Positions 1 through 64,000 of a stretch of 64,000 bases of DNA are shown piece after piece. Below the pieces are notes generated by a model. It did not search any database. It saw nothing but the letters and a program-made list of their open reading frames with translations, and was not told where the DNA came from. This stretch comes from Nitrososphaerales archaeon. Its GTDB lineage: Archaea; Thermoproteota; Nitrososphaeria; Nitrososphaerales; UBA213. A program made the position numbers and the translations under genes. The stretch is taken from NCBI GenBank assembly GCA_965197925.1, contig CBDAOC010000020.1, positions 32,001-96,000 on the forward strand, written 5' to 3'. Each line of letters opens with the position of its first letter. Positions within the stretch are counted from its first letter, which is position 1.

Positions 1-345
1 ACATTTTTCGGGGGGTCGGTAGTCGATACGAAGGACCGAGGTCCCTATAATACATATAGTATATTTTATTGCTTTTAACATCATTAACCACCTTCCCCCT
101 ACTACCACTGGCGTAACATAGGCCTACTACAGATACTTACAACGGCACCAACAGTACAGGCAGGGCATAGTATTCACCATCCAGCAGGACAAGGTGTATG
201 ATATAATGTTATACATCAACGCAATGAACAGCGTCCTGCCAAAACCAGCACGGTGCGAACTACCCAAGCCACCAAGCAGGGATAGCGAGGAGGACAAGGC
301 TTCCAAAATTCAACATCATAACCACATGCTGTATAACACCAACCA

Positions 346-705
346 TTGTCCAGCGACAGGTTGATGGAACTCATACAGGAGAGCAACAGCAACAGGCAGG
401 GCGATAGTTACTACCCAGATCCCATGAGGCAACTCTACTCTTCAATGATAAGCACGGATGCCCTCCCCTTGGCAGTTTTTGAGATAGAGCACATACCGTT
501 ATTGGTTAATGCATTACCACCGAAACTAAAGCACCTTGCAAGAGATTATTATAATCTGTTTATCAGGTCACTAACGGCGACAAGGTCAATCAATGGTGCC
601 TTGATAAAGGAGTTGACACAGACCAAGGTGCGCTATGAGTACGATGACGTAAATGGCAAGAAGGGCATCAACAAGATGTTTGCCCCCAAGGGTGAGAAGG
701 AATAA
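346..705 (+). CDS. Hypothetical protein (element-borne)
   Basis: 119-aa ORF with protein-like composition and no recognised motif. Confidence 0.55.
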   Translation: MSSDRLMELIQESNSNRQGDSYYPDPMRQLYSSMISTDALPLAVFEIEHIPLLVNALPPKLKHLARDYYNLFIRSLTATRSINGALIKELTQTKVRYEYDDVNGKKGINKMFAPKGEKE

Positions 706-764
706 GCATCCAGGCCAAGTGCAGAAAACTCAAATCAAGCGTTAAAGATAACCGAAGGCATATA

Positions 765-1088
765 GTGTTCTGTGAGAATTGCGGGCATCATGCCAGCGTA
801 ACCGAACACAAATGCATGTGCTGTTTCGGCAGGGTCAGACTATACAAAAGAAATAACAGGTGGCTGATAACCATCCTGAACCTCGCTGCAAGACAGTACA
901 AGCGGCAGGCGGAAAGGTTCCTTCTGTTCCCGGAGGACAACATTTCTGTCACGATAGAACGCAAGGGAATCATTTACAAAATTCCAATCAAGATTATCGC
1001 ACTCTGGATGCAGAACCTTCCCCGGCATGAAACCTTGGCTTATGCCTATGACAACATATCAACACAACATATCAACGCTATAATTTAA
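765..1088 (+). CDS. Hypothetical protein with N-terminal Zn-ribbon
   Basis: CENC...CMCC motif at the N-terminus. Confidence 0.55.
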   Translation: MFCENCGHHASVTEHKCMCCFGRVRLYKRNNRWLITILNLAARQYKRQAERFLLFPEDNISVTIERKGIIYKIPIKIIALWMQNLPRHETLAYAYDNISTQHINAII

Positions 1089-1154
1089 TAATATTAGTGT
1101 ACACTTAGTATATATATACTAAATGTATGTCTAATGATCATGGGCAAATAGAAA

Positions 1155-1337
1155 ATGACCGAAGATCCACATACCATAACATTTAGTGATGAGGGAGTTT
1201 TTACAACTACGGAGCAAGACCTAACAGAAGAAGAAAAAGAGCAAATTAGGGAAAGCAGAGAAAATATTGCTAGTGGTAAAGCACGACTGTTCAAAAATGT
1301 CGACGAATACTTAAAATCCCTAGATGAAGATGAATAG
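1155..1337 (+). CDS. Putative antitoxin (RelB-like, acidic)
   Basis: 60 aa, acidic, with the motif 'LTEEEKEQIRESRENIASGKARLFKNVDEYLKSL'; lies directly upstream of a RelE-like gene. Confidence 0.7.
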   Translation: MTEDPHTITFSDEGVFTTTEQDLTEEEKEQIRESRENIASGKARLFKNVDEYLKSLDEDE

Positions 1338-1346
1338 TAGAATTGT

Positions 1347-1634
1347 TTGTCAGATGAATTAGATTGGCAAATTAAAGAGCCGCCAAACATGCGAAAAATA
1401 TTCAAAAGATTAGGAAATCCTGAAAAAAATCAATATCGTACAGCAATTCTCACGCTTACTCAATCTGAGAATCCAAAAAATCTTGGGAATTATAAGAACA
1501 GTCTAGGTTGTTTCACTTATGATATTACAAAATCTTTTAGAATTACATTTAGTATAGATTATGAAAATCGAATTATAAATATCCTAAGCATAGGAGATCA
1601 CAAACAAACCTATGGTAAGGACAAACATCACTAA
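1347..1634 (+). CDS. RelE/ParE-superfamily toxin
   Basis: 95 aa, basic; C-terminal 'FRITFSIDYENRIINILSIGDHKQTY' is typical of RelE-like mRNA interferases. Confidence 0.75.
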   Translation: MSDELDWQIKEPPNMRKIFKRLGNPEKNQYRTAILTLTQSENPKNLGNYKNSLGCFTYDITKSFRITFSIDYENRIINILSIGDHKQTYGKDKHH

Positions 1635-1976
1635 TGGTCAGGGAAAGAACGCTTCTTTCAAGAATTACTATACCTTCGCCTATTCTTGGTTGTAATTAGT
1701 CTCTTGTAGCGAATTTATTTTGACTAGTTTTACCGCTTGATAAATTGCCGAGTTGTGAGATAGCTTCTGAAATTAAATTCAGGAACCCAGAGCGAATGTA
1801 CCATGTACCTAAAATCAAACTACCCGCCAATGGGAGAGTTAGACCCTGACGGAGGAGGCCTCCATCTATGTTTTTCCAGAATCTTCCGCACGTCCGCAAT
1901 CTACCAAGCGTATTTTGTAGCGATGCAGGTGAAAATCTTTGGCAGGATACTGACCAATTTACAAAACACGACATTA

Positions 1977-2291
1977 TTAAAATCGAAAATTAAATACATT
2001 GCCTACACCAAAAGGATCACTCTCACGTGACTGTTGACGCTTTTGTGCTCTGGCATGACTCTGTTTACTGGTTCTTACAGCATGACAATTTGCACATAAT
2101 GCACGCAAATTGCTTGGTTTGTTGTTACTACGATTACCATCAATGTGATCTATGCTGGGTCGTCTTTGTGCATTAAACTCTTCATGACATTCCTTACATT
2201 TGAACTTCTGTCTAACTAAAATATCATATTTCAAACCAGCACTTACACCACGCCTTTTTTTCTGACCAGAAAACCAGGTCAACACAATCAC
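1977..2291 (-). CDS. HNH endonuclease
   Basis: CKEC...IDHIDGNRSNNKPSNLRALCANCH motif. Confidence 0.85.
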   Translation of the reverse strand: MIVLTWFSGQKKRRGVSAGLKYDILVRQKFKCKECHEEFNAQRRPSIDHIDGNRSNNKPSNLRALCANCHAVRTSKQSHARAQKRQQSRESDPFGVGNVFNFRF

Positions 2292-2350
2292 TCATTGAGC
2301 AAATTTCTCTAACACAAACCGTTTAATTTTACCCATATCAATGAATTAAC

Positions 2351-2770
2351 TTAACCTTTGTGCCGCTCTTTCTTGTCTGACACTTTTGCTAATGCTTGGA
2401 GAGGTTTAAACCCAATTTCCACCAATTTTTTATACACTTCAGGAATAGCATAACAAAAACCAATATGCACACATTCTTTCGCCTCATGATACAGGCAATA
2501 TAGATTAGAATTCTTAATTTGGACTTCTATCAAACGATCAAGATTATAATCACGTAGTAAGAGACTATCACCTTCTGGACCAATCCAGCTAATAAACGGT
2601 CCATATCGTGAAAGATAATCACTGTCTTCCAATTTTATCAGTAGATATTCATTTAACCATGTTCCAAATTTTCTATTATCTCTCTTTCTAGTTTTTAATT
2701 CCTCTAACCGTCTTACTACATCCATTCTTAAGCCTACAGGTTTAGCCCCACCCTTGAATGGCATATTCAC
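2351..2770 (-). CDS. Putative transcriptional regulator (RHH-like N-terminus, C-terminal CxxH...CxH metal site)
   Basis: 'KPVGLRMDVVRRLEELK' strand-helix pattern and 'LYCLYHEAKECVHI'; divergent from a small RHH gene. Confidence 0.55.
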   Translation of the reverse strand: MNMPFKGGAKPVGLRMDVVRRLEELKTRKRDNRKFGTWLNEYLLIKLEDSDYLSRYGPFISWIGPEGDSLLLRDYNLDRLIEVQIKNSNLYCLYHEAKECVHIGFCYAIPEVYKKLVEIGFKPLQALAKVSDKKERHKG

Positions 2771-2843
2771 CTAATGTTACCTAATCTATATATATATAAT
2801 TAATCAAAGCCTTAAAATACCTAAGGTAAATATAGGTAACCTA
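2769..2843. promoter_or_regulatory. Divergent promoter region with repeated ACCTA/TAGGT operator-like sites
   Basis: ACCTAAT at 2769 and 2779, palindromes TACCTAAGGTA (2818-2828) and TAGGTAACCTA (2833-2843), and a central (TA)n TATA-like tract. Confidence 0.5.
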
Positions 2844-2846
2844 GTT

Positions 2847-2993
2847 ATGGAAAGTGATGAATTTACGAGTGTTTGTATAAGGCGTAAATACATAAACATT
2901 CTTCGGAGAGTAGCTGACGATAACAAACGTAGTCTCGCCAACCAGTTGGAGATAATTCTTGACGAGGCGTTAGAATTGAAGGTGGAAGCGTGA
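2847..2993 (+). CDS. Small ribbon-helix-helix (Arc/CopG-like) protein; not in the ORF track
   Basis: Translated by hand: MESDEFTSVCIRRKYINILRRVADDNKRSLANQLEIILDEALELKVEA*. Confidence 0.65.
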   Translation: MESDEFTSVCIRRKYINILRRVADDNKRSLANQLEIILDEALELKVEA

Positions 2994-3133
2994 CTACCAA
3001 CACATCAATACATGAGCATAAGATAAGATGCGCTGGATGTAACTTTCACAGTACAATAGAGAAGTGCGACTGCTCGAATTCAACCGATCGTGATTTTTTG
3101 TGCATGGAATGCTGTCAAGGTGAGGGAGTATAA
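2990..3133 (+). CDS. Small Cys-rich (Zn-finger-like) protein; not in the ORF track
   Basis: GTG start overlaps the previous stop (GTGA); 47 aa with CAGC, CDC and CMECC. Confidence 0.5.
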   Translation: MTTNTSIHEHKIRCAGCNFHSTIEKCDCSNSTDRDFLCMECCQGEGV

Positions 3134-3240
3134 GGACTAGATTCGTCTGGGACAAGCAACGTGTAAAGAAACCACAGGATAAACAACAACTACTGCAGCA
3201 AGTCTATGAGCATACGGTCGGCAATCGATCGAAGGGTATC

Positions 3241-4530
3241 ATGCCAAAGAACAGGCAGGAGATTGCAAAGTTGATCAACCGTTCGGAACAGTGGGTATGG
3301 GAACTATGGCAAATGTTGGTCAGGGAAGGCAAGCTACAAAAAGATCCTACAACTGGTCGTCTACTCAGGTCAGAACAGGACAGGAAGCAGATACAATATG
3401 CAGAAATGGCAAGGTCTGAATTTTTACAAATTCCATCAGTCCAGAAATGGTTCAACGACTTGATGACCGCTGGAAAGAACGGCCAGCCAGCGGTATCGGT
3501 TAATCATATGATACAAGGCCTGAACGTCGTATGCAACACGCTGAACATTCACCCTGACGCACTTCTCCAGGATATTGACACAAGCGTTGCCCTGCTAAAG
3601 GAGTTTGAAAGAAGGTTCAAGGCAGGCGAGGCAAGGTACGCACGTCAACTCAATAACATCGATTTCAGTTCCAGGGAGATAACACGTTACACATCATCAA
3701 CCCGTAATTTCATGATTAGGAATGGCATTGCCATTCCACGTGGCATCACGGGCATCATGTCAGGCAAGAAGAAGCGTTTTGGTGCATATGCCAACGTGAA
3801 GCTTACGGACAGGGAGTTTGAACGGGGGCTCAAGTTCATGCGTGGTTATGGCTTTGAGGAATTATTTGGAGTGATGCACGAGGTCTTTCCCAGGACCAAG
3901 ACGGGAATCACGATGGTGAACAAATTCGAGATCAGACCAATCGATGCCAAGGGCGTTCATGGTGAGTACGCAATCATGTCGTTATACGAGTCCAAGACAG
4001 ATCGTGCCTTTGACAAGATGGCAATACATCCCAAGGTGATTGAAATAATCAAGCGTGTGAAGCACGGTGCAACGTTCTGTACTAACGACGTTGGCAGTAA
4101 TGCCCGTGTCATTGCACTGGAGAGCGAGCTTGCATCTGCACTGAGTGATTATTACATATCCCTGGGCAAAATTGACAGGGCGCATTACGACGAGCACAAT
4201 GGCATGCACCAAAAGTGGAATTATCCCAAAGGAACGGATGAATGGTACTGGGCAAACAAGCCCGTATACGTGTTAAGGCACAGCGGGGCGCATGCAGCGA
4301 TGCGGAGGACCGCAAGTAATGCAACCCTTGTAGCATCAATGGGATGGGATGATGTCAACACGCTGTTGAAGGTGTACGCACGCACAACTGCAGAGGCCAT
4401 ACTCATGCAGGACGTTTGTTACTATCACAATCCACCAGAAATTAAGGACGAGAACTACGATTACTTTTGCAGCATGCGGTGCGCTATAGGATATTACCAC
4501 AATGGTTCCGCACCTCATTTGAGGGAGTAG
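3241..4530 (+). CDS. Divergent tyrosine recombinase/integrase with N-terminal HTH
   Basis: N-terminal 'RQEIAKLINRSEQWVWELW' HTH. Catalytic-type motifs FPR, 'YVLRHSGA' and 'MGWDDVNTLLKVY' match the R...xxLRH...GW...Y pattern. Confidence 0.75.
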   Translation: MPKNRQEIAKLINRSEQWVWELWQMLVREGKLQKDPTTGRLLRSEQDRKQIQYAEMARSEFLQIPSVQKWFNDLMTAGKNGQPAVSVNHMIQGLNVVCNTLNIHPDALLQDIDTSVALLKEFERRFKAGEARYARQLNNIDFSSREITRYTSSTRNFMIRNGIAIPRGITGIMSGKKKRFGAYANVKLTDREFERGLKFMRGYGFEELFGVMHEVFPRTKTGITMVNKFEIRPIDAKGVHGEYAIMSLYESKTDRAFDKMAIHPKVIEIIKRVKHGATFCTNDVGSNARVIALESELASALSDYYISLGKIDRAHYDEHNGMHQKWNYPKGTDEWYWANKPVYVLRHSGAHAAMRRTASNATLVASMGWDDVNTLLKVYARTTAEAILMQDVCYYHNPPEIKDENYDYFCSMRCAIGYYHNGSAPHLRE

Positions 4531-4545
4531 ATGCAAGGAAATATC

Positions 4546-5394
4546 AGCTCTGTAGAAACCATACTATATAGACGGTCAGTCATTCTGTGCATATTGTAAG
4601 CAATTACCCTAAATGTTAATTCCCTGTTCTGCATCTTCACCATTCTTGATGCTATATGGTCACCAAACATCCTCTTTACCACAGACAGTCTCATTCTTGT
4701 TTCTTTGATAGTATAGATGTGTATAGAACTTCCTCTTCATTTGCTTCCTATATCTTCCATGCGTTCTCCATATTGGAACATCTTCATATCTAGCTGGTAT
4801 TATACTGACAGCATCAAGTTCTCGTACAAATTCATGATTTGCTTCGCTATCATAACCCTTGTCTGCTACAACTTTAGAGTGGCATTATGTTTGATGCTCT
4901 TTCCATAATGTGTTTAAATTTATGGTATCGTGTTTAGGTGCTTTTTATCTTCAATACAGCTATTGCTCTCTTAATTCAGCACCTATCGATAGCTTGATGT
5001 ACTTCTTCCTTATCCCTGTTCTATCCGTATAGTATGATGATGCATTGCTGGATCTGAATCCGGAAGCGTCTATTCCTACCAACAATTTTCTAATCTTGGT
5101 GAGAAGTATGAATGAGGATGCCATTCTGTACAGCAGGGTGCCATTGATTCCTGAGGCAAACTTCTGGAGCGTTGTATAATGTGGCACCCTGCCTAGCTGC
5201 ATAAACATTCCGGGATGACATGCTTCATGCAACCATTCCACAAACCTTCTGCAGCTCTTCCCTTCATGCTGCCTGAATGCCAGCAGGATGGTATGCTGCC
5301 AGACCGTATGGATGTGGTTGCCCTTCCTGTGCATGTATGGAGGAATTCTGGCCTTCATTACCACATTCAACATAGTTTTGGCAAGTTTGACATA
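4546..5394 (-). mobile_element. IS5-family element remnant (degenerate transposase; 5' end missing)
   Basis: TIR AGCTCTGTAGAAACC at 4546 and the DDE motif 'VGIDASGF'. Homologous to the IS at 54207-55161. Cut at the TCTAGA (Ser-Arg codons) near the transposase start. Confidence 0.85.
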
Positions 5395-5597
5395 TCTAGA
5401 AGAAAATCGGAGGAGGAGAGGTTTGACAATAAATTATCAACGGTTTGACTATATGGACCATAATAATGAGGTATATAACCTAACTTAATTCCAGTCATTT
5501 CACAACAGAAATACATCAATTTTTGTGCAACCGTCTTGCCGTAGATTCTGCCTTGGGAATGTTGAGCAATGCAGAGCAGCATGTCAGAGGCGTCCAT
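5395..5597 (-). pseudogene. N-terminal half of a YwgA/Panacea(DUF4065)-like protein
   Basis: MDASDMLL...GKTVAQKLMYF...HYYGPYSQTV...SDFLL carries the QKLxY and GPYS motifs. It then runs out of frame into IS sequence. Confidence 0.75.
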
Positions 5598-5628
5598 TAC
5601 TTTCAGAGATACGTCGTATGTATATATC

Positions 5629-5768
5629 TTCCTTGTTGCATAACTATGAAATCTATTACTGAATAATGGAATCATTCTATAATTGTGGTGCGAATTTCTG
5701 AATTTAGTTTTTAATTATTTAATCATAAGACGAAAAATTACAGAATTTTTGAGTTGTGCAACAAAGCA
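5629..5768 (+). mobile_element. MITE copy 1 (140 bp)
   Basis: TIRs TTCCTTGTTGCA...TGCAACAAAGCA; homologous to copies at 8615, 16237 and 19001. Confidence 0.85.
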
Positions 5769-5980
5769 CTAAAAGAAGCAACGCGTGGTTTTTGCTGCCA
5801 ATCTTCTTGGGAATTGTCGGCGGCATCATTGCATTCTTTGTCTTGCGACAAGATGATCCTGTAAAGGCAAAAAACTGCCTGTACCTAGGAATTGTGTTGA
5901 TGATAGTGGGCATAGTCTTAAATGTCATCGTTGCTGCATCTTTTCCCGAGTTTGGTGCAGACTTTGATGTGAACATCTAA
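5756..5980 (+). CDS. Small two-TM membrane protein, 5' end replaced by the MITE
   Basis: 'KRSNAWFLLPIFLGIVGGIIAFFVLRQDDPVKAKNCLYLG' resembles a small thaumarchaeal membrane protein family; the GTG start lies inside the MITE TIR. Confidence 0.65.
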   Translation: MQQSTKRSNAWFLLPIFLGIVGGIIAFFVLRQDDPVKAKNCLYLGIVLMIVGIVLNVIVAASFPEFGADFDVNI

Positions 5981-6114
5981 AAAAAATGCGTGTCACTTCA
6001 GACAGCATCTTTAGATCTGCAAATTACTGCAATATGGGCTGATCTCAACGCGCGACTGCAGCTAAGATCTCATGTCTCCAAACACAAATAAAAGACAGAA
6101 GAGAGTTTCCACAG

Positions 6115-6579
6115 ATGGCAAAAAAGACGCTTTATCTTGCAAACCCGTACGGATTCTCTGAACAGCAAAAAGCCGGACCGCTGCAAGATCTTGTAAGGAC
6201 GCTAAATGACCTTGGGGCCAAAGTGTGGGAGCCGTTTGAGCGAAACAACCAGGACAGTGTGTCATCAGCTGACAATCCCTACAAAATCGGCCGTGCTGAC
6301 ATGCAGGATGTCAGGGACGCTGACGGCATCTTTGCAGTTGCCAACGGGACGCCGCCAGATGAGGGCGTAATGGTTGAGCTTGGCATGGCAATTGCATGGG
6401 GCAAGGAGGTCTTTTTGTTCCGTGACGACTTTCGAAGATGCGCTGACAGCAGCATGTATCCGCTCAACCTGATGCTGTTTACAGGCCTGCCAGAAAACGG
6501 CTGGCAAGACTGGTACTATACCAACATAGCCGAGCTTGCAGATCCAGAGAAGGCCTTAGTAAAGTGGCTTAACAAATAA
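6115..6579 (+). CDS. Nucleoside 2-deoxyribosyltransferase-family protein
   Basis: 'LYLANPYGFS', 'DMQDVRDADGIFAV', 'DEGVMVELGMAIAWGK' and 'NLML' motifs. Confidence 0.85.
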   Translation: MAKKTLYLANPYGFSEQQKAGPLQDLVRTLNDLGAKVWEPFERNNQDSVSSADNPYKIGRADMQDVRDADGIFAVANGTPPDEGVMVELGMAIAWGKEVFLFRDDFRRCADSSMYPLNLMLFTGLPENGWQDWYYTNIAELADPEKALVKWLNK

Positions 6580-6913
6580 CCTGCTGCTGTAAAGAAGGCA
6601 GTCACACGGGTTTTGGTAAATTTTGTTTGATCATATTATTAGAATCTGTCAGAACCTGATGATTGCTCAATCCAGAAAAAACCATTTTAGACTTTCTATC
6701 TTTTTAGCATATGACAATATGGCTGTAAAAAGAATCGTTATTGATGTGTCATAGTGGGCCGAAGGTATTTCTAAAAATAAAATAAGAAAATATTCTTCAA
6801 ACTATCCAAGAACAGTCGCAAAAGTTGCTTTGGATGTTGTTGCCAGATCAACTAACAAGCCAACTGCAAAGATGCGGCCATCCTTTAACAGCCTGCCAGA
6901 CAAAATGTCACAA

Positions 6914-7177
6914 CTAGATCATGTTATCCAGGTTATTTTTATCAATTCCCACCACCTCTTTTTTTATCCATGCAGGATTGTTTACGGTAAACACAAGAAC
7001 CGAATCCTCGCCATCCCTTATCAGGCCAGATATTCTGGATTTTAGCTCTGCCAAGTTTGACACAGATATGTCTCCTTCAAAGACCGAATTTTGAATCCAG
7101 TTGAGGTATTGCTTGATTGTTATGCGTACTGCGTCAATACGCTCTGTGCCAATGTCATATGTTACTATGCAATACAT
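6914..7177 (-). CDS. cas2: CRISPR-associated endoribonuclease Cas2
   Basis: 87 aa 'MYCIVTYDIG...YLNWIQNSVFEG...EDSV'; the ATG overlaps the native cas1 stop (TAATG). Confidence 0.92.
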   Translation of the reverse strand: MYCIVTYDIGTERIDAVRITIKQYLNWIQNSVFEGDISVSNLAELKSRISGLIRDGEDSVLVFTVNNPAWIKKEVVGIDKNNLDNMI

Positions 7178-8176
7178 TATCTCTGTCTGAATCCGACATA
7201 GTGTGCATCCTCCACAATGTGCTTGACTATCTTGTGGCATTCCATCCTCAACAGTCGCCTGTAACTCACATTTTTTTTCAGCGGAGACGTAGACGGTACT
7301 GTCGTAGACGGTACTGTCCAGTCTTTCATCATACTCTTTGACAAACGTCTTTCTCCCAGATTCTCCAAGATAGCAACCATTCATAGAGTCATCAAAATCT
7401 CCAGAGTCAAGCAACCTGCTGTTTACGATCTTAAATATTGCCTTATCCACGATTACAGGTTTGAACACCTCAGCTATGTCCAAAGATAATGAAAATCTTC
7501 TGTATCCAGGCTCGTGCAGATAGCTTACGGTAGGATCCAACTGTGAGTGATATATCTCAGTTACGGCGCTTCCATACATCATGCTGTTTCCAAACGATAT
7601 CAGCGAGTTAAGCATGTTTTGTGGTGGCATCCTGGTTCTTTTTTCCATCTTAAAGTCATCCCGCAGAAAACTGTCAAATAAATCATAGTATATGTTCCTG
7701 CAGTTTCCCTCTATTCCCATCAGCTCATCAACCTTACTACATGATGGTATCTGCCGTTGCAGCTGCTGTATTTTTTCAATGTGGACAGAGACATCCTTTT
7801 TCTTTGATTTGTAATAGCGCAGGTTTGCAAGCATGTTGTGCGTAGCTGCACGTATGAATTCAGATGCAAGATACATTCTTTTTTGTTGATTCAGATAATG
7901 CTGTACCTGCCGTACTGTCACCAGACCAGACAGGAGCTTCTCACGTGGGTAGTAGCTTCCAGCATAATTTCCATAATAGTTGTAAAAATGTATCACAATC
8001 CCCTTTGTGTTTAAAAAAATTATCAGCGCCGAATTAAAATCGCATTGTCCAAATACGTGAAGTGCCCTGACATTCATTACCGGTATTGATTTTTTCTCAT
8101 CGTCAGCAGATATTATCTGTATGGTGTTTTGAGTACGCTTGACTCTTCCTCCCTTGAATATGTAGTAATCGTTCAT
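7177..8176 (-). CDS. cas1: Cas1 (type I-B-like), frameshifted near the 3' end so that it reads into cas2
   Basis: 'ELMGIEG', 'NSLISFGNS', 'SYLHEP' and 'SLSLDIAEVFKP' motifs. The native C-terminus (KKNVSYRRLLRMECHKIVKHI) is in another frame after a tandem duplication at 7288-7318. Confidence 0.9.
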
Positions 8177-8643
8177 GACCAGCAGTACTCCGCATAGGCG
8201 CATTTGTCGCATATTGTCTTATATTCTGCAGCTTGAGGCTTTTTCTCAGAGATTATCTTGGCAGCGTCACGAATTACATTATCCAAAAAGACCTGTTTCT
8301 GTTTTGTCAGGACTACCTTTACCGTTTTTTTCAGTTTTGGATAGTTGAGTATGCCAGTTGTCTTTATTCCTAGTTTTTTGAGATGGTAGATGTAGTAGAG
8401 CAGCTGATATGCATGGGCATCATGAATCTTGTCGGACTTTTTGACCTCATGTATTACTCCCTTGTCAATATGGTCTATTGATATGTCTCCTATCCGGATG
8501 TTTTTTTTCTTTCTCTTAAAAGAGTCTTTGTCTATAAGACTGCCAATTTTTACCAGATCAGAGCTTGACTCAAAGGCAATGTTATGCGAGGACAGCCAGA
8601 GTTTTCTCTTGCACTGCTTTGTTGCACAACTAAAATGCTGCAA
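8173..8643 (-). CDS. cas4: Cas4, native N-terminus replaced by MITE sequence
   Basis: CKRKLWL, 'IDHID...HEVKKS', 'QLLYY' and C-terminal CDKCAYAEYCW; the stop overlaps the cas1 ATG. Confidence 0.9.
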   Translation of the reverse strand: MQHFSCATKQCKRKLWLSSHNIAFESSSDLVKIGSLIDKDSFKRKKKNIRIGDISIDHIDKGVIHEVKKSDKIHDAHAYQLLYYIYHLKKLGIKTTGILNYPKLKKTVKVVLTKQKQVFLDNVIRDAAKIISEKKPQAAEYKTICDKCAYAEYCWS

Positions 8644-8752
8644 TTTTTTGTCTTACGGCTAGATAATTGAAGATGCAGTCCGGGGATTCGCACCGCAATG
8701 ACAGAATAATTTCGTTATTCAGTAATGGATTTCATGGTTATGCAACAGGGCA
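8615..8752 (-). mobile_element. MITE copy 2 (138 bp, inverted)
   Basis: TGCTTTGTTGCA...TGCAACAGGGCA; closest to copy 3. Confidence 0.85.
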
Positions 8753-8768
8753 CAGTTATTATGCCTCA

Positions 8769-10097
8769 TCATTTGTGCAAGGTACTGGTGATCTTGAATC
8801 GTTTTTCGATGTATTGTTTGACACCCTCACGTTTTCCTTCGGGACAAAATACGTAGAATTTTCTTAAAGGTGCCGAGGATGCGGAAATCTCTCCTTCATC
8901 CTCAAAGAAAGAAGCGGAACCGTCACGTTTCTTCAATAATATAGGCAGTTCATTTTTCTCCGCAAGGTGTTCATAGGGTGTGTATAGTTTGTTTTCCAAT
9001 TTTTGGATATGAACAATTATATGATCTGGATCAATTTTCACTGATCGGGCAATATCCTTTTCCAATTCCAATTTTGACTCGGCGCTCATTTTTATTATCT
9101 TATCTCTAACAGTTCCGTCCTTGATTTCGTCCTTGAATATTCGTACTCCAAACCCCCTTTTCAGTAATCTCCTATTCATGATGTCGTTAATCATTTTTTG
9201 TGAATTTCCTTTTCCATTTCGAGCAATTTCTAGCATGATTGAGGCATCGTCCAATGAATAATAATATTTAAGAAATGCATCAAAGTTCTTCTTCTTTGTA
9301 GGAATTTTTAATTTAGATTTTGGAATTGTTCCATCGGAGACGGCCAACTGAAATGCTCGTAAAAACATGTCATCAGCAACAAGTCGTGTGTGGTGTTCAT
9401 ATACCTGTGTATACATGGAATAGCGTGCCAGCCTATAACCTTCTACCGCTTCTTTTCCTTTATCCGTAATTGCTATATGATGTCCGTCTTCAGTATTAGC
9501 AAGATTTCTAACGATTCTTTCAAGATCGAAAAAACCATAGAATGCGCCAGTATGGTAGGAATCCCTTCTTAGGTAATCAATCTTATCAGCATCAAGATTG
9601 CTAGAAATTATCTCTAGTAGTAGAGAATTGCACTTTTTTCCAAGTGCATTAATCACCAGTTTCTTTAAACCACCTATACCTTTGCTGAATTCAACGTCGG
9701 CATCAATGATAAATTGACTTAAGATTTCATGAGAAAAATTATTTCCGTTAATTTTCCTCATTGGAATTTCAAAAAGATGGGAAAAAGGCCCATGTCCGAC
9801 ATCATGCAGCAAAGCCATCATTCGAACGACCGTCCTGCTCTCATCATCCAAATGTAAAACACGGGCAATTCTGTCAGCTACATGAAGAGTTCCTAGTGAA
9901 TGTTCAAACCTTGCATGAACTGCACTTGGATAGACAACATAAGTATGGGACAGTTGCTTAATCCTAGATAATCTCTGAAATGCCTTTGTTTGAATAACAT
10001 TAACTTCTTGCCTGGTTAATCCAACGAATCCATATAAAGGATCGCGAACAAGCAGGAATTCCCATTTGTCATCATCCTGAACGTGTTTTCTTGTCAA
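8769..10097 (-). CDS. HD-domain phosphohydrolase (SAMHD1/YwfO-like putative dNTPase)
   Basis: 'RDPLYG', 'FQRLSRIKQL', 'HARFEHSLG', 'LLHDVGHGPFSHLFE' and 'DADKIDYLRRDS' motifs. Confidence 0.9.
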   Translation of the reverse strand: MTRKHVQDDDKWEFLLVRDPLYGFVGLTRQEVNVIQTKAFQRLSRIKQLSHTYVVYPSAVHARFEHSLGTLHVADRIARVLHLDDESRTVVRMMALLHDVGHGPFSHLFEIPMRKINGNNFSHEILSQFIIDADVEFSKGIGGLKKLVINALGKKCNSLLLEIISSNLDADKIDYLRRDSYHTGAFYGFFDLERIVRNLANTEDGHHIAITDKGKEAVEGYRLARYSMYTQVYEHHTRLVADDMFLRAFQLAVSDGTIPKSKLKIPTKKKNFDAFLKYYYSLDDASIMLEIARNGKGNSQKMINDIMNRRLLKRGFGVRIFKDEIKDGTVRDKIIKMSAESKLELEKDIARSVKIDPDHIIVHIQKLENKLYTPYEHLAEKNELPILLKKRDGSASFFEDEGEISASSAPLRKFYVFCPEGKREGVKQYIEKRFKITSTLHK

Positions 10098-10419
10098 GAC
10101 CTAGTGCCTCAAGAAGTTTGGAAGCAGTACGTAATGAATTTCTGGATCATTTCCATCCGAGATTCTTCGCAGATCTACTGATGTCTCTATAACTGGATGA
10201 CTTTTCTCTTTTTACAATATAGTTAACTTTGGCAGCGGTGGAAAGTATTTCAGGATCGAGATCTGCGATACGTTTGCATTCATCTACTACTTGGGAAATT
10301 TTCTCATGGAGGTTCGGATAGTTATGCGCCGCACGATTCGCAATAGCTTTACCGTCCTCTGTCAGGGTATACTTGTACATCATTCTCTCCCTATTGGTCA
10401 ACAATCTTTCTTCTAGAAG
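10072..10419 (-). pseudogene. C-terminal half of the YwgA/Panacea-like protein
   Basis: LLEERLLTNRERMMYKYTLTEDGK...ILSTAAKVNY...LGWK. A probable further frameshift near 10150 hides the tail DPENSLRTASKLLEALGL, which overlaps the HD start. Confidence 0.7.
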
Positions 10420-10505
10420 GCGATACAGCAGATTAAAACTATTTTTGAAGACATTCTGCTAATGTAACCAAAACAGTGTGATTTTTAGCAAAACTAAATC
10501 TGTAT

Positions 10506-11204
10506 ATGTTTGTAATTCAGCATACTCTAAAAGTCAAAGACAACTTTAATTATATGGCACAACGACAAATATTTATGGCTTCTAACAAATTTGTGTTTCA
10601 ATGTCCACATTGTAAGGCAAAGTCAACATTTACTTTGATACATAGTATAAGACGAGGACGACGTAGCTATGCTATTCAAAATTGTGATAGTTGTGATAGT
10701 GTTATATTTTTTACCTATGAAACCGATAAAGAACTACCCACTATAATGTTAGAGATTTCGCCAGAATTTTTACATAATAATTATAAAATAATCGATTATT
10801 ACCCTAAACGCTCATACGAAGCACATGAAGCAATACCGTTAAATGTTGCAGAAGACTACATTGAAGCATTACGGTGCTTCGATAATAATGCGTTTAAAGC
10901 CACGGTCGTAATGGCTAGAAGGGCCTTACAAACTACTTGTAATCTTAAAGGTGCTACAAAATCTACACTAGAACAACAGGTAGACGAAATAATACCTGAA
11001 GATATGAAAGAACTAGCGCATGAAATTCGCCAGTGGGGTAACTTAGGAGCACACCCAGACCAAATTATAAAAGACATTATAGACGAAGACGCTGAAAAGA
11101 TTATAGACTTTGCTGAAATGCTGTTTAAACATTTCTTCATCTTACCTTATGAAGTGCAACAAATAAAGAATAAAAGAAATATGAAGAAAGATTCTAAATC
11201 TTGA
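10506..11204 (+). CDS. DUF4145 (HEPN-like) domain protein with N-terminal Zn-ribbon
   Basis: CPHC...CDSC; 'DYIEALRC...ATVVMARRALQ...HEIRQWGNLGAH' (RxxGNxxAH). The true start may be at 10554 or 10575. Confidence 0.85.
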   Translation: MFVIQHTLKVKDNFNYMAQRQIFMASNKFVFQCPHCKAKSTFTLIHSIRRGRRSYAIQNCDSCDSVIFFTYETDKELPTIMLEISPEFLHNNYKIIDYYPKRSYEAHEAIPLNVAEDYIEALRCFDNNAFKATVVMARRALQTTCNLKGATKSTLEQQVDEIIPEDMKELAHEIRQWGNLGAHPDQIIKDIIDEDAEKIIDFAEMLFKHFFILPYEVQQIKNKRNMKKDSKS

Positions 11205-11224
11205 ACAACTTGCGAAGTCATCTT

Positions 11225-11975
11225 AACTCTCCAATGCATTATGGATGCCGCTGGATGCAGAAATCCCATAACGTTTCCGGTAATCCTTCATAGCGTATTG
11301 CCAATCTAACCCCCTCTCCCTTTAGCCATGCGAAGAGCCTCCCAACATATGTTCTGCTCCTTTTGGACGTATTTTCGTCCGACTAACCGTTTCCAAATTT
11401 CTTCTTTGTTAGCAGTCCAGCTATCTTGGCTTTTATCTTATGCAATGAAAGATATGTTTCTACAAAGAATGAATCTCATGCTTTGTCATCTTCAGGTTTA
11501 GTTATCAGTTTATGGAAAGCAGGTATGTTCTTGCAAAGAACGGATCGCATGCTTTATAGGCATAAGCCTCAGGTCTACTTGGTCTTGCACCCGTCCTGAT
11601 TCTTGCGTCCTTCATGACTGGAATGAGCTTTCCGGTATCATGCTCATTCGCCGGACCCAGCAAGATAGATAAGGGAAGGGAATCGCCGTTGACGGCGGCA
11701 CCTTGCTTCCTGATACTTCTTGTTTCCATCATATCCTGCCATCTCTCCTTTCTGGCAGCAACATCACTGCTATCAATAACGGCTACCCTCATCTTCAATT
11801 TACCGGTAATGGATCATAGCTTACTACCGCATCCAATCTCTTCCATATCCCCAATTTTTTCAGCCTTCTGCTAGCTGCAGAATCATCACCGTACTTCTTT
11901 GGCAAATAATCCATCCATCGACATCCCGTTGTCAATATATGCCGTTGATTGTCATCCCATCCCGTCATTTGCTCT
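11225..11975 (-). pseudogene. Degenerate IS5-family transposase remnants (probably two abutting fragments)
   Basis: 'AVIDSSDVAA', 'PLSILLGPANEHD', 'YAYKACD' and 'RLAIRYE' fragments in several frames; boundaries approximate. Confidence 0.7.
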
Positions 11976-12066
11976 ACGCCTACCCGTCCTTGACTTGGAG
12001 GTTATCGTAACCAAGATAAAGAAGAGTCTAAATTCCAACACACGATATCTTGTGATTCCTACAGCT

Positions 12067-12351
12067 ATGACGCAAGATTCCCAGTATCCGTTTCACGAAG
12101 AGGAGGAAGTCATAACAGTCGACTCTGAAAAGAAGCAGTTAATAATTCGGTCTGCAAAGGTAAAAACTGCGATAGAGCTTCAAAACGAAGACGTCAAAGG
12201 AAGAAGTAGGATGGAAAGACTTCCAAATTTCTTCAACATGGTTACTAACATTGGAAGGACGGAGGTCACCCTCAGTTTGATGGAGAAACAAGATATTACC
12301 ATAGAACTGATCAACAAGGGAGGGGAGAAGGGCACGATTAGACAAAAATGA
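12067..12351 (+). CDS. Hypothetical protein
   Basis: 94-aa ORF from the ATG at 12067; the upstream part of the listed ORF overlaps the IS remnant. Confidence 0.5.
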   Translation: MTQDSQYPFHEEEEVITVDSEKKQLIIRSAKVKTAIELQNEDVKGRSRMERLPNFFNMVTNIGRTEVTLSLMEKQDITIELINKGGEKGTIRQK

Positions 12352-12564
12352 AATAATCGTTACCTGCCTTTTCCAGTGTTTCATCGATTTTCACAAGCAA
12401 TGATGCGAACGGCAGAGTATCATATGAAGAATAACAAAACGTTAAGGAAGGCCGTACGTAACAGTCCCGATATAAACTTAAGAATCTGGCGGTATGCGGC
12501 TGATGGATTTCTGTTCAATAGAAGGTTGCTTTTAACCAGTGTTAAAAATCTGTTGCCCAGTAGA

Positions 12565-14484
12565 CTAAATCTCTTGTTCAGAAAGGGCTTTGATTACAGG
12601 ATTTTCTTGCGGTCCACGTTTAAGTACATGATCAAAGTACTCCTTGTATAGATCTTTGGCTCTTCTTAAGACGAAATTCCAATCCCAAACGTAGATCCTA
12701 CTCTGCTTCAATGTTTTTTTGAACTCAGACTGCTTATTATCAACAGCGGAAACAATAATCACTCCCTCTACATTCATTTTGTGTCGGGGATCATTAGTTG
12801 TATTAGCATATTCTCTCAGAAAATGCACGTAGTCGGAAATCTGAGTGAGCTCCCTTTTACCAGCTTTGTCTCCCGGTCTTTTTATTTCTACAACCCGTGC
12901 TTCGTTAGGCGACTGCAAGCAAAAGAAATCTGGTTCAAGACCACCTTCCTTCTGTCCGCTAGGTTTAATATGATATTCCTCCGTCAATAGTTTATCAAGT
13001 TGAGGTTCATGCCTGAATTGATCCCACCCTGGTTCAATAAGCCAAGGATGACTCGAGCAATTCGTGCATGTCTGGTTTCTCCTTTGCCTCTTCATTCAGT
13101 AGTTTTTCAAATTTTTCAATTATCTTAACCCGTCCCTTAATCACTATGGAAAGGCAAATTGCATCCACTATGCTCCAATCGGAAACTATTTGGAAGATTT
13201 TTTTCATATCTTCTGGCGACACCAAATTGATTTGACGAATCAAATCTAGCAAATGCTTGTTTTGAGTAACATCTACCATGAAGGTAGCAAAGTCTACAAC
13301 CTCGTCCTCAGTAAGAGTGGGAATGCGTGAAAACCTGTCAACGGCTTCTTTCACATGTTCCTGAATACCTTCGGGTAGCGTTAAAATTGACTTTTGGATC
13401 CGATCATCTTTATTTACTTTGTTCAAGTTGAGTTCGTGACGGATATCTGACCATCTTGCAAGATACTTTTTTACCTTGTTAACCCCTCATTCTTTCAGCG
13501 GCTCCCCCAACTCATGAGACCATGTTACGCTGGCTCTGTCAGTTACTATGAGATCATGTTCGTCGTCCAGAAAGTCAGCCATAATCTCTCCTATCATATA
13601 CCGCATACCCAGCTGTCCAGTTGCACCGCCCACTAGATCGAAAAACCACGGCGTTTGAGCGATCTTCCCCCTGACCAAAACGCTGATCCCTATAGCATCT
13701 TCGTCTGGAATCGGTTTTTCCGTAAAACCTATCCACCATCTAACTTCTTTGCCACCGATTCTTTCGATTCCCCATCCGTCTTGAATTTTTATCCTTTCTT
13801 TTTCATCCTGTTCGTCGGGAAATAGAACTTGAAGCGGCATATCCATTTTTCTGAGTTCCTTATCATTGATCATGACTTTGAAACTATCCGACATTAATGA
13901 GAACCGTCTCTGCATGCTCTTCATGAATTGTTCTTCGTTCACTGTGCGACTGAGTTTGATGTCTTCAAGAATTATGGAAGTATTGTTTTTTTCAGACGTC
14001 TTTTCATCCTCTAGAATCTCGGGATAATATTCTCCGCCAAACTGCTTTTCCTGTATATCGTTGAAACTCATTTTGAAGGCAGTAACTTTACCGTTCTTCA
14101 CTGTTCGTACTGTTACGTCGTTAGCAATTCCAAATCCAGCTAGTTTGCCTATTCCTTTATGAGCTAGACGTAGGCGACCAATCGCAGTTGTGTTTCCGTC
14201 CTCCGCGCGACCGTTTCTGCCCAAGACTAGGTATTTGCTGTCACAATCGTCAAAAGTCATTCCAACCCATTATCATTTACGATGATCTTGGTGCTGGAAT
14301 TGAACTTTTGTTCAAATGGAAAAGATACCTCAACTCTGGTCGCATCAGCATCCCATGCGTTAGCAATGAGTTCTGCGATGGCGGGCACAGCCCCTGAATA
14401 CATTTGCAATCCCAGATGTTTGACCAGTCCTCCCGCAAATTTCATTGTAAGAACTCTGGCAATTTGGTTCTCCAAAGTACACAT
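12565..14484 (-). pseudogene. GHKL (MORC/HATPase_c_3-like) ATPase fused to a C-terminal PD-(D/E)xK nuclease, inactivated
   Basis: 'ELIANAWDADA', 'DNG.GM', 'HKGIGKLA' and C-terminal 'PDFF...VVEIKRP'. Frameshift near 14265, in-frame TGA at 13487-13489, frameshift near 13050. Confidence 0.8.
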
Positions 14485-14535
14485 GATCGGGGATAGTTCT
14501 ATATAATATTGCCCTTAATGTTAGTAGAGCCTTTC

Positions 14536-14958
14536 TTGATCGACGTATTTTCAAAAGGAAAACGCAGTGAGATAATGAGCAAGATCCGAAGCAAAGGAAC
14601 GAAGCTCGATATTACGATGATGAATATGCTTTCGGAAGCAAACTTGCCTTACGAACTTTATCCGCAGCTCTGTGGAAGCCCAGACTTTCTGGTAGGTCAT
14701 ATAGTAATTTTTTGCGACAGCTCTTTTTGGCACGGTAAGAACTGGAACAAATTAAAAAAGAAACTAGCTAAGGGAAACAACCCTAGCTATTGGGTCTCGC
14801 ACATAGCTAAGAACAGAAGAAGAGACAGGGTCGTATCAGGACTATTGAAGACCGAGGGTTATGGCGTACTACGATTCTGGGACGACGAAATCTACAAACA
14901 CCAAGAGCGATGTGTTGCAGCGATCAAAAAAGAACTCAAATCGTCATGCTCGCAATAA
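14536..14958 (+). CDS. vsr: Very-short-patch repair endonuclease
   Basis: 'DVFSKGKRSEIMSKIRSKGTK', 'GSPDF', 'FCDSSFWHG' and 'VLRFWD' motifs. Confidence 0.9.
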   Translation: MIDVFSKGKRSEIMSKIRSKGTKLDITMMNMLSEANLPYELYPQLCGSPDFLVGHIVIFCDSSFWHGKNWNKLKKKLAKGNNPSYWVSHIAKNRRRDRVVSGLLKTEGYGVLRFWDDEIYKHQERCVAAIKKELKSSCSQ

Positions 14959-16016
14959 TTGGGTAACTTTCAACGCGATCCTCTCAGCCAGAATTACTGG
15001 AACGCCGTCTCCTATCATGGCTCCTATCTCTTCTCTGGTGCCGCTTAACTGATAGTCGTCGGGAATTGTCTGCAATCTAGCAGCTTCACGAGTTGTTATG
15101 GCACGGTCTTGTTCTGGGTGCAAGAACCTGCCGCAGCTCGGCGTTAAGCATCTACTGGTTATCGTTGGAGAAGGCTTGTCCCACCACATCCGTCCGTAGA
15201 CAGATTCGGCGCCCCCGACCCGTAGCGCTTTGTGACAGGGCAGCCAAAGCTTGGGCGGAAGTTCCCTTCTACTGCCTCCGTTCTTGGGAATGTTTCTTAT
15301 TATTTTCATCACTTTCTCTCCGTGTTTGCGTGCCACGTGAAAAGGATCTGTAGGATCGGACTCGCCAGCTTTCAATTTTGGAAGATCGCCGATGACATCT
15401 CTTACAGTTTTTGGAAAGGTTTTTTTCTTATTATTTTGAGCATCCGAGTCTTTTTCAGGAACAGACGGAATCGCGTTAACTTTTTTCTTGCAGGAGAAGG
15501 CAAGTAATCTTCGCCTATTTTGGGGAACGCCATAGTCGGCGGCATTGACAACGCCGTAAACCGTTTCGTAACCGCAACGCCGCATCTTTCTGAGATATCG
15601 TTCAAAAAACATTCTGCCCGGTCCTTCAAACATCCAGAACACGTTTTCAAACACGACTACTTGAGGACGCATCTCTTCCACGCGTCTAGCGAAATCCATC
15701 ACATATTTGCTCCTTGAATCAGTAGACGGTCTTATTCCACGCGTCTCAGAAAGTTTGCTAAATGACTGGCAAGGCGGGCATCCTATTAAGCAAAAGTTCT
15801 CCTTCCTTTTCAATCCAGCTACGGAAAGAATTTCTTCCCCACTAATTTTTGACACGTCTTCTTCGATCGGTCGCACTCCTAGTTTTTAGCGTAGTTTTCG
15901 CACCTGCAATGGTTTATCTCCACCGCAGCTGCGATTTTGAATCCAGCCCGCTTAAAACCCAGCGATGCACATCCGATCCCTGCAAAAAGATCAATCACGG
16001 GAAACCTCTCTATCAT
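14944..16016 (-). pseudogene. dcm: C5-cytosine DNA methyltransferase with a single frameshift
   Basis: 'DLFAGIG', 'GCPPCQSFS', 'ENV', 'YGVPQNRRR' and 'REAARLQT' motifs; the frame breaks at an A5 run (15883-15887). Confidence 0.85.
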
Positions 16017-16236
16017 CGCATCAACTCTTAATTTACCATATGGTTGAAGGAGAGCATTCAAGACTATTTGATGTCAGTACAACTTCCGCGTTTAAAACCT
16101 TTCCTTGTCGTTTAATTGTGAAAACCTAACTCATTTTGAACGTCTTTTTTTTTATCATCGCAACAGCTTCGTTATAGATCTTTTGCTAACTCTCCAAATT
16201 GTTTTTATTTTCTTACATACTCCGTTAGGATATTTG

Positions 16237-16374
16237 TGCCTTGTTGCATAGCCATGAAATCCATTATCGGATAACGAAATTATTCTGTCATTGCGGTGCG
16301 AATCCCCGGACTGCATTTTCAATTATCCAGCCATGAGGCAAAAAATTGCAGGATTTTAGTTGTGCAGCAAGGCA
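16237..16374 (+). mobile_element. MITE copy 3 (138 bp)
   Basis: TGCCTTGTTGCA...TGCAGCAAGGCA. Confidence 0.85.
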
Positions 16375-16433
16375 TGTACGTACTAATTCCTAAAGATAAA
16401 TCCAGGAATATTGCGGTTGAAAATATAGATTAT

Positions 16434-17927
16434 TCATCGAGTTGTCAAGGCCTTGAAGCGCTCATCATTCCTGATACTTTCAAAGCGTGAATCCTTTTTA
16501 GCCAGTTTTATGTATGCCTTGTCAATATCGAATGCTTTCCCTAGATCAGCTAGACATTGTTCGATATTACCATTCTTACTCATAAAGCATGCTTTAATGT
16601 ACCATGCATCGGCACGATTAGGATCAATGGCGATAGCTCCATCGTAGCAACCCAAGGCCTCTCCTTCCCTGCCTAGCTTTTGAAGAGCGTTACCTTTGTT
16701 GTACCATGCATCGGCACGATTAGGATCAATGGCGATAGCTCCATCGTAGCAACCCAAGGCCTCTCCTTCCCTGCCTAGCTTTTGAAGAGCGTTACCTTTG
16801 TTGTACCATGCATCGGCACGATTAGGATCAATGGCGATAGCTCCATCGTAGCAACCCAAGGCCTCTCCTTCCCTGCCTAGCTTTTGAAGAGCGTTACCTT
16901 TGTTGTACCATGCATCGGCACGATTAGGATCAATGGCGATAGCTCCATCGTAGCAACCCAAGGCCTCTCCTTCCCTGCCTAGCTTTTGAAGAGCGTTACC
17001 TTTGTTGTACCATGCATCGGCACGATTAGGATCAATGGCGATAATTTTATCATAGCAGACTAAAGCTTCTTCATCCCTGCCTAGCTTTTGAAGAATGATA
17101 CCTTTGTTGTACCATGCAGAAGTATGATTAGGATCTTGTTCAAGAATGCGATCGTAATGTTCAATGGCTTTTTCATGATTATTTGAATGATAGTAGAAGT
17201 TTCCTAGTCTTAGAAGATAATCACTATCACGCGATACTTTTTCACGCAGGCTTTCTAGTTCTAATCTTAATTTTTCAATCTGTTTATCGCGTTTACTAAT
17301 CTCAAGTTGCGTTTCTTCTGGTATTTCTATTTTATCTTCTTCTTTCAGCTCACTCTTAATTCCCAACGCATTGAAATCTTGATTTTGGACTTGTGTAACC
17401 TCTGTTAGTTTTTGCAAGATTACATTTGTTTTCTGCTTAATTTCTTCCACATTTTGATGAGTTTCCTCAGTTGTTTTCTTCATTTGGTCAACCGCACCCT
17501 TTATTTGGATAACTTCATCCTTCAGTTCATATAATTTCTTATTAGTATCGTTACCAGTACTAATTAGGATATCTCGAATTGTTTTGACCGTGGTTTCTTT
17601 AGCTGCAATCTTCTTGACATCATCAATTTCCACTAGAATGCTGTCCAATTGTATGGTGATTTGATTATAGTGCTGCTCACCTTGTCCCTCAAGATTATTG
17701 AAATAATCTAATACCTCCTTGGTCTTATCCTCTCCAGAACCCTCACAACTGTTATAAATATAGTCTGCTATAATGTTAAAAGGAGGAGGGAGCAAGGGAA
17801 TCGCTATTCTCTTTATGGCATTGTCTAACTTAGCATGATCATTTTTAAATTCTTTAATCTTAGTTCCCGCGTCTTGTTTGAAATCATTCAGTGCCTTTGT
17901 AAATGCATTAAATGATGGAAATCTCAT
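16434..17927 (-). CDS. Coiled-coil plus tetratricopeptide-repeat protein
   Basis: 34-aa repeats 'ADAWYNKGNALQKLGREGEALGCYDGAIAIDPNR'. Confidence 0.92.
   Translation of the reverse strand: MRFPSFNAFTKALNDFKQDAGTKIKEFKNDHAKLDNAIKRIAIPLLPPPFNIIADYIYNSCEGSGEDKTKEVLDYFNNLEGQGEQHYNQITIQLDSILVEIDDVKKIAAKETTVKTIRDILISTGNDTNKKLYELKDEVIQIKGAVDQMKKTTEETHQNVEEIKQKTNVILQKLTEVTQVQNQDFNALGIKSELKEEDKIEIPEETQLEISKRDKQIEKLRLELESLREKVSRDSDYLLRLGNFYYHSNNHEKAIEHYDRILEQDPNHTSAWYNKGIILQKLGRDEEALVCYDKIIAIDPNRADAWYNKGNALQKLGREGEALGCYDGAIAIDPNRADAWYNKGNALQKLGREGEALGCYDGAIAIDPNRADAWYNKGNALQKLGREGEALGCYDGAIAIDPNRADAWYNKGNALQKLGREGEALGCYDGAIAIDPNRADAWYIKACFMSKNGNIEQCLADLGKAFDIDKAYIKLAKKDSRFESIRNDERFKALTTR
16598..17043. 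repeat. Perfect 102-bp tandem repeat (about 4.4 copies) encoding TPRs
   Basis: Identical units begin at 16598, 16700, 16802 and 16904, with a partial unit at 17006. Confidence 0.95.
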
Positions 17928-18624
17928 CTACATTTCATTAAATTATATCTGAACAGATAAAGCTTATGGGATTACCTTCCCCAGCCCCCAAAGAACCCAA
18001 TACGGCCTGACCATTTCCGAAGGGGTCGACAAGAAAATTAATGGTGGCATTGGAACACGGGGTTTCGTCCCAGGATGCCATTAAAACAATGAATAACTTG
18101 ATTTCTAGCACTTTGAAAAAGGAACCAAGAAGATTGGATGAAGTAATGGGAGATGATGTTTTACTTGGACTTCCCCGCTAGGAGACCGATAGGTTCCCTA
18201 ATAGGCGGGCAATCAGAATTGTACAGAAGATTGGGTTACGAATTAGACAAACTAAAAATGGGTTTGCCTTGTGAATAATCCCAATCAACAAAAATATAAT
18301 AAAAAACCAGATATGGTCATGTAGCAGAAAACGGCCCATGATGTTGACGTTATTTGATATTTCTGCCGGGGCCTTTTTAAATTAGTCATAGTATGTAGCA
18401 TGATGTGAAGAGGCAAGAAAGGTGTTCATGACAGAATTCTGGATTCAATTAACAATCATAAATCGACACAAACCCTGATGAATTCCGGTGGTAGATAATC
18501 AGTCAGCCAAACTCTTTCATTCCCAACATAGAACTTTATCTATGATCAAGTGCTTCTTGTCGGCAACATGGATCTTCATAGGAGCAGGTTTATGATCATT
18601 GGTATTTTCAGGTACAAACCTTGG

Positions 18625-18925
18625 TTATAACAATCCCGGGTCTTCTATCAAATCTCTAACCATGTGTCTGTGACAAGGACGGCTATCTTTTTCATAACAA
18701 AGCAAGGTTATGTTTTGCAGTGTGCTTTTTGTATGTAGTGCATAAATTGCCTCCACCGTCCATGTTCTCTCTCAATTCAGACAGTAATGCGGTCTTAAAA
18801 TCATCCCAATTAATTTCAGTATTCTTGTATCTTTTTAGGAGCTCGGCACCTGGAGCTAGTGGCCTTACCCAGACATCATATTTTTCTAGCTTGACACCTC
18901 TTGGGTAAAATCGTGTAATCAACAC
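18625..18925 (-). pseudogene. DUF488/YeaO-like protein, frameshifted
   Basis: 'LITRFYPRGVK...YDVWVRPLAPGAELL'; 'LLCYEK...CHRH' continues in another frame. Confidence 0.7.
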
Positions 18926-19000
18926 CTGGCTCTGGCAACAACTGGTTTTTTTACGTGCTTTTGAAATACCCCCGAGGACACATATTTTTTGCCTTTACAA

Positions 19001-19140
19001 TGCTTTGTTGCATAACTATGAAATCTATTACTGAATAATGAAATCATTCTGTTATTGTGGTGCGAATCTCTAGATTACATTTTCAATTACTTAACCATAA
19101 GACGAAAAATTACAGAGTTTTTGAGTTGTGCAACAAAGCA
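19001..19140 (+). mobile_element. MITE copy 4 (140 bp)
   Basis: TGCTTTGTTGCA...TGCAACAAAGCA; closest to copy 1. Confidence 0.85.
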
Positions 19141-19634
19141 GAAGAAATCCCTTGGCTGAGTGGGAGTTATCTTCACATCAGTTTGTTTGATTCTATTCCT
19201 AACACGCTTAGAGTCAATTGGGAATACTCTTTCTTTGATTCTGGATATTTCATTAACTAAAGAACCAACATCTACATGCAAGGGATTAGGTCATACCATT
19301 TGGTCGTAACATATTCAACCTTTCTCAATACAAAGCCATTATTGAAATCAATATCATCTCAGGTAAGTGACAGCAATCTTCTTACACGTATTCCGGTAGT
19401 TGAGCATAAGGCAAGATATGCTTTAACCAGAGGATCTTGTACGCTCTCAATGAGTTCTCCCACCATATCATATTTAGGTGCAATAATCAAGCTCTCGGTA
19501 TTTGGTTTTCGGAAAGATATGCTGATATCGATATTATACATTCTGGATGGACGCTTTAGGGCTTTAGCAGAATTGTCGTAGGTGTTGTCATTATCAATAT
19601 GCGTTAGGTAGGCTTTGACGGTATCTTCATTCAA
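19141..19634 (-). pseudogene. Degenerate tyrosine integrase, truncated by MITE copy 4
   Basis: 'KAYLALCSTTGIRVRRLLSLT' (box I) and 'VKITPTQPRDFF' (box II-like); the catalytic-Tyr region is absent. Confidence 0.65.
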
Positions 19635-19986
19635 TGTTTGATAATGCTGTAGATAGTTCTAGTAACAGATGTACGGAGTACAAAAGCCGGTGTTTTTTAA
19701 ATTTGAACGCAAGGTGTCTAAAACCACTCATCTTGTTTAAGATAATCATCCTTGGTATTATCAAATTAACAGTACCAAATATCGTTGTGGCCTGACCTTG
19801 TCATTACCAACTCATTCAACTATGATCAATTTTTTACTCACTATATAATGGCTGTCAGATTTGTCAAAATTTTAAAATGGCTAGTTTACGTTTTCGTATA
19901 TTCTAGATCTGTTTCGGTATAAACAATTAGGCTATGATGTTAATTTTCGGATAAGCTCAAATATTACTGTAAGAACTACCTAATCA

Positions 19987-21111
19987 ATGAATAAACTAGT
20001 AATACCAAGTATATTAGCAGCAACAGTATTGATAGCAGGAATATTTGCATTCATGCCAGTAGATAGAGCAGCAACTGTGCATACAACAATAGGAAATAAA
20101 TTAATTATAAGAGATGTATTTGTGAATACAGTATACGCAAATTTAAACTCTGACCCAATAAAGGTTGACATACTAGTTACTAGGCATGACGGAACCACAG
20201 TTACGGGTTTAACAGCCGCTAACTTTGCAGCAGATATAATATACGGAATACCAAATACAATTACCGTAACCGTTGATGATACACCAGTCAATGGTATCTA
20301 CAGACTAGATCTAAACCCTACAAGAAACTGGGGTGGAGATAGAACAAACATAGGAATCACAGTCACATCAGGTAGCAATTCCGCAACAGCATTGGTAGTT
20401 ATTAAAAGTGCATGTGAATCAGGTAGTATAATCGGATATCCTCTTGATCTAACCAATGACGAGAGGATCTGGCTCACAGACAACCCAACAATAAGAGTAG
20501 CGTATGATCCAGCATGGTTCCCATATGAGTACGTTAATGAGGCAGGCCAGATTGATGGGGTTACGGCAGAATACATATGCGAGTTTGAAAGAGCTACTGG
20601 AGCCGATTTTGTCCAGATTCCAGTCACCAGCTGGGCTGATTCTCTAGACGCACTAGAGAACAGAAGGGCCGATGTCCTGTTCATGGTAACCGAAACACAA
20701 GAGAGACTCGCCTATATGGGCTTTACAACACCACACAACAGAATAACCACAGACATTGTAACGAAAGATAATACGCCCATGGAAATTACGGATCTCCAAA
20801 CAGTAGCTACAATAAGTGGCTATGAAATAAATGATTGGCTTGCTGAAAACCATCCAAGCATAACTATTACACAGGTAGGAAACTATGAAGAAGGGATCAG
20901 GATGTTGGATAACGATAACGTGGAAGCATTTTTGGAAGTGTTTGGGGTAGTCTCGTACCATGCGGAAACAATCGGAATTGAAGGTTTGTACAATGCAGGC
21001 CCTACAGGACACTACTATGATCTAAGCATAGGCTACAGAAATGACCTACCTGTTCTTGGTAGTATTCTACAAAAAACTCTAGATTATATACCTGACATAA
21101 AATTAGAGTAA
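19987..21111 (+). CDS. Secreted protein: thaumarchaeal-type signal peptide, beta-rich domain and family-3 (PBP2) substrate-binding domain
   Basis: N-terminus MNKLVIPSILAATVLIAGIFAFMPV; C-terminal 'IRVAYDPAWFPYEY...GVTAEY...TQERLAYMGFT'. Confidence 0.8.
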   Translation: MNKLVIPSILAATVLIAGIFAFMPVDRAATVHTTIGNKLIIRDVFVNTVYANLNSDPIKVDILVTRHDGTTVTGLTAANFAADIIYGIPNTITVTVDDTPVNGIYRLDLNPTRNWGGDRTNIGITVTSGSNSATALVVIKSACESGSIIGYPLDLTNDERIWLTDNPTIRVAYDPAWFPYEYVNEAGQIDGVTAEYICEFERATGADFVQIPVTSWADSLDALENRRADVLFMVTETQERLAYMGFTTPHNRITTDIVTKDNTPMEITDLQTVATISGYEINDWLAENHPSITITQVGNYEEGIRMLDNDNVEAFLEVFGVVSYHAETIGIEGLYNAGPTGHYYDLSIGYRNDLPVLGSILQKTLDYIPDIKLE

Positions 21112-21198
21112 GCACTAGTAGAATATCGCAATTTTTTTTTCTAACTTATTACTGTATATTTTCTTAATGGATAACGAAATCATATGAAGCATAATTAT

Positions 21199-22293
21199 CT
21201 GAGGCTTGGGCATAATTTAGTTCGAAACGATAAGATCAGGTTTCAATTTTCATTGGTAATGTGTTTAGCCCAGACTCGATACTTCTTCGTATATTATTTT
21301 TGATTGACGTGATTCCTTGGTCAAAACCTAATAGGAAAAGGGGTAGACCATTCTACTATTCTCCTATAGTAATGATGAGATGCTTCATCGTTAGAGTATG
21401 GGTAAGAATACCAAGCAACAATGTGTTACATCAGTATTTTTCGATAGACATGCCATACAACAGGAAGGTAATGAAGGCATGTGGTCTTGATAGGTTTCCA
21501 GATAAAAGAACATTCGACAGAAGGTCAAGGCCATATCAATTGACATAAGATCAAGGATAGATGTCATGGGTATGCTCTTCATAAAAGATGGGTGGTAGAC
21601 TCATTCATAGTATCCGTTGACAGTTCATTGTTGAAAGCAAAGGGACATGTATGGCTAAGATTAAACACGAAGAATGAAGTGCCACGCTCGGGTATAGATA
21701 CAGATGCTCGATGGGGCTACAGCAGAACCAAGGGATGGATATTCGGATACAAGATGCATCTAGCATGTAGTACAGGTTCATTGATAGTTCCATTATCAGC
21801 TGATTTCACAACAGCTAACATTACTGACAACAGGATGTATGAAAGCATGACATCTTCATTGCCTTCAGGAACGGTAATGTATGCTGTAGGAGATGAAGGA
21901 TATGATGATCACAAGTTATGTGATTTCAGCAGGTATAGAGGACATCTACTGGTATTCCCATTGGAAAGGTACAGGCATACTACAGATAATAATAGACTGG
22001 CATTGCTGCAGTTCTATCAATCGGAATTTGGACAGCATGTATATTCTCGGAGGAGCATAAGCGTTGAGCCATTGATAGAGCATATGAAGGATGTATTTAC
22101 CATAGATCCATTGCCAGTTAGAGTGTTCGATAAGGTAAGGAGTATGGTGTTGTTATCAGTATTGTTGTATCAGGTAATGGTTTACTACAACTACTTGACA
22201 GGAAGGCCTCTTTAGGGCATTGAAGTATATGTTGGGAAGCTAATAGTAATAATTTCAAAATAATATTATAATTGAATTATGCCCAAGTCTCAG
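21199..22293 (+). mobile_element. DDE insertion sequence (IS4/IS5/IS982-like) with a disrupted transposase
   Basis: 19-bp TIRs CTGAGGCTTGGGCATAATT / AATTATGCCCAAGTCTCAG (1 mismatch); split ORFs with 'VDSS', 'FGYKMH', 'GDEGYD' and 'RRSISVEP'. Confidence 0.88.
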
Positions 22294-22545
22294 CTACCTA
22301 TACACCCAAACATCCAACTATAGAAAAATTGTACCCCGCCCCAAACTAAAAAAATAAGAACCTAAATTTTAAACCTAACATATGGATCCATACGCATACA
22401 ACGAAATGTGTTGTTCCACAACAAGATTGCTAGTGGATTAGACAAAGATAAATGAGATTTTGGATTGTCACAGGTAATACAGGCCCCAAGATTCACATAA
22501 CATAAGAAGAGTTTTATATCAAGTATAGGAAGCGTATAGAAGGAT

Positions 22546-24096
<1,551 letters not shown>

Positions 24097-24470
24097 GTAA
24101 TGCTTTGTATTTAACAGACATGATTATATGGAAATACCTAACGATATATCAAGTAATCCACTTTAATCCAATTACCGAAATGACGAAACGGAACGGGGAA
24201 TAATGTTTTCTTCTCTAATATTTTCAGCCTGAATAAACTAAAAATAAACTAAAAAAATGATTAGAAACTCTTGATAATTTATAGCTAGTATATGCAATAA
24301 CCCTCTATTTTGGCCCATGTTTATAGATAGTATTAAATGATCAACAATCTAACTTCAGGGTTCTATTAAAGCGTCAGTAATTCAATATGATGCAGTCAAA
24401 AAACTTACATCATACTTGCCGAAACGCTAAAAGGAAGAGGATTATTTATTACAAGTTTGCAAACTCATTC

Positions 24471-24506
24471 ATTTACCTAATGTCCTGAATTTACCTAATG
24501 TCCTGA
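24471..24506. repeat. 18-bp tandem duplication
   Basis: ATTTACCTAATGTCCTGA x2 immediately after the GT2 stop codon. Confidence 0.85.
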
Positions 24507-24507
24507 A

Positions 24508-25236
24508 CTATCTGCTTACCATGATTCTTGCGCAAACACTTAAAAATTTAAAAATTTCTTTAAGGTCCAGTTTTGATCTACCATCTTTTCTATCCATAAA
24601 TATTATAGGTACCTCACAAATGTCAAATCCAGCTCGTTGAAGTTTGTACAGCATTTCTATTTGAAAAGCATATCCATCTGATTTGACCTTATCTATGAGT
24701 ATTTGCCGCAAGCAAAGTGATTTGAATGCCCTATATCCACTAGTGACATCTTTTATTCCAAGTCCGCACATATACCTAGCAACTTTGTTAGCTGAAGAGC
24801 TTAATGATTTTCTGTAGTAACCCCATCCAACTATGGTACCCCCATATATCCGTCTGCTTCCGACCGCAACATCTTTACCTTCGCTTAACATTCTCAACAA
24901 ATCGCGTATATATCCAGGATTATGTGAGTTGTCGGCATCCATTTGTACGATAATATCTGCATTGAATTTATCAAGCGCATATACAAAACCGTTCTTATAC
25001 GCAGAGCCTATACCCAACTTCCCGTTTCTGTGCAGCACAACTATATTACCATATTCTTTTGCAAGCTCTTCGGCAATGTCACCAGTGCCATCCGGGGAAA
25101 TATCATCTACTATTATTACTAACGAATCCATATCAATTTCTTTCAAAGTATTTTCGAGGGATTCAATCAACACTGGTAGATTCTCAGTCTCGTTATAGGT
25201 AGGGATCACTACAGCCATTCGATACAATTTTAACAC
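24508..25236 (-). CDS. Polyprenol/dolichol-phosphate mannose synthase (GT2, DPM1-like)
   Basis: 'VIPTYNE', 'VDDISPDGT', 'QMDADNSH', 'DVTSGYRA' and 'DGYAFQIE' motifs. Confidence 0.9.
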   Translation of the reverse strand: MLKLYRMAVVIPTYNETENLPVLIESLENTLKEIDMDSLVIIVDDISPDGTGDIAEELAKEYGNIVVLHRNGKLGIGSAYKNGFVYALDKFNADIIVQMDADNSHNPGYIRDLLRMLSEGKDVAVGSRRIYGGTIVGWGYYRKSLSSSANKVARYMCGLGIKDVTSGYRAFKSLCLRQILIDKVKSDGYAFQIEMLYKLQRAGFDICEVPIIFMDRKDGRSKLDLKEIFKFLSVCARIMVSR

Positions 25237-25320
25237 AATAATATCTTCAACACAAAAAAACCTTTGGACACTTTACAGTAGATTGTTTGTAAAATAATAA
25301 AAAATGATAATGGTAAATGT

Positions 25321-26145
25321 CTATCGAGGTAGTACATTTAGTACCTGTATCTTTCTGCCTGCGACCACAATAGCACTCAAAGCTAATGCCAGTACAATCA
25401 CTGCAATGACACCAAACTCTGGAATCACTTGTGTACCAATAATCTCAATCTCTTCTGTTCCCGCTGGCACTGGAATTACCAATGTTCTCGAAGTAGATGT
25501 TATATCTTTTTCAGTAACATCCCCTTCATCTCCATCGACTAACACTATGTATTCATCATCTTGACCATTTATTTTTGAATCAATAAGCTGTCTAGGTAGT
25601 ACTATCTCCAGCATTCCATCCTCGCTAGAGCTTGTGCTCACGAAAATTATCACGCTCGTAAAGTCTGGATCTACATCTACACTCCTTATACTCCCATTGG
25701 AAATTTCAGCTTTGACATCGAAAACATTACCTTCAAACTCAAATCTTATAGTATCTTCCATTGGCGCTTCTCCCCCAGTGAACTCAAACGTTGTCTGCAC
25801 ACTTTTTCCAGAATATGTTGCCTTTACTGTATATATCCCATTTATTCCTAGTTTACCTCCAACCTTGAAGTCGAACGAAAATGTTCCATCAGAGATTGGT
25901 GTTGGCTGTCCTATTGTATACATTGTATTTCTAGGATTAAATACCTGAATAGCGACAGGCACACCCTCTAAAACTGCTGGTACGGTGCCTACTACTTTTA
26001 TTGTTTCACCCATACCAAAGCTTGCCTTGTCTACCCTTACAGTCAAAGTCCCCGCTTGTGAATATGCAAAGTTTGGGGCGACAGACATTAAAGTTGCGAA
26101 AATCACAGCTATTATAGCATATTTTGCGTAACGCATATCAGTCAT
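25321..26145 (-). CDS. PEFG-CTERM sorting-domain surface protein
   Basis: Signal peptide; C-terminal 'VIPEFG' followed by a TM helix and basic residues. Confidence 0.92.
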   Translation of the reverse strand: MTDMRYAKYAIIAVIFATLMSVAPNFAYSQAGTLTVRVDKASFGMGETIKVVGTVPAVLEGVPVAIQVFNPRNTMYTIGQPTPISDGTFSFDFKVGGKLGINGIYTVKATYSGKSVQTTFEFTGGEAPMEDTIRFEFEGNVFDVKAEISNGSIRSVDVDPDFTSVIIFVSTSSSEDGMLEIVLPRQLIDSKINGQDDEYIVLVDGDEGDVTEKDITSTSRTLVIPVPAGTEEIEIIGTQVIPEFGVIAVIVLALALSAIVVAGRKIQVLNVLPR

Positions 26146-26341
26146 TCTCCAACGACCTATGTTTCTCTTGGTATATATCCTTTTATTAGATATATGAATG
26201 AAAAATTCAAGTTCAATATTTTATATAATATGCTACAAAATTCAATTCACAAGATTTATATATCTTTTTTCAAGAAATTACTATTTCGTGTTTAATTCTT
26301 TAGAAGTTTATAAGGAGGTTTATAATTGGAGGTCACTGTAA

Positions 26342-26596
26342 TTGTCGGATAAAACAAAAAATGATTTCGATGTGGTGAAGCATATTTATGTACCAAAGCA
26401 TGAGATAATGCCGAAGAGGGAGGCGGATGAAATTTTGTCTATTTATAATGTAAGACAGGAACAGTTGCCTATCATATTTTTAAGCGATCCTGTTATGAAA
26501 GAGCTTGATCCAAAGCGAGGAGATATGATAAAGATCACAAGGAAAAGTTCTACAGCGGGCGAGAGTGTATATTATAGATACGTGGTAGAGGGATAA
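26342..26596 (+). CDS. rpoH: RNA polymerase subunit Rpo5 (H)
   Basis: 'HIYVPKHEI', 'LPII...DPV' and 'KITRKSSTAGESVYYRYV' motifs. Confidence 0.97.
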   Translation: MSDKTKNDFDVVKHIYVPKHEIMPKREADEILSIYNVRQEQLPIIFLSDPVMKELDPKRGDMIKITRKSSTAGESVYYRYVVEG

Positions 26597-26599
26597 GAT

Positions 26600-29500
26600 T
26601 TGACCATGAACAGAATGGACATGTGGACAATAGTAAATGATATTTTGCTCCGAGAGGGAGTTGCAAGGCAACACCTTAATTCATACAACGAGTTTATGGA
26701 GCATGGTTTACAGAGTATTATAGACGAAGTTAATGCGGTGATAATAGAAACATCAGAGTATCCTTACAAGATCCAGCTTGGTAAGTTAAAATTGCAACAA
26801 GCGAGGATAATGGAGCTAGATGGTTCTATTACTCATCTTACTCCTGTAGAGGCTAGACTTCGCAATCTAACATATGGTGCCCCAATAATGCTGGAATGCA
26901 GTGTCGTTGAAGATGGAAAGATCCTCGAGTCCAAATTCATACATGTAGGTGATATGCCAGTAATGGTAAAATCCAATGCCTGCATTTTGCATAATTTACC
27001 GGAAAGCAGACTTGTAGAATATGGGGAAGACCACAAAGATCCTGGCGGGTATTTTATTATTAACGGTTCTGAACGTGTAATAGTAGGACTTGAAGATCTA
27101 TCATACAACAAAATAATAGTAGATGAAGAGGAGACGACCACAGCCCTAGTTTATAAAGCAAAAGTCTACTCTTCGATAGTTGGATATAGAGCAAAGCTGG
27201 AGTTAGTAATGAAGCAGGATGGCTCAATAGGAGCAAAGATTCCTGGATCACCAGTAGACATACCATTGGTAATAATTATTCGTGCTTTGGGTTTAGAAAT
27301 GGACAAAGATATTGCTGAGGCAGTATCACTCAAACCTATATTTCAGGACGAACTTGAACCATCATTCGAGAAGGCCGGAGAAGTTTCGACAGGAAAGGAA
27401 GCTGTGACGTACATAAGCAAGAGGATTGCACCAGGTATGTTGGAAGAGTTTCAAATAAAGAGGGCGGAGACGTTGCTCGATTGGGGGCTTCTTCCACATT
27501 TAGGCAAGAACCGAGATAATAGAGAAGAAAAGGCACGATTCCTAGGAGAAGCTTCTTGTAAGTTAATAGAATTGAAGCATGGTTGGGTAGATACTGATGA
27601 CAAAGATCATTATGGCAATAAAGTGATAAAGTTTGCAGGACAGATGCTAGCAGATTTATTCCGAACTGCATTTAGGAACCTGGTTAGGGATATGAAATAT
27701 CAACTGGAACGCTCTGGCCAAAAACGAGGTATTAACGCGGTAGCAGCTGCCATAAGACCGGGTATTATCAGTGATAAGCTTAACAATGCTATTGCTACTG
27801 GAAATTGGGGACGGGGAAGAGTAGGGGTGACCCAATTGCTTGACAGAACTAATTACCTTTCAACAATTAGTCACTTACGAAGAGTTCAATCCCCCTTAAG
27901 TAGAAGTCAACCCAACTTCGAAGCAAGAGATCTTCATCCAACACATTTTGGAAGGATTTGTCCCAATGAGACGCCAGAAGGGTCCAACTGTGGTCTTGTG
28001 AAAAATCTAGCACTCTCAGCATTAATTTCTGTAAGTGTACCTTCTGCAGAGGTTGTAGAAAAACTGTATGAATTGGGAGTAATGCATGTTGCTGATGCAA
28101 ATGATCCCTTGAAAGAGAATGGGAGTCGTGTATTTGTCGATGGAAGGTTCATCGGTTATGCAGAAAATGGTGATAAACTTGCAGAAACACTTAGGTTGTT
28201 AAGACGCTCGGGCAGCCTACATTCTCATATAGGCATATTTTCTTATACACCAACAATTGAAGATGCTACACCAAGAATATACATAAGTTGTAATGCGGGT
28301 AGAGTGCTGAGACCCTTAATAATTGTGAAAGATGGATTATCGCAGGTTACAGATGAAATACTTGAAAAGGTGGCAAAGAAGTTCTTGTCATGGCAAGATC
28401 TTCTTTCAATGGGCATAATTGATCTCATTGACGCTAATGAAGAAGAGAACAGTTATGTTGCTTTGGATACAGGATCCGTAACAAAGGAGAATACGCATGT
28501 AGAGATCTTCTCCCCGGCTATTCTGGGAGTAGCGGCCTCGATTATACCATACCCAGAACATAACCAATCACCCAGAAACACGTACGAGTCTGCAATGGCC
28601 AAGCAGTCACTAGGATTCTCAACGCCCTTGATGAACTACAGCACCTATGTAAGGCAGCACTTTATGCTTTACCCACAGATGCCTATTGTTAATACTCGAG
28701 CAGTATCATTGCTTGGACTTGGGGAGAGGCCTACAGGACAGAATTGTGTAGTAGCTGTTTTACCTTTCGAGGGCTATAATATTGAGGATGCTATAGTGAT
28801 CAACAAATCTTCAGTTGATAGAGGTTTAGCAAGGACCTTCTTCTATAGGGTTTATGAAGCTGAAGCTAAACAATACCCAGGAGGTATGCGGGACAATTTT
28901 GAAATTCCAGCGAGTGACACAAACATTAGGGGATACAGAGGGGAAAAGGCATACAGGTTGCTTGAGGCAGACGGTGCTGTAATGCATGAGTCTGTTGTAA
29001 TTGGTGGAGATATATTGATCGGGAGGACAAGTCCGCCTAGGTTTATGGAGGAATACAAGGAGTTCGAGGTTAGAGGACCATATAGAAGGGATACAAGTGT
29101 TGGTGTAAGATCATCGGAAAATGGTGTAGTAGATACTATTGTGGTGACGCAATCCTCGGAAGGAGGTAAGGTGTACAAGGTAAGGATTAGGGATATGCGA
29201 ATACCAGAGATCGGTGATAAATTTGCATCAAGACATGGACAGAAGGGAGTTATAGGTATGCTGGTAAATCATGAGGACATGCCTTATACAGTAGAAGGTA
29301 TAGTACCAGATGTTATTATAAATCCACATGCGTTTCCATCTAGAATGACCGTTGGTCAGTTTATGGAATCTGTAACAGGAAAAGGAGGTGCTCTAAGAGG
29401 ACATTTGGTAGATGGCACCGCATTCGTAGGTGAAAAATCTGATGACGTAAAAAGTGTACTTGAAAAATATGGGTTTAATTATAGTGGTAAGGAAGTGATG

Positions 29501-29950
29501 TATGATGGAAGGACTGGAAAGAAGTTTCCTGCTGATGTATTTATTGGTGTTGTCTACTTCCAGAAACTTCACCATATGGTAGCAGATAAGATACATTCCA
29601 GGGCAAGGGGACAAGTACAGATGCTTACTAAACAACCTACGGAAGGAAGAGCCCGCGGTGGGGGTCTAAGGTTTGGGGAGATGGAGCGAGATTGTTTGAT
29701 AGCATATGGTGCATCAATGTTGTTAAAGGACAGACTGCTTGAAGAGTCTGATAAAGCGGAAGTATATGTCTGTGAAAGATGTGGTTTACTCTCTTATTAT
29801 GATATAAAGCAGAGGAGATATGTATGCAGGGTGTGTGGCGATAAAGGAAGGGTATCATCTATCGTGATTGCATACGCATTCAAATTGTTGCTTCAGGAAG
29901 TGACTAGTCTCAATGTTGCTCCTAGGTTGCTAGTGAAGGATAAGGTCTAG
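26600..29950 (+). CDS. rpoB: RNA polymerase subunit Rpo2 (B), unsplit
   Basis: 'GGYFIINGSERV', 'GDKFASRHGQKG' and 'GGLRFGEMERDC' motifs. Confidence 0.99.
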   Translation: MTMNRMDMWTIVNDILLREGVARQHLNSYNEFMEHGLQSIIDEVNAVIIETSEYPYKIQLGKLKLQQARIMELDGSITHLTPVEARLRNLTYGAPIMLECSVVEDGKILESKFIHVGDMPVMVKSNACILHNLPESRLVEYGEDHKDPGGYFIINGSERVIVGLEDLSYNKIIVDEEETTTALVYKAKVYSSIVGYRAKLELVMKQDGSIGAKIPGSPVDIPLVIIIRALGLEMDKDIAEAVSLKPIFQDELEPSFEKAGEVSTGKEAVTYISKRIAPGMLEEFQIKRAETLLDWGLLPHLGKNRDNREEKARFLGEASCKLIELKHGWVDTDDKDHYGNKVIKFAGQMLADLFRTAFRNLVRDMKYQLERSGQKRGINAVAAAIRPGIISDKLNNAIATGNWGRGRVGVTQLLDRTNYLSTISHLRRVQSPLSRSQPNFEARDLHPTHFGRICPNETPEGSNCGLVKNLALSALISVSVPSAEVVEKLYELGVMHVADANDPLKENGSRVFVDGRFIGYAENGDKLAETLRLLRRSGSLHSHIGIFSYTPTIEDATPRIYISCNAGRVLRPLIIVKDGLSQVTDEILEKVAKKFLSWQDLLSMGIIDLIDANEEENSYVALDTGSVTKENTHVEIFSPAILGVAASIIPYPEHNQSPRNTYESAMAKQSLGFSTPLMNYSTYVRQHFMLYPQMPIVNTRAVSLLGLGERPTGQNCVVAVLPFEGYNIEDAIVINKSSVDRGLARTFFYRVYEAEAKQYPGGMRDNFEIPASDTNIRGYRGEKAYRLLEADGAVMHESVVIGGDILIGRTSPPRFMEEYKEFEVRGPYRRDTSVGVRSSENGVVDTIVVTQSSEGGKVYKVRIRDMRIPEIGDKFASRHGQKGVIGMLVNHEDMPYTVEGIVPDVIINPHAFPSRMTVGQFMESVTGKGGALRGHLVDGTAFVGEKSDDVKSVLEKYGFNYSGKEVMYDGRTGKKFPADVFIGVVYFQKLHHMVADKIHSRARGQVQMLTKQPTEGRARGGGLRFGEMERDCLIAYGASMLLKDRLLEESDKAEVYVCERCGLLSYYDIKQRRYVCRVCGDKGRVSSIVIAYAFKLLLQEVTSLNVAPRLLVKDKV

Positions 29951-29953
29951 TGT

Positions 29954-32900
29954 ATGGAAGATTCAATCAAGATAATAGGAGGAATAAAGTTCTCTGTATG
30001 GTCTCCTAGCGAGGTTAGGAAATATTCTGTGGCTGAAATTACTGCTCCGGAGACTTATGACGAGGATGGCATGTCGGTTCAAGGTGGGTTAATGGATAAT
30101 CGACTTGGTACTTTGGAACCTGGGCAGAAATGCGCCACTTGTGGAAGCACATCAGCAAGATGCCCAGGACACTTTGGTCATATAGAACTTGCAGAACCAG
30201 TTTTGCATATAGCCTTTGTCGATCAGTTGTACAAGCTTCTACTAGTTACATGCAGATCTTGCAACAGAATAAAGTTGCCTCAGGAAGAACTAGATGAATA
30301 CAAATCGAAATTAGTTGATAGACAGGCATATGCAGTATTTACCATTGAAAATATTCGAAAGGATATAATAGAAAAATGTAAGAAGATCAAAAGTTGCTCA
30401 CAATGTGGCAAAAATCAATACGATATCGTTTTTACAAAACCAACAATGTTCGTTGAAAAGACGGATATCGGCGAGAATAGATTACTTCCGATAACGATAA
30501 GAGAGAGGCTTACACATGTACCTGACGATGATCTTATACTGCTAGGGTTCGATCCCAAGACTGCCAGACCAGAATGGTTTATTCTTCAGGCATTACCCGT
30601 ACCTCCTGTTACTGTGAGACCATCTATAATTCTTGAAACTGGTATAAGATCAGAGGATGATATTACTCATAAGCTAGTTGATATTATAAGAGTAAATCAA
30701 AGACTAAAGGAAAGCAAGGAGGCGGGAACACCCCCACTTATTGTACAGGATTTGGTAGATCTGTTACAGTATCATGTTACGACTTACTTTGATAATGAGG
30801 TTTCAGGGATACCCCAGGCTCACCACAGATCAGGAAGACCATTAAAGACATTGACGCAGAGACTGAAAGGCAAGGAAGGGAGGTTCAGAGGAAGCTTGTC
30901 GGGAAAGAGAGTTGATTTTTCTAGTAGAACTGTGATCGCACCAGATCCAAACTTGGATATATCTGAAGTTGGGGTACCGGAAGACATCGTAAAAAAACTG
31001 ACAATTCCTGAAACTGTTTCTGAATGGAATATGGAAAGGTTAAAAGCTCTCATAATGAATGGTCCTAACAAATATCCTGGTGCAAATTACATAATAAGAT
31101 CTGATGGAGTGAAGATCAGACTTGACTTCGTTGTTGATAAGCAAGCCATAGCAGATTCCCTTGCTATAGGATACATTGTTGAGAGACATCTGTCGGATGG
31201 AGATATCGTCATGTTCAACAGACAGCCTTCATTGCATAGAATGTCAATTATGGCTCATTTTGTAAAAGTCTTGCCCTACAGAACATTCAGACTCCATCCT
31301 GCAGTATGCCCTCCATATAATGCTGACTTTGACGGTGACGAGATGAATCTTCACGTGCCCCAAAGCTATGAGGCTAGAGCGGAAGCGATGTTGTTAATGC
31401 AGGTTCATGACCAGCTGATATCACCACGGTATGGAGGTCCGATAATAGGAGCTATTAGGGACTTTATCACTGGGGCATATCTTCTGACCAAAGATGATAC
31501 TCATCTGACGAGGGAGGAGTTTTTTAATCTTGCACTACTTGGGGGTTATAGAGGCCGAAGCCCTAAACCGGAGAAAACAAAAGAAGGGGTAAAGTATTAT
31601 TCAGGAAAACAACTATTTTCACTATTCCTTCCCAAGGACTTTAATTACAATATCACATCGAAATGGTTAAAGAGCGCAAAGACTGGCAAGACTAAAGATG
31701 TAATAATAAAAAATGGTATGATGTTAGGTGGTGTAATAGATAAAGCATCTATCGGCGCGGAGGAACCTGATAGCGTTCTACATAGGATTGCAAAGGACTA
31801 TGGAACAGAAACTGCAAGGAAATTCTTGAACTCAATACTCATTATCTTGAAGGAATTTATAACACAGTATGGATTTACTTATGGTTACGGAGATTTACTA
31901 CTTTCAGCAGAAGCAAGGATGGAGATTAAGGAATTATTGAGGACGGCATATGATAAGGTAGACTTGCTGATCAAGCAATATAAAGAAGGAACACTTCAGC
32001 AGACAAGAGGATTATCACCTGAGGAGACGCTTGAACTTTTTATTGTAAATGAACTTGCTAGATCAAGGGATCGGGCAGGTAAGATAGCAGATAGAGCGTT
32101 TCCAGATGATAATGCTGGTGTGATTATGGCCTCAACTGGTGCTAGGGGTTCAACTCTTAACGTAGGACAGATGACGGCTGCATTGGGTCAGCAGTCCATC
32201 AGGGGTAAAAGAATACAAAAAGGTTTTCATAACAGGGCCGTATCCCATTATTTACAAAATGACACAAACCCTGATGCTAGAGGTTTTGTAAAATCAAACT
32301 ATAGAGACGGGTTGAATCCATTAGAGTTCTTCTTTCATGCTATGGGTGGTAGGGAGGGACTTGTCGATACAGCAGTCAGGACACAACAGAGCGGTTACAT
32401 GCAAAGAAGGCTTATTAATGCTTTAGAACATTTGAAGATAGAATATGACTATACGGTTAGAGATCCACAGGGAGATATTATACAGTATCTTTACGGCGAA
32501 GATGGAATAGATCCAGGTAAAAGCGATCATGGAAGTGCTGTCAATATAGAAAGACTGATCGCGTCAGAATCTATAAATGATGAAGGTAAGAAGGCTACAG
32601 AGACTGAACTTAATGCGGTAATAAAAGATTATGGAAAGTTACTGAACTTCAAAATTTTGGATGATCTTGCGACTGAGTTAAGAAAGAACAAATTGAGCAG
32701 AAAGGGAGTAGAAAAGGTGTGCAATCGAACTCTTGAGCTTGTTGATCTTGCGAGGGCCGAACCCGGAGAGGCTGTAGGCGTTGTTACAGCCCAATCAATA
32801 GGAGAACCTGGAACGCAGATGACCTTGCGAACTTTTCACTTTGCTGGTGTAAAGGAACGCAATGTTACACTTGGTTTGCCTAGACTTATTGAGTTAGTCG

Positions 32901-33754
32901 ACGCAAGAAAGAAACCCGCAACACCAACCATGGATATTTACTTTACAGATGAGCTTAGTGGTTCGCAGGAGCGAGTGTTGAAGATTGCTACAGAAATATT
33001 ATCTACTAAGTTGGTAGATCTTGTGGAAAAGACAGAAACAGATTACAGCACTACAATAAAATTCATACTCGATAGCGAAAAGATGGGAAAACGCGCTTGT
33101 ACTATAGACATGTTAACTGAATTATTGCAGGCTTCAAAAAAGAAACTGGAGATAACTGGTCAAGGCAATATTTTAGTAGTAAAGACCCCAGGAGAAACCG
33201 ATTCACAAACACTAATGACGTTACGGAGCAAGATATTGAATACCAAGGTCAAAGGAGTTCCTGATATAGAACGGGTAACGGTTGTAAAACAGAATGATAA
33301 ATGGATGATACAGACTTCAGGCTCAAATCTTGCGAAGGTACTTGCAATAGAAGGTATAGATCCTACTATGACCATTACTAACAATGTTTATGAAATAGCC
33401 ACAACGTTAGGTATAGAGGCCGCAAGAACCGCCATGATAAAAGAGGTTACCAATACACTTGAAGAACAAGGTCTAGAGGTAGATATGAGGCACATTATGC
33501 TTGTTTCAGATTTGATGACATCTAAGGGATACTTACAACAAATTGGAAGGCATGGAATAGCTGGAACAAAGACAAGTGTGCTTGCGAGAGCTGCTTTTGA
33601 AATTACGGTTCCAACAATTGCACAGGCAGCATTGAAGGGTGAGATCGAATCATTGAAGGGTGTAACAGAAAATGTAATAGTAGGTTCAACTATACCAGTT
33701 GGGACAGGAATGGTGGAGTTATATATGAAAGTCGACGAAACAAGTAACTCATAA
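29954..33754 (+). CDS. rpoA: RNA polymerase subunit Rpo1 (A'A'' fused)
   Basis: NADFDGDEMN and 'AQSIGEPGTQMTLRTFHFAG' in one 1266-aa ORF. Confidence 0.99.
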   Translation: MEDSIKIIGGIKFSVWSPSEVRKYSVAEITAPETYDEDGMSVQGGLMDNRLGTLEPGQKCATCGSTSARCPGHFGHIELAEPVLHIAFVDQLYKLLLVTCRSCNRIKLPQEELDEYKSKLVDRQAYAVFTIENIRKDIIEKCKKIKSCSQCGKNQYDIVFTKPTMFVEKTDIGENRLLPITIRERLTHVPDDDLILLGFDPKTARPEWFILQALPVPPVTVRPSIILETGIRSEDDITHKLVDIIRVNQRLKESKEAGTPPLIVQDLVDLLQYHVTTYFDNEVSGIPQAHHRSGRPLKTLTQRLKGKEGRFRGSLSGKRVDFSSRTVIAPDPNLDISEVGVPEDIVKKLTIPETVSEWNMERLKALIMNGPNKYPGANYIIRSDGVKIRLDFVVDKQAIADSLAIGYIVERHLSDGDIVMFNRQPSLHRMSIMAHFVKVLPYRTFRLHPAVCPPYNADFDGDEMNLHVPQSYEARAEAMLLMQVHDQLISPRYGGPIIGAIRDFITGAYLLTKDDTHLTREEFFNLALLGGYRGRSPKPEKTKEGVKYYSGKQLFSLFLPKDFNYNITSKWLKSAKTGKTKDVIIKNGMMLGGVIDKASIGAEEPDSVLHRIAKDYGTETARKFLNSILIILKEFITQYGFTYGYGDLLLSAEARMEIKELLRTAYDKVDLLIKQYKEGTLQQTRGLSPEETLELFIVNELARSRDRAGKIADRAFPDDNAGVIMASTGARGSTLNVGQMTAALGQQSIRGKRIQKGFHNRAVSHYLQNDTNPDARGFVKSNYRDGLNPLEFFFHAMGGREGLVDTAVRTQQSGYMQRRLINALEHLKIEYDYTVRDPQGDIIQYLYGEDGIDPGKSDHGSAVNIERLIASESINDEGKKATETELNAVIKDYGKLLNFKILDDLATELRKNKLSRKGVEKVCNRTLELVDLARAEPGEAVGVVTAQSIGEPGTQMTLRTFHFAGVKERNVTLGLPRLIELVDARKKPATPTMDIYFTDELSGSQERVLKIATEILSTKLVDLVEKTETDYSTTIKFILDSEKMGKRACTIDMLTELLQASKKKLEITGQGNILVVKTPGETDSQTLMTLRSKILNTKVKGVPDIERVTVVKQNDKWMIQTSGSNLAKVLAIEGIDPTMTITNNVYEIATTLGIEAARTAMIKEVTNTLEEQGLEVDMRHIMLVSDLMTSKGYLQQIGRHGIAGTKTSVLARAAFEITVPTIAQAALKGEIESLKGVTENVIVGSTIPVGTGMVELYMKVDETSNS

Positions 33755-34998
33755 TTAATATTCTAGAGTATACCCGATATACTTGTTCAAGTGGTTAAAG
33801 CAATAATGAGAAGTCAATAAGGGGATGAGAGATACATTAATAAAACTTCCAACATAAAACTTGAGATACAATATCAAACCATTGTTAAATAAATTACTTT
33901 CTGAAAAGTGTTTTTCTGTGAATCAAGTGGTATTCTCACAAATTGGTGCTAGTGATTTTAAGTATTTCTTTTTCCACTTCATTTGGGGTATATGTCAGTC
34001 TCGTAGATAATATATGCAAATTGAAGAATGTTCAGGGGTATTCTATGAAGAAGGTAAGTTGTTTCGAGATAGGAATATCCAGAAAGAACAAAATACAGTC
34101 AATTGTACTGGGAATGAAATACTCCAACATAAATTCAGTAACCATTATTTCTAGTCTCACTACGAGTAGAACTATTAATGTTATTTTGGTGGAGGAGTCA
34201 TTCTTTCTCAAAACCTTGTCTGAAACTGTAACGGCGTTATCGAGTATTGTTGCTAATCTTGCAATGATATTTAGCATTTCAATACCTCACAATGACATTA
34301 TTAACTACATGATACTCAGCCATGTTAGCATTAATGGATTGTTTAGACCAAGTTATCTTCAAAAATCAAAGTCTTTTTCATAACCCTATCACGAACCTTG
34401 TAGCCTGAATTAATTCTGGTTACCATTATTGAAGGGAGATCGGCAACCTGAGAAATTAGTAAAAATTCATTATATAAATAAACTAATTATGCAAACTCGT
34501 GATATTTAAGTCAAAGTAATCCATCGTAAAAAGTATGCAAAAAATCACAATAACACAAAAGGATCAATTTTATCATGTGTCCCGAAACCAAGTATTGGAA
34601 GAGATTAGAGTTTTAGGATTGATTGATTGATTCAGAAGGTAATATTGATATTTCTAGTTATTATGATGTGATGAAATTAAGAAAGCTCTATATGTATAAA
34701 ATATGTAACAAACACAATAAAGCTTCTCTTTCGAAGCGCACTTACAGGCAGCATATTCAACAAGAACATGCTTATTAATTTCGCATTAATTACCAAATAA
34801 GATTCGTAAATTTGGAAAATAATATACTCGAAAGAGGTAAAACGGTAGGCTGTACAAGGACAGGGATAAAGTGAGTTTATATTTAAATAAGTTCAAACGC
34901 AAAAATCAATCAATATGCAAGCCGATTAGGAATCATTCTGTGCCTAAATTGTAAAAAGTGGGTATGCTCACTTGGCATTTTGAATAATTGAGAAGAGA

Positions 34999-35247
34999 TT
35001 AGTACAACCATACTCGAAATGGCTCCTTAACATACCTCCTAAAAATGCTGAAGACTTCCCTAGAGGTTTTGACATATTCCCACTTTTCACCACTCCCCAT
35101 ACAGATGTTCACCGTATATTCATTTGCGCTTCTCGTAATGAATGTAAGGAATCCGGCGTCATCTTGGATTCTAATACCCTCATCTAAATCGAGTTGCGTT
35201 AGTGTTCTGAAAAGATCATTAGACTTAATCTCTTTTTCCCTATACAT
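34999..35247 (-). CDS. Hypothetical protein
   Basis: 82-aa ORF divergent from the CysRS-like gene. Confidence 0.6.
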   Translation of the reverse strand: MYREKEIKSNDLFRTLTQLDLDEGIRIQDDAGFLTFITRSANEYTVNICMGSGEKWEYVKTSREVFSIFRRYVKEPFRVWLY

Positions 35248-35352
35248 GCAGTAAATACAATGTTTATGCTATATCAATCATTCAAGTTTAATTAGTAATC
35301 TAACCTTAAAATGCTATATGGTTTATAGAACGTTCAAGCATATAAGTTAAGG

Positions 35353-36531
35353 TTGGTAACAATATTCAATACTCTGAGCATGCAAAAGGAACGGTTCCAA
35401 TCGTTAGATCATCCCAGTGTTAGGATATTCATTTGTGGACCAACTCTTTACGATTATGCGCATCTGGGTCATGCTAGAGTAATTTTGATGTGTGATGTCA
35501 TTGCGAGGTATCTCAAATCTAAAGGCTATAAGCCATTCATATTGTTGAATCTTACTGATATCGATCCTAAGGTGTTTAACCAATCAAGAAGAGAGAATCT
35601 AGACTACAAAAGTATGACCAGAAAGTACAATGAAGAACTAAAGAAGGATCTAACATTGTTCAATGTTGAAAATATAAATGCCATTGCGATGGCAGGAAAT
35701 TATATTGAACATATAAAAAAGAATATTACAAAACTGCTCGAAGAAGGTTATGCGTATTCTGCCAACGGAAATATTTATTTTAATACAATGAAAACGGGAG
35801 GATATGGGACACTTTCACATCAAAGTGTGAAAGAAATGGCTATACATAGAATCGATCTTGCTCCAAACAAGAAGAATCATTTTGATTTTCTTATATGGAA
35901 TTGTAGAGACAGCTTCGATATATATTGGAAAAGTGATTATGGTGCAGGCATACCATGGTGGCATATACAGGATACCACTATTGCAATCTGCGTTTTCCAA
36001 TCACGATATGATATTCATTGTGGCGCTAGGGAATTGCTTTATCCACATCACGAAGCTCATCTAGCACAAATGAAAGCACTAACTAAAGAAGAGAGACCAA
36101 TAGGATATTGGGTCCATACTGGGATATTGAAAATAAATGGTAAAAAAATGAGCAAGTCCACAGGAAATGTCATTTTTATACGTGATGCAGTGATGAAGTA
36201 TGGTTCCAACGCTCTACGTCTGTATATTTTGTCGAAGCATTACAGAGAAGATATAATCTTTGATGAAAACGAGCTTGTAGCAATTAAAGGGAAAGTTACA
36301 CTAATTCACAATGCGTTGCATAAGCTGACAAATGCTACACAGAGAGTAGAGGAAGAAAACATGTTTGTTGATCAGTTTTATAATGCAATGGACAATGATC
36401 TGGATACTCCAGGCGCCATTACTGCCTTAATAGAACTTTGCGAATATATTGTAGACGAAAATATTACACCAAATAAAGTGCTGAAGGGCGAATTAGATAA
36501 GATGCTTGCCATTGTTGGTTTAATACCATGA
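35353..36531 (+). CDS. Truncated cysteinyl-tRNA-synthetase paralogue (class I ligase)
   Basis: CGPT..HLGH and KMSKS motifs plus a DALR-like 'AMDNDLDTPGA'. Only 392 aa, with no C-terminal anticodon domain; WHIQD replaces WHIEC. Confidence 0.85.
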   Translation: MVTIFNTLSMQKERFQSLDHPSVRIFICGPTLYDYAHLGHARVILMCDVIARYLKSKGYKPFILLNLTDIDPKVFNQSRRENLDYKSMTRKYNEELKKDLTLFNVENINAIAMAGNYIEHIKKNITKLLEEGYAYSANGNIYFNTMKTGGYGTLSHQSVKEMAIHRIDLAPNKKNHFDFLIWNCRDSFDIYWKSDYGAGIPWWHIQDTTIAICVFQSRYDIHCGARELLYPHHEAHLAQMKALTKEERPIGYWVHTGILKINGKKMSKSTGNVIFIRDAVMKYGSNALRLYILSKHYREDIIFDENELVAIKGKVTLIHNALHKLTNATQRVEEENMFVDQFYNAMDNDLDTPGAITALIELCEYIVDENITPNKVLKGELDKMLAIVGLIP

Positions 36532-37259
36532 GGATAAAAGATATGGAGGATAATGAAAACAGTTTCGTTGCTTTATGGAGTAATAAATTGCAACTCGATT
36601 GCGCCGTACTATATTCAAATTCCGAAATGAATGATGATCAATTTTTCAATAGGGTTACTGACATAAACTGTCGTGAATATGGTGTTGTAATAGAAAGAAT
36701 AGAAAGAGAGTTTGCTAAACGTAGAGTTAAACCATTTGTATATTGTCAAGGGAATAATATCCTAAGTGAAGAACTTAAGCGGAGAAATTATGTTCTACAT
36801 GATTCAATGCATGTATTACAATTTAGTGGAGCAAATCTGAAAATTCCTGACAACATTAGGATTGATCGTGTAGACAACACCAATATGGGTTATTGGGTGT
36901 CTGTTTTCTGCATGGCTTTTCAATCTGAGAATTGGTATACTGAAATAAGAAGGATAGTTACTGAGACATTAGATAGAATACAGTTCTATGTGGCTTACTT
37001 CGATGCGAAGCCTGCAGGATGTAGTGCATATTATGTAAAGAATGCCTTGCTTGGACTCTATTCTTTAGGAACATTAAGCAATTACAGGGATAAAGGAATA
37101 GCTACTGCTTTAATTGCTAAAGCTGCAAATATAGCTAGTGAAAAAAAAATAACACTTTACCTACAGACATTTAGGGCAGATGGGTTTCTAGGTATTTACA
37201 AAAAGCTTGGATTTACACAGGTATACACAAAAGAGGTTTGGAGTAAAGAGAAGGGATAA
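36528..37259 (+). CDS. GNAT-family N-acetyltransferase
   Basis: 'LGTLSNYRDKGIATALI' acetyl-CoA motif A and 'IYKKLGF'; ATGA overlap with the upstream gene. Confidence 0.88.
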   Translation: MRIKDMEDNENSFVALWSNKLQLDCAVLYSNSEMNDDQFFNRVTDINCREYGVVIERIEREFAKRRVKPFVYCQGNNILSEELKRRNYVLHDSMHVLQFSGANLKIPDNIRIDRVDNTNMGYWVSVFCMAFQSENWYTEIRRIVTETLDRIQFYVAYFDAKPAGCSAYYVKNALLGLYSLGTLSNYRDKGIATALIAKAANIASEKKITLYLQTFRADGFLGIYKKLGFTQVYTKEVWSKEKG

Positions 37260-37715
37260 CATCAGATAGGAGTAGTTGATTAAAACATACTCCAGATTTA
37301 TAAAAAAAAACTATTACAAGGCTTAATGAATCGCTGCTTGTAGTGAAAAGATTTCATAACCTCCAGATGGTAAGACCTATTACCAGTATATTAACTGGTG
37401 ATAGAAACAATTTTTTTGTTAAACGCTACTGTAACGAAAAAATCTCATAAGGTGTCAAATAGCGACACCAACCAATTAATACTTAAATTGCCGTTTCATT
37501 GGATTAACGTTCAAATCACTACTAGGATTTTATACCTTGTTGATAATTTCATCTCGATCGATATATTTTGACTAGGACATCATTTCCATAAACTCATATT
37601 TCCATAAACTTATTTTGAAGTAAATAATAGGCTCCCACAACCTAATATTCAAGACGGTTGGTATTGGACAAGGGATTGCTTTCCCAACTCTTTATAAGAA
37701 AGACCACAAATTATA

Positions 37716-38669
37716 TCAAGCTAACTGATGTGAATCAAGTTTCTTGAGTAATGCAGCGAACAGGAATGGGACAACTATAGTTGCCTCTCCTTGTACAGTG
37801 ATATATCTGGCATTTCTATTCACTTTACCCCAAGAGATCGCTTCTCTAATAGGTGCGCCACTTAAGCTACCATCATATTCAGACGCTGTTGTTATGTATG
37901 CTGCGTAATCTAGCCCACCTCTGAACTGATTCCACCATAATGTGTGATGTTTAGATATGCCTCCTCCGATTATAAAAGCACCGGATTTCTTCGCATTGAA
38001 GACATCTTCTGATAATTTATCAGAATCTTTTATGAGATTTATCTTAAAATCCCGGTGATTCTGAGCAAATAACCATATCTGGCTCCCCACTGCGCCGTCC
38101 ATAATACCAGGTACAAATACCGGAATGTTATTCTTACTTGCCCAATACAGAAAAGATGAAGTCTTAAGGTTTTTGCCAAACATTTCGCATAGTTCATGTG
38201 TTGAGATTTCTTTCTTTCCTGTGGAGTAAATACCTTTAAGGAATTTTTGTACTTTGTTTTCTAACAAAGGTCCATAATTCTTTGTTGGTATTAAGACGTT
38301 ACCAAGCCTATGTATATTACTTGAAGCAAGTTTAACGTCATCAAGACTAAAATTACCATCGTAATAGTCTGAGTACGTCCTCGCGATATCATGATCTAAG
38401 GCGCCACAGGTTGTTATTACCGCATCAAAAAGTTTCATTTTTATCATATCTTTAATTATCCCACGCAAGCCCGTTGAGATTACTGAACCAACGAAAGAAA
38501 TGAATTTGAAACATTGTTTGTCATCAAGCATATCGAACAGTATTTGCAGGGCTTCTGACATGTGCTTGGCAACAAAACCACCCGAATTGGACATTTGGTC
38601 GAATACAGAATTGATATCGGAATAATTATTTAGACTGATGTCTCTTACACGTTTGTTAAGATATTTCAT
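37716..38669 (-). CDS. dys: Deoxyhypusine synthase
   Basis: 'IGGGISKHH' and 'DGSLSGA..EAISWGKV' motifs. Confidence 0.93.
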   Translation of the reverse strand: MKYLNKRVRDISLNNYSDINSVFDQMSNSGGFVAKHMSEALQILFDMLDDKQCFKFISFVGSVISTGLRGIIKDMIKMKLFDAVITTCGALDHDIARTYSDYYDGNFSLDDVKLASSNIHRLGNVLIPTKNYGPLLENKVQKFLKGIYSTGKKEISTHELCEMFGKNLKTSSFLYWASKNNIPVFVPGIMDGAVGSQIWLFAQNHRDFKINLIKDSDKLSEDVFNAKKSGAFIIGGGISKHHTLWWNQFRGGLDYAAYITTASEYDGSLSGAPIREAISWGKVNRNARYITVQGEATIVVPFLFAALLKKLDSHQLA

Positions 38670-38747
38670 ATGCTTGCTATAGTGTTGAGATATAAATTGT
38701 TTAAGAAAATGGAAAAGATTATTTTATCCTAATCATGGCCTAACTAT

Positions 38748-39815
38748 GTGGTCAAAAAAGTAAAGGTCGCAATTGTTGGTATTGGCAATTGTGCTTCTGC
38801 ATTGATCCAAGGAACAAAATATTATTCTGAGAATAATAATGACGCAATTGGACTTACGGAATATAACTTGGCTGGTATTGAACCTGGTGGGCTAGAGTTT
38901 GTAGCTGCGTTTGATGTTGCAGAAACTAAAGTTGGAAAAGATCTTTCAGAAGCTATTTTTGCCAAACCTAATAACACAGTGAAGATATGTGATGTTGAAA
39001 CTACAGGTATAAAGGTTGAGAAAGGTAATGTGTTGGATGGAGTAGGCAGACATCTAAGTGATGTTTTAAAAATATCTAATACTCCTACTGTTGATGTGAA
39101 CAAGAGATTGAAGGAATCCGGTGCTGAGGTTCTTGTCAATTATTTACCTGTAGGAAGCAGAGATGCAACGAGGTTCTATGCAGAAAAATCACTTGAAGCT
39201 GGTTGCGCATTCATAAATGCAATACCTGTGTTTATTGCATCAGACCTTAAGTGGCAACAAGCATTTCTAGAGAAGAGTCTACCCATTGCAGGTGATGATG
39301 TAATGAGCCAGATTGGTGCAACGGTACTGCACAAAAGTTTGGTGAAGTTACTTGTTGATAGAGGTGTAAAGGTGGATGAGACATACCAACTGAATATTGG
39401 AGGTGATACTGATTTTTATAACATGCTGGATGAAGAAAGACTTGAGGATAAGAGAGAGAGTAAGTCAAGTGCTGTAAAAGCAATGATTCCTTATGAAGTT
39501 CCAATGCGAATAGGCCCAAGTGATTTTGTTCATTTTCTAGATAATGAAAAAGTATGTCATGTATATCTAAAAGGGAGATACTTTGGAAACATCCCAGTTG
39601 AAATTAATGTAAAATTGAATGTAATAGACGCATATAATAGTGCAGGAGTGATGATTGATGCGATTCGTGGAACAAGGGTCGCATTGGATCGTTCTATAGC
39701 TGGACCATTAACAAGTATATCCGCATACTGCTTTAAACATCCACCTCAACAAATGCCATATACAGATGCGAAAATGGCATTTAGAGAGTTTATTTATGGT
39801 AAAAGGGAGCGCTAA
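38748..39815 (+). CDS. ino1: Myo-inositol-1-phosphate synthase
   Basis: 'VGIGNCASAL', 'NYLPVGS', 'GDDVMSQIGAT' and 'YQLNIGGDTDF' motifs. Confidence 0.95.
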   Translation: MVKKVKVAIVGIGNCASALIQGTKYYSENNNDAIGLTEYNLAGIEPGGLEFVAAFDVAETKVGKDLSEAIFAKPNNTVKICDVETTGIKVEKGNVLDGVGRHLSDVLKISNTPTVDVNKRLKESGAEVLVNYLPVGSRDATRFYAEKSLEAGCAFINAIPVFIASDLKWQQAFLEKSLPIAGDDVMSQIGATVLHKSLVKLLVDRGVKVDETYQLNIGGDTDFYNMLDEERLEDKRESKSSAVKAMIPYEVPMRIGPSDFVHFLDNEKVCHVYLKGRYFGNIPVEINVKLNVIDAYNSAGVMIDAIRGTRVALDRSIAGPLTSISAYCFKHPPQQMPYTDAKMAFREFIYGKRER

Positions 39816-40570
39816 AGTGATTTATAGATATCACTTTTGACGTCTTCAAATCGTATCTCACGGGTCCTTCTAGCATTATGGATATCAATATCCATAACTA
39901 ATATCTGCTCGTTTACAGATGCTAAAGCGTGCTTTGGAACTGCTATGTTGGTCTTTTCATCGTATTCCAAATCAACGATCATGCTCTTCCCTCCAAACTG
40001 CTTGTTGCACATATTTGGAGCTGCTACAGGAATTCTGTTCTCAAGTGCCCTAACCTGAAGATATAGATGCCAAGGTATTATACCTCCCTCTCTTATGCGT
40101 GAGGGATAAAATATCAAATCCGCACCTTTGCGAGTGATGGCCCTAGATACCTCAGGAAAGACAATATCGTGACAAATTGATATACCAAATTTATATTTTC
40201 CAGCAGTAAATATCTCAACTCGGTTTCCACTTTGGACCATTTTACGTTCTTCCCCAAATGGATGTATCTTCAATTGCCTACCTATTATCCTGCCTCGATA
40301 GTCAATAACAGGGCACGAAATATATCTAATGTTTCTTATATATTCCATGAATGCTCCTGCTATTACAATAGTATCACACTTGTTTGCAAAATCAATTATT
40401 TGGCCGAATTCTTCTTCAAAATTCTCTATATTCTTTGGATACCATTGTTCGGGTAGACATACAATGTCTGGCTCCGCAGCTTCTGCGTTTTTAAGAAGTT
40501 TAATCACCGACTCTACCGATTTTTCTGTATCTTCCTGCATTTGTAGCTGTAAAAGTGCAATCCTCACCAT
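39812..40570 (-). CDS. Carbon-nitrogen hydrolase (nitrilase superfamily)
   Basis: E-K-C triad: LPEQW, QLKIHP, ICHD. Confidence 0.9.
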   Translation of the reverse strand: MVRIALLQLQMQEDTEKSVESVIKLLKNAEAAEPDIVCLPEQWYPKNIENFEEEFGQIIDFANKCDTIVIAGAFMEYIRNIRYISCPVIDYRGRIIGRQLKIHPFGEERKMVQSGNRVEIFTAGKYKFGISICHDIVFPEVSRAITRKGADLIFYPSRIREGGIIPWHLYLQVRALENRIPVAAPNMCNKQFGGKSMIVDLEYDEKTNIAVPKHALASVNEQILVMDIDIHNARRTREIRFEDVKSDIYKSL

Positions 40571-40917
40571 AGAGCATTCACATATCTTTCAGATATTAAT
40601 TGATTTAGGTATTAAATAACCTAATTGTGGCGTTTCATCTCATATCGTTGGGTATTTTCTTTCTTGATAAAGTATGGAATTATTCAATTAGACTGTTCCG
40701 TCTTTTAAAAGACCTTCTCTTACTAATAAATAGTTTCAAACCTTTATCTATACAAAAAATTAATTATGTTTGAATTTTGAATCCTATGACATTACTTTGG
40801 GTGGACAGAACATTCGAATACTTTGAAGAACGTTATAAACAACTAGGTAACTTTTCCATGATCTTTTCAGATGAATAGAGCGGAAAGTATATAATCTATA
40901 ATTACAAACAGCAAAAA

Positions 40918-41250
40918 GTGCCTTCCAATAAAAAACGAAATAAAGTAAAATCTAAAGCGAAGATGGCAGCTAAACACATAAAGGAATTAGGGATAGAACT
41001 TGGGAAGGTTGCTGGAGAATCGGGAACCGATATTGGAAGAAAAAGTTCTAACAGGGCAACAATGATAGCAAAGTCAGCTAATGTTAATGCGACAAAATTA
41101 AGGAAGAAAGGACTATTGGTAATGAAGAAATTAACATTATCTCCTGAGGAGAATTTAGCTCTGCTAAGAGTTAGCCACACTTAGAGAACGCGGCGTGATC
41201 ACGGAGAAAGAGTTTTTAGCAAAGAAAAGAGAAATACTGATAGAGTTTAG
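40918..41250 (+). pseudogene. SHOCT-domain protein, frameshifted
   Basis: After ~41170 another frame reads LATLRERGVITEKEFLAKKREIL (SHOCT pattern); end approximate. Confidence 0.6.
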
Positions 41251-41316
41251 GAATTTACTTAATCATAGTTGGAATCCCAGCAAAGGATTTAAACAAAGGA
41301 ATAGCACTACTTCTCG

Positions 41317-42039
41317 TTGGAACAACATATAAGTGAAAAGAAAACAATTGTATTGAAAGCACAAGTTACAGAAGAGGAGGCGAGGAAAATTGTGGAAAAA
41401 AAGAAAACCAAACTATTCGGGTCCGTTTTGCGTAAACCAAATCCTGATGATATTCATGTTACAATTGAACTTTTTTACGAAGCCTTCCTCTTATTGGGTG
41501 GGAAGATTGCTCTCGACTATTATAGAAAAGCTATACACACAGTTACCGTTGACGACGTTGTAAAAGAAATAGTGATAGGTGATGGGATTTTTCAGGCCAA
41601 GAGTGAGTCCAGAGTTTGGAAGAAATTAAAGCAAGGGATGAAGGCTAGTGTAGGTATGCATAAAGGAAAAATTGACCTAGAAGTAGAAGAACATGTAGTA
41701 TTGGAGAATGATGGTGATATAACGCTTAACAGGCAAGGAGATGAGATCAAATTTTCATATAAAATTAATTCAGAGATGATAGAAAATTACCCAACAAGAA
41801 TTTTAAGTGAATATGAGAAAAAAATTAGAAAATTGGAAATAAACTTAGAAGATGCAGTCCAAATGTTAAGTTCTAAATTGATGAGAGAAGAAAAAGGTGA
41901 TATAAGGATGGTATCTGAAACGTTATCTGTATATAAGACAAATGAAATTTACGTTCCCATTTATGAAGCAAGATGCAACGCTCCCCCTAATAAAGTTAAT
42001 ATTTTTAGAATAGATGCTATTAGCAGAAAGATCCTTTGA
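41317..42039 (+). CDS. Conserved hypothetical protein
   Basis: Long clean 240-aa ORF ending 'IYVPIYEARC...RIDAI'. Confidence 0.75.
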   Translation: MEQHISEKKTIVLKAQVTEEEARKIVEKKKTKLFGSVLRKPNPDDIHVTIELFYEAFLLLGGKIALDYYRKAIHTVTVDDVVKEIVIGDGIFQAKSESRVWKKLKQGMKASVGMHKGKIDLEVEEHVVLENDGDITLNRQGDEIKFSYKINSEMIENYPTRILSEYEKKIRKLEINLEDAVQMLSSKLMREEKGDIRMVSETLSVYKTNEIYVPIYEARCNAPPNKVNIFRIDAISRKIL

Positions 42040-42468
42040 AAGGGTTATATGATCTATATATTATCTGATTTCGTTGAATTCTACAAATTCTTGGTTAATA
42101 AAGGAATAACCTTTACGATATCGACATGTAAGAAATAATTCTTATAACGAGTTTCATATTTTTAATTTCGAATTTGTTAAAGATTAAAATTTACAAATAA
42201 TCAAATGTGAGATATTTTGTTTGTTTTGTTCTAAGGTTAATGGTATTTCCCATTCAGTAAATATTTCTTACCAGAATATATCTAGATTTATTGGTTAATT
42301 GATCAGCGGCAGTCCCAAAAGAAGGTTAGGAAACCTTTTCAAAATAATTATGAATAGAAACAGCTTTCAAGGTTAATTTTTTCTCTCACTCTGTAATTAT
42401 TGTTTTTCTTGTCAAGCGAAATTGGTCATTACTTATTATGCCGAGTGGTGAGAGATAAGATAACCCAC

Positions 42469-45400
42469 ATGGTTCACATTAAAAAGGTAGAGATCTATGG
42501 CTTCAAATCATTCGGTTATAAAAATACAGTAGTTCCCATGGAGAAGGGTGTAGTATGTGTAACGGGTCCAAATGGATCTGGCAAGAGTAACATATTAGAT
42601 GCCATTGTATTTGCATTGGGAGAAAATAGTCCCAAAGTATTACGTGTTAATAAGTTGCACTCATTATTTCATGATCAAAGTGAAGGCAGAGTCCACAAGT
42701 TGGTAAGGACTAGTGTCAGTTTTGATAACATAGAAAGGGGTATACCATTCGATTCTAATACAGTTACAATTACTAGAGAGATGCCTTTTCAAGGTGAGAG
42801 CCAGTATTATCTTAACGGTAAGAAGGTAACAAAGACCACAATAACGGATCTATTAGACATGGTGGTTGCTACACCAAACAAATTGAACGTTGTACAACAA
42901 GGTATGATCATGCGGCTAGCTGAACTCAACTCAGAGGAGAGGAGAAGCATAATAGAGGATATAGTAGGACTGTCATACTTTGACGAGAAAAAGGCGGGAG
43001 CAATGAAACAGCTTGAAGAGGCTGATCGTAGACTTGAGGTTGCAATGGCAAGAATGGGAGAAATAAGGAAGCGAATTGACGATTTGGAAGGCGAAAGAAA
43101 TGATCAGTTGAGATTTCATTATCTAGAAAGAGATATCAAACATATCAAGGCTATCAAGTTCTCAATTTCAATACTGGAAATTAGGAAACGGTTACAATCT
43201 CAGAATATTGTATCAGAGCAGAACTCAGTTGAAATTGAAAATGTCAGTAAAGAACTAGAGACGATAAAAAAAGAGCTATCGCTACTTGAAGGAGAAAAAT
43301 CAAATTTCCTAAAGGAGGTAGATGTTTATTCAAGGGCAAAGGCTGAGGTAGATAGTGGAATTTCTAATGTAATAATGAGGTTCGAGCAGTTGAAGGCAAG
43401 CATAAGATCTAGTGAGCAGCGAGTGAAACAGATCGGTCAAAACATTCCAATGCTATTAAAAGAAAGAGATTTGATGAAAAAACAGACCGATATTATAAAT
43501 GCAAAGCTCAAAGAATCAAATTCTCAGTTGACTGTAAGTGAAGAAGGGAAGCGTAAAATTCTTGCGGAATTTGAAGTTTTGAATTCTGAACTTAAGGATT
43601 TGCATTCCAGACAATCTGAAGTAAATGAACAAAAGATAAATTTTCAAGAACAATTGAAGGGGTTAGAGAATATACAGGGAAAGAACAGTATCGAACTTTC
43701 TACAAACGTGGAGCGGCAAAAGATAAATGTCGAAAAGTTGCAAACAAATACCAATCGTGAACAAAGTATAAATGATGAACAGAAAACGTTGTCTATATTA
43801 ATTGCAAAACTGCAAAAACTTAAGAGTGAAGAACATCAAAAGATTGATTATTATGATCAAGAGATTAGAAAAATAGATACAAAGAAGGTCAATATAGAAC
43901 AACAGATAGAAAATACCTCACTCCTGCTAGAAAAGGCTGGATCTGCAGCAGTCCACTACAAGACCAAGATAAAGATGGTCAAGAATCTTCAACATGAAGA
44001 TTATGCTATTGCAATGTTGTTGCAATATGCGAAAGAATTTGGTATCCTGGGTACATTTATGCAATTGGTCAAATGGGAAAATTATTATGAACGTGCTGTT
44101 ATCACCGTCGCATCGTTATGGATGAAAGCAATTGTTGTTAAAGACGTGAAGAAAATGCTCAGGATGGTCGATCACGCACGCGAAATGAAATTCCCTAGGC
44201 TCCGAATAATTCCATTGGATATTGCAACAAATCAAAACGTTGTGAATATTCCTGCGTCCAAAGGTGTAAGAGGTTTGTTATCAAACTTCGTATTGTCTTA
44301 TGAAGCACCAAACTTGGTTGATTTTGTATTTGGAGAGACCATACTTGTAGATAATGCTCATATTGCCTACCAACTTTCCAAAGAAGGATGGAAAACGGTC
44401 ACTTTCGAGGGAGAACTTTTTGAGCCGAAAGCAAATGCAGTCATATTAGATCTGAATTCAAAAATCACTAATCTCACTAAGACAATTCTCTTAGGTGAAT
44501 CGATTGAGAGCCTTATAAGCTCGATTGATATGCTAAGGCAGCTTATTTCAAGGAAAAAAGATGAACTTAATGACATAACATTAGAATTGAAACAAGTAGA
44601 AGAGAGCAAGGCTGAAGTAATCAGATCAATAACCGCGATTGATTCACAGATAGAAAATAGTCGAGGGTTATTGCAACACCATACCAGAGGCAGTGAAATT
44701 ATTCAGGAAAGAATTAAATCAATTATAGACCTTGATTCAGAAACCACGAACAAGATAGGGGATCTAGAAGCTGAACAGAAAAAAATGAATTTCAAAATTG
44801 TTGAAATACAAAACAAATTGGAAGTGATCGATGAACAAAGAGTTGATAAAAATATTCGAGTGGTAGAACTTCAGAAGATAGAGATGGTCAGAACTATTGA
44901 AAGTCTGGAGAATGAAATACGTGAGAAAATTACACTAATTTCGTCTCAAAAAGGTGAAATTGAAAGTCTTTCAAAGAAGATTGGTGATATTGCCCATAAT
45001 TTCAAAATAATAAAAGAAGAAGCAGTAGAGAAATCTTATTCTATAAAAGAAAATAAAAAGGAGCTACAAAATGTTCAAGATGAGCTAAAGGCATTTAGAG
45101 ATAGGGAACAACAGATTATAGATACATCAGGCAATTCTGTTCGTATACTGCAGAAATATGAGTCAAAAATTAAACTTGTTTCAGAGGAAGAACGAAAGAT
45201 CTACAAACAAATGAGCACCATAGAGAAGAACATAGCTTTGAATAGAAAAGAAATAACGGATCTAACTATCAATGAAAAGGCACTTATGCAGGAATTGATG
45301 GAATATGGTTATAGTGAACCTCTGGAAGGTCACAATGTTGTAATTGAAGTTGCTGAACTCATAAAAGAGTATGATAATGTTCGTGGTTCGATTAACCAGC

Positions 45401-45993
45401 TAGCCGACAAGACCTATGTCCAGGTAATAGAAGGTTATAGAGGAATGTCATTTCGGAAGAATCAGCTTGAATCCGAACGCAACTCCATCGTAAGGTTCAT
45501 CGAAGATATAGAAAGACAAAAGAGACAGGTATTCATGGAAGCTTTTGATAAGGTAAACAAAGATGTACGATATATGTTTTCAAAGATGACTGGTGGTGAT
45601 GGCTCAGCGTGGCTAGAGCTCGAAAACCCTGACGATGTCTTTATCACCGGGATTATGTTTATTGCACAATTTCCAATGAAACCGCCAAGAGAGTCAACAT
45701 CCTTGAGCGGCGGAGAAAAGACTATTGCAGCTACCACCTTCTTACTTGCTTTACAATCTTTGAAACCATCACCCTACTACCTCTTCGACGAAATTGATGC
45801 ACACCTTGATGCTCAGAACACGGAGAGGTTGTCAAAAATTGTAGTAGAAAAATCTAAGTTAAGTCAAATGATAGTCGTTACATTAAAAGATGCTATAGTG
45901 GCGAAAGCTAAGATGGTTCACGGTGTTTATCCAAAAAGTGGTATCTCCCAAGTAATAAAATACAATCCATCTACAATGCCAGTGACAAGCTAG
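42469..45993 (+). CDS. smc: Chromosome segregation protein SMC
   Basis: 'MVHIKKVEIYGFKSF', Walker A GPNGSGKS, coiled coils, LSGGEK and 'FDEIDAHLD'. Confidence 0.97.
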   Translation: MVHIKKVEIYGFKSFGYKNTVVPMEKGVVCVTGPNGSGKSNILDAIVFALGENSPKVLRVNKLHSLFHDQSEGRVHKLVRTSVSFDNIERGIPFDSNTVTITREMPFQGESQYYLNGKKVTKTTITDLLDMVVATPNKLNVVQQGMIMRLAELNSEERRSIIEDIVGLSYFDEKKAGAMKQLEEADRRLEVAMARMGEIRKRIDDLEGERNDQLRFHYLERDIKHIKAIKFSISILEIRKRLQSQNIVSEQNSVEIENVSKELETIKKELSLLEGEKSNFLKEVDVYSRAKAEVDSGISNVIMRFEQLKASIRSSEQRVKQIGQNIPMLLKERDLMKKQTDIINAKLKESNSQLTVSEEGKRKILAEFEVLNSELKDLHSRQSEVNEQKINFQEQLKGLENIQGKNSIELSTNVERQKINVEKLQTNTNREQSINDEQKTLSILIAKLQKLKSEEHQKIDYYDQEIRKIDTKKVNIEQQIENTSLLLEKAGSAAVHYKTKIKMVKNLQHEDYAIAMLLQYAKEFGILGTFMQLVKWENYYERAVITVASLWMKAIVVKDVKKMLRMVDHAREMKFPRLRIIPLDIATNQNVVNIPASKGVRGLLSNFVLSYEAPNLVDFVFGETILVDNAHIAYQLSKEGWKTVTFEGELFEPKANAVILDLNSKITNLTKTILLGESIESLISSIDMLRQLISRKKDELNDITLELKQVEESKAEVIRSITAIDSQIENSRGLLQHHTRGSEIIQERIKSIIDLDSETTNKIGDLEAEQKKMNFKIVEIQNKLEVIDEQRVDKNIRVVELQKIEMVRTIESLENEIREKITLISSQKGEIESLSKKIGDIAHNFKIIKEEAVEKSYSIKENKKELQNVQDELKAFRDREQQIIDTSGNSVRILQKYESKIKLVSEEERKIYKQMSTIEKNIALNRKEITDLTINEKALMQELMEYGYSEPLEGHNVVIEVAELIKEYDNVRGSINQLADKTYVQVIEGYRGMSFRKNQLESERNSIVRFIEDIERQKRQVFMEAFDKVNKDVRYMFSKMTGGDGSAWLELENPDDVFITGIMFIAQFPMKPPRESTSLSGGEKTIAATTFLLALQSLKPSPYYLFDEIDAHLDAQNTERLSKIVVEKSKLSQMIVVTLKDAIVAKAKMVHGVYPKSGISQVIKYNPSTMPVTS

Positions 45994-46521
45994 ATACACT
46001 TGTATTATTTTAGTTTTGAAGTTATTTATGGCATAGAATTTACAAAAAATGATCGGTGTATTTAATGACTACATGATCTAGCTTTTCTGATTCAATATTA
46101 CCACACTTTTCCCTTGAAATATTGATTCAAACAAATCTGAGTATCACATTCTTGGAAAGAATATATAAGACTATACCCATATCAGTTTCTAAAAGTGGAA
46201 CAAACTTACCGAAGATGTGGTTGCTAAAATTCATGAAGATGGTAAATTCAAAATAAAATTAGAACAGGAAAGACAGTTTCCATATCCTATAGGTATCTTA
46301 ATAGATGCGAGAAATTCATAAATATTCTACCAACAATTATCAGAGTATAAATTTGAATTATGAGCGACTTGTTTTGTTACATGAGAAGTTATTCCATTTA
46401 ATAATTAGTAGATGAATTTGAATGATTGCTTCCTATTAAACCTAGACTTTCAATTTCAGTCCTTGTTTCCCAGTTGTAGGTTACTTATAGATACGACAGG
46501 GCCAATTTCCTTTACATATAT

Positions 46522-47532
46522 TCACTTTGGATAAAGAAAACAAGAAACATAATGCGATTCTTCAATTTCCAATAATTGTGGGGCTTTTTTGCAAATATCC
46601 ATTGCATTGGAGCAACGGGGTTCAAAATTACATCCTACGTGAATTACTTCTGTACCAGTTTCTACCTTTATCCTAAGTTTCTTTTCGACGAGACGATTGT
46701 TAGGATCTGGTTCCAATAGTGCATCCATTAACGCCTTTGTATAGGGATGCAATGGATTGAGTAGCACCTTATCGATAGGACCCTTTTCCACAATTTTTCC
46801 CAAATACATTATTGCAATTTCCTTGCCAATGTATCTCGAAGTCGAAAGATCATGAGTGATATAGAGGTAAGTTATTTCATATTTCTTCTGCAATTTCTGC
46901 ATAAGCTCAAGTATTTCTGCCCTTATAGACAAGTCGAGCATAGATACCGGTTCATCAGCCACGATGAACTTAGGTTTCAGTACTAATGCTCTTGCAAGTG
47001 CAACTCTCTGTCTCTGGCCGCCAGATAGCATATGCGGGTACCTATAAGCAATTTCACTTACAGGTTCGAGTCTTACTTCTTCTAGCGCTTTCATAACCTT
47101 CTCATTCCGTTCTTCCTTCGAACCGATTTTGAGCACTGTCAAAGGTTCCATAACGATCTCAAATATCTTCATCCTTGGATCTATAGATGCGTATGGATCT
47201 TGGTGAACCATCTGTGCATTAACTCTAAACTTCTTCAATTCTTTATCATCGAGTTTAGTGACATCTACATCATCAAATAATACTTTTCCAGCATCTGGGT
47301 CAATCGCCCGTAAAATAAGTCTCGCTACGGTTGTTTTCCCAGAACCTGATTCACCTGCCAGAACAAAAACACTCCCTTTTTTAATTTCAAAGGTAACATC
47401 ATCAACAGCTTTAACAAAACCTTCCGTTCCACCACGTATCAGTTCTGAGATAGAACGTTTTACAGGAAACCATTTTCTCAATCCCTGAACTTTAATAAAT
47501 TGATTTACCATGATAAATAATAAACAATTCAA
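46522..47532 (-). CDS. Oligopeptide/dipeptide ABC transporter ATPase (OppF/DppF-like)
   Basis: GESGSGKT, LSGGQRQR, ADEP and 'PLHPYT' motifs; the start may be the ATG at 47511. Confidence 0.93.
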   Translation of the reverse strand: MNCLLFIMVNQFIKVQGLRKWFPVKRSISELIRGGTEGFVKAVDDVTFEIKKGSVFVLAGESGSGKTTVARLILRAIDPDAGKVLFDDVDVTKLDDKELKKFRVNAQMVHQDPYASIDPRMKIFEIVMEPLTVLKIGSKEERNEKVMKALEEVRLEPVSEIAYRYPHMLSGGQRQRVALARALVLKPKFIVADEPVSMLDLSIRAEILELMQKLQKKYEITYLYITHDLSTSRYIGKEIAIMYLGKIVEKGPIDKVLLNPLHPYTKALMDALLEPDPNNRLVEKKLRIKVETGTEVIHVGCNFEPRCSNAMDICKKAPQLLEIEESHYVSCFLYPK

Positions 47533-47547
47533 TTCTTAATATATCTA

Positions 47548-48498
47548 TTATTGGTTTTCATATAGCCAACATCTTACATATCCGCCTTTGGTGTTGATTA
47601 ATGGAGGATCTTGCATACAAACATCCATAGCAAATGAACATCTATTATAGAACCTACAACCTTTAGGTAGATTTGCCAGGTTAGGAGGATTGCCTTTAAT
47701 ATATGAAATATTTTTCTCATTTTTTAATCGTGGTATAGAAGCTATTAATGCTTGAGTGTAAGGGTGCTTGGGTTTATCATAGATTTGTTCCGCACTTCCG
47801 AACTCAACTAATTCACCAGCGTACATTATGCCTATCTTATCTGCAATTTCCGAAATTAAAGCAAGATCATGTGTGATAAGCATTATTGTCATTCCTTTCT
47901 TTTTCAGATTTTTGAGAAGATTAATTATCTGGGCCTGAACCAGGACATCTAATGCGGTAGTAGGTTCATCAGCAATTACAAATTCGGGCTCAAGTAGTAA
48001 TGCCAAAGCGATGATTATTCTTTGTTTCATACCACCACTCAGTTCATGCGGATATTTGTTGAGTATCGAAGAATCCAAACCGACTTGTTTTACAGCTTTT
48101 GTTAAACATTCAACCATCTTTTCTTGCGGAAATCCATGATGTATCAAAGCCTCTTTCAGCTGATCTTTAACACTGTAAACAGGATCCAAGGCGTTCATTG
48201 CTCCTTGAAATATCATGGAAATACGTTTCCATCTTACTTTCTTCGTGAACTCTTTTTCGGTCATATGTAAAATATCCGTATCATTTAGGATTATCCTACC
48301 ATCAATTATTTTTCCCGGAGGCTGAAGCATCCTAATCATGCATAATCCTAGCGTGCTCTTTCCCGATGCAGATTCACCAGCAATACCCAATGATTCTCCA
48401 TCGTCTAATGTAAAACTAATGTTGTCAACTGCCTTAACATTTCCATTACTCACAAAATAATACGCTTTCAGGTTTTCAACCCTCAACCCTTTTTCCAT
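47548..48498 (-). CDS. Oligopeptide/dipeptide ABC transporter ATPase (OppD/DppD-like)
   Basis: GESASGKS, LSGGMKQR and ADEPTTALD motifs. Confidence 0.93.
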   Translation of the reverse strand: MEKGLRVENLKAYYFVSNGNVKAVDNISFTLDDGESLGIAGESASGKSTLGLCMIRMLQPPGKIIDGRIILNDTDILHMTEKEFTKKVRWKRISMIFQGAMNALDPVYSVKDQLKEALIHHGFPQEKMVECLTKAVKQVGLDSSILNKYPHELSGGMKQRIIIALALLLEPEFVIADEPTTALDVLVQAQIINLLKNLKKKGMTIMLITHDLALISEIADKIGIMYAGELVEFGSAEQIYDKPKHPYTQALIASIPRLKNEKNISYIKGNPPNLANLPKGCRFYNRCSFAMDVCMQDPPLINTKGGYVRCWLYENQ

Positions 48499-48528
48499 TT
48501 TTGATAATTCGCTTTAGTACTATATTAC

Positions 48529-49035
48529 TTATGCTCCCCTCAATAGGGCTGCGATGAATATTACCACAAATGAGATCATAAATACAATCAACATCATTGA
48601 TCTTGTCAACCTTAGCATTGATGAACATGTGGAACACGAATGTTGTATGAATTCTTCTCTAATATGTAGTGATATATGTGTTATAATTTCTGTTTTGAAT
48701 TTCATAGTGATTTTAGTCACAAGTATTATCATCACCATCACAAATATAATTTTTACAAGTAATGACTGCCCATAAGCCGTATCCGTAAAATCCGATAGTG
48801 TAGTCATGTTGTTTACGAATATAACTCTGTATAACCCCGTGAAGACTATAACAGATATACTTATCCATACCAGCCTGAGAAAATTCGGAAGAACTTTGCT
48901 AATCATTCTACTTCTATTAGTAAGATCAAACTGTGCAAGATTAGGAGTAAGTATCAGCAAATTAAATCCTAAACCACCAATCCATAGCATTACCGCACTC
49001 AAGTGCATCCAGTGTAGTATTAGACTTATTACCAC
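48529..49035 (-). CDS. CopD-like membrane protein
   Basis: 'HWMHLSAVMLWIGG' and 'TAYGQSLLVK' motifs; four TM segments. Confidence 0.75.
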   Translation of the reverse strand: MVISLILHWMHLSAVMLWIGGLGFNLLILTPNLAQFDLTNRSRMISKVLPNFLRLVWISISVIVFTGLYRVIFVNNMTTLSDFTDTAYGQSLLVKIIFVMVMIILVTKITMKFKTEIITHISLHIREEFIQHSCSTCSSMLRLTRSMMLIVFMISFVVIFIAALLRGA

Positions 49036-49119
49036 ATCGTAACTTGTTTGAACAACAAATTAAGGTTTGAATTCAAGAGCACGGTTATATAAGGCAGTTA
49101 GATTTATTCAACTTGCAAA

Positions 49120-50412
49120 ATGACTGATATCTTAAGAACACATTATGCCAATCAGCTTAACGAATCAATAATAGATCAAATTATTAGCATTGGCGGTTGG
49201 CTAGAAGATTTGCGTGACATAGGATCATTGGTATTTCTTACGGTTCGCGATAATAGCGGCACCGCACAAGTGATTGTGAGTGATCCCAATATGTTGGTAG
49301 GTGCTAAGAAAATTACAAGGCAAAGCATTGTAATGGTTTCTGGTAAGCTACAGAAAAGCAAATCCAAGGCATTGCGCGTTGAAATTAAGGCCAATTACAT
49401 AGAAGTGTTGTCAAGCGCAGTACAGCCACTACCTATAGACCCAACTGGCCGTGTTAATACATCAATAGATGTTAGGTTGGACTCGAGGGCACTTGACCTT
49501 AGAAACCCAAAGGTTCTTGCATTGTTTCAGATAAGGCATGAGACATTACAGTCGATTAGAAAAACACTGATAGAAAATAGATTCATTGAAGTTAATACCC
49601 CGAAAATAATTGGTAGTGCGAGTGAAGGTGGTGCTAACCTTTTCTCTCTGGAATATTTTGGTAAGAAAGCTTATTTGGCGCAGAGTCCTCAGTTGTACAA
49701 GGAACAATTAACGATTGCATTAGATAGAGTATTCGAGATAGCTCCTTACTATAGAGCAGAAAAATCTCACACAGTTCGGCATTTGAACGAATTCATCAGC
49801 ATAGATATCGAAGGTGCGTTTATGGATGCCGACGACGTCATGAAAGTAGCGGAACAAATGGTAAGAAATATTCTAGTGCATCTTCACAAGAGGAGCATCG
49901 ACGATCTGAAACAGTTCAGTAATGAAATTATAGTTCCTTCATTACCATTTAAACGCCTGACTTATTCGCAAGTTCTTGATGAGCTTAAAAACCATGACAT
50001 AAAATTGGAATTTGGCGAAGACTTATCCGAACACGCATTGCGTGTTCTAGGTGAAAAATACAAAGATTACTACTTTATAATAGACTGGCCGCTCAAACTG
50101 AAACCATTTTATATACATGAAAAAGCGGATGATTCTGAATTGTCATATTCTTTCGACCTCCAGTATGGGTATTTGGAACTTTCTTCTGGGGGCAAAAGAC
50201 AACATGATGCGAATAAATTGAGAAAAAGATTGAAAGAACAGGGTCTGGATCCAGCTGATTTTGAGGATCATCTCAAGGTCTTTGAATGGGGTATGCCACC
50301 ACATTCTGGATGGGGTATTGGGCTTGATAGACTTTTGATGGCAATATGTAATTCAAGCAATATAAGGGAAGTTGTGTTGTATCCCAGGGATACTGAAAGA
50401 TTGAAACCGTAG
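49120..50412 (+). CDS. aspS: Aspartyl-tRNA synthetase (archaeal type)
   Basis: OB-fold start, 'SEGGANLF', 'LAQSPQLYKE' and 'GMPPHSGWGIGLDR' motifs. Confidence 0.97.
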   Translation: MTDILRTHYANQLNESIIDQIISIGGWLEDLRDIGSLVFLTVRDNSGTAQVIVSDPNMLVGAKKITRQSIVMVSGKLQKSKSKALRVEIKANYIEVLSSAVQPLPIDPTGRVNTSIDVRLDSRALDLRNPKVLALFQIRHETLQSIRKTLIENRFIEVNTPKIIGSASEGGANLFSLEYFGKKAYLAQSPQLYKEQLTIALDRVFEIAPYYRAEKSHTVRHLNEFISIDIEGAFMDADDVMKVAEQMVRNILVHLHKRSIDDLKQFSNEIIVPSLPFKRLTYSQVLDELKNHDIKLEFGEDLSEHALRVLGEKYKDYYFIIDWPLKLKPFYIHEKADDSELSYSFDLQYGYLELSSGGKRQHDANKLRKRLKEQGLDPADFEDHLKVFEWGMPPHSGWGIGLDRLLMAICNSSNIREVVLYPRDTERLKP

Positions 50413-50459
50413 TTAAATGTGGAATCGTTTGGATTACACATTAAATTATCGTAGTAATT

Positions 50460-50620
50460 CATGAAGAGTGTTGCTTGGTTGATGAACACATGAAGTTAGT
50501 CAAATGGAAGAAAATGGTGACGGAATTAATGCTGAAGGCTTCCCTACACAACATATTCAATGCAATGAATGCAAAAGGGTGTAGATAACTGCTATAATAT
50601 GGTAATTATTCGACATTGCT
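50460..50620 (+). mobile_element. 3' end remnant of an IS5-like element
   Basis: Homologous to 57540-57698; ends with the TIR-like AATTATTCGACATTGC; left boundary approximate. Confidence 0.6.
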
Positions 50621-50680
50621 GTAGTATTTTGAAGGGATATTACGAACAGACTTTAAATAATCCGTTTGGCACCTTGCAAT

Positions 50681-51232
50681 ATGGAAGACAGGCTAGAGTT
50701 AAAGGAATTATACACTACACTTGAAAGAGAAATAGAAAGTGATCAAATACAGTATATGAAAAGCACGACCTATAGAGATATAGCAAAAATACTAGGCAAC
50801 CTCAGTGGTCAAGGTTATGATGGTATAGAAGCAAGGATAAAGAATACCGTGACCGAGTTGATAGGAGACATGGTAACGTTACTACTTCGAACAAGACTTC
50901 GCAAAATTAAACAGTCAGAAGTAGATTACATAAACCTTACTGAAGAGGAGCAATATATAGCACATTCTGAAAAGAACCTAAGTATTCGCTTTGAACAAGT
51001 TATGTTTGCAACACTTGGGGGGAGGGTAAAGTTACTCGAGGGAACAGTGTTAAAGACAAAAATAACACGTATACTGCTTAGGTTTCTGAAGGCGATAGAC
51101 ACCATAACAGGTGTTGATGATAACAGATATGGACCATTTGAAGCTGAAGATATTGCTGTTCTACCTTTCGAAGAGGCCAAACGGCTAATTGAAGAAGGTG
51201 CTGCAATAGAGGTCACATTGATTGAGCAGTAA
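50681..51232 (+). CDS. GINS complex subunit (GINS15/Psf1-like)
   Basis: 'RLRKI...NLTEEE' and the C-terminal B domain 'GVDDNRYGPFEAEDIAVLP..EAKRLI'. Confidence 0.85.
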   Translation: MEDRLELKELYTTLEREIESDQIQYMKSTTYRDIAKILGNLSGQGYDGIEARIKNTVTELIGDMVTLLLRTRLRKIKQSEVDYINLTEEEQYIAHSEKNLSIRFEQVMFATLGGRVKLLEGTVLKTKITRILLRFLKAIDTITGVDDNRYGPFEAEDIAVLPFEEAKRLIEEGAAIEVTLIEQ

Positions 51233-51263
51233 CAGAAATAACCCCTTTTATCGCGAATAATAC

Positions 51264-51530
51264 ATGGCACACTTGAACATAGATCTACCGACGCATCTTT
51301 TGCTTGCTCTCTACCCCGCGGCAGCCTTATTTTTGATTGAAATAATAGGCATGTATGCCAAGGTGTTGCCTTATAAAAGATACACGGTTCAAGGGATTGT
51401 ATCCCTTGTGTTTGTGGTGCTATATGTTGTTGTCATCGAAGGAACGGGAATTGCTATAGTACTACTCTTACTTGCCCCAGTGCTTTTTATACAAGCGAAA
51501 CGTGTAAGGGAAAATCCAACAATACGTTAG
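51264..51530 (+). CDS. Small membrane protein
   Basis: 88 aa with three hydrophobic segments. Confidence 0.7.
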   Translation: MAHLNIDLPTHLLLALYPAAALFLIEIIGMYAKVLPYKRYTVQGIVSLVFVVLYVVVIEGTGIAIVLLLLAPVLFIQAKRVRENPTIR

Positions 51531-52416
51531 CTAGTTCCCTGGCATGTGTTTACTCTGTTCATCTCTATAATCCTCCCTATGCCGAAATCATAAATCCAAT
51601 CCAACATTTCGAACTTCGTACCCTCCAGTCGCATGAAGATTTATTTTCAAATATTTCTGGATGTATTTTCCCATAATCAATCTATAACCAAGTGCATCCT
51701 CTTACGTTTATATCATCATAGATGTATTTACTATTCTTATTCATATTGCCCATAAATATTTCCAAATTTCTTTGAAAATTATATTTGGGAGTAATGAACC
51801 TAGTACCGATGGTATCACAGCATGAAACATTTATCAGGTCACAGGCTTTATTCTCCAATTGAATAAACTATGGGCTACCACAATGTTTTATGGCCTTCCT
51901 TCTTTGAGAATAGATTCAACTCACCTGTGAGAATTTGCACTGTGATCAGTCGACATGAGTTAACCTACCAAAATACAATTTAGGAATTGCTTATACTTAA
52001 AATATCTATGGTAAAAACAAAACAACCATGATCAAACACCAGTGACATGCTGGACCAATATACTCTCGATAGCTATATGAAATTTAACTATCCTACGATT
52101 ACTGAAGGTAAACAATAATGGCATATCTCGTTAGGAGTATCTGGAGAAAAACTCCAGCGTATGTTTCTATTGGCAAGTCATCACGGCCGCTGATAATACA
52201 CAGATAATAAACTGGGTTCTAGGTGTTCCGTATGGTTTGAGGAATGTCAAGCCAAAAATAGAAAATAAGATGATATTAAATATTATCACTTCATATTCAC
52301 CGTTCGATCTGATTAATTCTCCTTAATTTTGTATTTAGATAATATGTTATTCATAAATATATTTTTCCTCGCTAGCTATATTGTTTCTTTTTTCAAAACC
52401 AGTTCAAAGGATGTAA

Positions 52417-52641
52417 TTACTTCTTTAATATTCTTCTTATTCTTTGTAAAATATTTTCTTTTCTTCCAATTCCCTTTTTTCGGATGACTTTCTTTTCTCC
52501 AAACTTCGTTGCCCTGATCAAGCGCAATTTCACACACCTATGATTTTCCGGCAATCTATGCTCTGGGCAGAACTTGTCCTTACAATAATTACACTCAAAA
52601 GGCATGTCACTCTCTAACCCACAGTAATAACAAGAATCCAT
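52417..52641 (-). CDS. AN1-type zinc-finger protein
   Basis: CYYC...PFECNYC...FCPEHRLPENHRC. Confidence 0.9.
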   Translation of the reverse strand: MDSCYYCGLESDMPFECNYCKDKFCPEHRLPENHRCVKLRLIRATKFGEKKVIRKKGIGRKENILQRIRRILKK

Positions 52642-52689
52642 GAGACAAAAGGAAAATTTTATCAAATATAAATGAAGATGTCAGAATTA

Positions 52690-53715
52690 TTATGCCGAAA
52701 TATAACCTCTGCCTATTATCTCACCCTTTCTTAGTAATTCTAGCGCATCATTTATTTCATCCAGCGTAAATTTTTTTGTTACTATTGATTTTAACATACC
52801 TCTTTGTGCCAATTCTACAAGCTTAACTAATTCGTTCTTATTTCCAACCAATGAACCAGAAAGTGAAAACTCTTTTAGCACAAATATCTGAGGGTTCAAT
52901 GAAATTGGTCTATTAGATACACCTACCAGAACTATTTTTCCACCGTTCCCCAGGCTACCAACAGAATTTTTAATTGAATCATCGTTTACCACAAAGTCTA
53001 ACATAACATCCACCCCCCTTCCGTTTGTGATTTTTTTTATTTCATCTCTTACATTGCTTCTAGATGTGTTTATGATATAATCAGCACCCATATTCTCTGC
53101 CATCTTTAACTTTTCTGGGTTTCTCCCTATAGTTATGACTTTTGCACCACTTAATTTGGCAATTTGCAGAGCATACATGCCAACACCACCAACCCCATAG
53201 ATTACCACAATGTCTGCAAGGTCAACCTTCCCCGTGCTATTGATAGCATGATAAGCAGTTATACCTGCACAGCCCAGGGTTGCTGCAAAATCTAATGGAA
53301 TATCTTGCAAAGGAACAACCCTTTCGCCGTTGACCTTACAATATTCGGCATAACCTCCATCTGCAGTAAAACCATAACCTGGACTCGTGAAGAGATTCTC
53401 ACAAATCATTCCGTTCCCGTTTAGACAGCAATTGCATATTCCACAAGGGCTGAGGAAATGAACCAGTGCCTTGTCTCCACGTTTAATATTCTTTATATTA
53501 TTACCTACTTCATCAACTTGACCTGCAATTTCATGGCCAAGCGTCACTGGTGGTGTAGATGCTATCACACCATCAATAACATGTATATCGCTATGGCAGA
53601 TTCCTGCCGCCTCAACTTTTAACAGAACGTCGTTGTCACCAACCTGCGGTTTTTCCACATCTTCTAGTTTCAAAAGTTCTCCAACTTTGTAGAACCTAGA
53701 TGTTCTCATGCTCAT
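52690..53715 (-). CDS. Zn-dependent alcohol dehydrogenase (MDR family)
   Basis: GICHSD, GHEIAG, CGICNCC...C and GVGGVG motifs. Confidence 0.95.
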   Translation of the reverse strand: MSMRTSRFYKVGELLKLEDVEKPQVGDNDVLLKVEAAGICHSDIHVIDGVIASTPPVTLGHEIAGQVDEVGNNIKNIKRGDKALVHFLSPCGICNCCLNGNGMICENLFTSPGYGFTADGGYAEYCKVNGERVVPLQDIPLDFAATLGCAGITAYHAINSTGKVDLADIVVIYGVGGVGMYALQIAKLSGAKVITIGRNPEKLKMAENMGADYIINTSRSNVRDEIKKITNGRGVDVMLDFVVNDDSIKNSVGSLGNGGKIVLVGVSNRPISLNPQIFVLKEFSLSGSLVGNKNELVKLVELAQRGMLKSIVTKKFTLDEINDALELLRKGEIIGRGYISA

Positions 53716-54206
53716 GTTCTTCTGTAGAGAACCTATAATGTGTTACTATTTATTGCATCCTCCCTGATTGATAGATCCTCCTTTGTAATTGGTCCGAATT
53801 TACATAAGATTTCAAGGTAGAACAACTATTAAACCCATAATTATTGTGAATATAATACTATACGCTATGCTGTAATTCTTCTCAGAATAATTGGTTGGAT
53901 GGATTTTTTCGAAAATTGCATCGGATCACATATACTTTTTGGTCTGTTAGGAATAATACAATATAATGAAAATATCCAATACTCTACCTTCCTCATAATT
54001 TTTCTAACTCTGTAGATCCAATGAAGTTTTTATGGAATATTTGGTTCTTGATTTTAAAACTACAATAGCAATATTGTAGATATCGCCCGAAACAGTCCCT
54101 ACGATAGGACAACATATGTTCTGTTAACAAATCCTCATTTTAGTTATACGTTCAAGTAGTTATTCTAACAATTAAAGACGCTATTATTAAACCACATAAC
54201 TTTAAT

Positions 54207-55161
54207 GGCTCTGTAGAAATCATACCATAACACTCGATCTGTGCTTATTGTAGACTATTCTGAACATCAGTTTTCCTATTCTACATCATCACCAGTCTTG
54301 ATGCTATATGCTCACCAAAAGTGTATTACCACAGACATTATCGTCTCATCCTGTTTCTTTGATGGTATAACCGTGTAAAGAACCTCTCATTCATTTGCTT
54401 TCTGGATCTTTCATCCGTCCGCCATACTGGAACACTTCATATCTAGCTGTTATGATACTAACAGCATCAAGTTCTTCACCTACAAATTCATGATTTGCTT
54501 CTCTATCATAGAATTTATCTTCTACAACGATAGATAATGGCGTTATGTTTGATGTTCTTTCCATAATGGGTTTGAAATCTAAGGTATCATACTTGGGAGC
54601 ACCCCTGATCTTTAATGAACATACTGTTATCTCTCTTAATTCAACACCTATCGATAGCTTGGTGTATTTTTTCCTTATTTGTGCTCTTCCTGCGTAGTAT
54701 GATGATGCATTGCTCGATCTTATTCCAGACGCATCTATTCCTACCAATAATTTCCTAATCTTGGTGAGAAGTATGAATGAAGAATTTATTCTGTACAGTA
54801 GATACCATTTGAATCTTGAAGTAAATACCTGAAGCGTTGTATAATGTGGACACCTTGTCCAACTGCATAACCATTCTTAGATAATATGCTTCATGCAGGC
54901 ATTCCACAAACCCTCAATAGCTCTTCCCTTCATACTGCCTAACTGCTAGTAAGATGATATGTTGTCTTACCTTATTGATATGGCTGCTCTTCCTGTGCAT
55001 GTACAGCGGGATTCTAGCCTATATCAAGACATCAAGTATTGTTTTTGCAAGTTTGGCGTATCGCGATTCTTTCATGCATAAGCATGTATAGCATGTAACA
55101 CATTGATCTAATGGTGCAATTCGATATACAACGGGCTAAAATCTATGGTTTCTACAAAGCC
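54207..55161 (-). mobile_element. Full-length IS5-family element (955 bp) with a decayed transposase
   Basis: TIRs GGCTCTGTAGAAA / TTTCTACAAAGCC; flanking ACTTTAAT / TCTTTAAT (probable TSD, 1 mismatch); the transposase (MKESRYAKLAK..., 'VGIDASG') is broken. Confidence 0.9.
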
Positions 55162-55373
55162 TCTTTAATTGGATGTTTACAAATTCCAAACAATATTCCC
55201 AAAAAGTGTGAAGATTCTCGTTTCCGTGAGCTCGGATTACAGTATTTGGCCAGTTGTGTCAACTAATATTCAATTTAATTATTGTGGGCAACTAATCAGA
55301 AAGAATATAGATTACCAATTTATGTTAGCTATTAGATGCAAGAGATTTATCCGGAGAAAATTATACCTAAAGT

Positions 55374-55640
55374 ATGAATGAGAAACAAGTGCGTAGTATA
55401 TTAAGCCAGGTGGGAATGTTCATACGAAAAAAGTCTGAAGAAAATCTTACAACAAAATTTCCAACGTCTGAGTGGATGAGTGCATGGGAAACAAAAAGCA
55501 GTGATGGTGTTAACATAGTTTTTGCTATCCTACTTACAGAGGACGAGAAAGATGCCGCTCTGTTAAGGAATAAAATGAATGAATTTGCAGCTGTGGCAAA
55601 AATAACATTCAAAGGTCTCTACGAGATGGAAGAGGAATAA
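55374..55640 (+). CDS. Hypothetical protein
   Basis: 88-aa ORF with no recognised motif. Confidence 0.55.
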   Translation: MNEKQVRSILSQVGMFIRKKSEENLTTKFPTSEWMSAWETKSSDGVNIVFAILLTEDEKDAALLRNKMNEFAAVAKITFKGLYEMEEE

Positions 55641-55806
55641 CATAAACTGATGTATGAGAATAGGCCGCTAGAAATTAATGCTAAGAATTCAATCAAAGGC
55701 AATGAACCTAATGGTTATTAAGAATCGATAATATTAATAGTTCTTTGTAGGCATGAAATCGACAAACCTAAAAAGACCTCTATAGTAATGAAAACGAAAT
55801 AATTTT

Positions 55807-56232
55807 ATGCTCGAAGACCCCATCAAGAAAATAAAGGTAGATCTTGAGAACCTAGCCAAACATGAGGAGAGACTAGATGTGGCATGGAAGACCTATGAGA
55901 AACTTAACGTAGATTCTTCAAAAGTAGAAGAGTACAAGTCACTAAAACTTGCTACAAAGTACTCACTCCAAGCATTCACGGAACTTCTTAGAATGCAGAT
56001 CCATATGATCGGAAGGATTTCACCAAGAATTGCTAATGATATAGAATCTGATTTGAACAAATGGCAGAAAAAGGCAATAAAAGAAGTTGAAGAACGGGGG
56101 TTAGATGAAGCGGACGAGCCTTATGCTGCTATTTCTGATTTAAGAAATAAAGTTCAACTAGTGCAAAGAGTTGTTCAGGACACAATAGAAACATTTGAGA
56201 ACAATCTTAGAGGTTATGAGCCTAATTCGTAA
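55807..56232 (+). CDS. Hypothetical helical protein
   Basis: 141-aa ORF with coiled-coil character. Confidence 0.65.
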   Translation: MLEDPIKKIKVDLENLAKHEERLDVAWKTYEKLNVDSSKVEEYKSLKLATKYSLQAFTELLRMQIHMIGRISPRIANDIESDLNKWQKKAIKEVEERGLDEADEPYAAISDLRNKVQLVQRVVQDTIETFENNLRGYEPNS

Positions 56233-56330
56233 AAATATTTTCTGTTTATATTTACAAAAGAAGCATATTGGCAAAAGGCGAATACATTGTAAACTTATTG
56301 TTTAAGACCACATATTCTTATTTCTAAGAT

Positions 56331-56468
56331 ATGCCAATATGTATGCATTGTAAAAAGAATTTCAAGGATTTAGACAAACTAGTTTGCCACTTCTTTGGAG
56401 ATCATGATCTTAATATAAAGCAAGCCAGAAGTGCTATCAGAAAAACTGCACAAACAATCGAAGTCTAA
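56331..56468 (+). CDS. Small C2H2 zinc-finger protein; not in the ORF track
   Basis: MPICMHCKKNFKDLDKLVCHFFGDHDL... (45 aa). Confidence 0.6.
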   Translation: MPICMHCKKNFKDLDKLVCHFFGDHDLNIKQARSAIRKTAQTIEV

Positions 56469-56545
56469 CCCTAATCCTTACAAAATGAATCAAGCCTATT
56501 TTTGATTTTTATAACATATTCTGCCATTCTAATTTGTTATCCAGC

Positions 56546-57358
56546 TTATTTGTTATCCAGAATACCTAATTTCACTATCTCAATTCCATCCTTTTCCAGT
56601 GCGTCAGAAAGCAGATTCAGACCAATCGAATCACCCGCAAGATGGCCAAGTATAACAAGATTACCATTTACCTTATCCTCCTTCAATCTTGTCAAGTCTT
56701 CACCATTTATGTGCAAATAAATGACCGTTGATATACCATAATCAAAATATGCTTTGGCAACATGATAACCCCCATTGGTCCCGGCTGCTATAACCAATGC
56801 ATATTTACCAGTTTTGCTGGATGAATCTCCACATGGAATTTGTATTTCCGTTTCAGAATTTCTAAACTCATTTATTTTTTCAATAGCATCTTTCAAGTCT
56901 GAAACTACATTTATTTTGCTTGTCCCCAAGTGGGCAAGAATTGTCTGCCTCATCAGTTCGTCACAGGGTAAGTGTATGTTTAACAATGGCATCTCAAGCT
57001 TTTCGGCTGCCGCCACTGTGTGTGTATATATTGTTGCGTGGGACCGAAGAGCAATTCGTTCTTTCAATTTTCTTACAGCCTGTTCCGCAATATGCAAAGG
57101 TATACCATACTCGAGCATATACTCCACATGTCTATCAAAAACCAAGTGGAAGTTCAGTAATGATTTTCCTAGTGGGTGGTGTGTAATTACAGCGTCACAT
57201 CCCAAATTTTTTGCAAGTATCAGCTCTGACGGACTTGCATCTACACATAACAATATCTTGTTAATCTTCCTACCAGGAACATGAATTGCACTATCAGCTG
57301 GGATAGTTTTCATTTTGGCAAGTCTCAATGCCAAATCCATGATCTCCTGGGTTTCCAT
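56546..57358 (-). CDS. Nif3-like dinuclear metal-centre protein
   Basis: 'ILLCVD', 'DAVITHHP', 'NIHLPCD' and 'GHLAGDSIG' motifs. Confidence 0.85.
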   Translation of the reverse strand: METQEIMDLALRLAKMKTIPADSAIHVPGRKINKILLCVDASPSELILAKNLGCDAVITHHPLGKSLLNFHLVFDRHVEYMLEYGIPLHIAEQAVRKLKERIALRSHATIYTHTVAAAEKLEMPLLNIHLPCDELMRQTILAHLGTSKINVVSDLKDAIEKINEFRNSETEIQIPCGDSSSKTGKYALVIAAGTNGGYHVAKAYFDYGISTVIYLHINGEDLTRLKEDKVNGNLVILGHLAGDSIGLNLLSDALEKDGIEIVKLGILDNK

Positions 57359-57467
57359 ACAGTTAGTAGATACTTTCGGGTTTTAAAAATTATATATCCT
57401 TCAAAGAACGAATATGCGTTCTATACTTCCCCTACACTAGGGAAGTGATTATTTTTTACAATATTCC

Positions 57468-57698
57468 TGCCGTGTCGAATAATTAACCAGAAGATCGTGG
57501 ATGTTTGACGGAATGAGATTTTGATCAGTTATTATCATTGAGACTCAAGCCTATCTTTAGTGAACGTGTAAAGGCAGTAATATGGAAGAATATGGTAAAG
57601 AAACTAATGCTAAAAGCATCCATATACAACCAGTTCATTTCAATGAATCCCAAACGGTTTGGATAACTCCTATAATATGGTAATTATTCGACACAGCA
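57468..57698 (+). mobile_element. Internally deleted IS5-like element (231 bp)
   Basis: TIRs TGCCGTGTCGAATAATT / AATTATTCGACACAGCA; retains the transposase tail 'ERVKAVIWKNMVKKLMLKASIYN'. Confidence 0.75.
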
Positions 57699-57927
57699 GA
57701 TATTACAATCATCTGATATATCATAATATAAAAACCGCCATAGAATATTTGATACGCATAAGCAACAATTGTCAAGGTTATCATATTGATAATGCTGGAT
57801 ATGTGTATCAGGTGTTTGGAGTGGCATTGATTATACTAGAACTAATAAGGAAATTTTAATGTAGAATTTCCTAATTTACTCTATCCACAATTGATTTTAT
57901 ATTTTTGGGGATTAATAATCTGGTATA

Positions 57928-58296
57928 TCAGTTCTGCATATCCATTCCCTGAAGGTATTTTGTTACACTAACACCTTCATTTGTATTAATAATTATCTTA
58001 GAAGCCTCCATTGATTTTGGGGTTATTAGGATTGACTCTCCGGCTTTAATTCTCTGTATACTAAGAATATCTTCGGGCCCCATGTCAATTATAACACCCG
58101 TAAGATCTTTACCACTATAATTTGTCAACTTAATACGTGTAAATTCAATCGCACCACTGGTTTCTGGTGTTTTGCCTTGAATAACATTCACATCCAGAGC
58201 TGGTTTTGGGGAAAAACCAAGTGTTAGAAAGGATGCCAAGATAACAACTCCTACACCTATGAATATCGCCATTAACTTTGCAGGTGTGGTCTTCAT
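57928..58296 (-). CDS. Hypothetical membrane-anchored protein
   Basis: N-terminal TM segment followed by a beta-rich domain. Confidence 0.7.
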   Translation of the reverse strand: MKTTPAKLMAIFIGVGVVILASFLTLGFSPKPALDVNVIQGKTPETSGAIEFTRIKLTNYSGKDLTGVIIDMGPEDILSIQRIKAGESILITPKSMEASKIIINTNEGVSVTKYLQGMDMQN

Positions 58297-58398
58297 GACT
58301 TTTAATCTTTGTAAGCCCCATAAATAACTAAGTAAAGGTCAACATTTTATTCACTCTATTAATTGCGATAATTGTCTGGTCTCAATGTTTTAAATGCA

Positions 58399-58956
58399 TT
58401 ACTCATTAATATTTTCTCTCCTTTTCTTCAAGATTATCAAAACTCTTCCTGCAGCAAGGCCAAAGACAAAACCACCTATATGTGCGAAGTAAGCTATCGA
58501 AGATCCTCCGTAAATAGCAAACGGTATCTGTGCGATCAGCCAAAATATTGCTAACCTATCGCCATGCGCAGCCGCTATACCAATGACCCCAGAAATAGCT
58601 CCTGAAGCACCCACAACCGGTACATCAATACCGTTGAGACTTATCAGGGTGTAAGCTGAATGTAGAGCCGTACCAGCAAAACCTGAGGCGAAATATACTA
58701 TTGTAAACACCTTCGACCCTATATGGGGTTCCAATATACGCCCTAGTGATATAAGTGCAATCATATTAAATGCTATATGTGTCGTATTAGCATGCAAAAA
58801 CATAGATGAAAGTGAGGCAGTGAGAAACGAATAGGGATTAGTAAGTAATTCAATGGGTATTAAAGCAAACTCATATATCGCATTTCCATAAAAATATGTT
58901 GTAACGAATATCAAAACGTTGACCAATGAGAGTGCAATAGTTACTGGTGCCCACAT
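58399..58956 (-). CDS. Rhomboid-family intramembrane serine protease
   Basis: 'SMFLHA...HIAFNM', GASG and 'AHIGG' motifs. Confidence 0.93.
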   Translation of the reverse strand: MWAPVTIALSLVNVLIFVTTYFYGNAIYEFALIPIELLTNPYSFLTASLSSMFLHANTTHIAFNMIALISLGRILEPHIGSKVFTIVYFASGFAGTALHSAYTLISLNGIDVPVVGASGAISGVIGIAAAHGDRLAIFWLIAQIPFAIYGGSSIAYFAHIGGFVFGLAAGRVLIILKKRRENINE

Positions 58957-59008
58957 TGTTTAACTAGAATTATTTACCTATATTATAGAGTATTTGAAAG
59001 TTTTGTAA

Positions 59009-60511
59009 TCAAAGAGTCATGAATTGGTCAAGGGTAGTCTTCTTTGTTTGCATCATTCTATTCATTTTACTCACCAACTCCTTTGATTCCCTCATCTTTC
59101 TCTTACTTATCCAATAGTAAGCTTCGTCAAGAGTATCTTTAGTTATCAACACCACCACTCTTCCAGAAGCTTTCCTACCAGTCCTTCCTTTCCGCTGAAC
59201 AAATCTTATGGCGCTTGGAACATTATCATAAAAGACTACCAGATTGCATTCTGATATATCAAGACCTTCTTCACCTACCTGAGTTGCTACAAGTATTTTA
59301 TATCTACCATCTCTGAATTTGTTGACGGTCTCAATCTGTTCCCTCTGTTTCAATCCATATTTACCAGCTTTACCAATTAGGTAACCGGTACTGAATCCAG
59401 CATCTCTTAATTTGTTACATATTGTTTCAACAGAATCCCTATAACTGGCAAAAACAAGAATCTTACTTTCCTCGCCTTGTAGTATCTCTTTCAACTTTCC
59501 AACCTTGGGATGTTCAACACCTGCTGTCACTGCTTCGATAGCCAATTGGTAGGCAGTCTTAAAGTTTGCATCATGAATTAGTTCTTTGATAGCAACACCA
59601 CCCTTTCCTTCAAGCCTTTCGTAAAACCTCAAAAAGGGGGTTAATCCCTGCGTATCCAGAATATTAAGAGCGTGACTAATTCTGATGGCTGTGTATAATG
59701 TCTTAACTGCACCTTTATTGATGCGAGTAATATTATGTAACGCCCTAATTAGCTCACTTCTTGACGCCTTTGTGTTTTTTATAACACATTTTTGAACGAG
59801 TTCGCGGATTCTTGGCTCCAGTGCTGCTACTATACTTGATCTGATTTGTTTAAGAACTGCTGACAATTCAACATGGATCCATTCAACTCTGGTTTGCTGT
59901 ATATATTGTCTTACGTCCTGACTAGTCTCGTCCTTAAATGATACTTTTTTTATGCCAAGATTATTCACAATCTCACTTGCTTTTGCCTTATCACTGGGTA
60001 TTGTAGCAGTCATACCAACTATGTGGGGTTTGTATATATTGAACATATTTGCTATGCCACAATATGCATACTTTCCTATTGCTCGATGGGCCTCATCAAA
60101 TATTATGAGTGCAATGTCTTGGAGTTTGATAATTCCACGTTTCAGATCCTTTAGAGCTGTTTGGGGAGTGGCACATACAATTCTATTATCCCATACCCTT
60201 TCCCGTTTGGTCTGGTCGCTCTCACCGGTGACCATGGATATATCAACATTATCCAGGAATTTTTGCAGTGATGTGAAATGCTGATGAATCAAAACTCTCG
60301 TGGGTGCAAGAAATAAACATTTGCCATCGGTTTTGGTTAGTTTTTCTGCCATTATGAGCAAGGCAATTGTAGTTTTACCAAGACCAGTGGGAAGAACGAT
60401 CAGTGTATGGGTTTCTAACGCAGTTTTTACCATCGAAATTTGGTAACCACGTTTTTCTACACTAGCAGGTTTGATCAACTTTTGAACGACCCAGATATTT
60501 TCAGAATTCAA
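59009..60511 (-). CDS. Hef/FANCM(Mph1)-like DEAH helicase without a fused nuclease
   Basis: LPTGLGKT, DEAH, 'EEGLDI' and 'QRKGRTGR' motifs; C-terminal 'TTLDQF' PIP-like motif. Confidence 0.9.
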   Translation of the reverse strand: MNSENIWVVQKLIKPASVEKRGYQISMVKTALETHTLIVLPTGLGKTTIALLIMAEKLTKTDGKCLFLAPTRVLIHQHFTSLQKFLDNVDISMVTGESDQTKRERVWDNRIVCATPQTALKDLKRGIIKLQDIALIIFDEAHRAIGKYAYCGIANMFNIYKPHIVGMTATIPSDKAKASEIVNNLGIKKVSFKDETSQDVRQYIQQTRVEWIHVELSAVLKQIRSSIVAALEPRIRELVQKCVIKNTKASRSELIRALHNITRINKGAVKTLYTAIRISHALNILDTQGLTPFLRFYERLEGKGGVAIKELIHDANFKTAYQLAIEAVTAGVEHPKVGKLKEILQGEESKILVFASYRDSVETICNKLRDAGFSTGYLIGKAGKYGLKQREQIETVNKFRDGRYKILVATQVGEEGLDISECNLVVFYDNVPSAIRFVQRKGRTGRKASGRVVVLITKDTLDEAYYWISKRKMRESKELVSKMNRMMQTKKTTLDQFMTL

Positions 60512-60627
60512 TTTTACAATATACCTTAGAAAATACAGTGTAAAAAGCTTGCAGCGCGTTCTTATTAAGCAAGTTATTGCGATCCATTAATTAGTATGAG
60601 AGCCTAAAGATTATCCGAGGGGTTAAT

Positions 60628-63207
60628 ATGCAAATGACTAGTAAGTTTAATCTGAAACAACGAATAAGAGACCTATCCCAAGATACACAAGATCTTGATC
60701 CGTCATTATTAGTATCTGCGACATATGATGGTGAAAATAAGCGAACTATATTGAAGTTTTACAATTCTGCAAGCCAGAGAATATATCTTTGGTATGATAA
60801 TACACAGCACAAGCCCTACTGCTACACAAAAATGCAAATAGATGAATTGGAAAGCATTAGGAAAAGGCCGGATATACGTGCCATCGAAACGGAGCAAAAA
60901 TATGATCTGCTTAATGATAGACAAATTAACCTTACAAAAATAATTGCAGAAGATCCATTGGCAATTGGAGGGACATCAACGGACAAGAGTATAAGGAATG
61001 TAGTAGAAGCTTGGGAGGCTGATATCAAATACTATGAGAATTATCTTTATGATAGGAAATTGATTGTAGGTACATATTATGCCATTAGAAATGGCACACT
61101 TGTACAACACACTTACAAGGTATCGGAACAGGTAGAGCTGGCACTGAAGAGTTTGGTGTGGGACAAGATAACTGAAAATGTTGGTAAGGATATGGGTGAT
61201 GAAACACACAAATATATCACCGAGTGGGCTGGATTGCTCAACCAACCAATACCTGAGATCAAAAGGATTGCATTAGATATAGAAGTTATGTCCGAAGAGG
61301 GTCGAATTCCAGATACCAAGAGTGTTGAGAACGAGGTTATCGCGGTTTCATTTGTCGGCAACGACAAATTAAATGAAGTCCTTATTCTAACAAATCCAAA
61401 ATCACAATTTGGAGAAAATAAACTTGATCCCAACATCACTGTTGAATTTTATGATGATGAAAAGGAATTACTGCGGAATACTTTCAACAGGATTCTGGAC
61501 TATCCTTTCATTATTACATTCAACGGTGATGATTTTGATATGCCCTACCTCTACAACAGGGCACTAAGACTAGGATTATCAAAGGATGAAATTCCCTTGG
61601 TATTACAAAGAAATGCAGTTACGCTCAAACATGGAGTGCACATAGATCTGTACCGAACATTTTCAAATCGTTCAATACAGGGTTATGCATTCAATCACAA
61701 GTATTCGGAACATACTCTAAATGCTGTTAGTAAAGGTTTGATTAATGAATCAAAATTAGTTTTTGATGGGGAGATAAATGACCTTGTTCTTTACGAACTT
61801 GCAAGTTACTGTCATAACGACTCACGATTGACTCTTAAACTCACTAGTTTCAGCAATGAACTACTCATAAAATTACTTGTGGTTGTCTCACGAGTTGGAA
61901 GGATGCCAATAGATGATATTTCTAGACTGGGAGTCTCGCAATGGATAAGGAGCATGCTTTACTTTGAGCATAGGAAAGAGAATGTACTGATACCACGGAG
62001 AGAGGAATTGGAGATGAAGAGTCAAACATCCACTTCAGCGATAATCAAGGATAAGAAGTACAGAGGGGGGTTAGTAGTAGAACCAAAAACTGGTGTACAT
62101 TTCAATGTTGTTGTGCTTGACTTCGCAAGTCTGTACCCAAGTATTATCAAAGTGTATAATCTATCTTATGAAACAGTTAGGTGTGTACATGATGAGTGCA
62201 AGTCAAACATCATTCCGGAGACAGATCATTGGGTTTGCAAAAAGAGAAATGGTATGGAATCGCTATTAATAGGTTCATTAAGGGACTTGAGGGTCAATTA
62301 TTACAAACGTTTATCCAAAGAGGAGTCATTGTCGAGTCACGAAAAAGATCTCTATAGTGTGATAAGCCAAGCACTTAAAGTCATTTTGAATGCCAGTTAT
62401 GGGGTAATGGGGGCGGAAATATTTCCGCTATATTGCCTGCCAGTTGCAGAGGCAACAGCTTCCATAGGCAGGTATACTATCACGCGAACAATTGAGAAGT
62501 GTAAGGAATTGGAGATAGAGGTTGTATATGGCGATACGGACTCATTATTTCTTAAAAGCCCATCAAAGTCACAGATAGATTCTATTGAAACTTGGGTAAA
62601 GCAGGAACTCAGTGTAGATTTAGATATTGATAAACAGTATCGTTATGTTGCTTTTAGTGAGAGGAAGAAAAACTATCTAGGTGTACAAGAGGATGGTAGT
62701 GTAGATGTAAAAGGTTTGACAGGGAAGAAGAGCCATACACCTCCATTCATAAGAAATGCTTTTTATGCTGTTGTAGATAAGCTTAGCAAGGTCTGTTCTG
62801 AAGCTGATTTCGAAGTTGCTAGAGATGAGATCAAGAAGATCATAAAGGATAATGCTACGAAACTCAGAGCAAAAGAAATTCCTCTAAACGAACTCGCTTT
62901 CAATGTAATGGCAGGTAAATCACCAAGTGAATATAAAAAGACAATACCTCAGCACATCAGGGCCGCTGAAATTCTTGAAAGAACCGGCAAAAGAGAGATT
63001 AAAGCAGGAGATATTATATCCTTCATAAAGATAGCTGTTCCTCCTGGAGTGAAGCCGGTAGAACTTGCGAAATCTGATGAAATAGATACACAAAAATATT
63101 TAGAATATATGGAAAGTACGTTTGATCAGATATTGTCCGCATTAGGTTACGATTTTGATGTTATTCTTGGAGCATCAAAACTTGAGGATTTTTTCTTTAC
63201 AAATTAA
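60628..63207 (+). CDS. polB: Family B DNA polymerase (PolB1-type)
   Basis: DIE, FNGDDFD, DFASLYPS, 'KVILNASYG' and YGDTDS motifs. Confidence 0.97.
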   Translation: MQMTSKFNLKQRIRDLSQDTQDLDPSLLVSATYDGENKRTILKFYNSASQRIYLWYDNTQHKPYCYTKMQIDELESIRKRPDIRAIETEQKYDLLNDRQINLTKIIAEDPLAIGGTSTDKSIRNVVEAWEADIKYYENYLYDRKLIVGTYYAIRNGTLVQHTYKVSEQVELALKSLVWDKITENVGKDMGDETHKYITEWAGLLNQPIPEIKRIALDIEVMSEEGRIPDTKSVENEVIAVSFVGNDKLNEVLILTNPKSQFGENKLDPNITVEFYDDEKELLRNTFNRILDYPFIITFNGDDFDMPYLYNRALRLGLSKDEIPLVLQRNAVTLKHGVHIDLYRTFSNRSIQGYAFNHKYSEHTLNAVSKGLINESKLVFDGEINDLVLYELASYCHNDSRLTLKLTSFSNELLIKLLVVVSRVGRMPIDDISRLGVSQWIRSMLYFEHRKENVLIPRREELEMKSQTSTSAIIKDKKYRGGLVVEPKTGVHFNVVVLDFASLYPSIIKVYNLSYETVRCVHDECKSNIIPETDHWVCKKRNGMESLLIGSLRDLRVNYYKRLSKEESLSSHEKDLYSVISQALKVILNASYGVMGAEIFPLYCLPVAEATASIGRYTITRTIEKCKELEIEVVYGDTDSLFLKSPSKSQIDSIETWVKQELSVDLDIDKQYRYVAFSERKKNYLGVQEDGSVDVKGLTGKKSHTPPFIRNAFYAVVDKLSKVCSEADFEVARDEIKKIIKDNATKLRAKEIPLNELAFNVMAGKSPSEYKKTIPQHIRAAEILERTGKREIKAGDIISFIKIAVPPGVKPVELAKSDEIDTQKYLEYMESTFDQILSALGYDFDVILGASKLEDFFFTN

Positions 63208-63376
63208 TAAATTACTGATTTAAAAAATCTTATAAGTAATGGTTCTTGATGATAATAGGACGTAGATGCAGGTATATGAAAAAATCCCAATTAAAATGAT
63301 GATAGGTCACTTTAATTATAGAGACTTTTATCCGAGTGAAGTTTATTGTTTGTTTAATAGTGGGAGATGAATCAGG

Positions 63377-64000
63377 ATGGAAGATACTGACTTTAGACAC
63401 TCCTTCACGGGTAAGAAGATACCTCATGCTAGAATTGATCAAGACATGAATATTTCTCAATTGATTGAACTATATGCTTCTGCGGGATATAATGCGAGAA
63501 AGCTTGGCGAAGCTGCAGAATTGTTTTATAGAATGATTGATGATGATGCTACTATTTGCCTTACTATTTCAGGAGCGATAACACCTATAGGCTACGGCGG
63601 TTTGGTAAAAGAATTAATTGAAACAGGATTTGTAGATTGGATAATTTCTACGGGTGCTAATATCTATCATGAAGATCATTTTGCATGGGATCTTCCAATA
63701 AGACAGGGACATCACGAAGTGGATGATGATGTTTTGTATAACAAGGACATTGTAAGAATTTATGATGTGTTTATTAAAGGAGAAGGTACGTTACAGGAAC
63801 AAGACAAAGTATTGCAGAGCGCATTCAGGAATGAACTACAAGGCAAAAGCTTTACAACTGCGGAATTTTCACGTTTAATGGGTAAACAATCTAAGAAATC
63901 CAAATACCCTGAAAATTCGTTCCTCGCAGCTGCCTATGACTACGATGTACCTGTGTATGTATCAACTTTAAAGGACTCATCTCTTGCGTTAGATCTCATG
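63377..64000 (+). CDS. Second deoxyhypusine-synthase-like protein (partial, runs off the window end)
   Basis: Translated by hand: 'GYNARKLGEAAELF...CLTISGAITPIG...VDWIISTGANIYHEDHFA'. Confidence 0.85.
   Translation, partial: MEDTDFRHSFTGKKIPHARIDQDMNISQLIELYASAGYNARKLGEAAELFYRMIDDDATICLTISGAITPIGYGGLVKELIETGFVDWIISTGANIYHEDHFAWDLPIRQGHHEVDDDVLYNKDIVRIYDVFIKGEGTLQEQDKVLQSAFRNELQGKSFTTAEFSRLMGKQSKKSKYPENSFLAAAYDYDVPVYVSTLKDSSLALDLM

Follow-up and report, generated by a model that had tools for sequence, protein, structure and literature searches.

A 5-kb segment at positions 5395-10419 of the window (the whole stretch of Nitrososphaerales DNA analysed, 64,000 nucleotides) carries at its two ends the halves of a single YwgA-like gene, in permuted order. 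According to the best reading, which we consider probable, the segment is a former DNA circle integrated by a tyrosine recombinase. The 8-mer TCTAGAAG is found at both ends, in both cases on the plus strand. The following features were recognised in the segment.

5395..5402: left core copy TCTAGAAG; its TCTAGA is native to both the insertion sequence (IS) on the left and the gene
5395..5597, minus strand: N-half of the YwgA-like gene, 67 aa, ending ...SSDFLL (tblastn, alignment)
5598..5630, minus strand: upstream region with TATA-like GATATATACATA (5617-5628), 20-31 nt before the ATG; possible archaeal promoter, judged from sequence only
5631..5769: MITE-like dispersed repeat, ~140 bp; many genome copies with 78-94% identity
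5756..5980, plus strand: small membrane-protein ORF, 74 aa
6115..6579, plus strand: nucleoside 2-deoxyribosyltransferase-like gene (PF05014, E 1.7e-25)
6914..8212, minus strand: Cas1 (type I-B) and Cas2 in a single 432-aa reading frame (PF01867, PF09827; TIGR03641 391 bits versus a cut-off of 304)
8173..8643, minus strand: Cas4 (PF01930, E 1.6e-47)
8615..8754: second copy of the MITE-like repeat, inverted
8769..10097, minus strand: HD-domain phosphohydrolase, 442 aa, dGTPase-like, intact (PF01966, PF19276; sub-threshold dGTPase models; full-length homologue matches)
10072..10419, minus strand: C-half of the YwgA-like gene, beginning LLEERLLTN..., with an in-frame TGA at 10147-10149; the residual frame reaches 10075
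10412..10419: right core copy TCTAGAAG

The first-pass annotation had proposed that one gene is restored when the segment ends are joined, and comparison with relatives bears this out. In tblastn searches, residues 5-66 of the N-half matched C17:110455-110640 and residues 3-89 of the C-half matched C17:110644-110910, both within a single 196-aa paralogue encoded upstream of an HD gene. The matches are collinear and separated by exactly one codon, as expected if the LL common to both halves is taken as one. The alignment of 25 rows puts the end of the N-half at column 99 and the start of the C-half at column 97, again an LL overlap; with the halves overlapped on the 8 bp, there is neither gap nor loss relative to the full-length paralogue and 22 homologues (23 relatives). 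A YwgA-like gene directly precedes the HD gene in 28 of 29 homologous loci. Because the internal gene order and an intact YwgA-like gene are impossible together in one linear copy, the 5017-bp unit must, to judge from gene order, once have been circular or tandem.

The repeat alone is without significance, as the 8-mer occurs 5 times in the window versus 2.4 expected, and 5 occurrences were reached in 10 of 100 shuffles. Rejoining the end sequences yields TTTCTTCTAGAAGAAA, the 16-bp perfect palindrome that had been predicted; it is deduced from the two ends and absent from the assembly. Apart from the IS sites described below, palindromy of at least five pairs around TCTAGA was found at only 2 of ~909 genome sites.

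A probable frameshift suspected near 10150 turned out to be the in-frame TGA, which the assembly shares with contigs from three runs; past it the same frame goes on as SRNSLRTASKLLEALGLDKKTRSG, matching homologue C-termini. The insertion appears to be fixed now, with the split gene decaying. The label 'YwgA/Panacea-like' given to this gene is weakly supported: the Pfam scan detected no family at E <= 0.01 in any of 25 members (0/25), and the signals in its favour are a profile match to PDB 7yk3_B (E 6.7e-6, profile positions 20-66 only), deposited as a DNA ADP-ribosyl glycohydrolase, and a sub-threshold NCBIfam DarG match (30 bits versus a cut-off of 250).

The segment is not a mis-assembly, because public-run contigs from two studies carry both junctions. 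Contigs of four runs were compared (X2, X3 and X4, three public runs from two studies, and X1 from a third study). A 1735-bp contig over 9902-11636 bridges the right junction with 0 differences in X2, X3 and X4, and a 290-bp unitig over 5371-5660 crosses the left junction in X2 and X4. A 15-bp indel at 7288 distinguishes runs X2-X4 from the assembly, so that they are not simply the assembly's own reads. An assembly artefact, a danger that the first-pass annotation had pointed out, would have arisen at a repeat, as the left IS has a 100% identical copy elsewhere (window 4300-5400 versus C20:1017365-1016265); the left-junction unitig, which stops at the repeat, includes no more than 24-30 letters of the IS. 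DNA further left of the IS could in principle be mis-joined. However, the first 31-mer of this unitig, present in X2 and X4, crosses the IS-to-gene junction, the right junction is bridged in three runs, and an artefact could not have produced the split gene itself; we regard this explanation as extremely improbable. In run X1 only 5767-8100 was present, at ~99% identity, and the sequence beyond either end was different. Two contig joints on opposite strands, 5714/8692 and 8754/13500, were not counted as evidence for inversion, since they involve the multi-copy MITE and short sides.

The segment is nested in one ~20-kb integrated element (window -229 to 19901), with the following parts.

1..4546, plus strand: left part of the element, which starts outside the window at -229 (C20:31771) as IS-half, TCTAGAAG, element end
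1080..1768: ParE-like toxin-antitoxin cassette in the left part; the ParE_toxin match is weak
3241..4530, plus strand: divergent tyrosine recombinase, 429 aa, whole ORF, putative integrase of the element family
4547..5394, minus strand: IS5-family IS ('IS948', NF033579 transposase match), interrupted at a TCTAGA within it, without its final 94 bp and one of its terminal inverted repeats
10420..19900: remaining cargo, with a DUF4145 gene (10506-11204), IS fragments, a split HATPase_c_3 gene, Vsr, a C5 DNA methylase and a TPR protein
19901..19963: right end of the element, a TTCTAGA core and then ~54 bp from the end of the host IS ('ISM1')

Homology of this element to four other copies begins exactly at the core, and the cargo 10420-19900 closes with a conserved right-end arm of ~85-125 bp. 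The toxin-antitoxin cassette has 99% identity to C17:117474-118163. The two IS halves may stem from different IS copies, because their outer 3-bp duplications differ (TAA at -1234 versus AAA at 19963).

The recombinase gene of the element ends 865 bp before the segment. Its 429-aa product itself has no Pfam, NCBIfam or PDB-sequence match; 2 of 54 scanned homologues, both distant members, pass the PF00589 Phage_integrase threshold. Five copies are present in the genome, and the family comprises 179 representatives. Among 44 sequences, K252, R346 and Y379 are invariant and R218, H347 and W369 are conserved at 90% or more, with catalytic-type spacing; we take their catalytic roles to be those assigned in XerD and lambda Int. 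Atlas features gave a score of 0.96 to Phage_integrase clusters, and the structure model was too poor to use (pLDDT 42.8). Assignment of the 3241-4530 product to the tyrosine recombinases is supported by this conservation pattern.

All five recombinase-bearing elements (5/5) begin exactly at TCTAGAAG or TCTAGAAT, next to four different left flanks. These flanks are two parts of one ~1.05-kb IS, intact copies of which carry ACAGATCTAGATCTGT, which ruled out the 'A' and 'B' arms as ends of separate elements. The palindrome of this IS, AACAGA-TCTAGA-TCTGTT, is perfect over 18 bp and is the favoured element target, with 42 intact sites versus 11 right halves and 7 left halves broken exactly at the core. 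A variety of DNA ends occurs at the palindrome, with the core common to all. One 9.9-kb element (C19:418971-428847) lies within a single IS copy that has the same TTA duplication on both outer sides, and another, of 12.2 kb, occupies a non-IS TCTAGA site. As read from these boundaries, TCTAGA is the crossover core of the 3241-4530 gene's own element family in this genome. This core, and the recognition of the neighbouring 429-aa gene as a divergent tyrosine recombinase, are new here. At the left junction of the segment (GACATA-TCTAGA-AGAAAA), 8 of 10 inner flank positions match the element attL (AACAGA-TCTAGA-AGACAT), so that in sequence the junction resembles the canonical attL of the family.

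The right junction has no such likeness. Its flank, AGGCGATACAG, matches the attB half at 0 of 6 positions, has no clear element-end match and is unique in the genome. Complete IS948 copies are 948 bp long, with the terminal inverted repeat GGCTCTGTAGAAACCAT, and read on as CTCTTTCATGC... beyond the site; the 94-bp tail is absent at the right junction, and none of 41 short matches in the genome is an orphan tail at TCTAGA, as a reciprocal product would be. The caveat of the first-pass annotation, that this is not a clean attB split, was well founded. The IS on the left is interrupted at a TCTAGA within it and lacks its final 94 bp, and the flank on the right is unlike an att site, so that the insertion is not a clean single event; two or more events, or a deletion that was already there, are required. 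An IS target duplication was rejected as the source of the 8-bp repeat, as the IS is cut 94 bp from its own end, and so was an IS-mediated cointegrate or composite transposon, as the left junction lies 94 bp short of the IS terminus and no IS is present at 10420. A restriction-and-ligation origin at the XbaI-like site was also rejected, since TCTAGA is not depleted (951 sites observed versus 1000 expected).

The sequence of events that we favour is as follows. Originally the 5017-bp DNA would have been circular, or a single unit within a tandem repeat, and its YwgA-like gene, then intact, would have been followed by HD, cas4 and cas1-cas2; the circle itself may have come from recombination between flanking repeats. 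It would have been opened at the TCTAGA within the YwgA-like gene and joined into the resident ~20-kb element by site-specific recombination. The tyrosine recombinase encoded at 3241-4530 in that element, or one of its four paralogues, is the likely enzyme. In this genome, elements of this family exchange strands within the 6-bp palindromic core TCTAGA, preferring the IS palindrome and using other TCTAGA sites also. The 94-bp IS tail, with anything between it and 10420, would have been lost in a second event at the same core, which could be a deletion or a truncation that the IS had undergone before. We infer that the recombinase or a paralogue made both junctions; it is the best candidate for the tyrosine recombinase acting at a short core that had been proposed, since K, R and Y are invariant in its family and TCTAGA is the core of the family's elements.

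The main competing explanation, to which we give appreciably less credence, is illegitimate recombination, with no dedicated recombinase involved. A tandem duplication of the 5-kb unit, or its looping out between repeats, would have been followed by two microhomology joins or deletions that by chance used the same TCTAGA(AG) in the gene. In favour of this, IS and MITE copies abound in the genome (over 100 matches to the ~1.05-kb IS and 18 long copies of the 948-bp IS), and TCTAGA is common. Other rearrangements are found nearby, with truncated HD copies at C15 and at the C20 start whose ends lack TCTAGA. The 100%-identical 1.1-kb tract shared with the second IS copy suggests gene conversion, and the unlike right flank also fits this explanation. 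On the other hand, the full 8 bp are kept at both junctions, without loss, for which a staggered or conservative exchange is a better fit than end joining, and at least 18 other element or IS boundaries in the genome fall exactly at TCTAGA. The attL-like left junction and the rarity of the rejoined palindrome likewise favour integration by the recombinase.

The first-pass annotation had also proposed an active, reversible element, in which excision restores the gene and reconnects its promoter to HD, cas4, cas1 and cas2, as an excision-dependent switch. All five genes are indeed co-oriented, in a circle they would lie behind the TATA-like sequence at 5617-5628, and an apparently intact recombinase gene is close by. 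Against this, the contig joints listed for four runs include no circle junction (10411 to 5403) and no empty site, although rare forms are lost from contigs; the assembly likewise contains neither of these, nor the rejoined palindrome or a second intact copy. The same arrangement recurs in run contigs of two studies (right junction in X2, X3 and X4, left junction in X2 and X4), the C-half carries a nonsense codon, and a MITE separates HD from cas4. Summed contig depth over the unit (~22-32) is near that of the flanks (~12-39) and gives no hint of extra copies, depth not being copy number. We therefore judge such a switch very unlikely; of the earlier interpretation, the former circle or tandem and the recombinase acting at a short core stand, and the switch, potentially its most striking part, is not supported.

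No close relative of the 5-kb unit was found among 40 relatives or in metagenome-contig and genome-contig scans with the HD protein, and plasmid records likewise held none, with only an 81-bp cas1 match. HD homologues elsewhere have at most 48% identity, and cas4, cas1, nucleoside 2-deoxyribosyltransferase, integrase or DUF4145 genes were found within 1.5 kb of them in 0 of 29 loci. No recombinase or replication gene of its own was recognised in the 5-kb segment. Base composition was uninformative.

Units that consist of cargo only can be moved by a neighbour's integrase, as in tandem accretion, cis-mobilisable elements and tycheposon satellites. The present segment is similar, in that an integrase-less unit is bounded by the core of an adjacent integrase-bearing element, but its boundaries are pseudo-sites, one of them in an IS, rather than regular att sites. 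Like casposons, it has a Cas1 gene on mobile DNA with short direct repeats on either side; unlike them, it encodes a type I-B CRISPR Cas1 (Cas1b) with Cas2 and Cas4, and its ends are halves of one gene. No PolB was seen among the ORFs and no terminal inverted repeat among the 25 longest pairs, and a casposon was rejected.

In the part of PMC8371274 drawn on here, the 'suicidal' archaeal integrases of the SSV-type, pTN3 and pT26-2 have the attachment site in an element gene, so that integration leaves the N- and C-parts permuted at opposite ends; hosts of the known cases are hyperthermophiles. The arrangement found here is alike, with gene parts at opposite segment ends that are restored by joining. 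In contrast to those systems, the split gene aligns with YwgA-like proteins and not with an integrase, and the gene for the candidate recombinase is unbroken and located beyond the 5-kb unit, its product having no Pfam match itself (no PF16795), so that a 'suicidal' SSV-type module was rejected. That source also describes low-specificity recombination by the pTN3 integrase on short non-canonical sequences, with rearrangement of host genomes. Short non-canonical sites and rearrangements are features here too, in this case read from sequence alone and with a 6-bp palindrome as the core. Integrated elements of Thaumarchaeota, in the passages used from Krupovic et al. (2019, PMC6563490), have a tyrosine recombinase, defence-type cargo, tandem integrations and nested IS, and target tRNA genes, intergenic regions and 3' ends of genes; unlike the elements as described there, the present family targets a palindrome inside an IS, with a TCTAGA core.

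An extension of the favoured reading, which we put forward as speculative and rather unlikely, is an active capture system. Recombinases of this unannotated branch would need little beyond TCTAGA, the IS palindrome would serve as a landing pad, and promoter-less or integrase-less circles would be captured in an integron-like manner, here a circle with a CRISPR adaptation module and the HD/YwgA-like pair. A toxin-antitoxin cassette elsewhere may be a second captured case.

The odd split gene leads to a testable system of three parts, namely a recombinase family missed by standard annotation, a 6-bp core, and an 18-bp palindromic target with ~40 intact copies per genome. If such a short site is truly enough for the enzyme, its action would account for some of the heavy rearrangement seen in this genome. 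The system would then also provide a compact recombinase/site pair for study, and a route by which defence genes, including a CRISPR adaptation module, pass as cargo between archaeal elements.

The 8-mer TCTAGAAG lies on the plus strand at 5395-5402 and again at 10412-10419, the two ends of the 5017-bp unit. Five matches stand in the window where 2.4 would be expected, a count reached in 10 of 100 shuffles; the repeat's weight comes from what it bounds, and the 8-mer alone means little. It bounds the parts of a YwgA-like gene.

Parts of the split YwgA-like gene
5597 to 5395, minus strand: N-half, MDASDMLL...SSDFLL
10419 to 10150, minus strand: C-half, beginning LLEERLLTNRERMMYKYTLTEDGK

Searching the window's own genome (G000) by tblastn, we found one full-length paralogue, a 196-aa ORF on contig C17 that overlaps the start of a 441-aa HD-domain phosphohydrolase (HD) gene. 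Residues 5-66 of the N-half map to C17:110455-110640 and residues 3-89 of the C-half to C17:110644-110910, with one codon between them, so the halves abut, as expected with the shared LL counted once. The intact ywgA-like/HD pair on C17 (HD 44% identical) is probably the resident copy. We further collected 29 loci around the best HD homologues in 401 genomes of the same class (362 with a match; this tally takes in five unpublished genomes, the 29 loci none). The gene directly upstream of HD was matched by the paralogue at 28 of the 29 loci, by the N-half at 27 and by the C-half at 22. An alignment of 25 sequences set both halves and the paralogue beside 22 of the 28 homologues (L017, L026, L030, L031 and L036 were left out as near-duplicates of kept rows, and L039 for an ORF call that was too long). 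Here the C-half already starts at column 97, before the end of the N-half at column 99, and this overlap indicates a gene split in permuted order with neither loss nor gain. The restoration of the gene on joining the ends, as proposed in the first-pass annotation, thus holds, with the C17 paralogue and the 22 aligned homologues as collinear full-length relatives.

A frameshift suspected near 10150 turned out to be an in-frame TGA (10147-10149), also present in contigs of three sequencing runs; past it the same frame runs on as SRNSLRTASKLLEALGLDKKTRSG, matching the conserved C-terminus of the homologues (..LL..L.L). The label YwgA/Panacea keeps thin support: the alignment profile matched PDB chain 7yk3_B, a DNA ADP-ribosyl glycohydrolase (E 6.7e-6), in the N-terminal QKLxYF...YYGP part only, but none of the 25 aligned sequences matches any Pfam family, and the NCBIfam DarG model scored 30 bits against a cut-off of 250.

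Both boundaries could have been products of mis-assembly. We compared Logan contigs of four public runs (X2, X3 and X4 from two studies, X1 from a third) over window 2500-13500. The right junction is carried by a 1735-bp contig (9902-11636, 0 differences) in X2, X3 and X4, and the left junction by a 290-bp unitig (5371-5660) in X2 and X4, whose first 31-mer spans the junction; this unitig starts only 24 letters before the core because the insertion sequence (IS) on the left is repeated. Contigs of X2-X4 are without 15 bp at 7288 that are present in the assembly, so these runs are not merely the assembly's own reads. Found in run contigs from two studies, the junctions are no assembly artefact. 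A joint from ~10411 back to ~5403 was not listed among the contigs of the four runs; as contigs drop rare forms, the most this says is that no circle or tandem form is prominent.

Further details concern the unit's interior. Cas1 and Cas2 share one 432-aa frame (6914-8212), with a 15-bp tandem duplication (7288-7318, DSTVY twice) in the linker, absent from X2-X4. X1 holds only the block 5767-8100, with a small membrane-protein ORF, a nucleoside 2-deoxyribosyltransferase-like gene (NDT), cas2 and most of cas1, at ~99% identity; the sequence to either side is unlike the window's, and the block's boundaries fall at the edge of a MITE-like repeat and inside cas1. This ~140-bp repeat has inverted copies in the unit (5631-5769 and 8615-8754) and dozens in the genome, and contig joints linking these two on opposite strands are likely to stem from copies elsewhere. 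The MITE and the C-terminal 387 HD codons (window 8614-9931) recur at 97% identity at C15:73487-74813 and C20:1-1239, where HD is broken by stop codons and the ends are without TCTAGA.

Window 4547-5400, on the left of the unit, is an IS5-family element (NF033579). The full IS is 948 bp with terminal repeats GGCTCTGTAGAAACCAT (17 other long copies), and long copies natively read ...GACATATCTAGACTCTTTCATGC... at the site. The window copy ends at this internal TCTAGA and so lacks 94 bp, among them one terminal repeat; the tail is not at 10420, nor does the genome show an orphan tail whose left flank is foreign. Since the IS is cut internally and its tail is absent, the left junction is a join of two TCTAGA sites, not an IS end. 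On the internal cut and the tail's absence from 10420, IS target duplication, a cointegrate and a composite transposon all fail as explanations. The right flank, AGGCGATACAG..., is unique in the genome, unlike the right half of the target and not clearly like an element end. With this flank not att-like and the IS tail gone, a single clean integration is excluded, in line with the earlier caveat that this is not a clean attB split. Window 4300-5400 is 100% identical to C20:1016265-1017365, and the adjoining 2985-4300 only ~95% to the same copy, a step in identity suggestive of a recent gene conversion that stopped at the breakpoint.

The core TCTAGA recurs around the neighbouring 429-aa ORF (3241-4530, plus strand). 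This ORF had no Pfam, NCBIfam or PDB-sequence match, and its structure model was unusable (pLDDT 42.8); language-model features placed it beside Phage_integrase clusters (score 0.96). A profile of the ORF and six close relatives retrieved 179 cluster representatives (E <= 0.001). Among 54 scanned homologues, many of which have an N-terminal winged helix, P0118 (42 bits) and P0151 (34 bits) exceed the Pfam threshold for Phage_integrase over the aligned C-terminal part, and a third falls below it. A 44-member alignment shows no variation at K252, R346 and Y379 and at least 90% conservation at R218, H347 and W369; from R346 to W369 there are 23 residues and from W369 to Y379 there are 10, as in the R-H/W-Y motif of XerD. 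We take the ORF to be a divergent tyrosine recombinase, judging by these sequence features.

Of the five copies of the recombinase gene in the genome, an IS interrupts one and the other four are full. The five neighbourhoods share homology from a point 3.2-3.5 kb upstream of the gene, which is precisely TCTAGAAG in four and TCTAGAAT in one; to the left stand four different sequences among the five copies. All 690 TCTAGAA sites were surveyed and show a few recurring arms, freely combined at the core. Two of the left arms are two parts of one abundant IS5-family IS of ~1.05 kb, with TIR AGAGCCTATCC and a 3-bp TNA duplication. Intact, it carries an 18-bp perfect palindrome, AACAGA-TCTAGA-TCTGTT (AACAGATCTAGATCTGTT), 54 bp from one end; 42 palindromes are intact, whereas in 18 halves (11 right, 7 left) other DNA breaks in precisely at the core. 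Both ends of this other DNA are conserved: x leads to the recombinase gene, and y, found 13 times, is an arm of 85-125 bp that carries a TATA-like box and the start of a gene. Three elements could be delimited.

Recombinase-bearing elements and flanking IS parts
C19:418971-428847, 9.9 kb: element inside one IS copy, outer duplications TTA on both sides
C20:1009231-1021395, 12.2 kb: element in a non-IS TCTAGA site
window -229 to 19901, ~20 kb: the window's element, from IS half, TCTAGAAG and x (-229) to y', TTCTAGA and the last 54 bp of the IS (19901)
window -1234 to -229 (C20:30771-31771) and 19901-19963: parts of the ~1.05-kb IS at the window's element

The outer 3-bp duplications differ in the window's element (TAA versus AAA), and its IS halves may therefore stem from different copies. 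The inferred attP, T-TCTAGA-AG, shares only the six core bases with the target in the IS, A-TCTAGA-T. Our main new result, as read from these arrangements, is that TCTAGA is the crossover core of this recombinase family in this genome, and that the palindrome inside the ~1.05-kb IS serves as an insertion site of recombinase-bearing elements.

The window's element carries other cargo. A ParE-like toxin-antitoxin cassette (1080-1768) is 99% identical to C17:117474-118163, where it abuts an IS palindrome half at ...GCTTCT|AGATCTG; the window reads ...GCTTCTGAAATT, and the cassette may be a second piece joined at the core. A defence-type cluster (13487-16061) comprises a HATPase_c_3 gene in two ORFs, a Vsr endonuclease and a C5 cytosine methylase split at 15876/15879. 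A 102-bp tandem repeat (16598-17118, 5.1 copies, 96% matches) lies within a 497-aa TPR-repeat gene.

The unit is part of this ~20-kb element and starts 865 bp past the end of the recombinase gene, which bears out the tyrosine recombinase reported 0.9 kb away. Three features link it to the recombinase family. Both its junctions are at the family's core TCTAGA, and of the 10 inner flank positions 8 agree between the left one (GACATA-TCTAGA-AGAAAA) and the element's attL (AACAGA-TCTAGA-AGACAT). Joining the ends gives TTTCT-TCTAGA-AGAAA, the perfect 16-bp palindrome noted at first reading, and such extension is rare, reached outside IS copies by only 2 of ~909 genomic TCTAGA sites; the family's favoured target is likewise a palindrome with the same centre. 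NDT also stands beside cas2-cas1 in X1 (~99% identity, another context), and there is no TCTAGA between NDT and cas2. As this internal order and an intact gene cannot coexist in one linear copy, a circle or tandem intermediate is required. On balance we lean towards reading the unit as a onetime circle that this recombination system captured. It has no recognisable recombinase or replication gene, and no relatives were found in related genomes, metagenome and genome contig searches or plasmid records. Recombination between repeats on either side may have produced the circle; the MITE at 5631-5769 lies exactly where X1 similarity ends. It might have entered at the internal TCTAGA of the 948-bp IS, a second exchange at the same core deleting the tail and more, or the IS might have been truncated before its entry.

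No other cas1 was found in the genome except one weak 30% match on C17. Very short CRISPR-like arrays of 3-5 repeats (GTTTCAATCCTTGTTATTATGG...) lie beside IS copies at C18:164619-164779, C19:7562-7722 and C1:1-284.

In circular form, a TATA-like sequence (5617-5628) would face ywgA-like, HD, cas4 and cas1-cas2, all co-oriented, and an excision-dependent switch had been suggested. The nonsense codon in the split gene speaks against its present activity. Also against it are the MITE between HD and cas4, the same arrangement in runs of two studies, and the fact that neither a rejoined nor an empty form was seen in the assembly or the contigs of the four runs.

Among known arrangements the nearest is the 'suicidal' integrase module of archaea, whose att site lies in a gene of the element that is split on integration (PMC8371274). 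An att-type site in an element gene is common to both, whereas the gene split here does not encode the integrase. That archaeal integrases can recombine DNA with low specificity is also known from that review, and for Thaumarchaeota sections of PMC6563490 report tandem and nested integrations, with insertion at tRNA genes, between genes and at the 3' ends of genes. A non-exhaustive literature search found no account of TCTAGA as a core or of a target palindrome inside an IS. We see the case as ordinary in principle, set apart by its unannotated recombinase branch, minimal palindromic core and probably captured CRISPR adaptation module.
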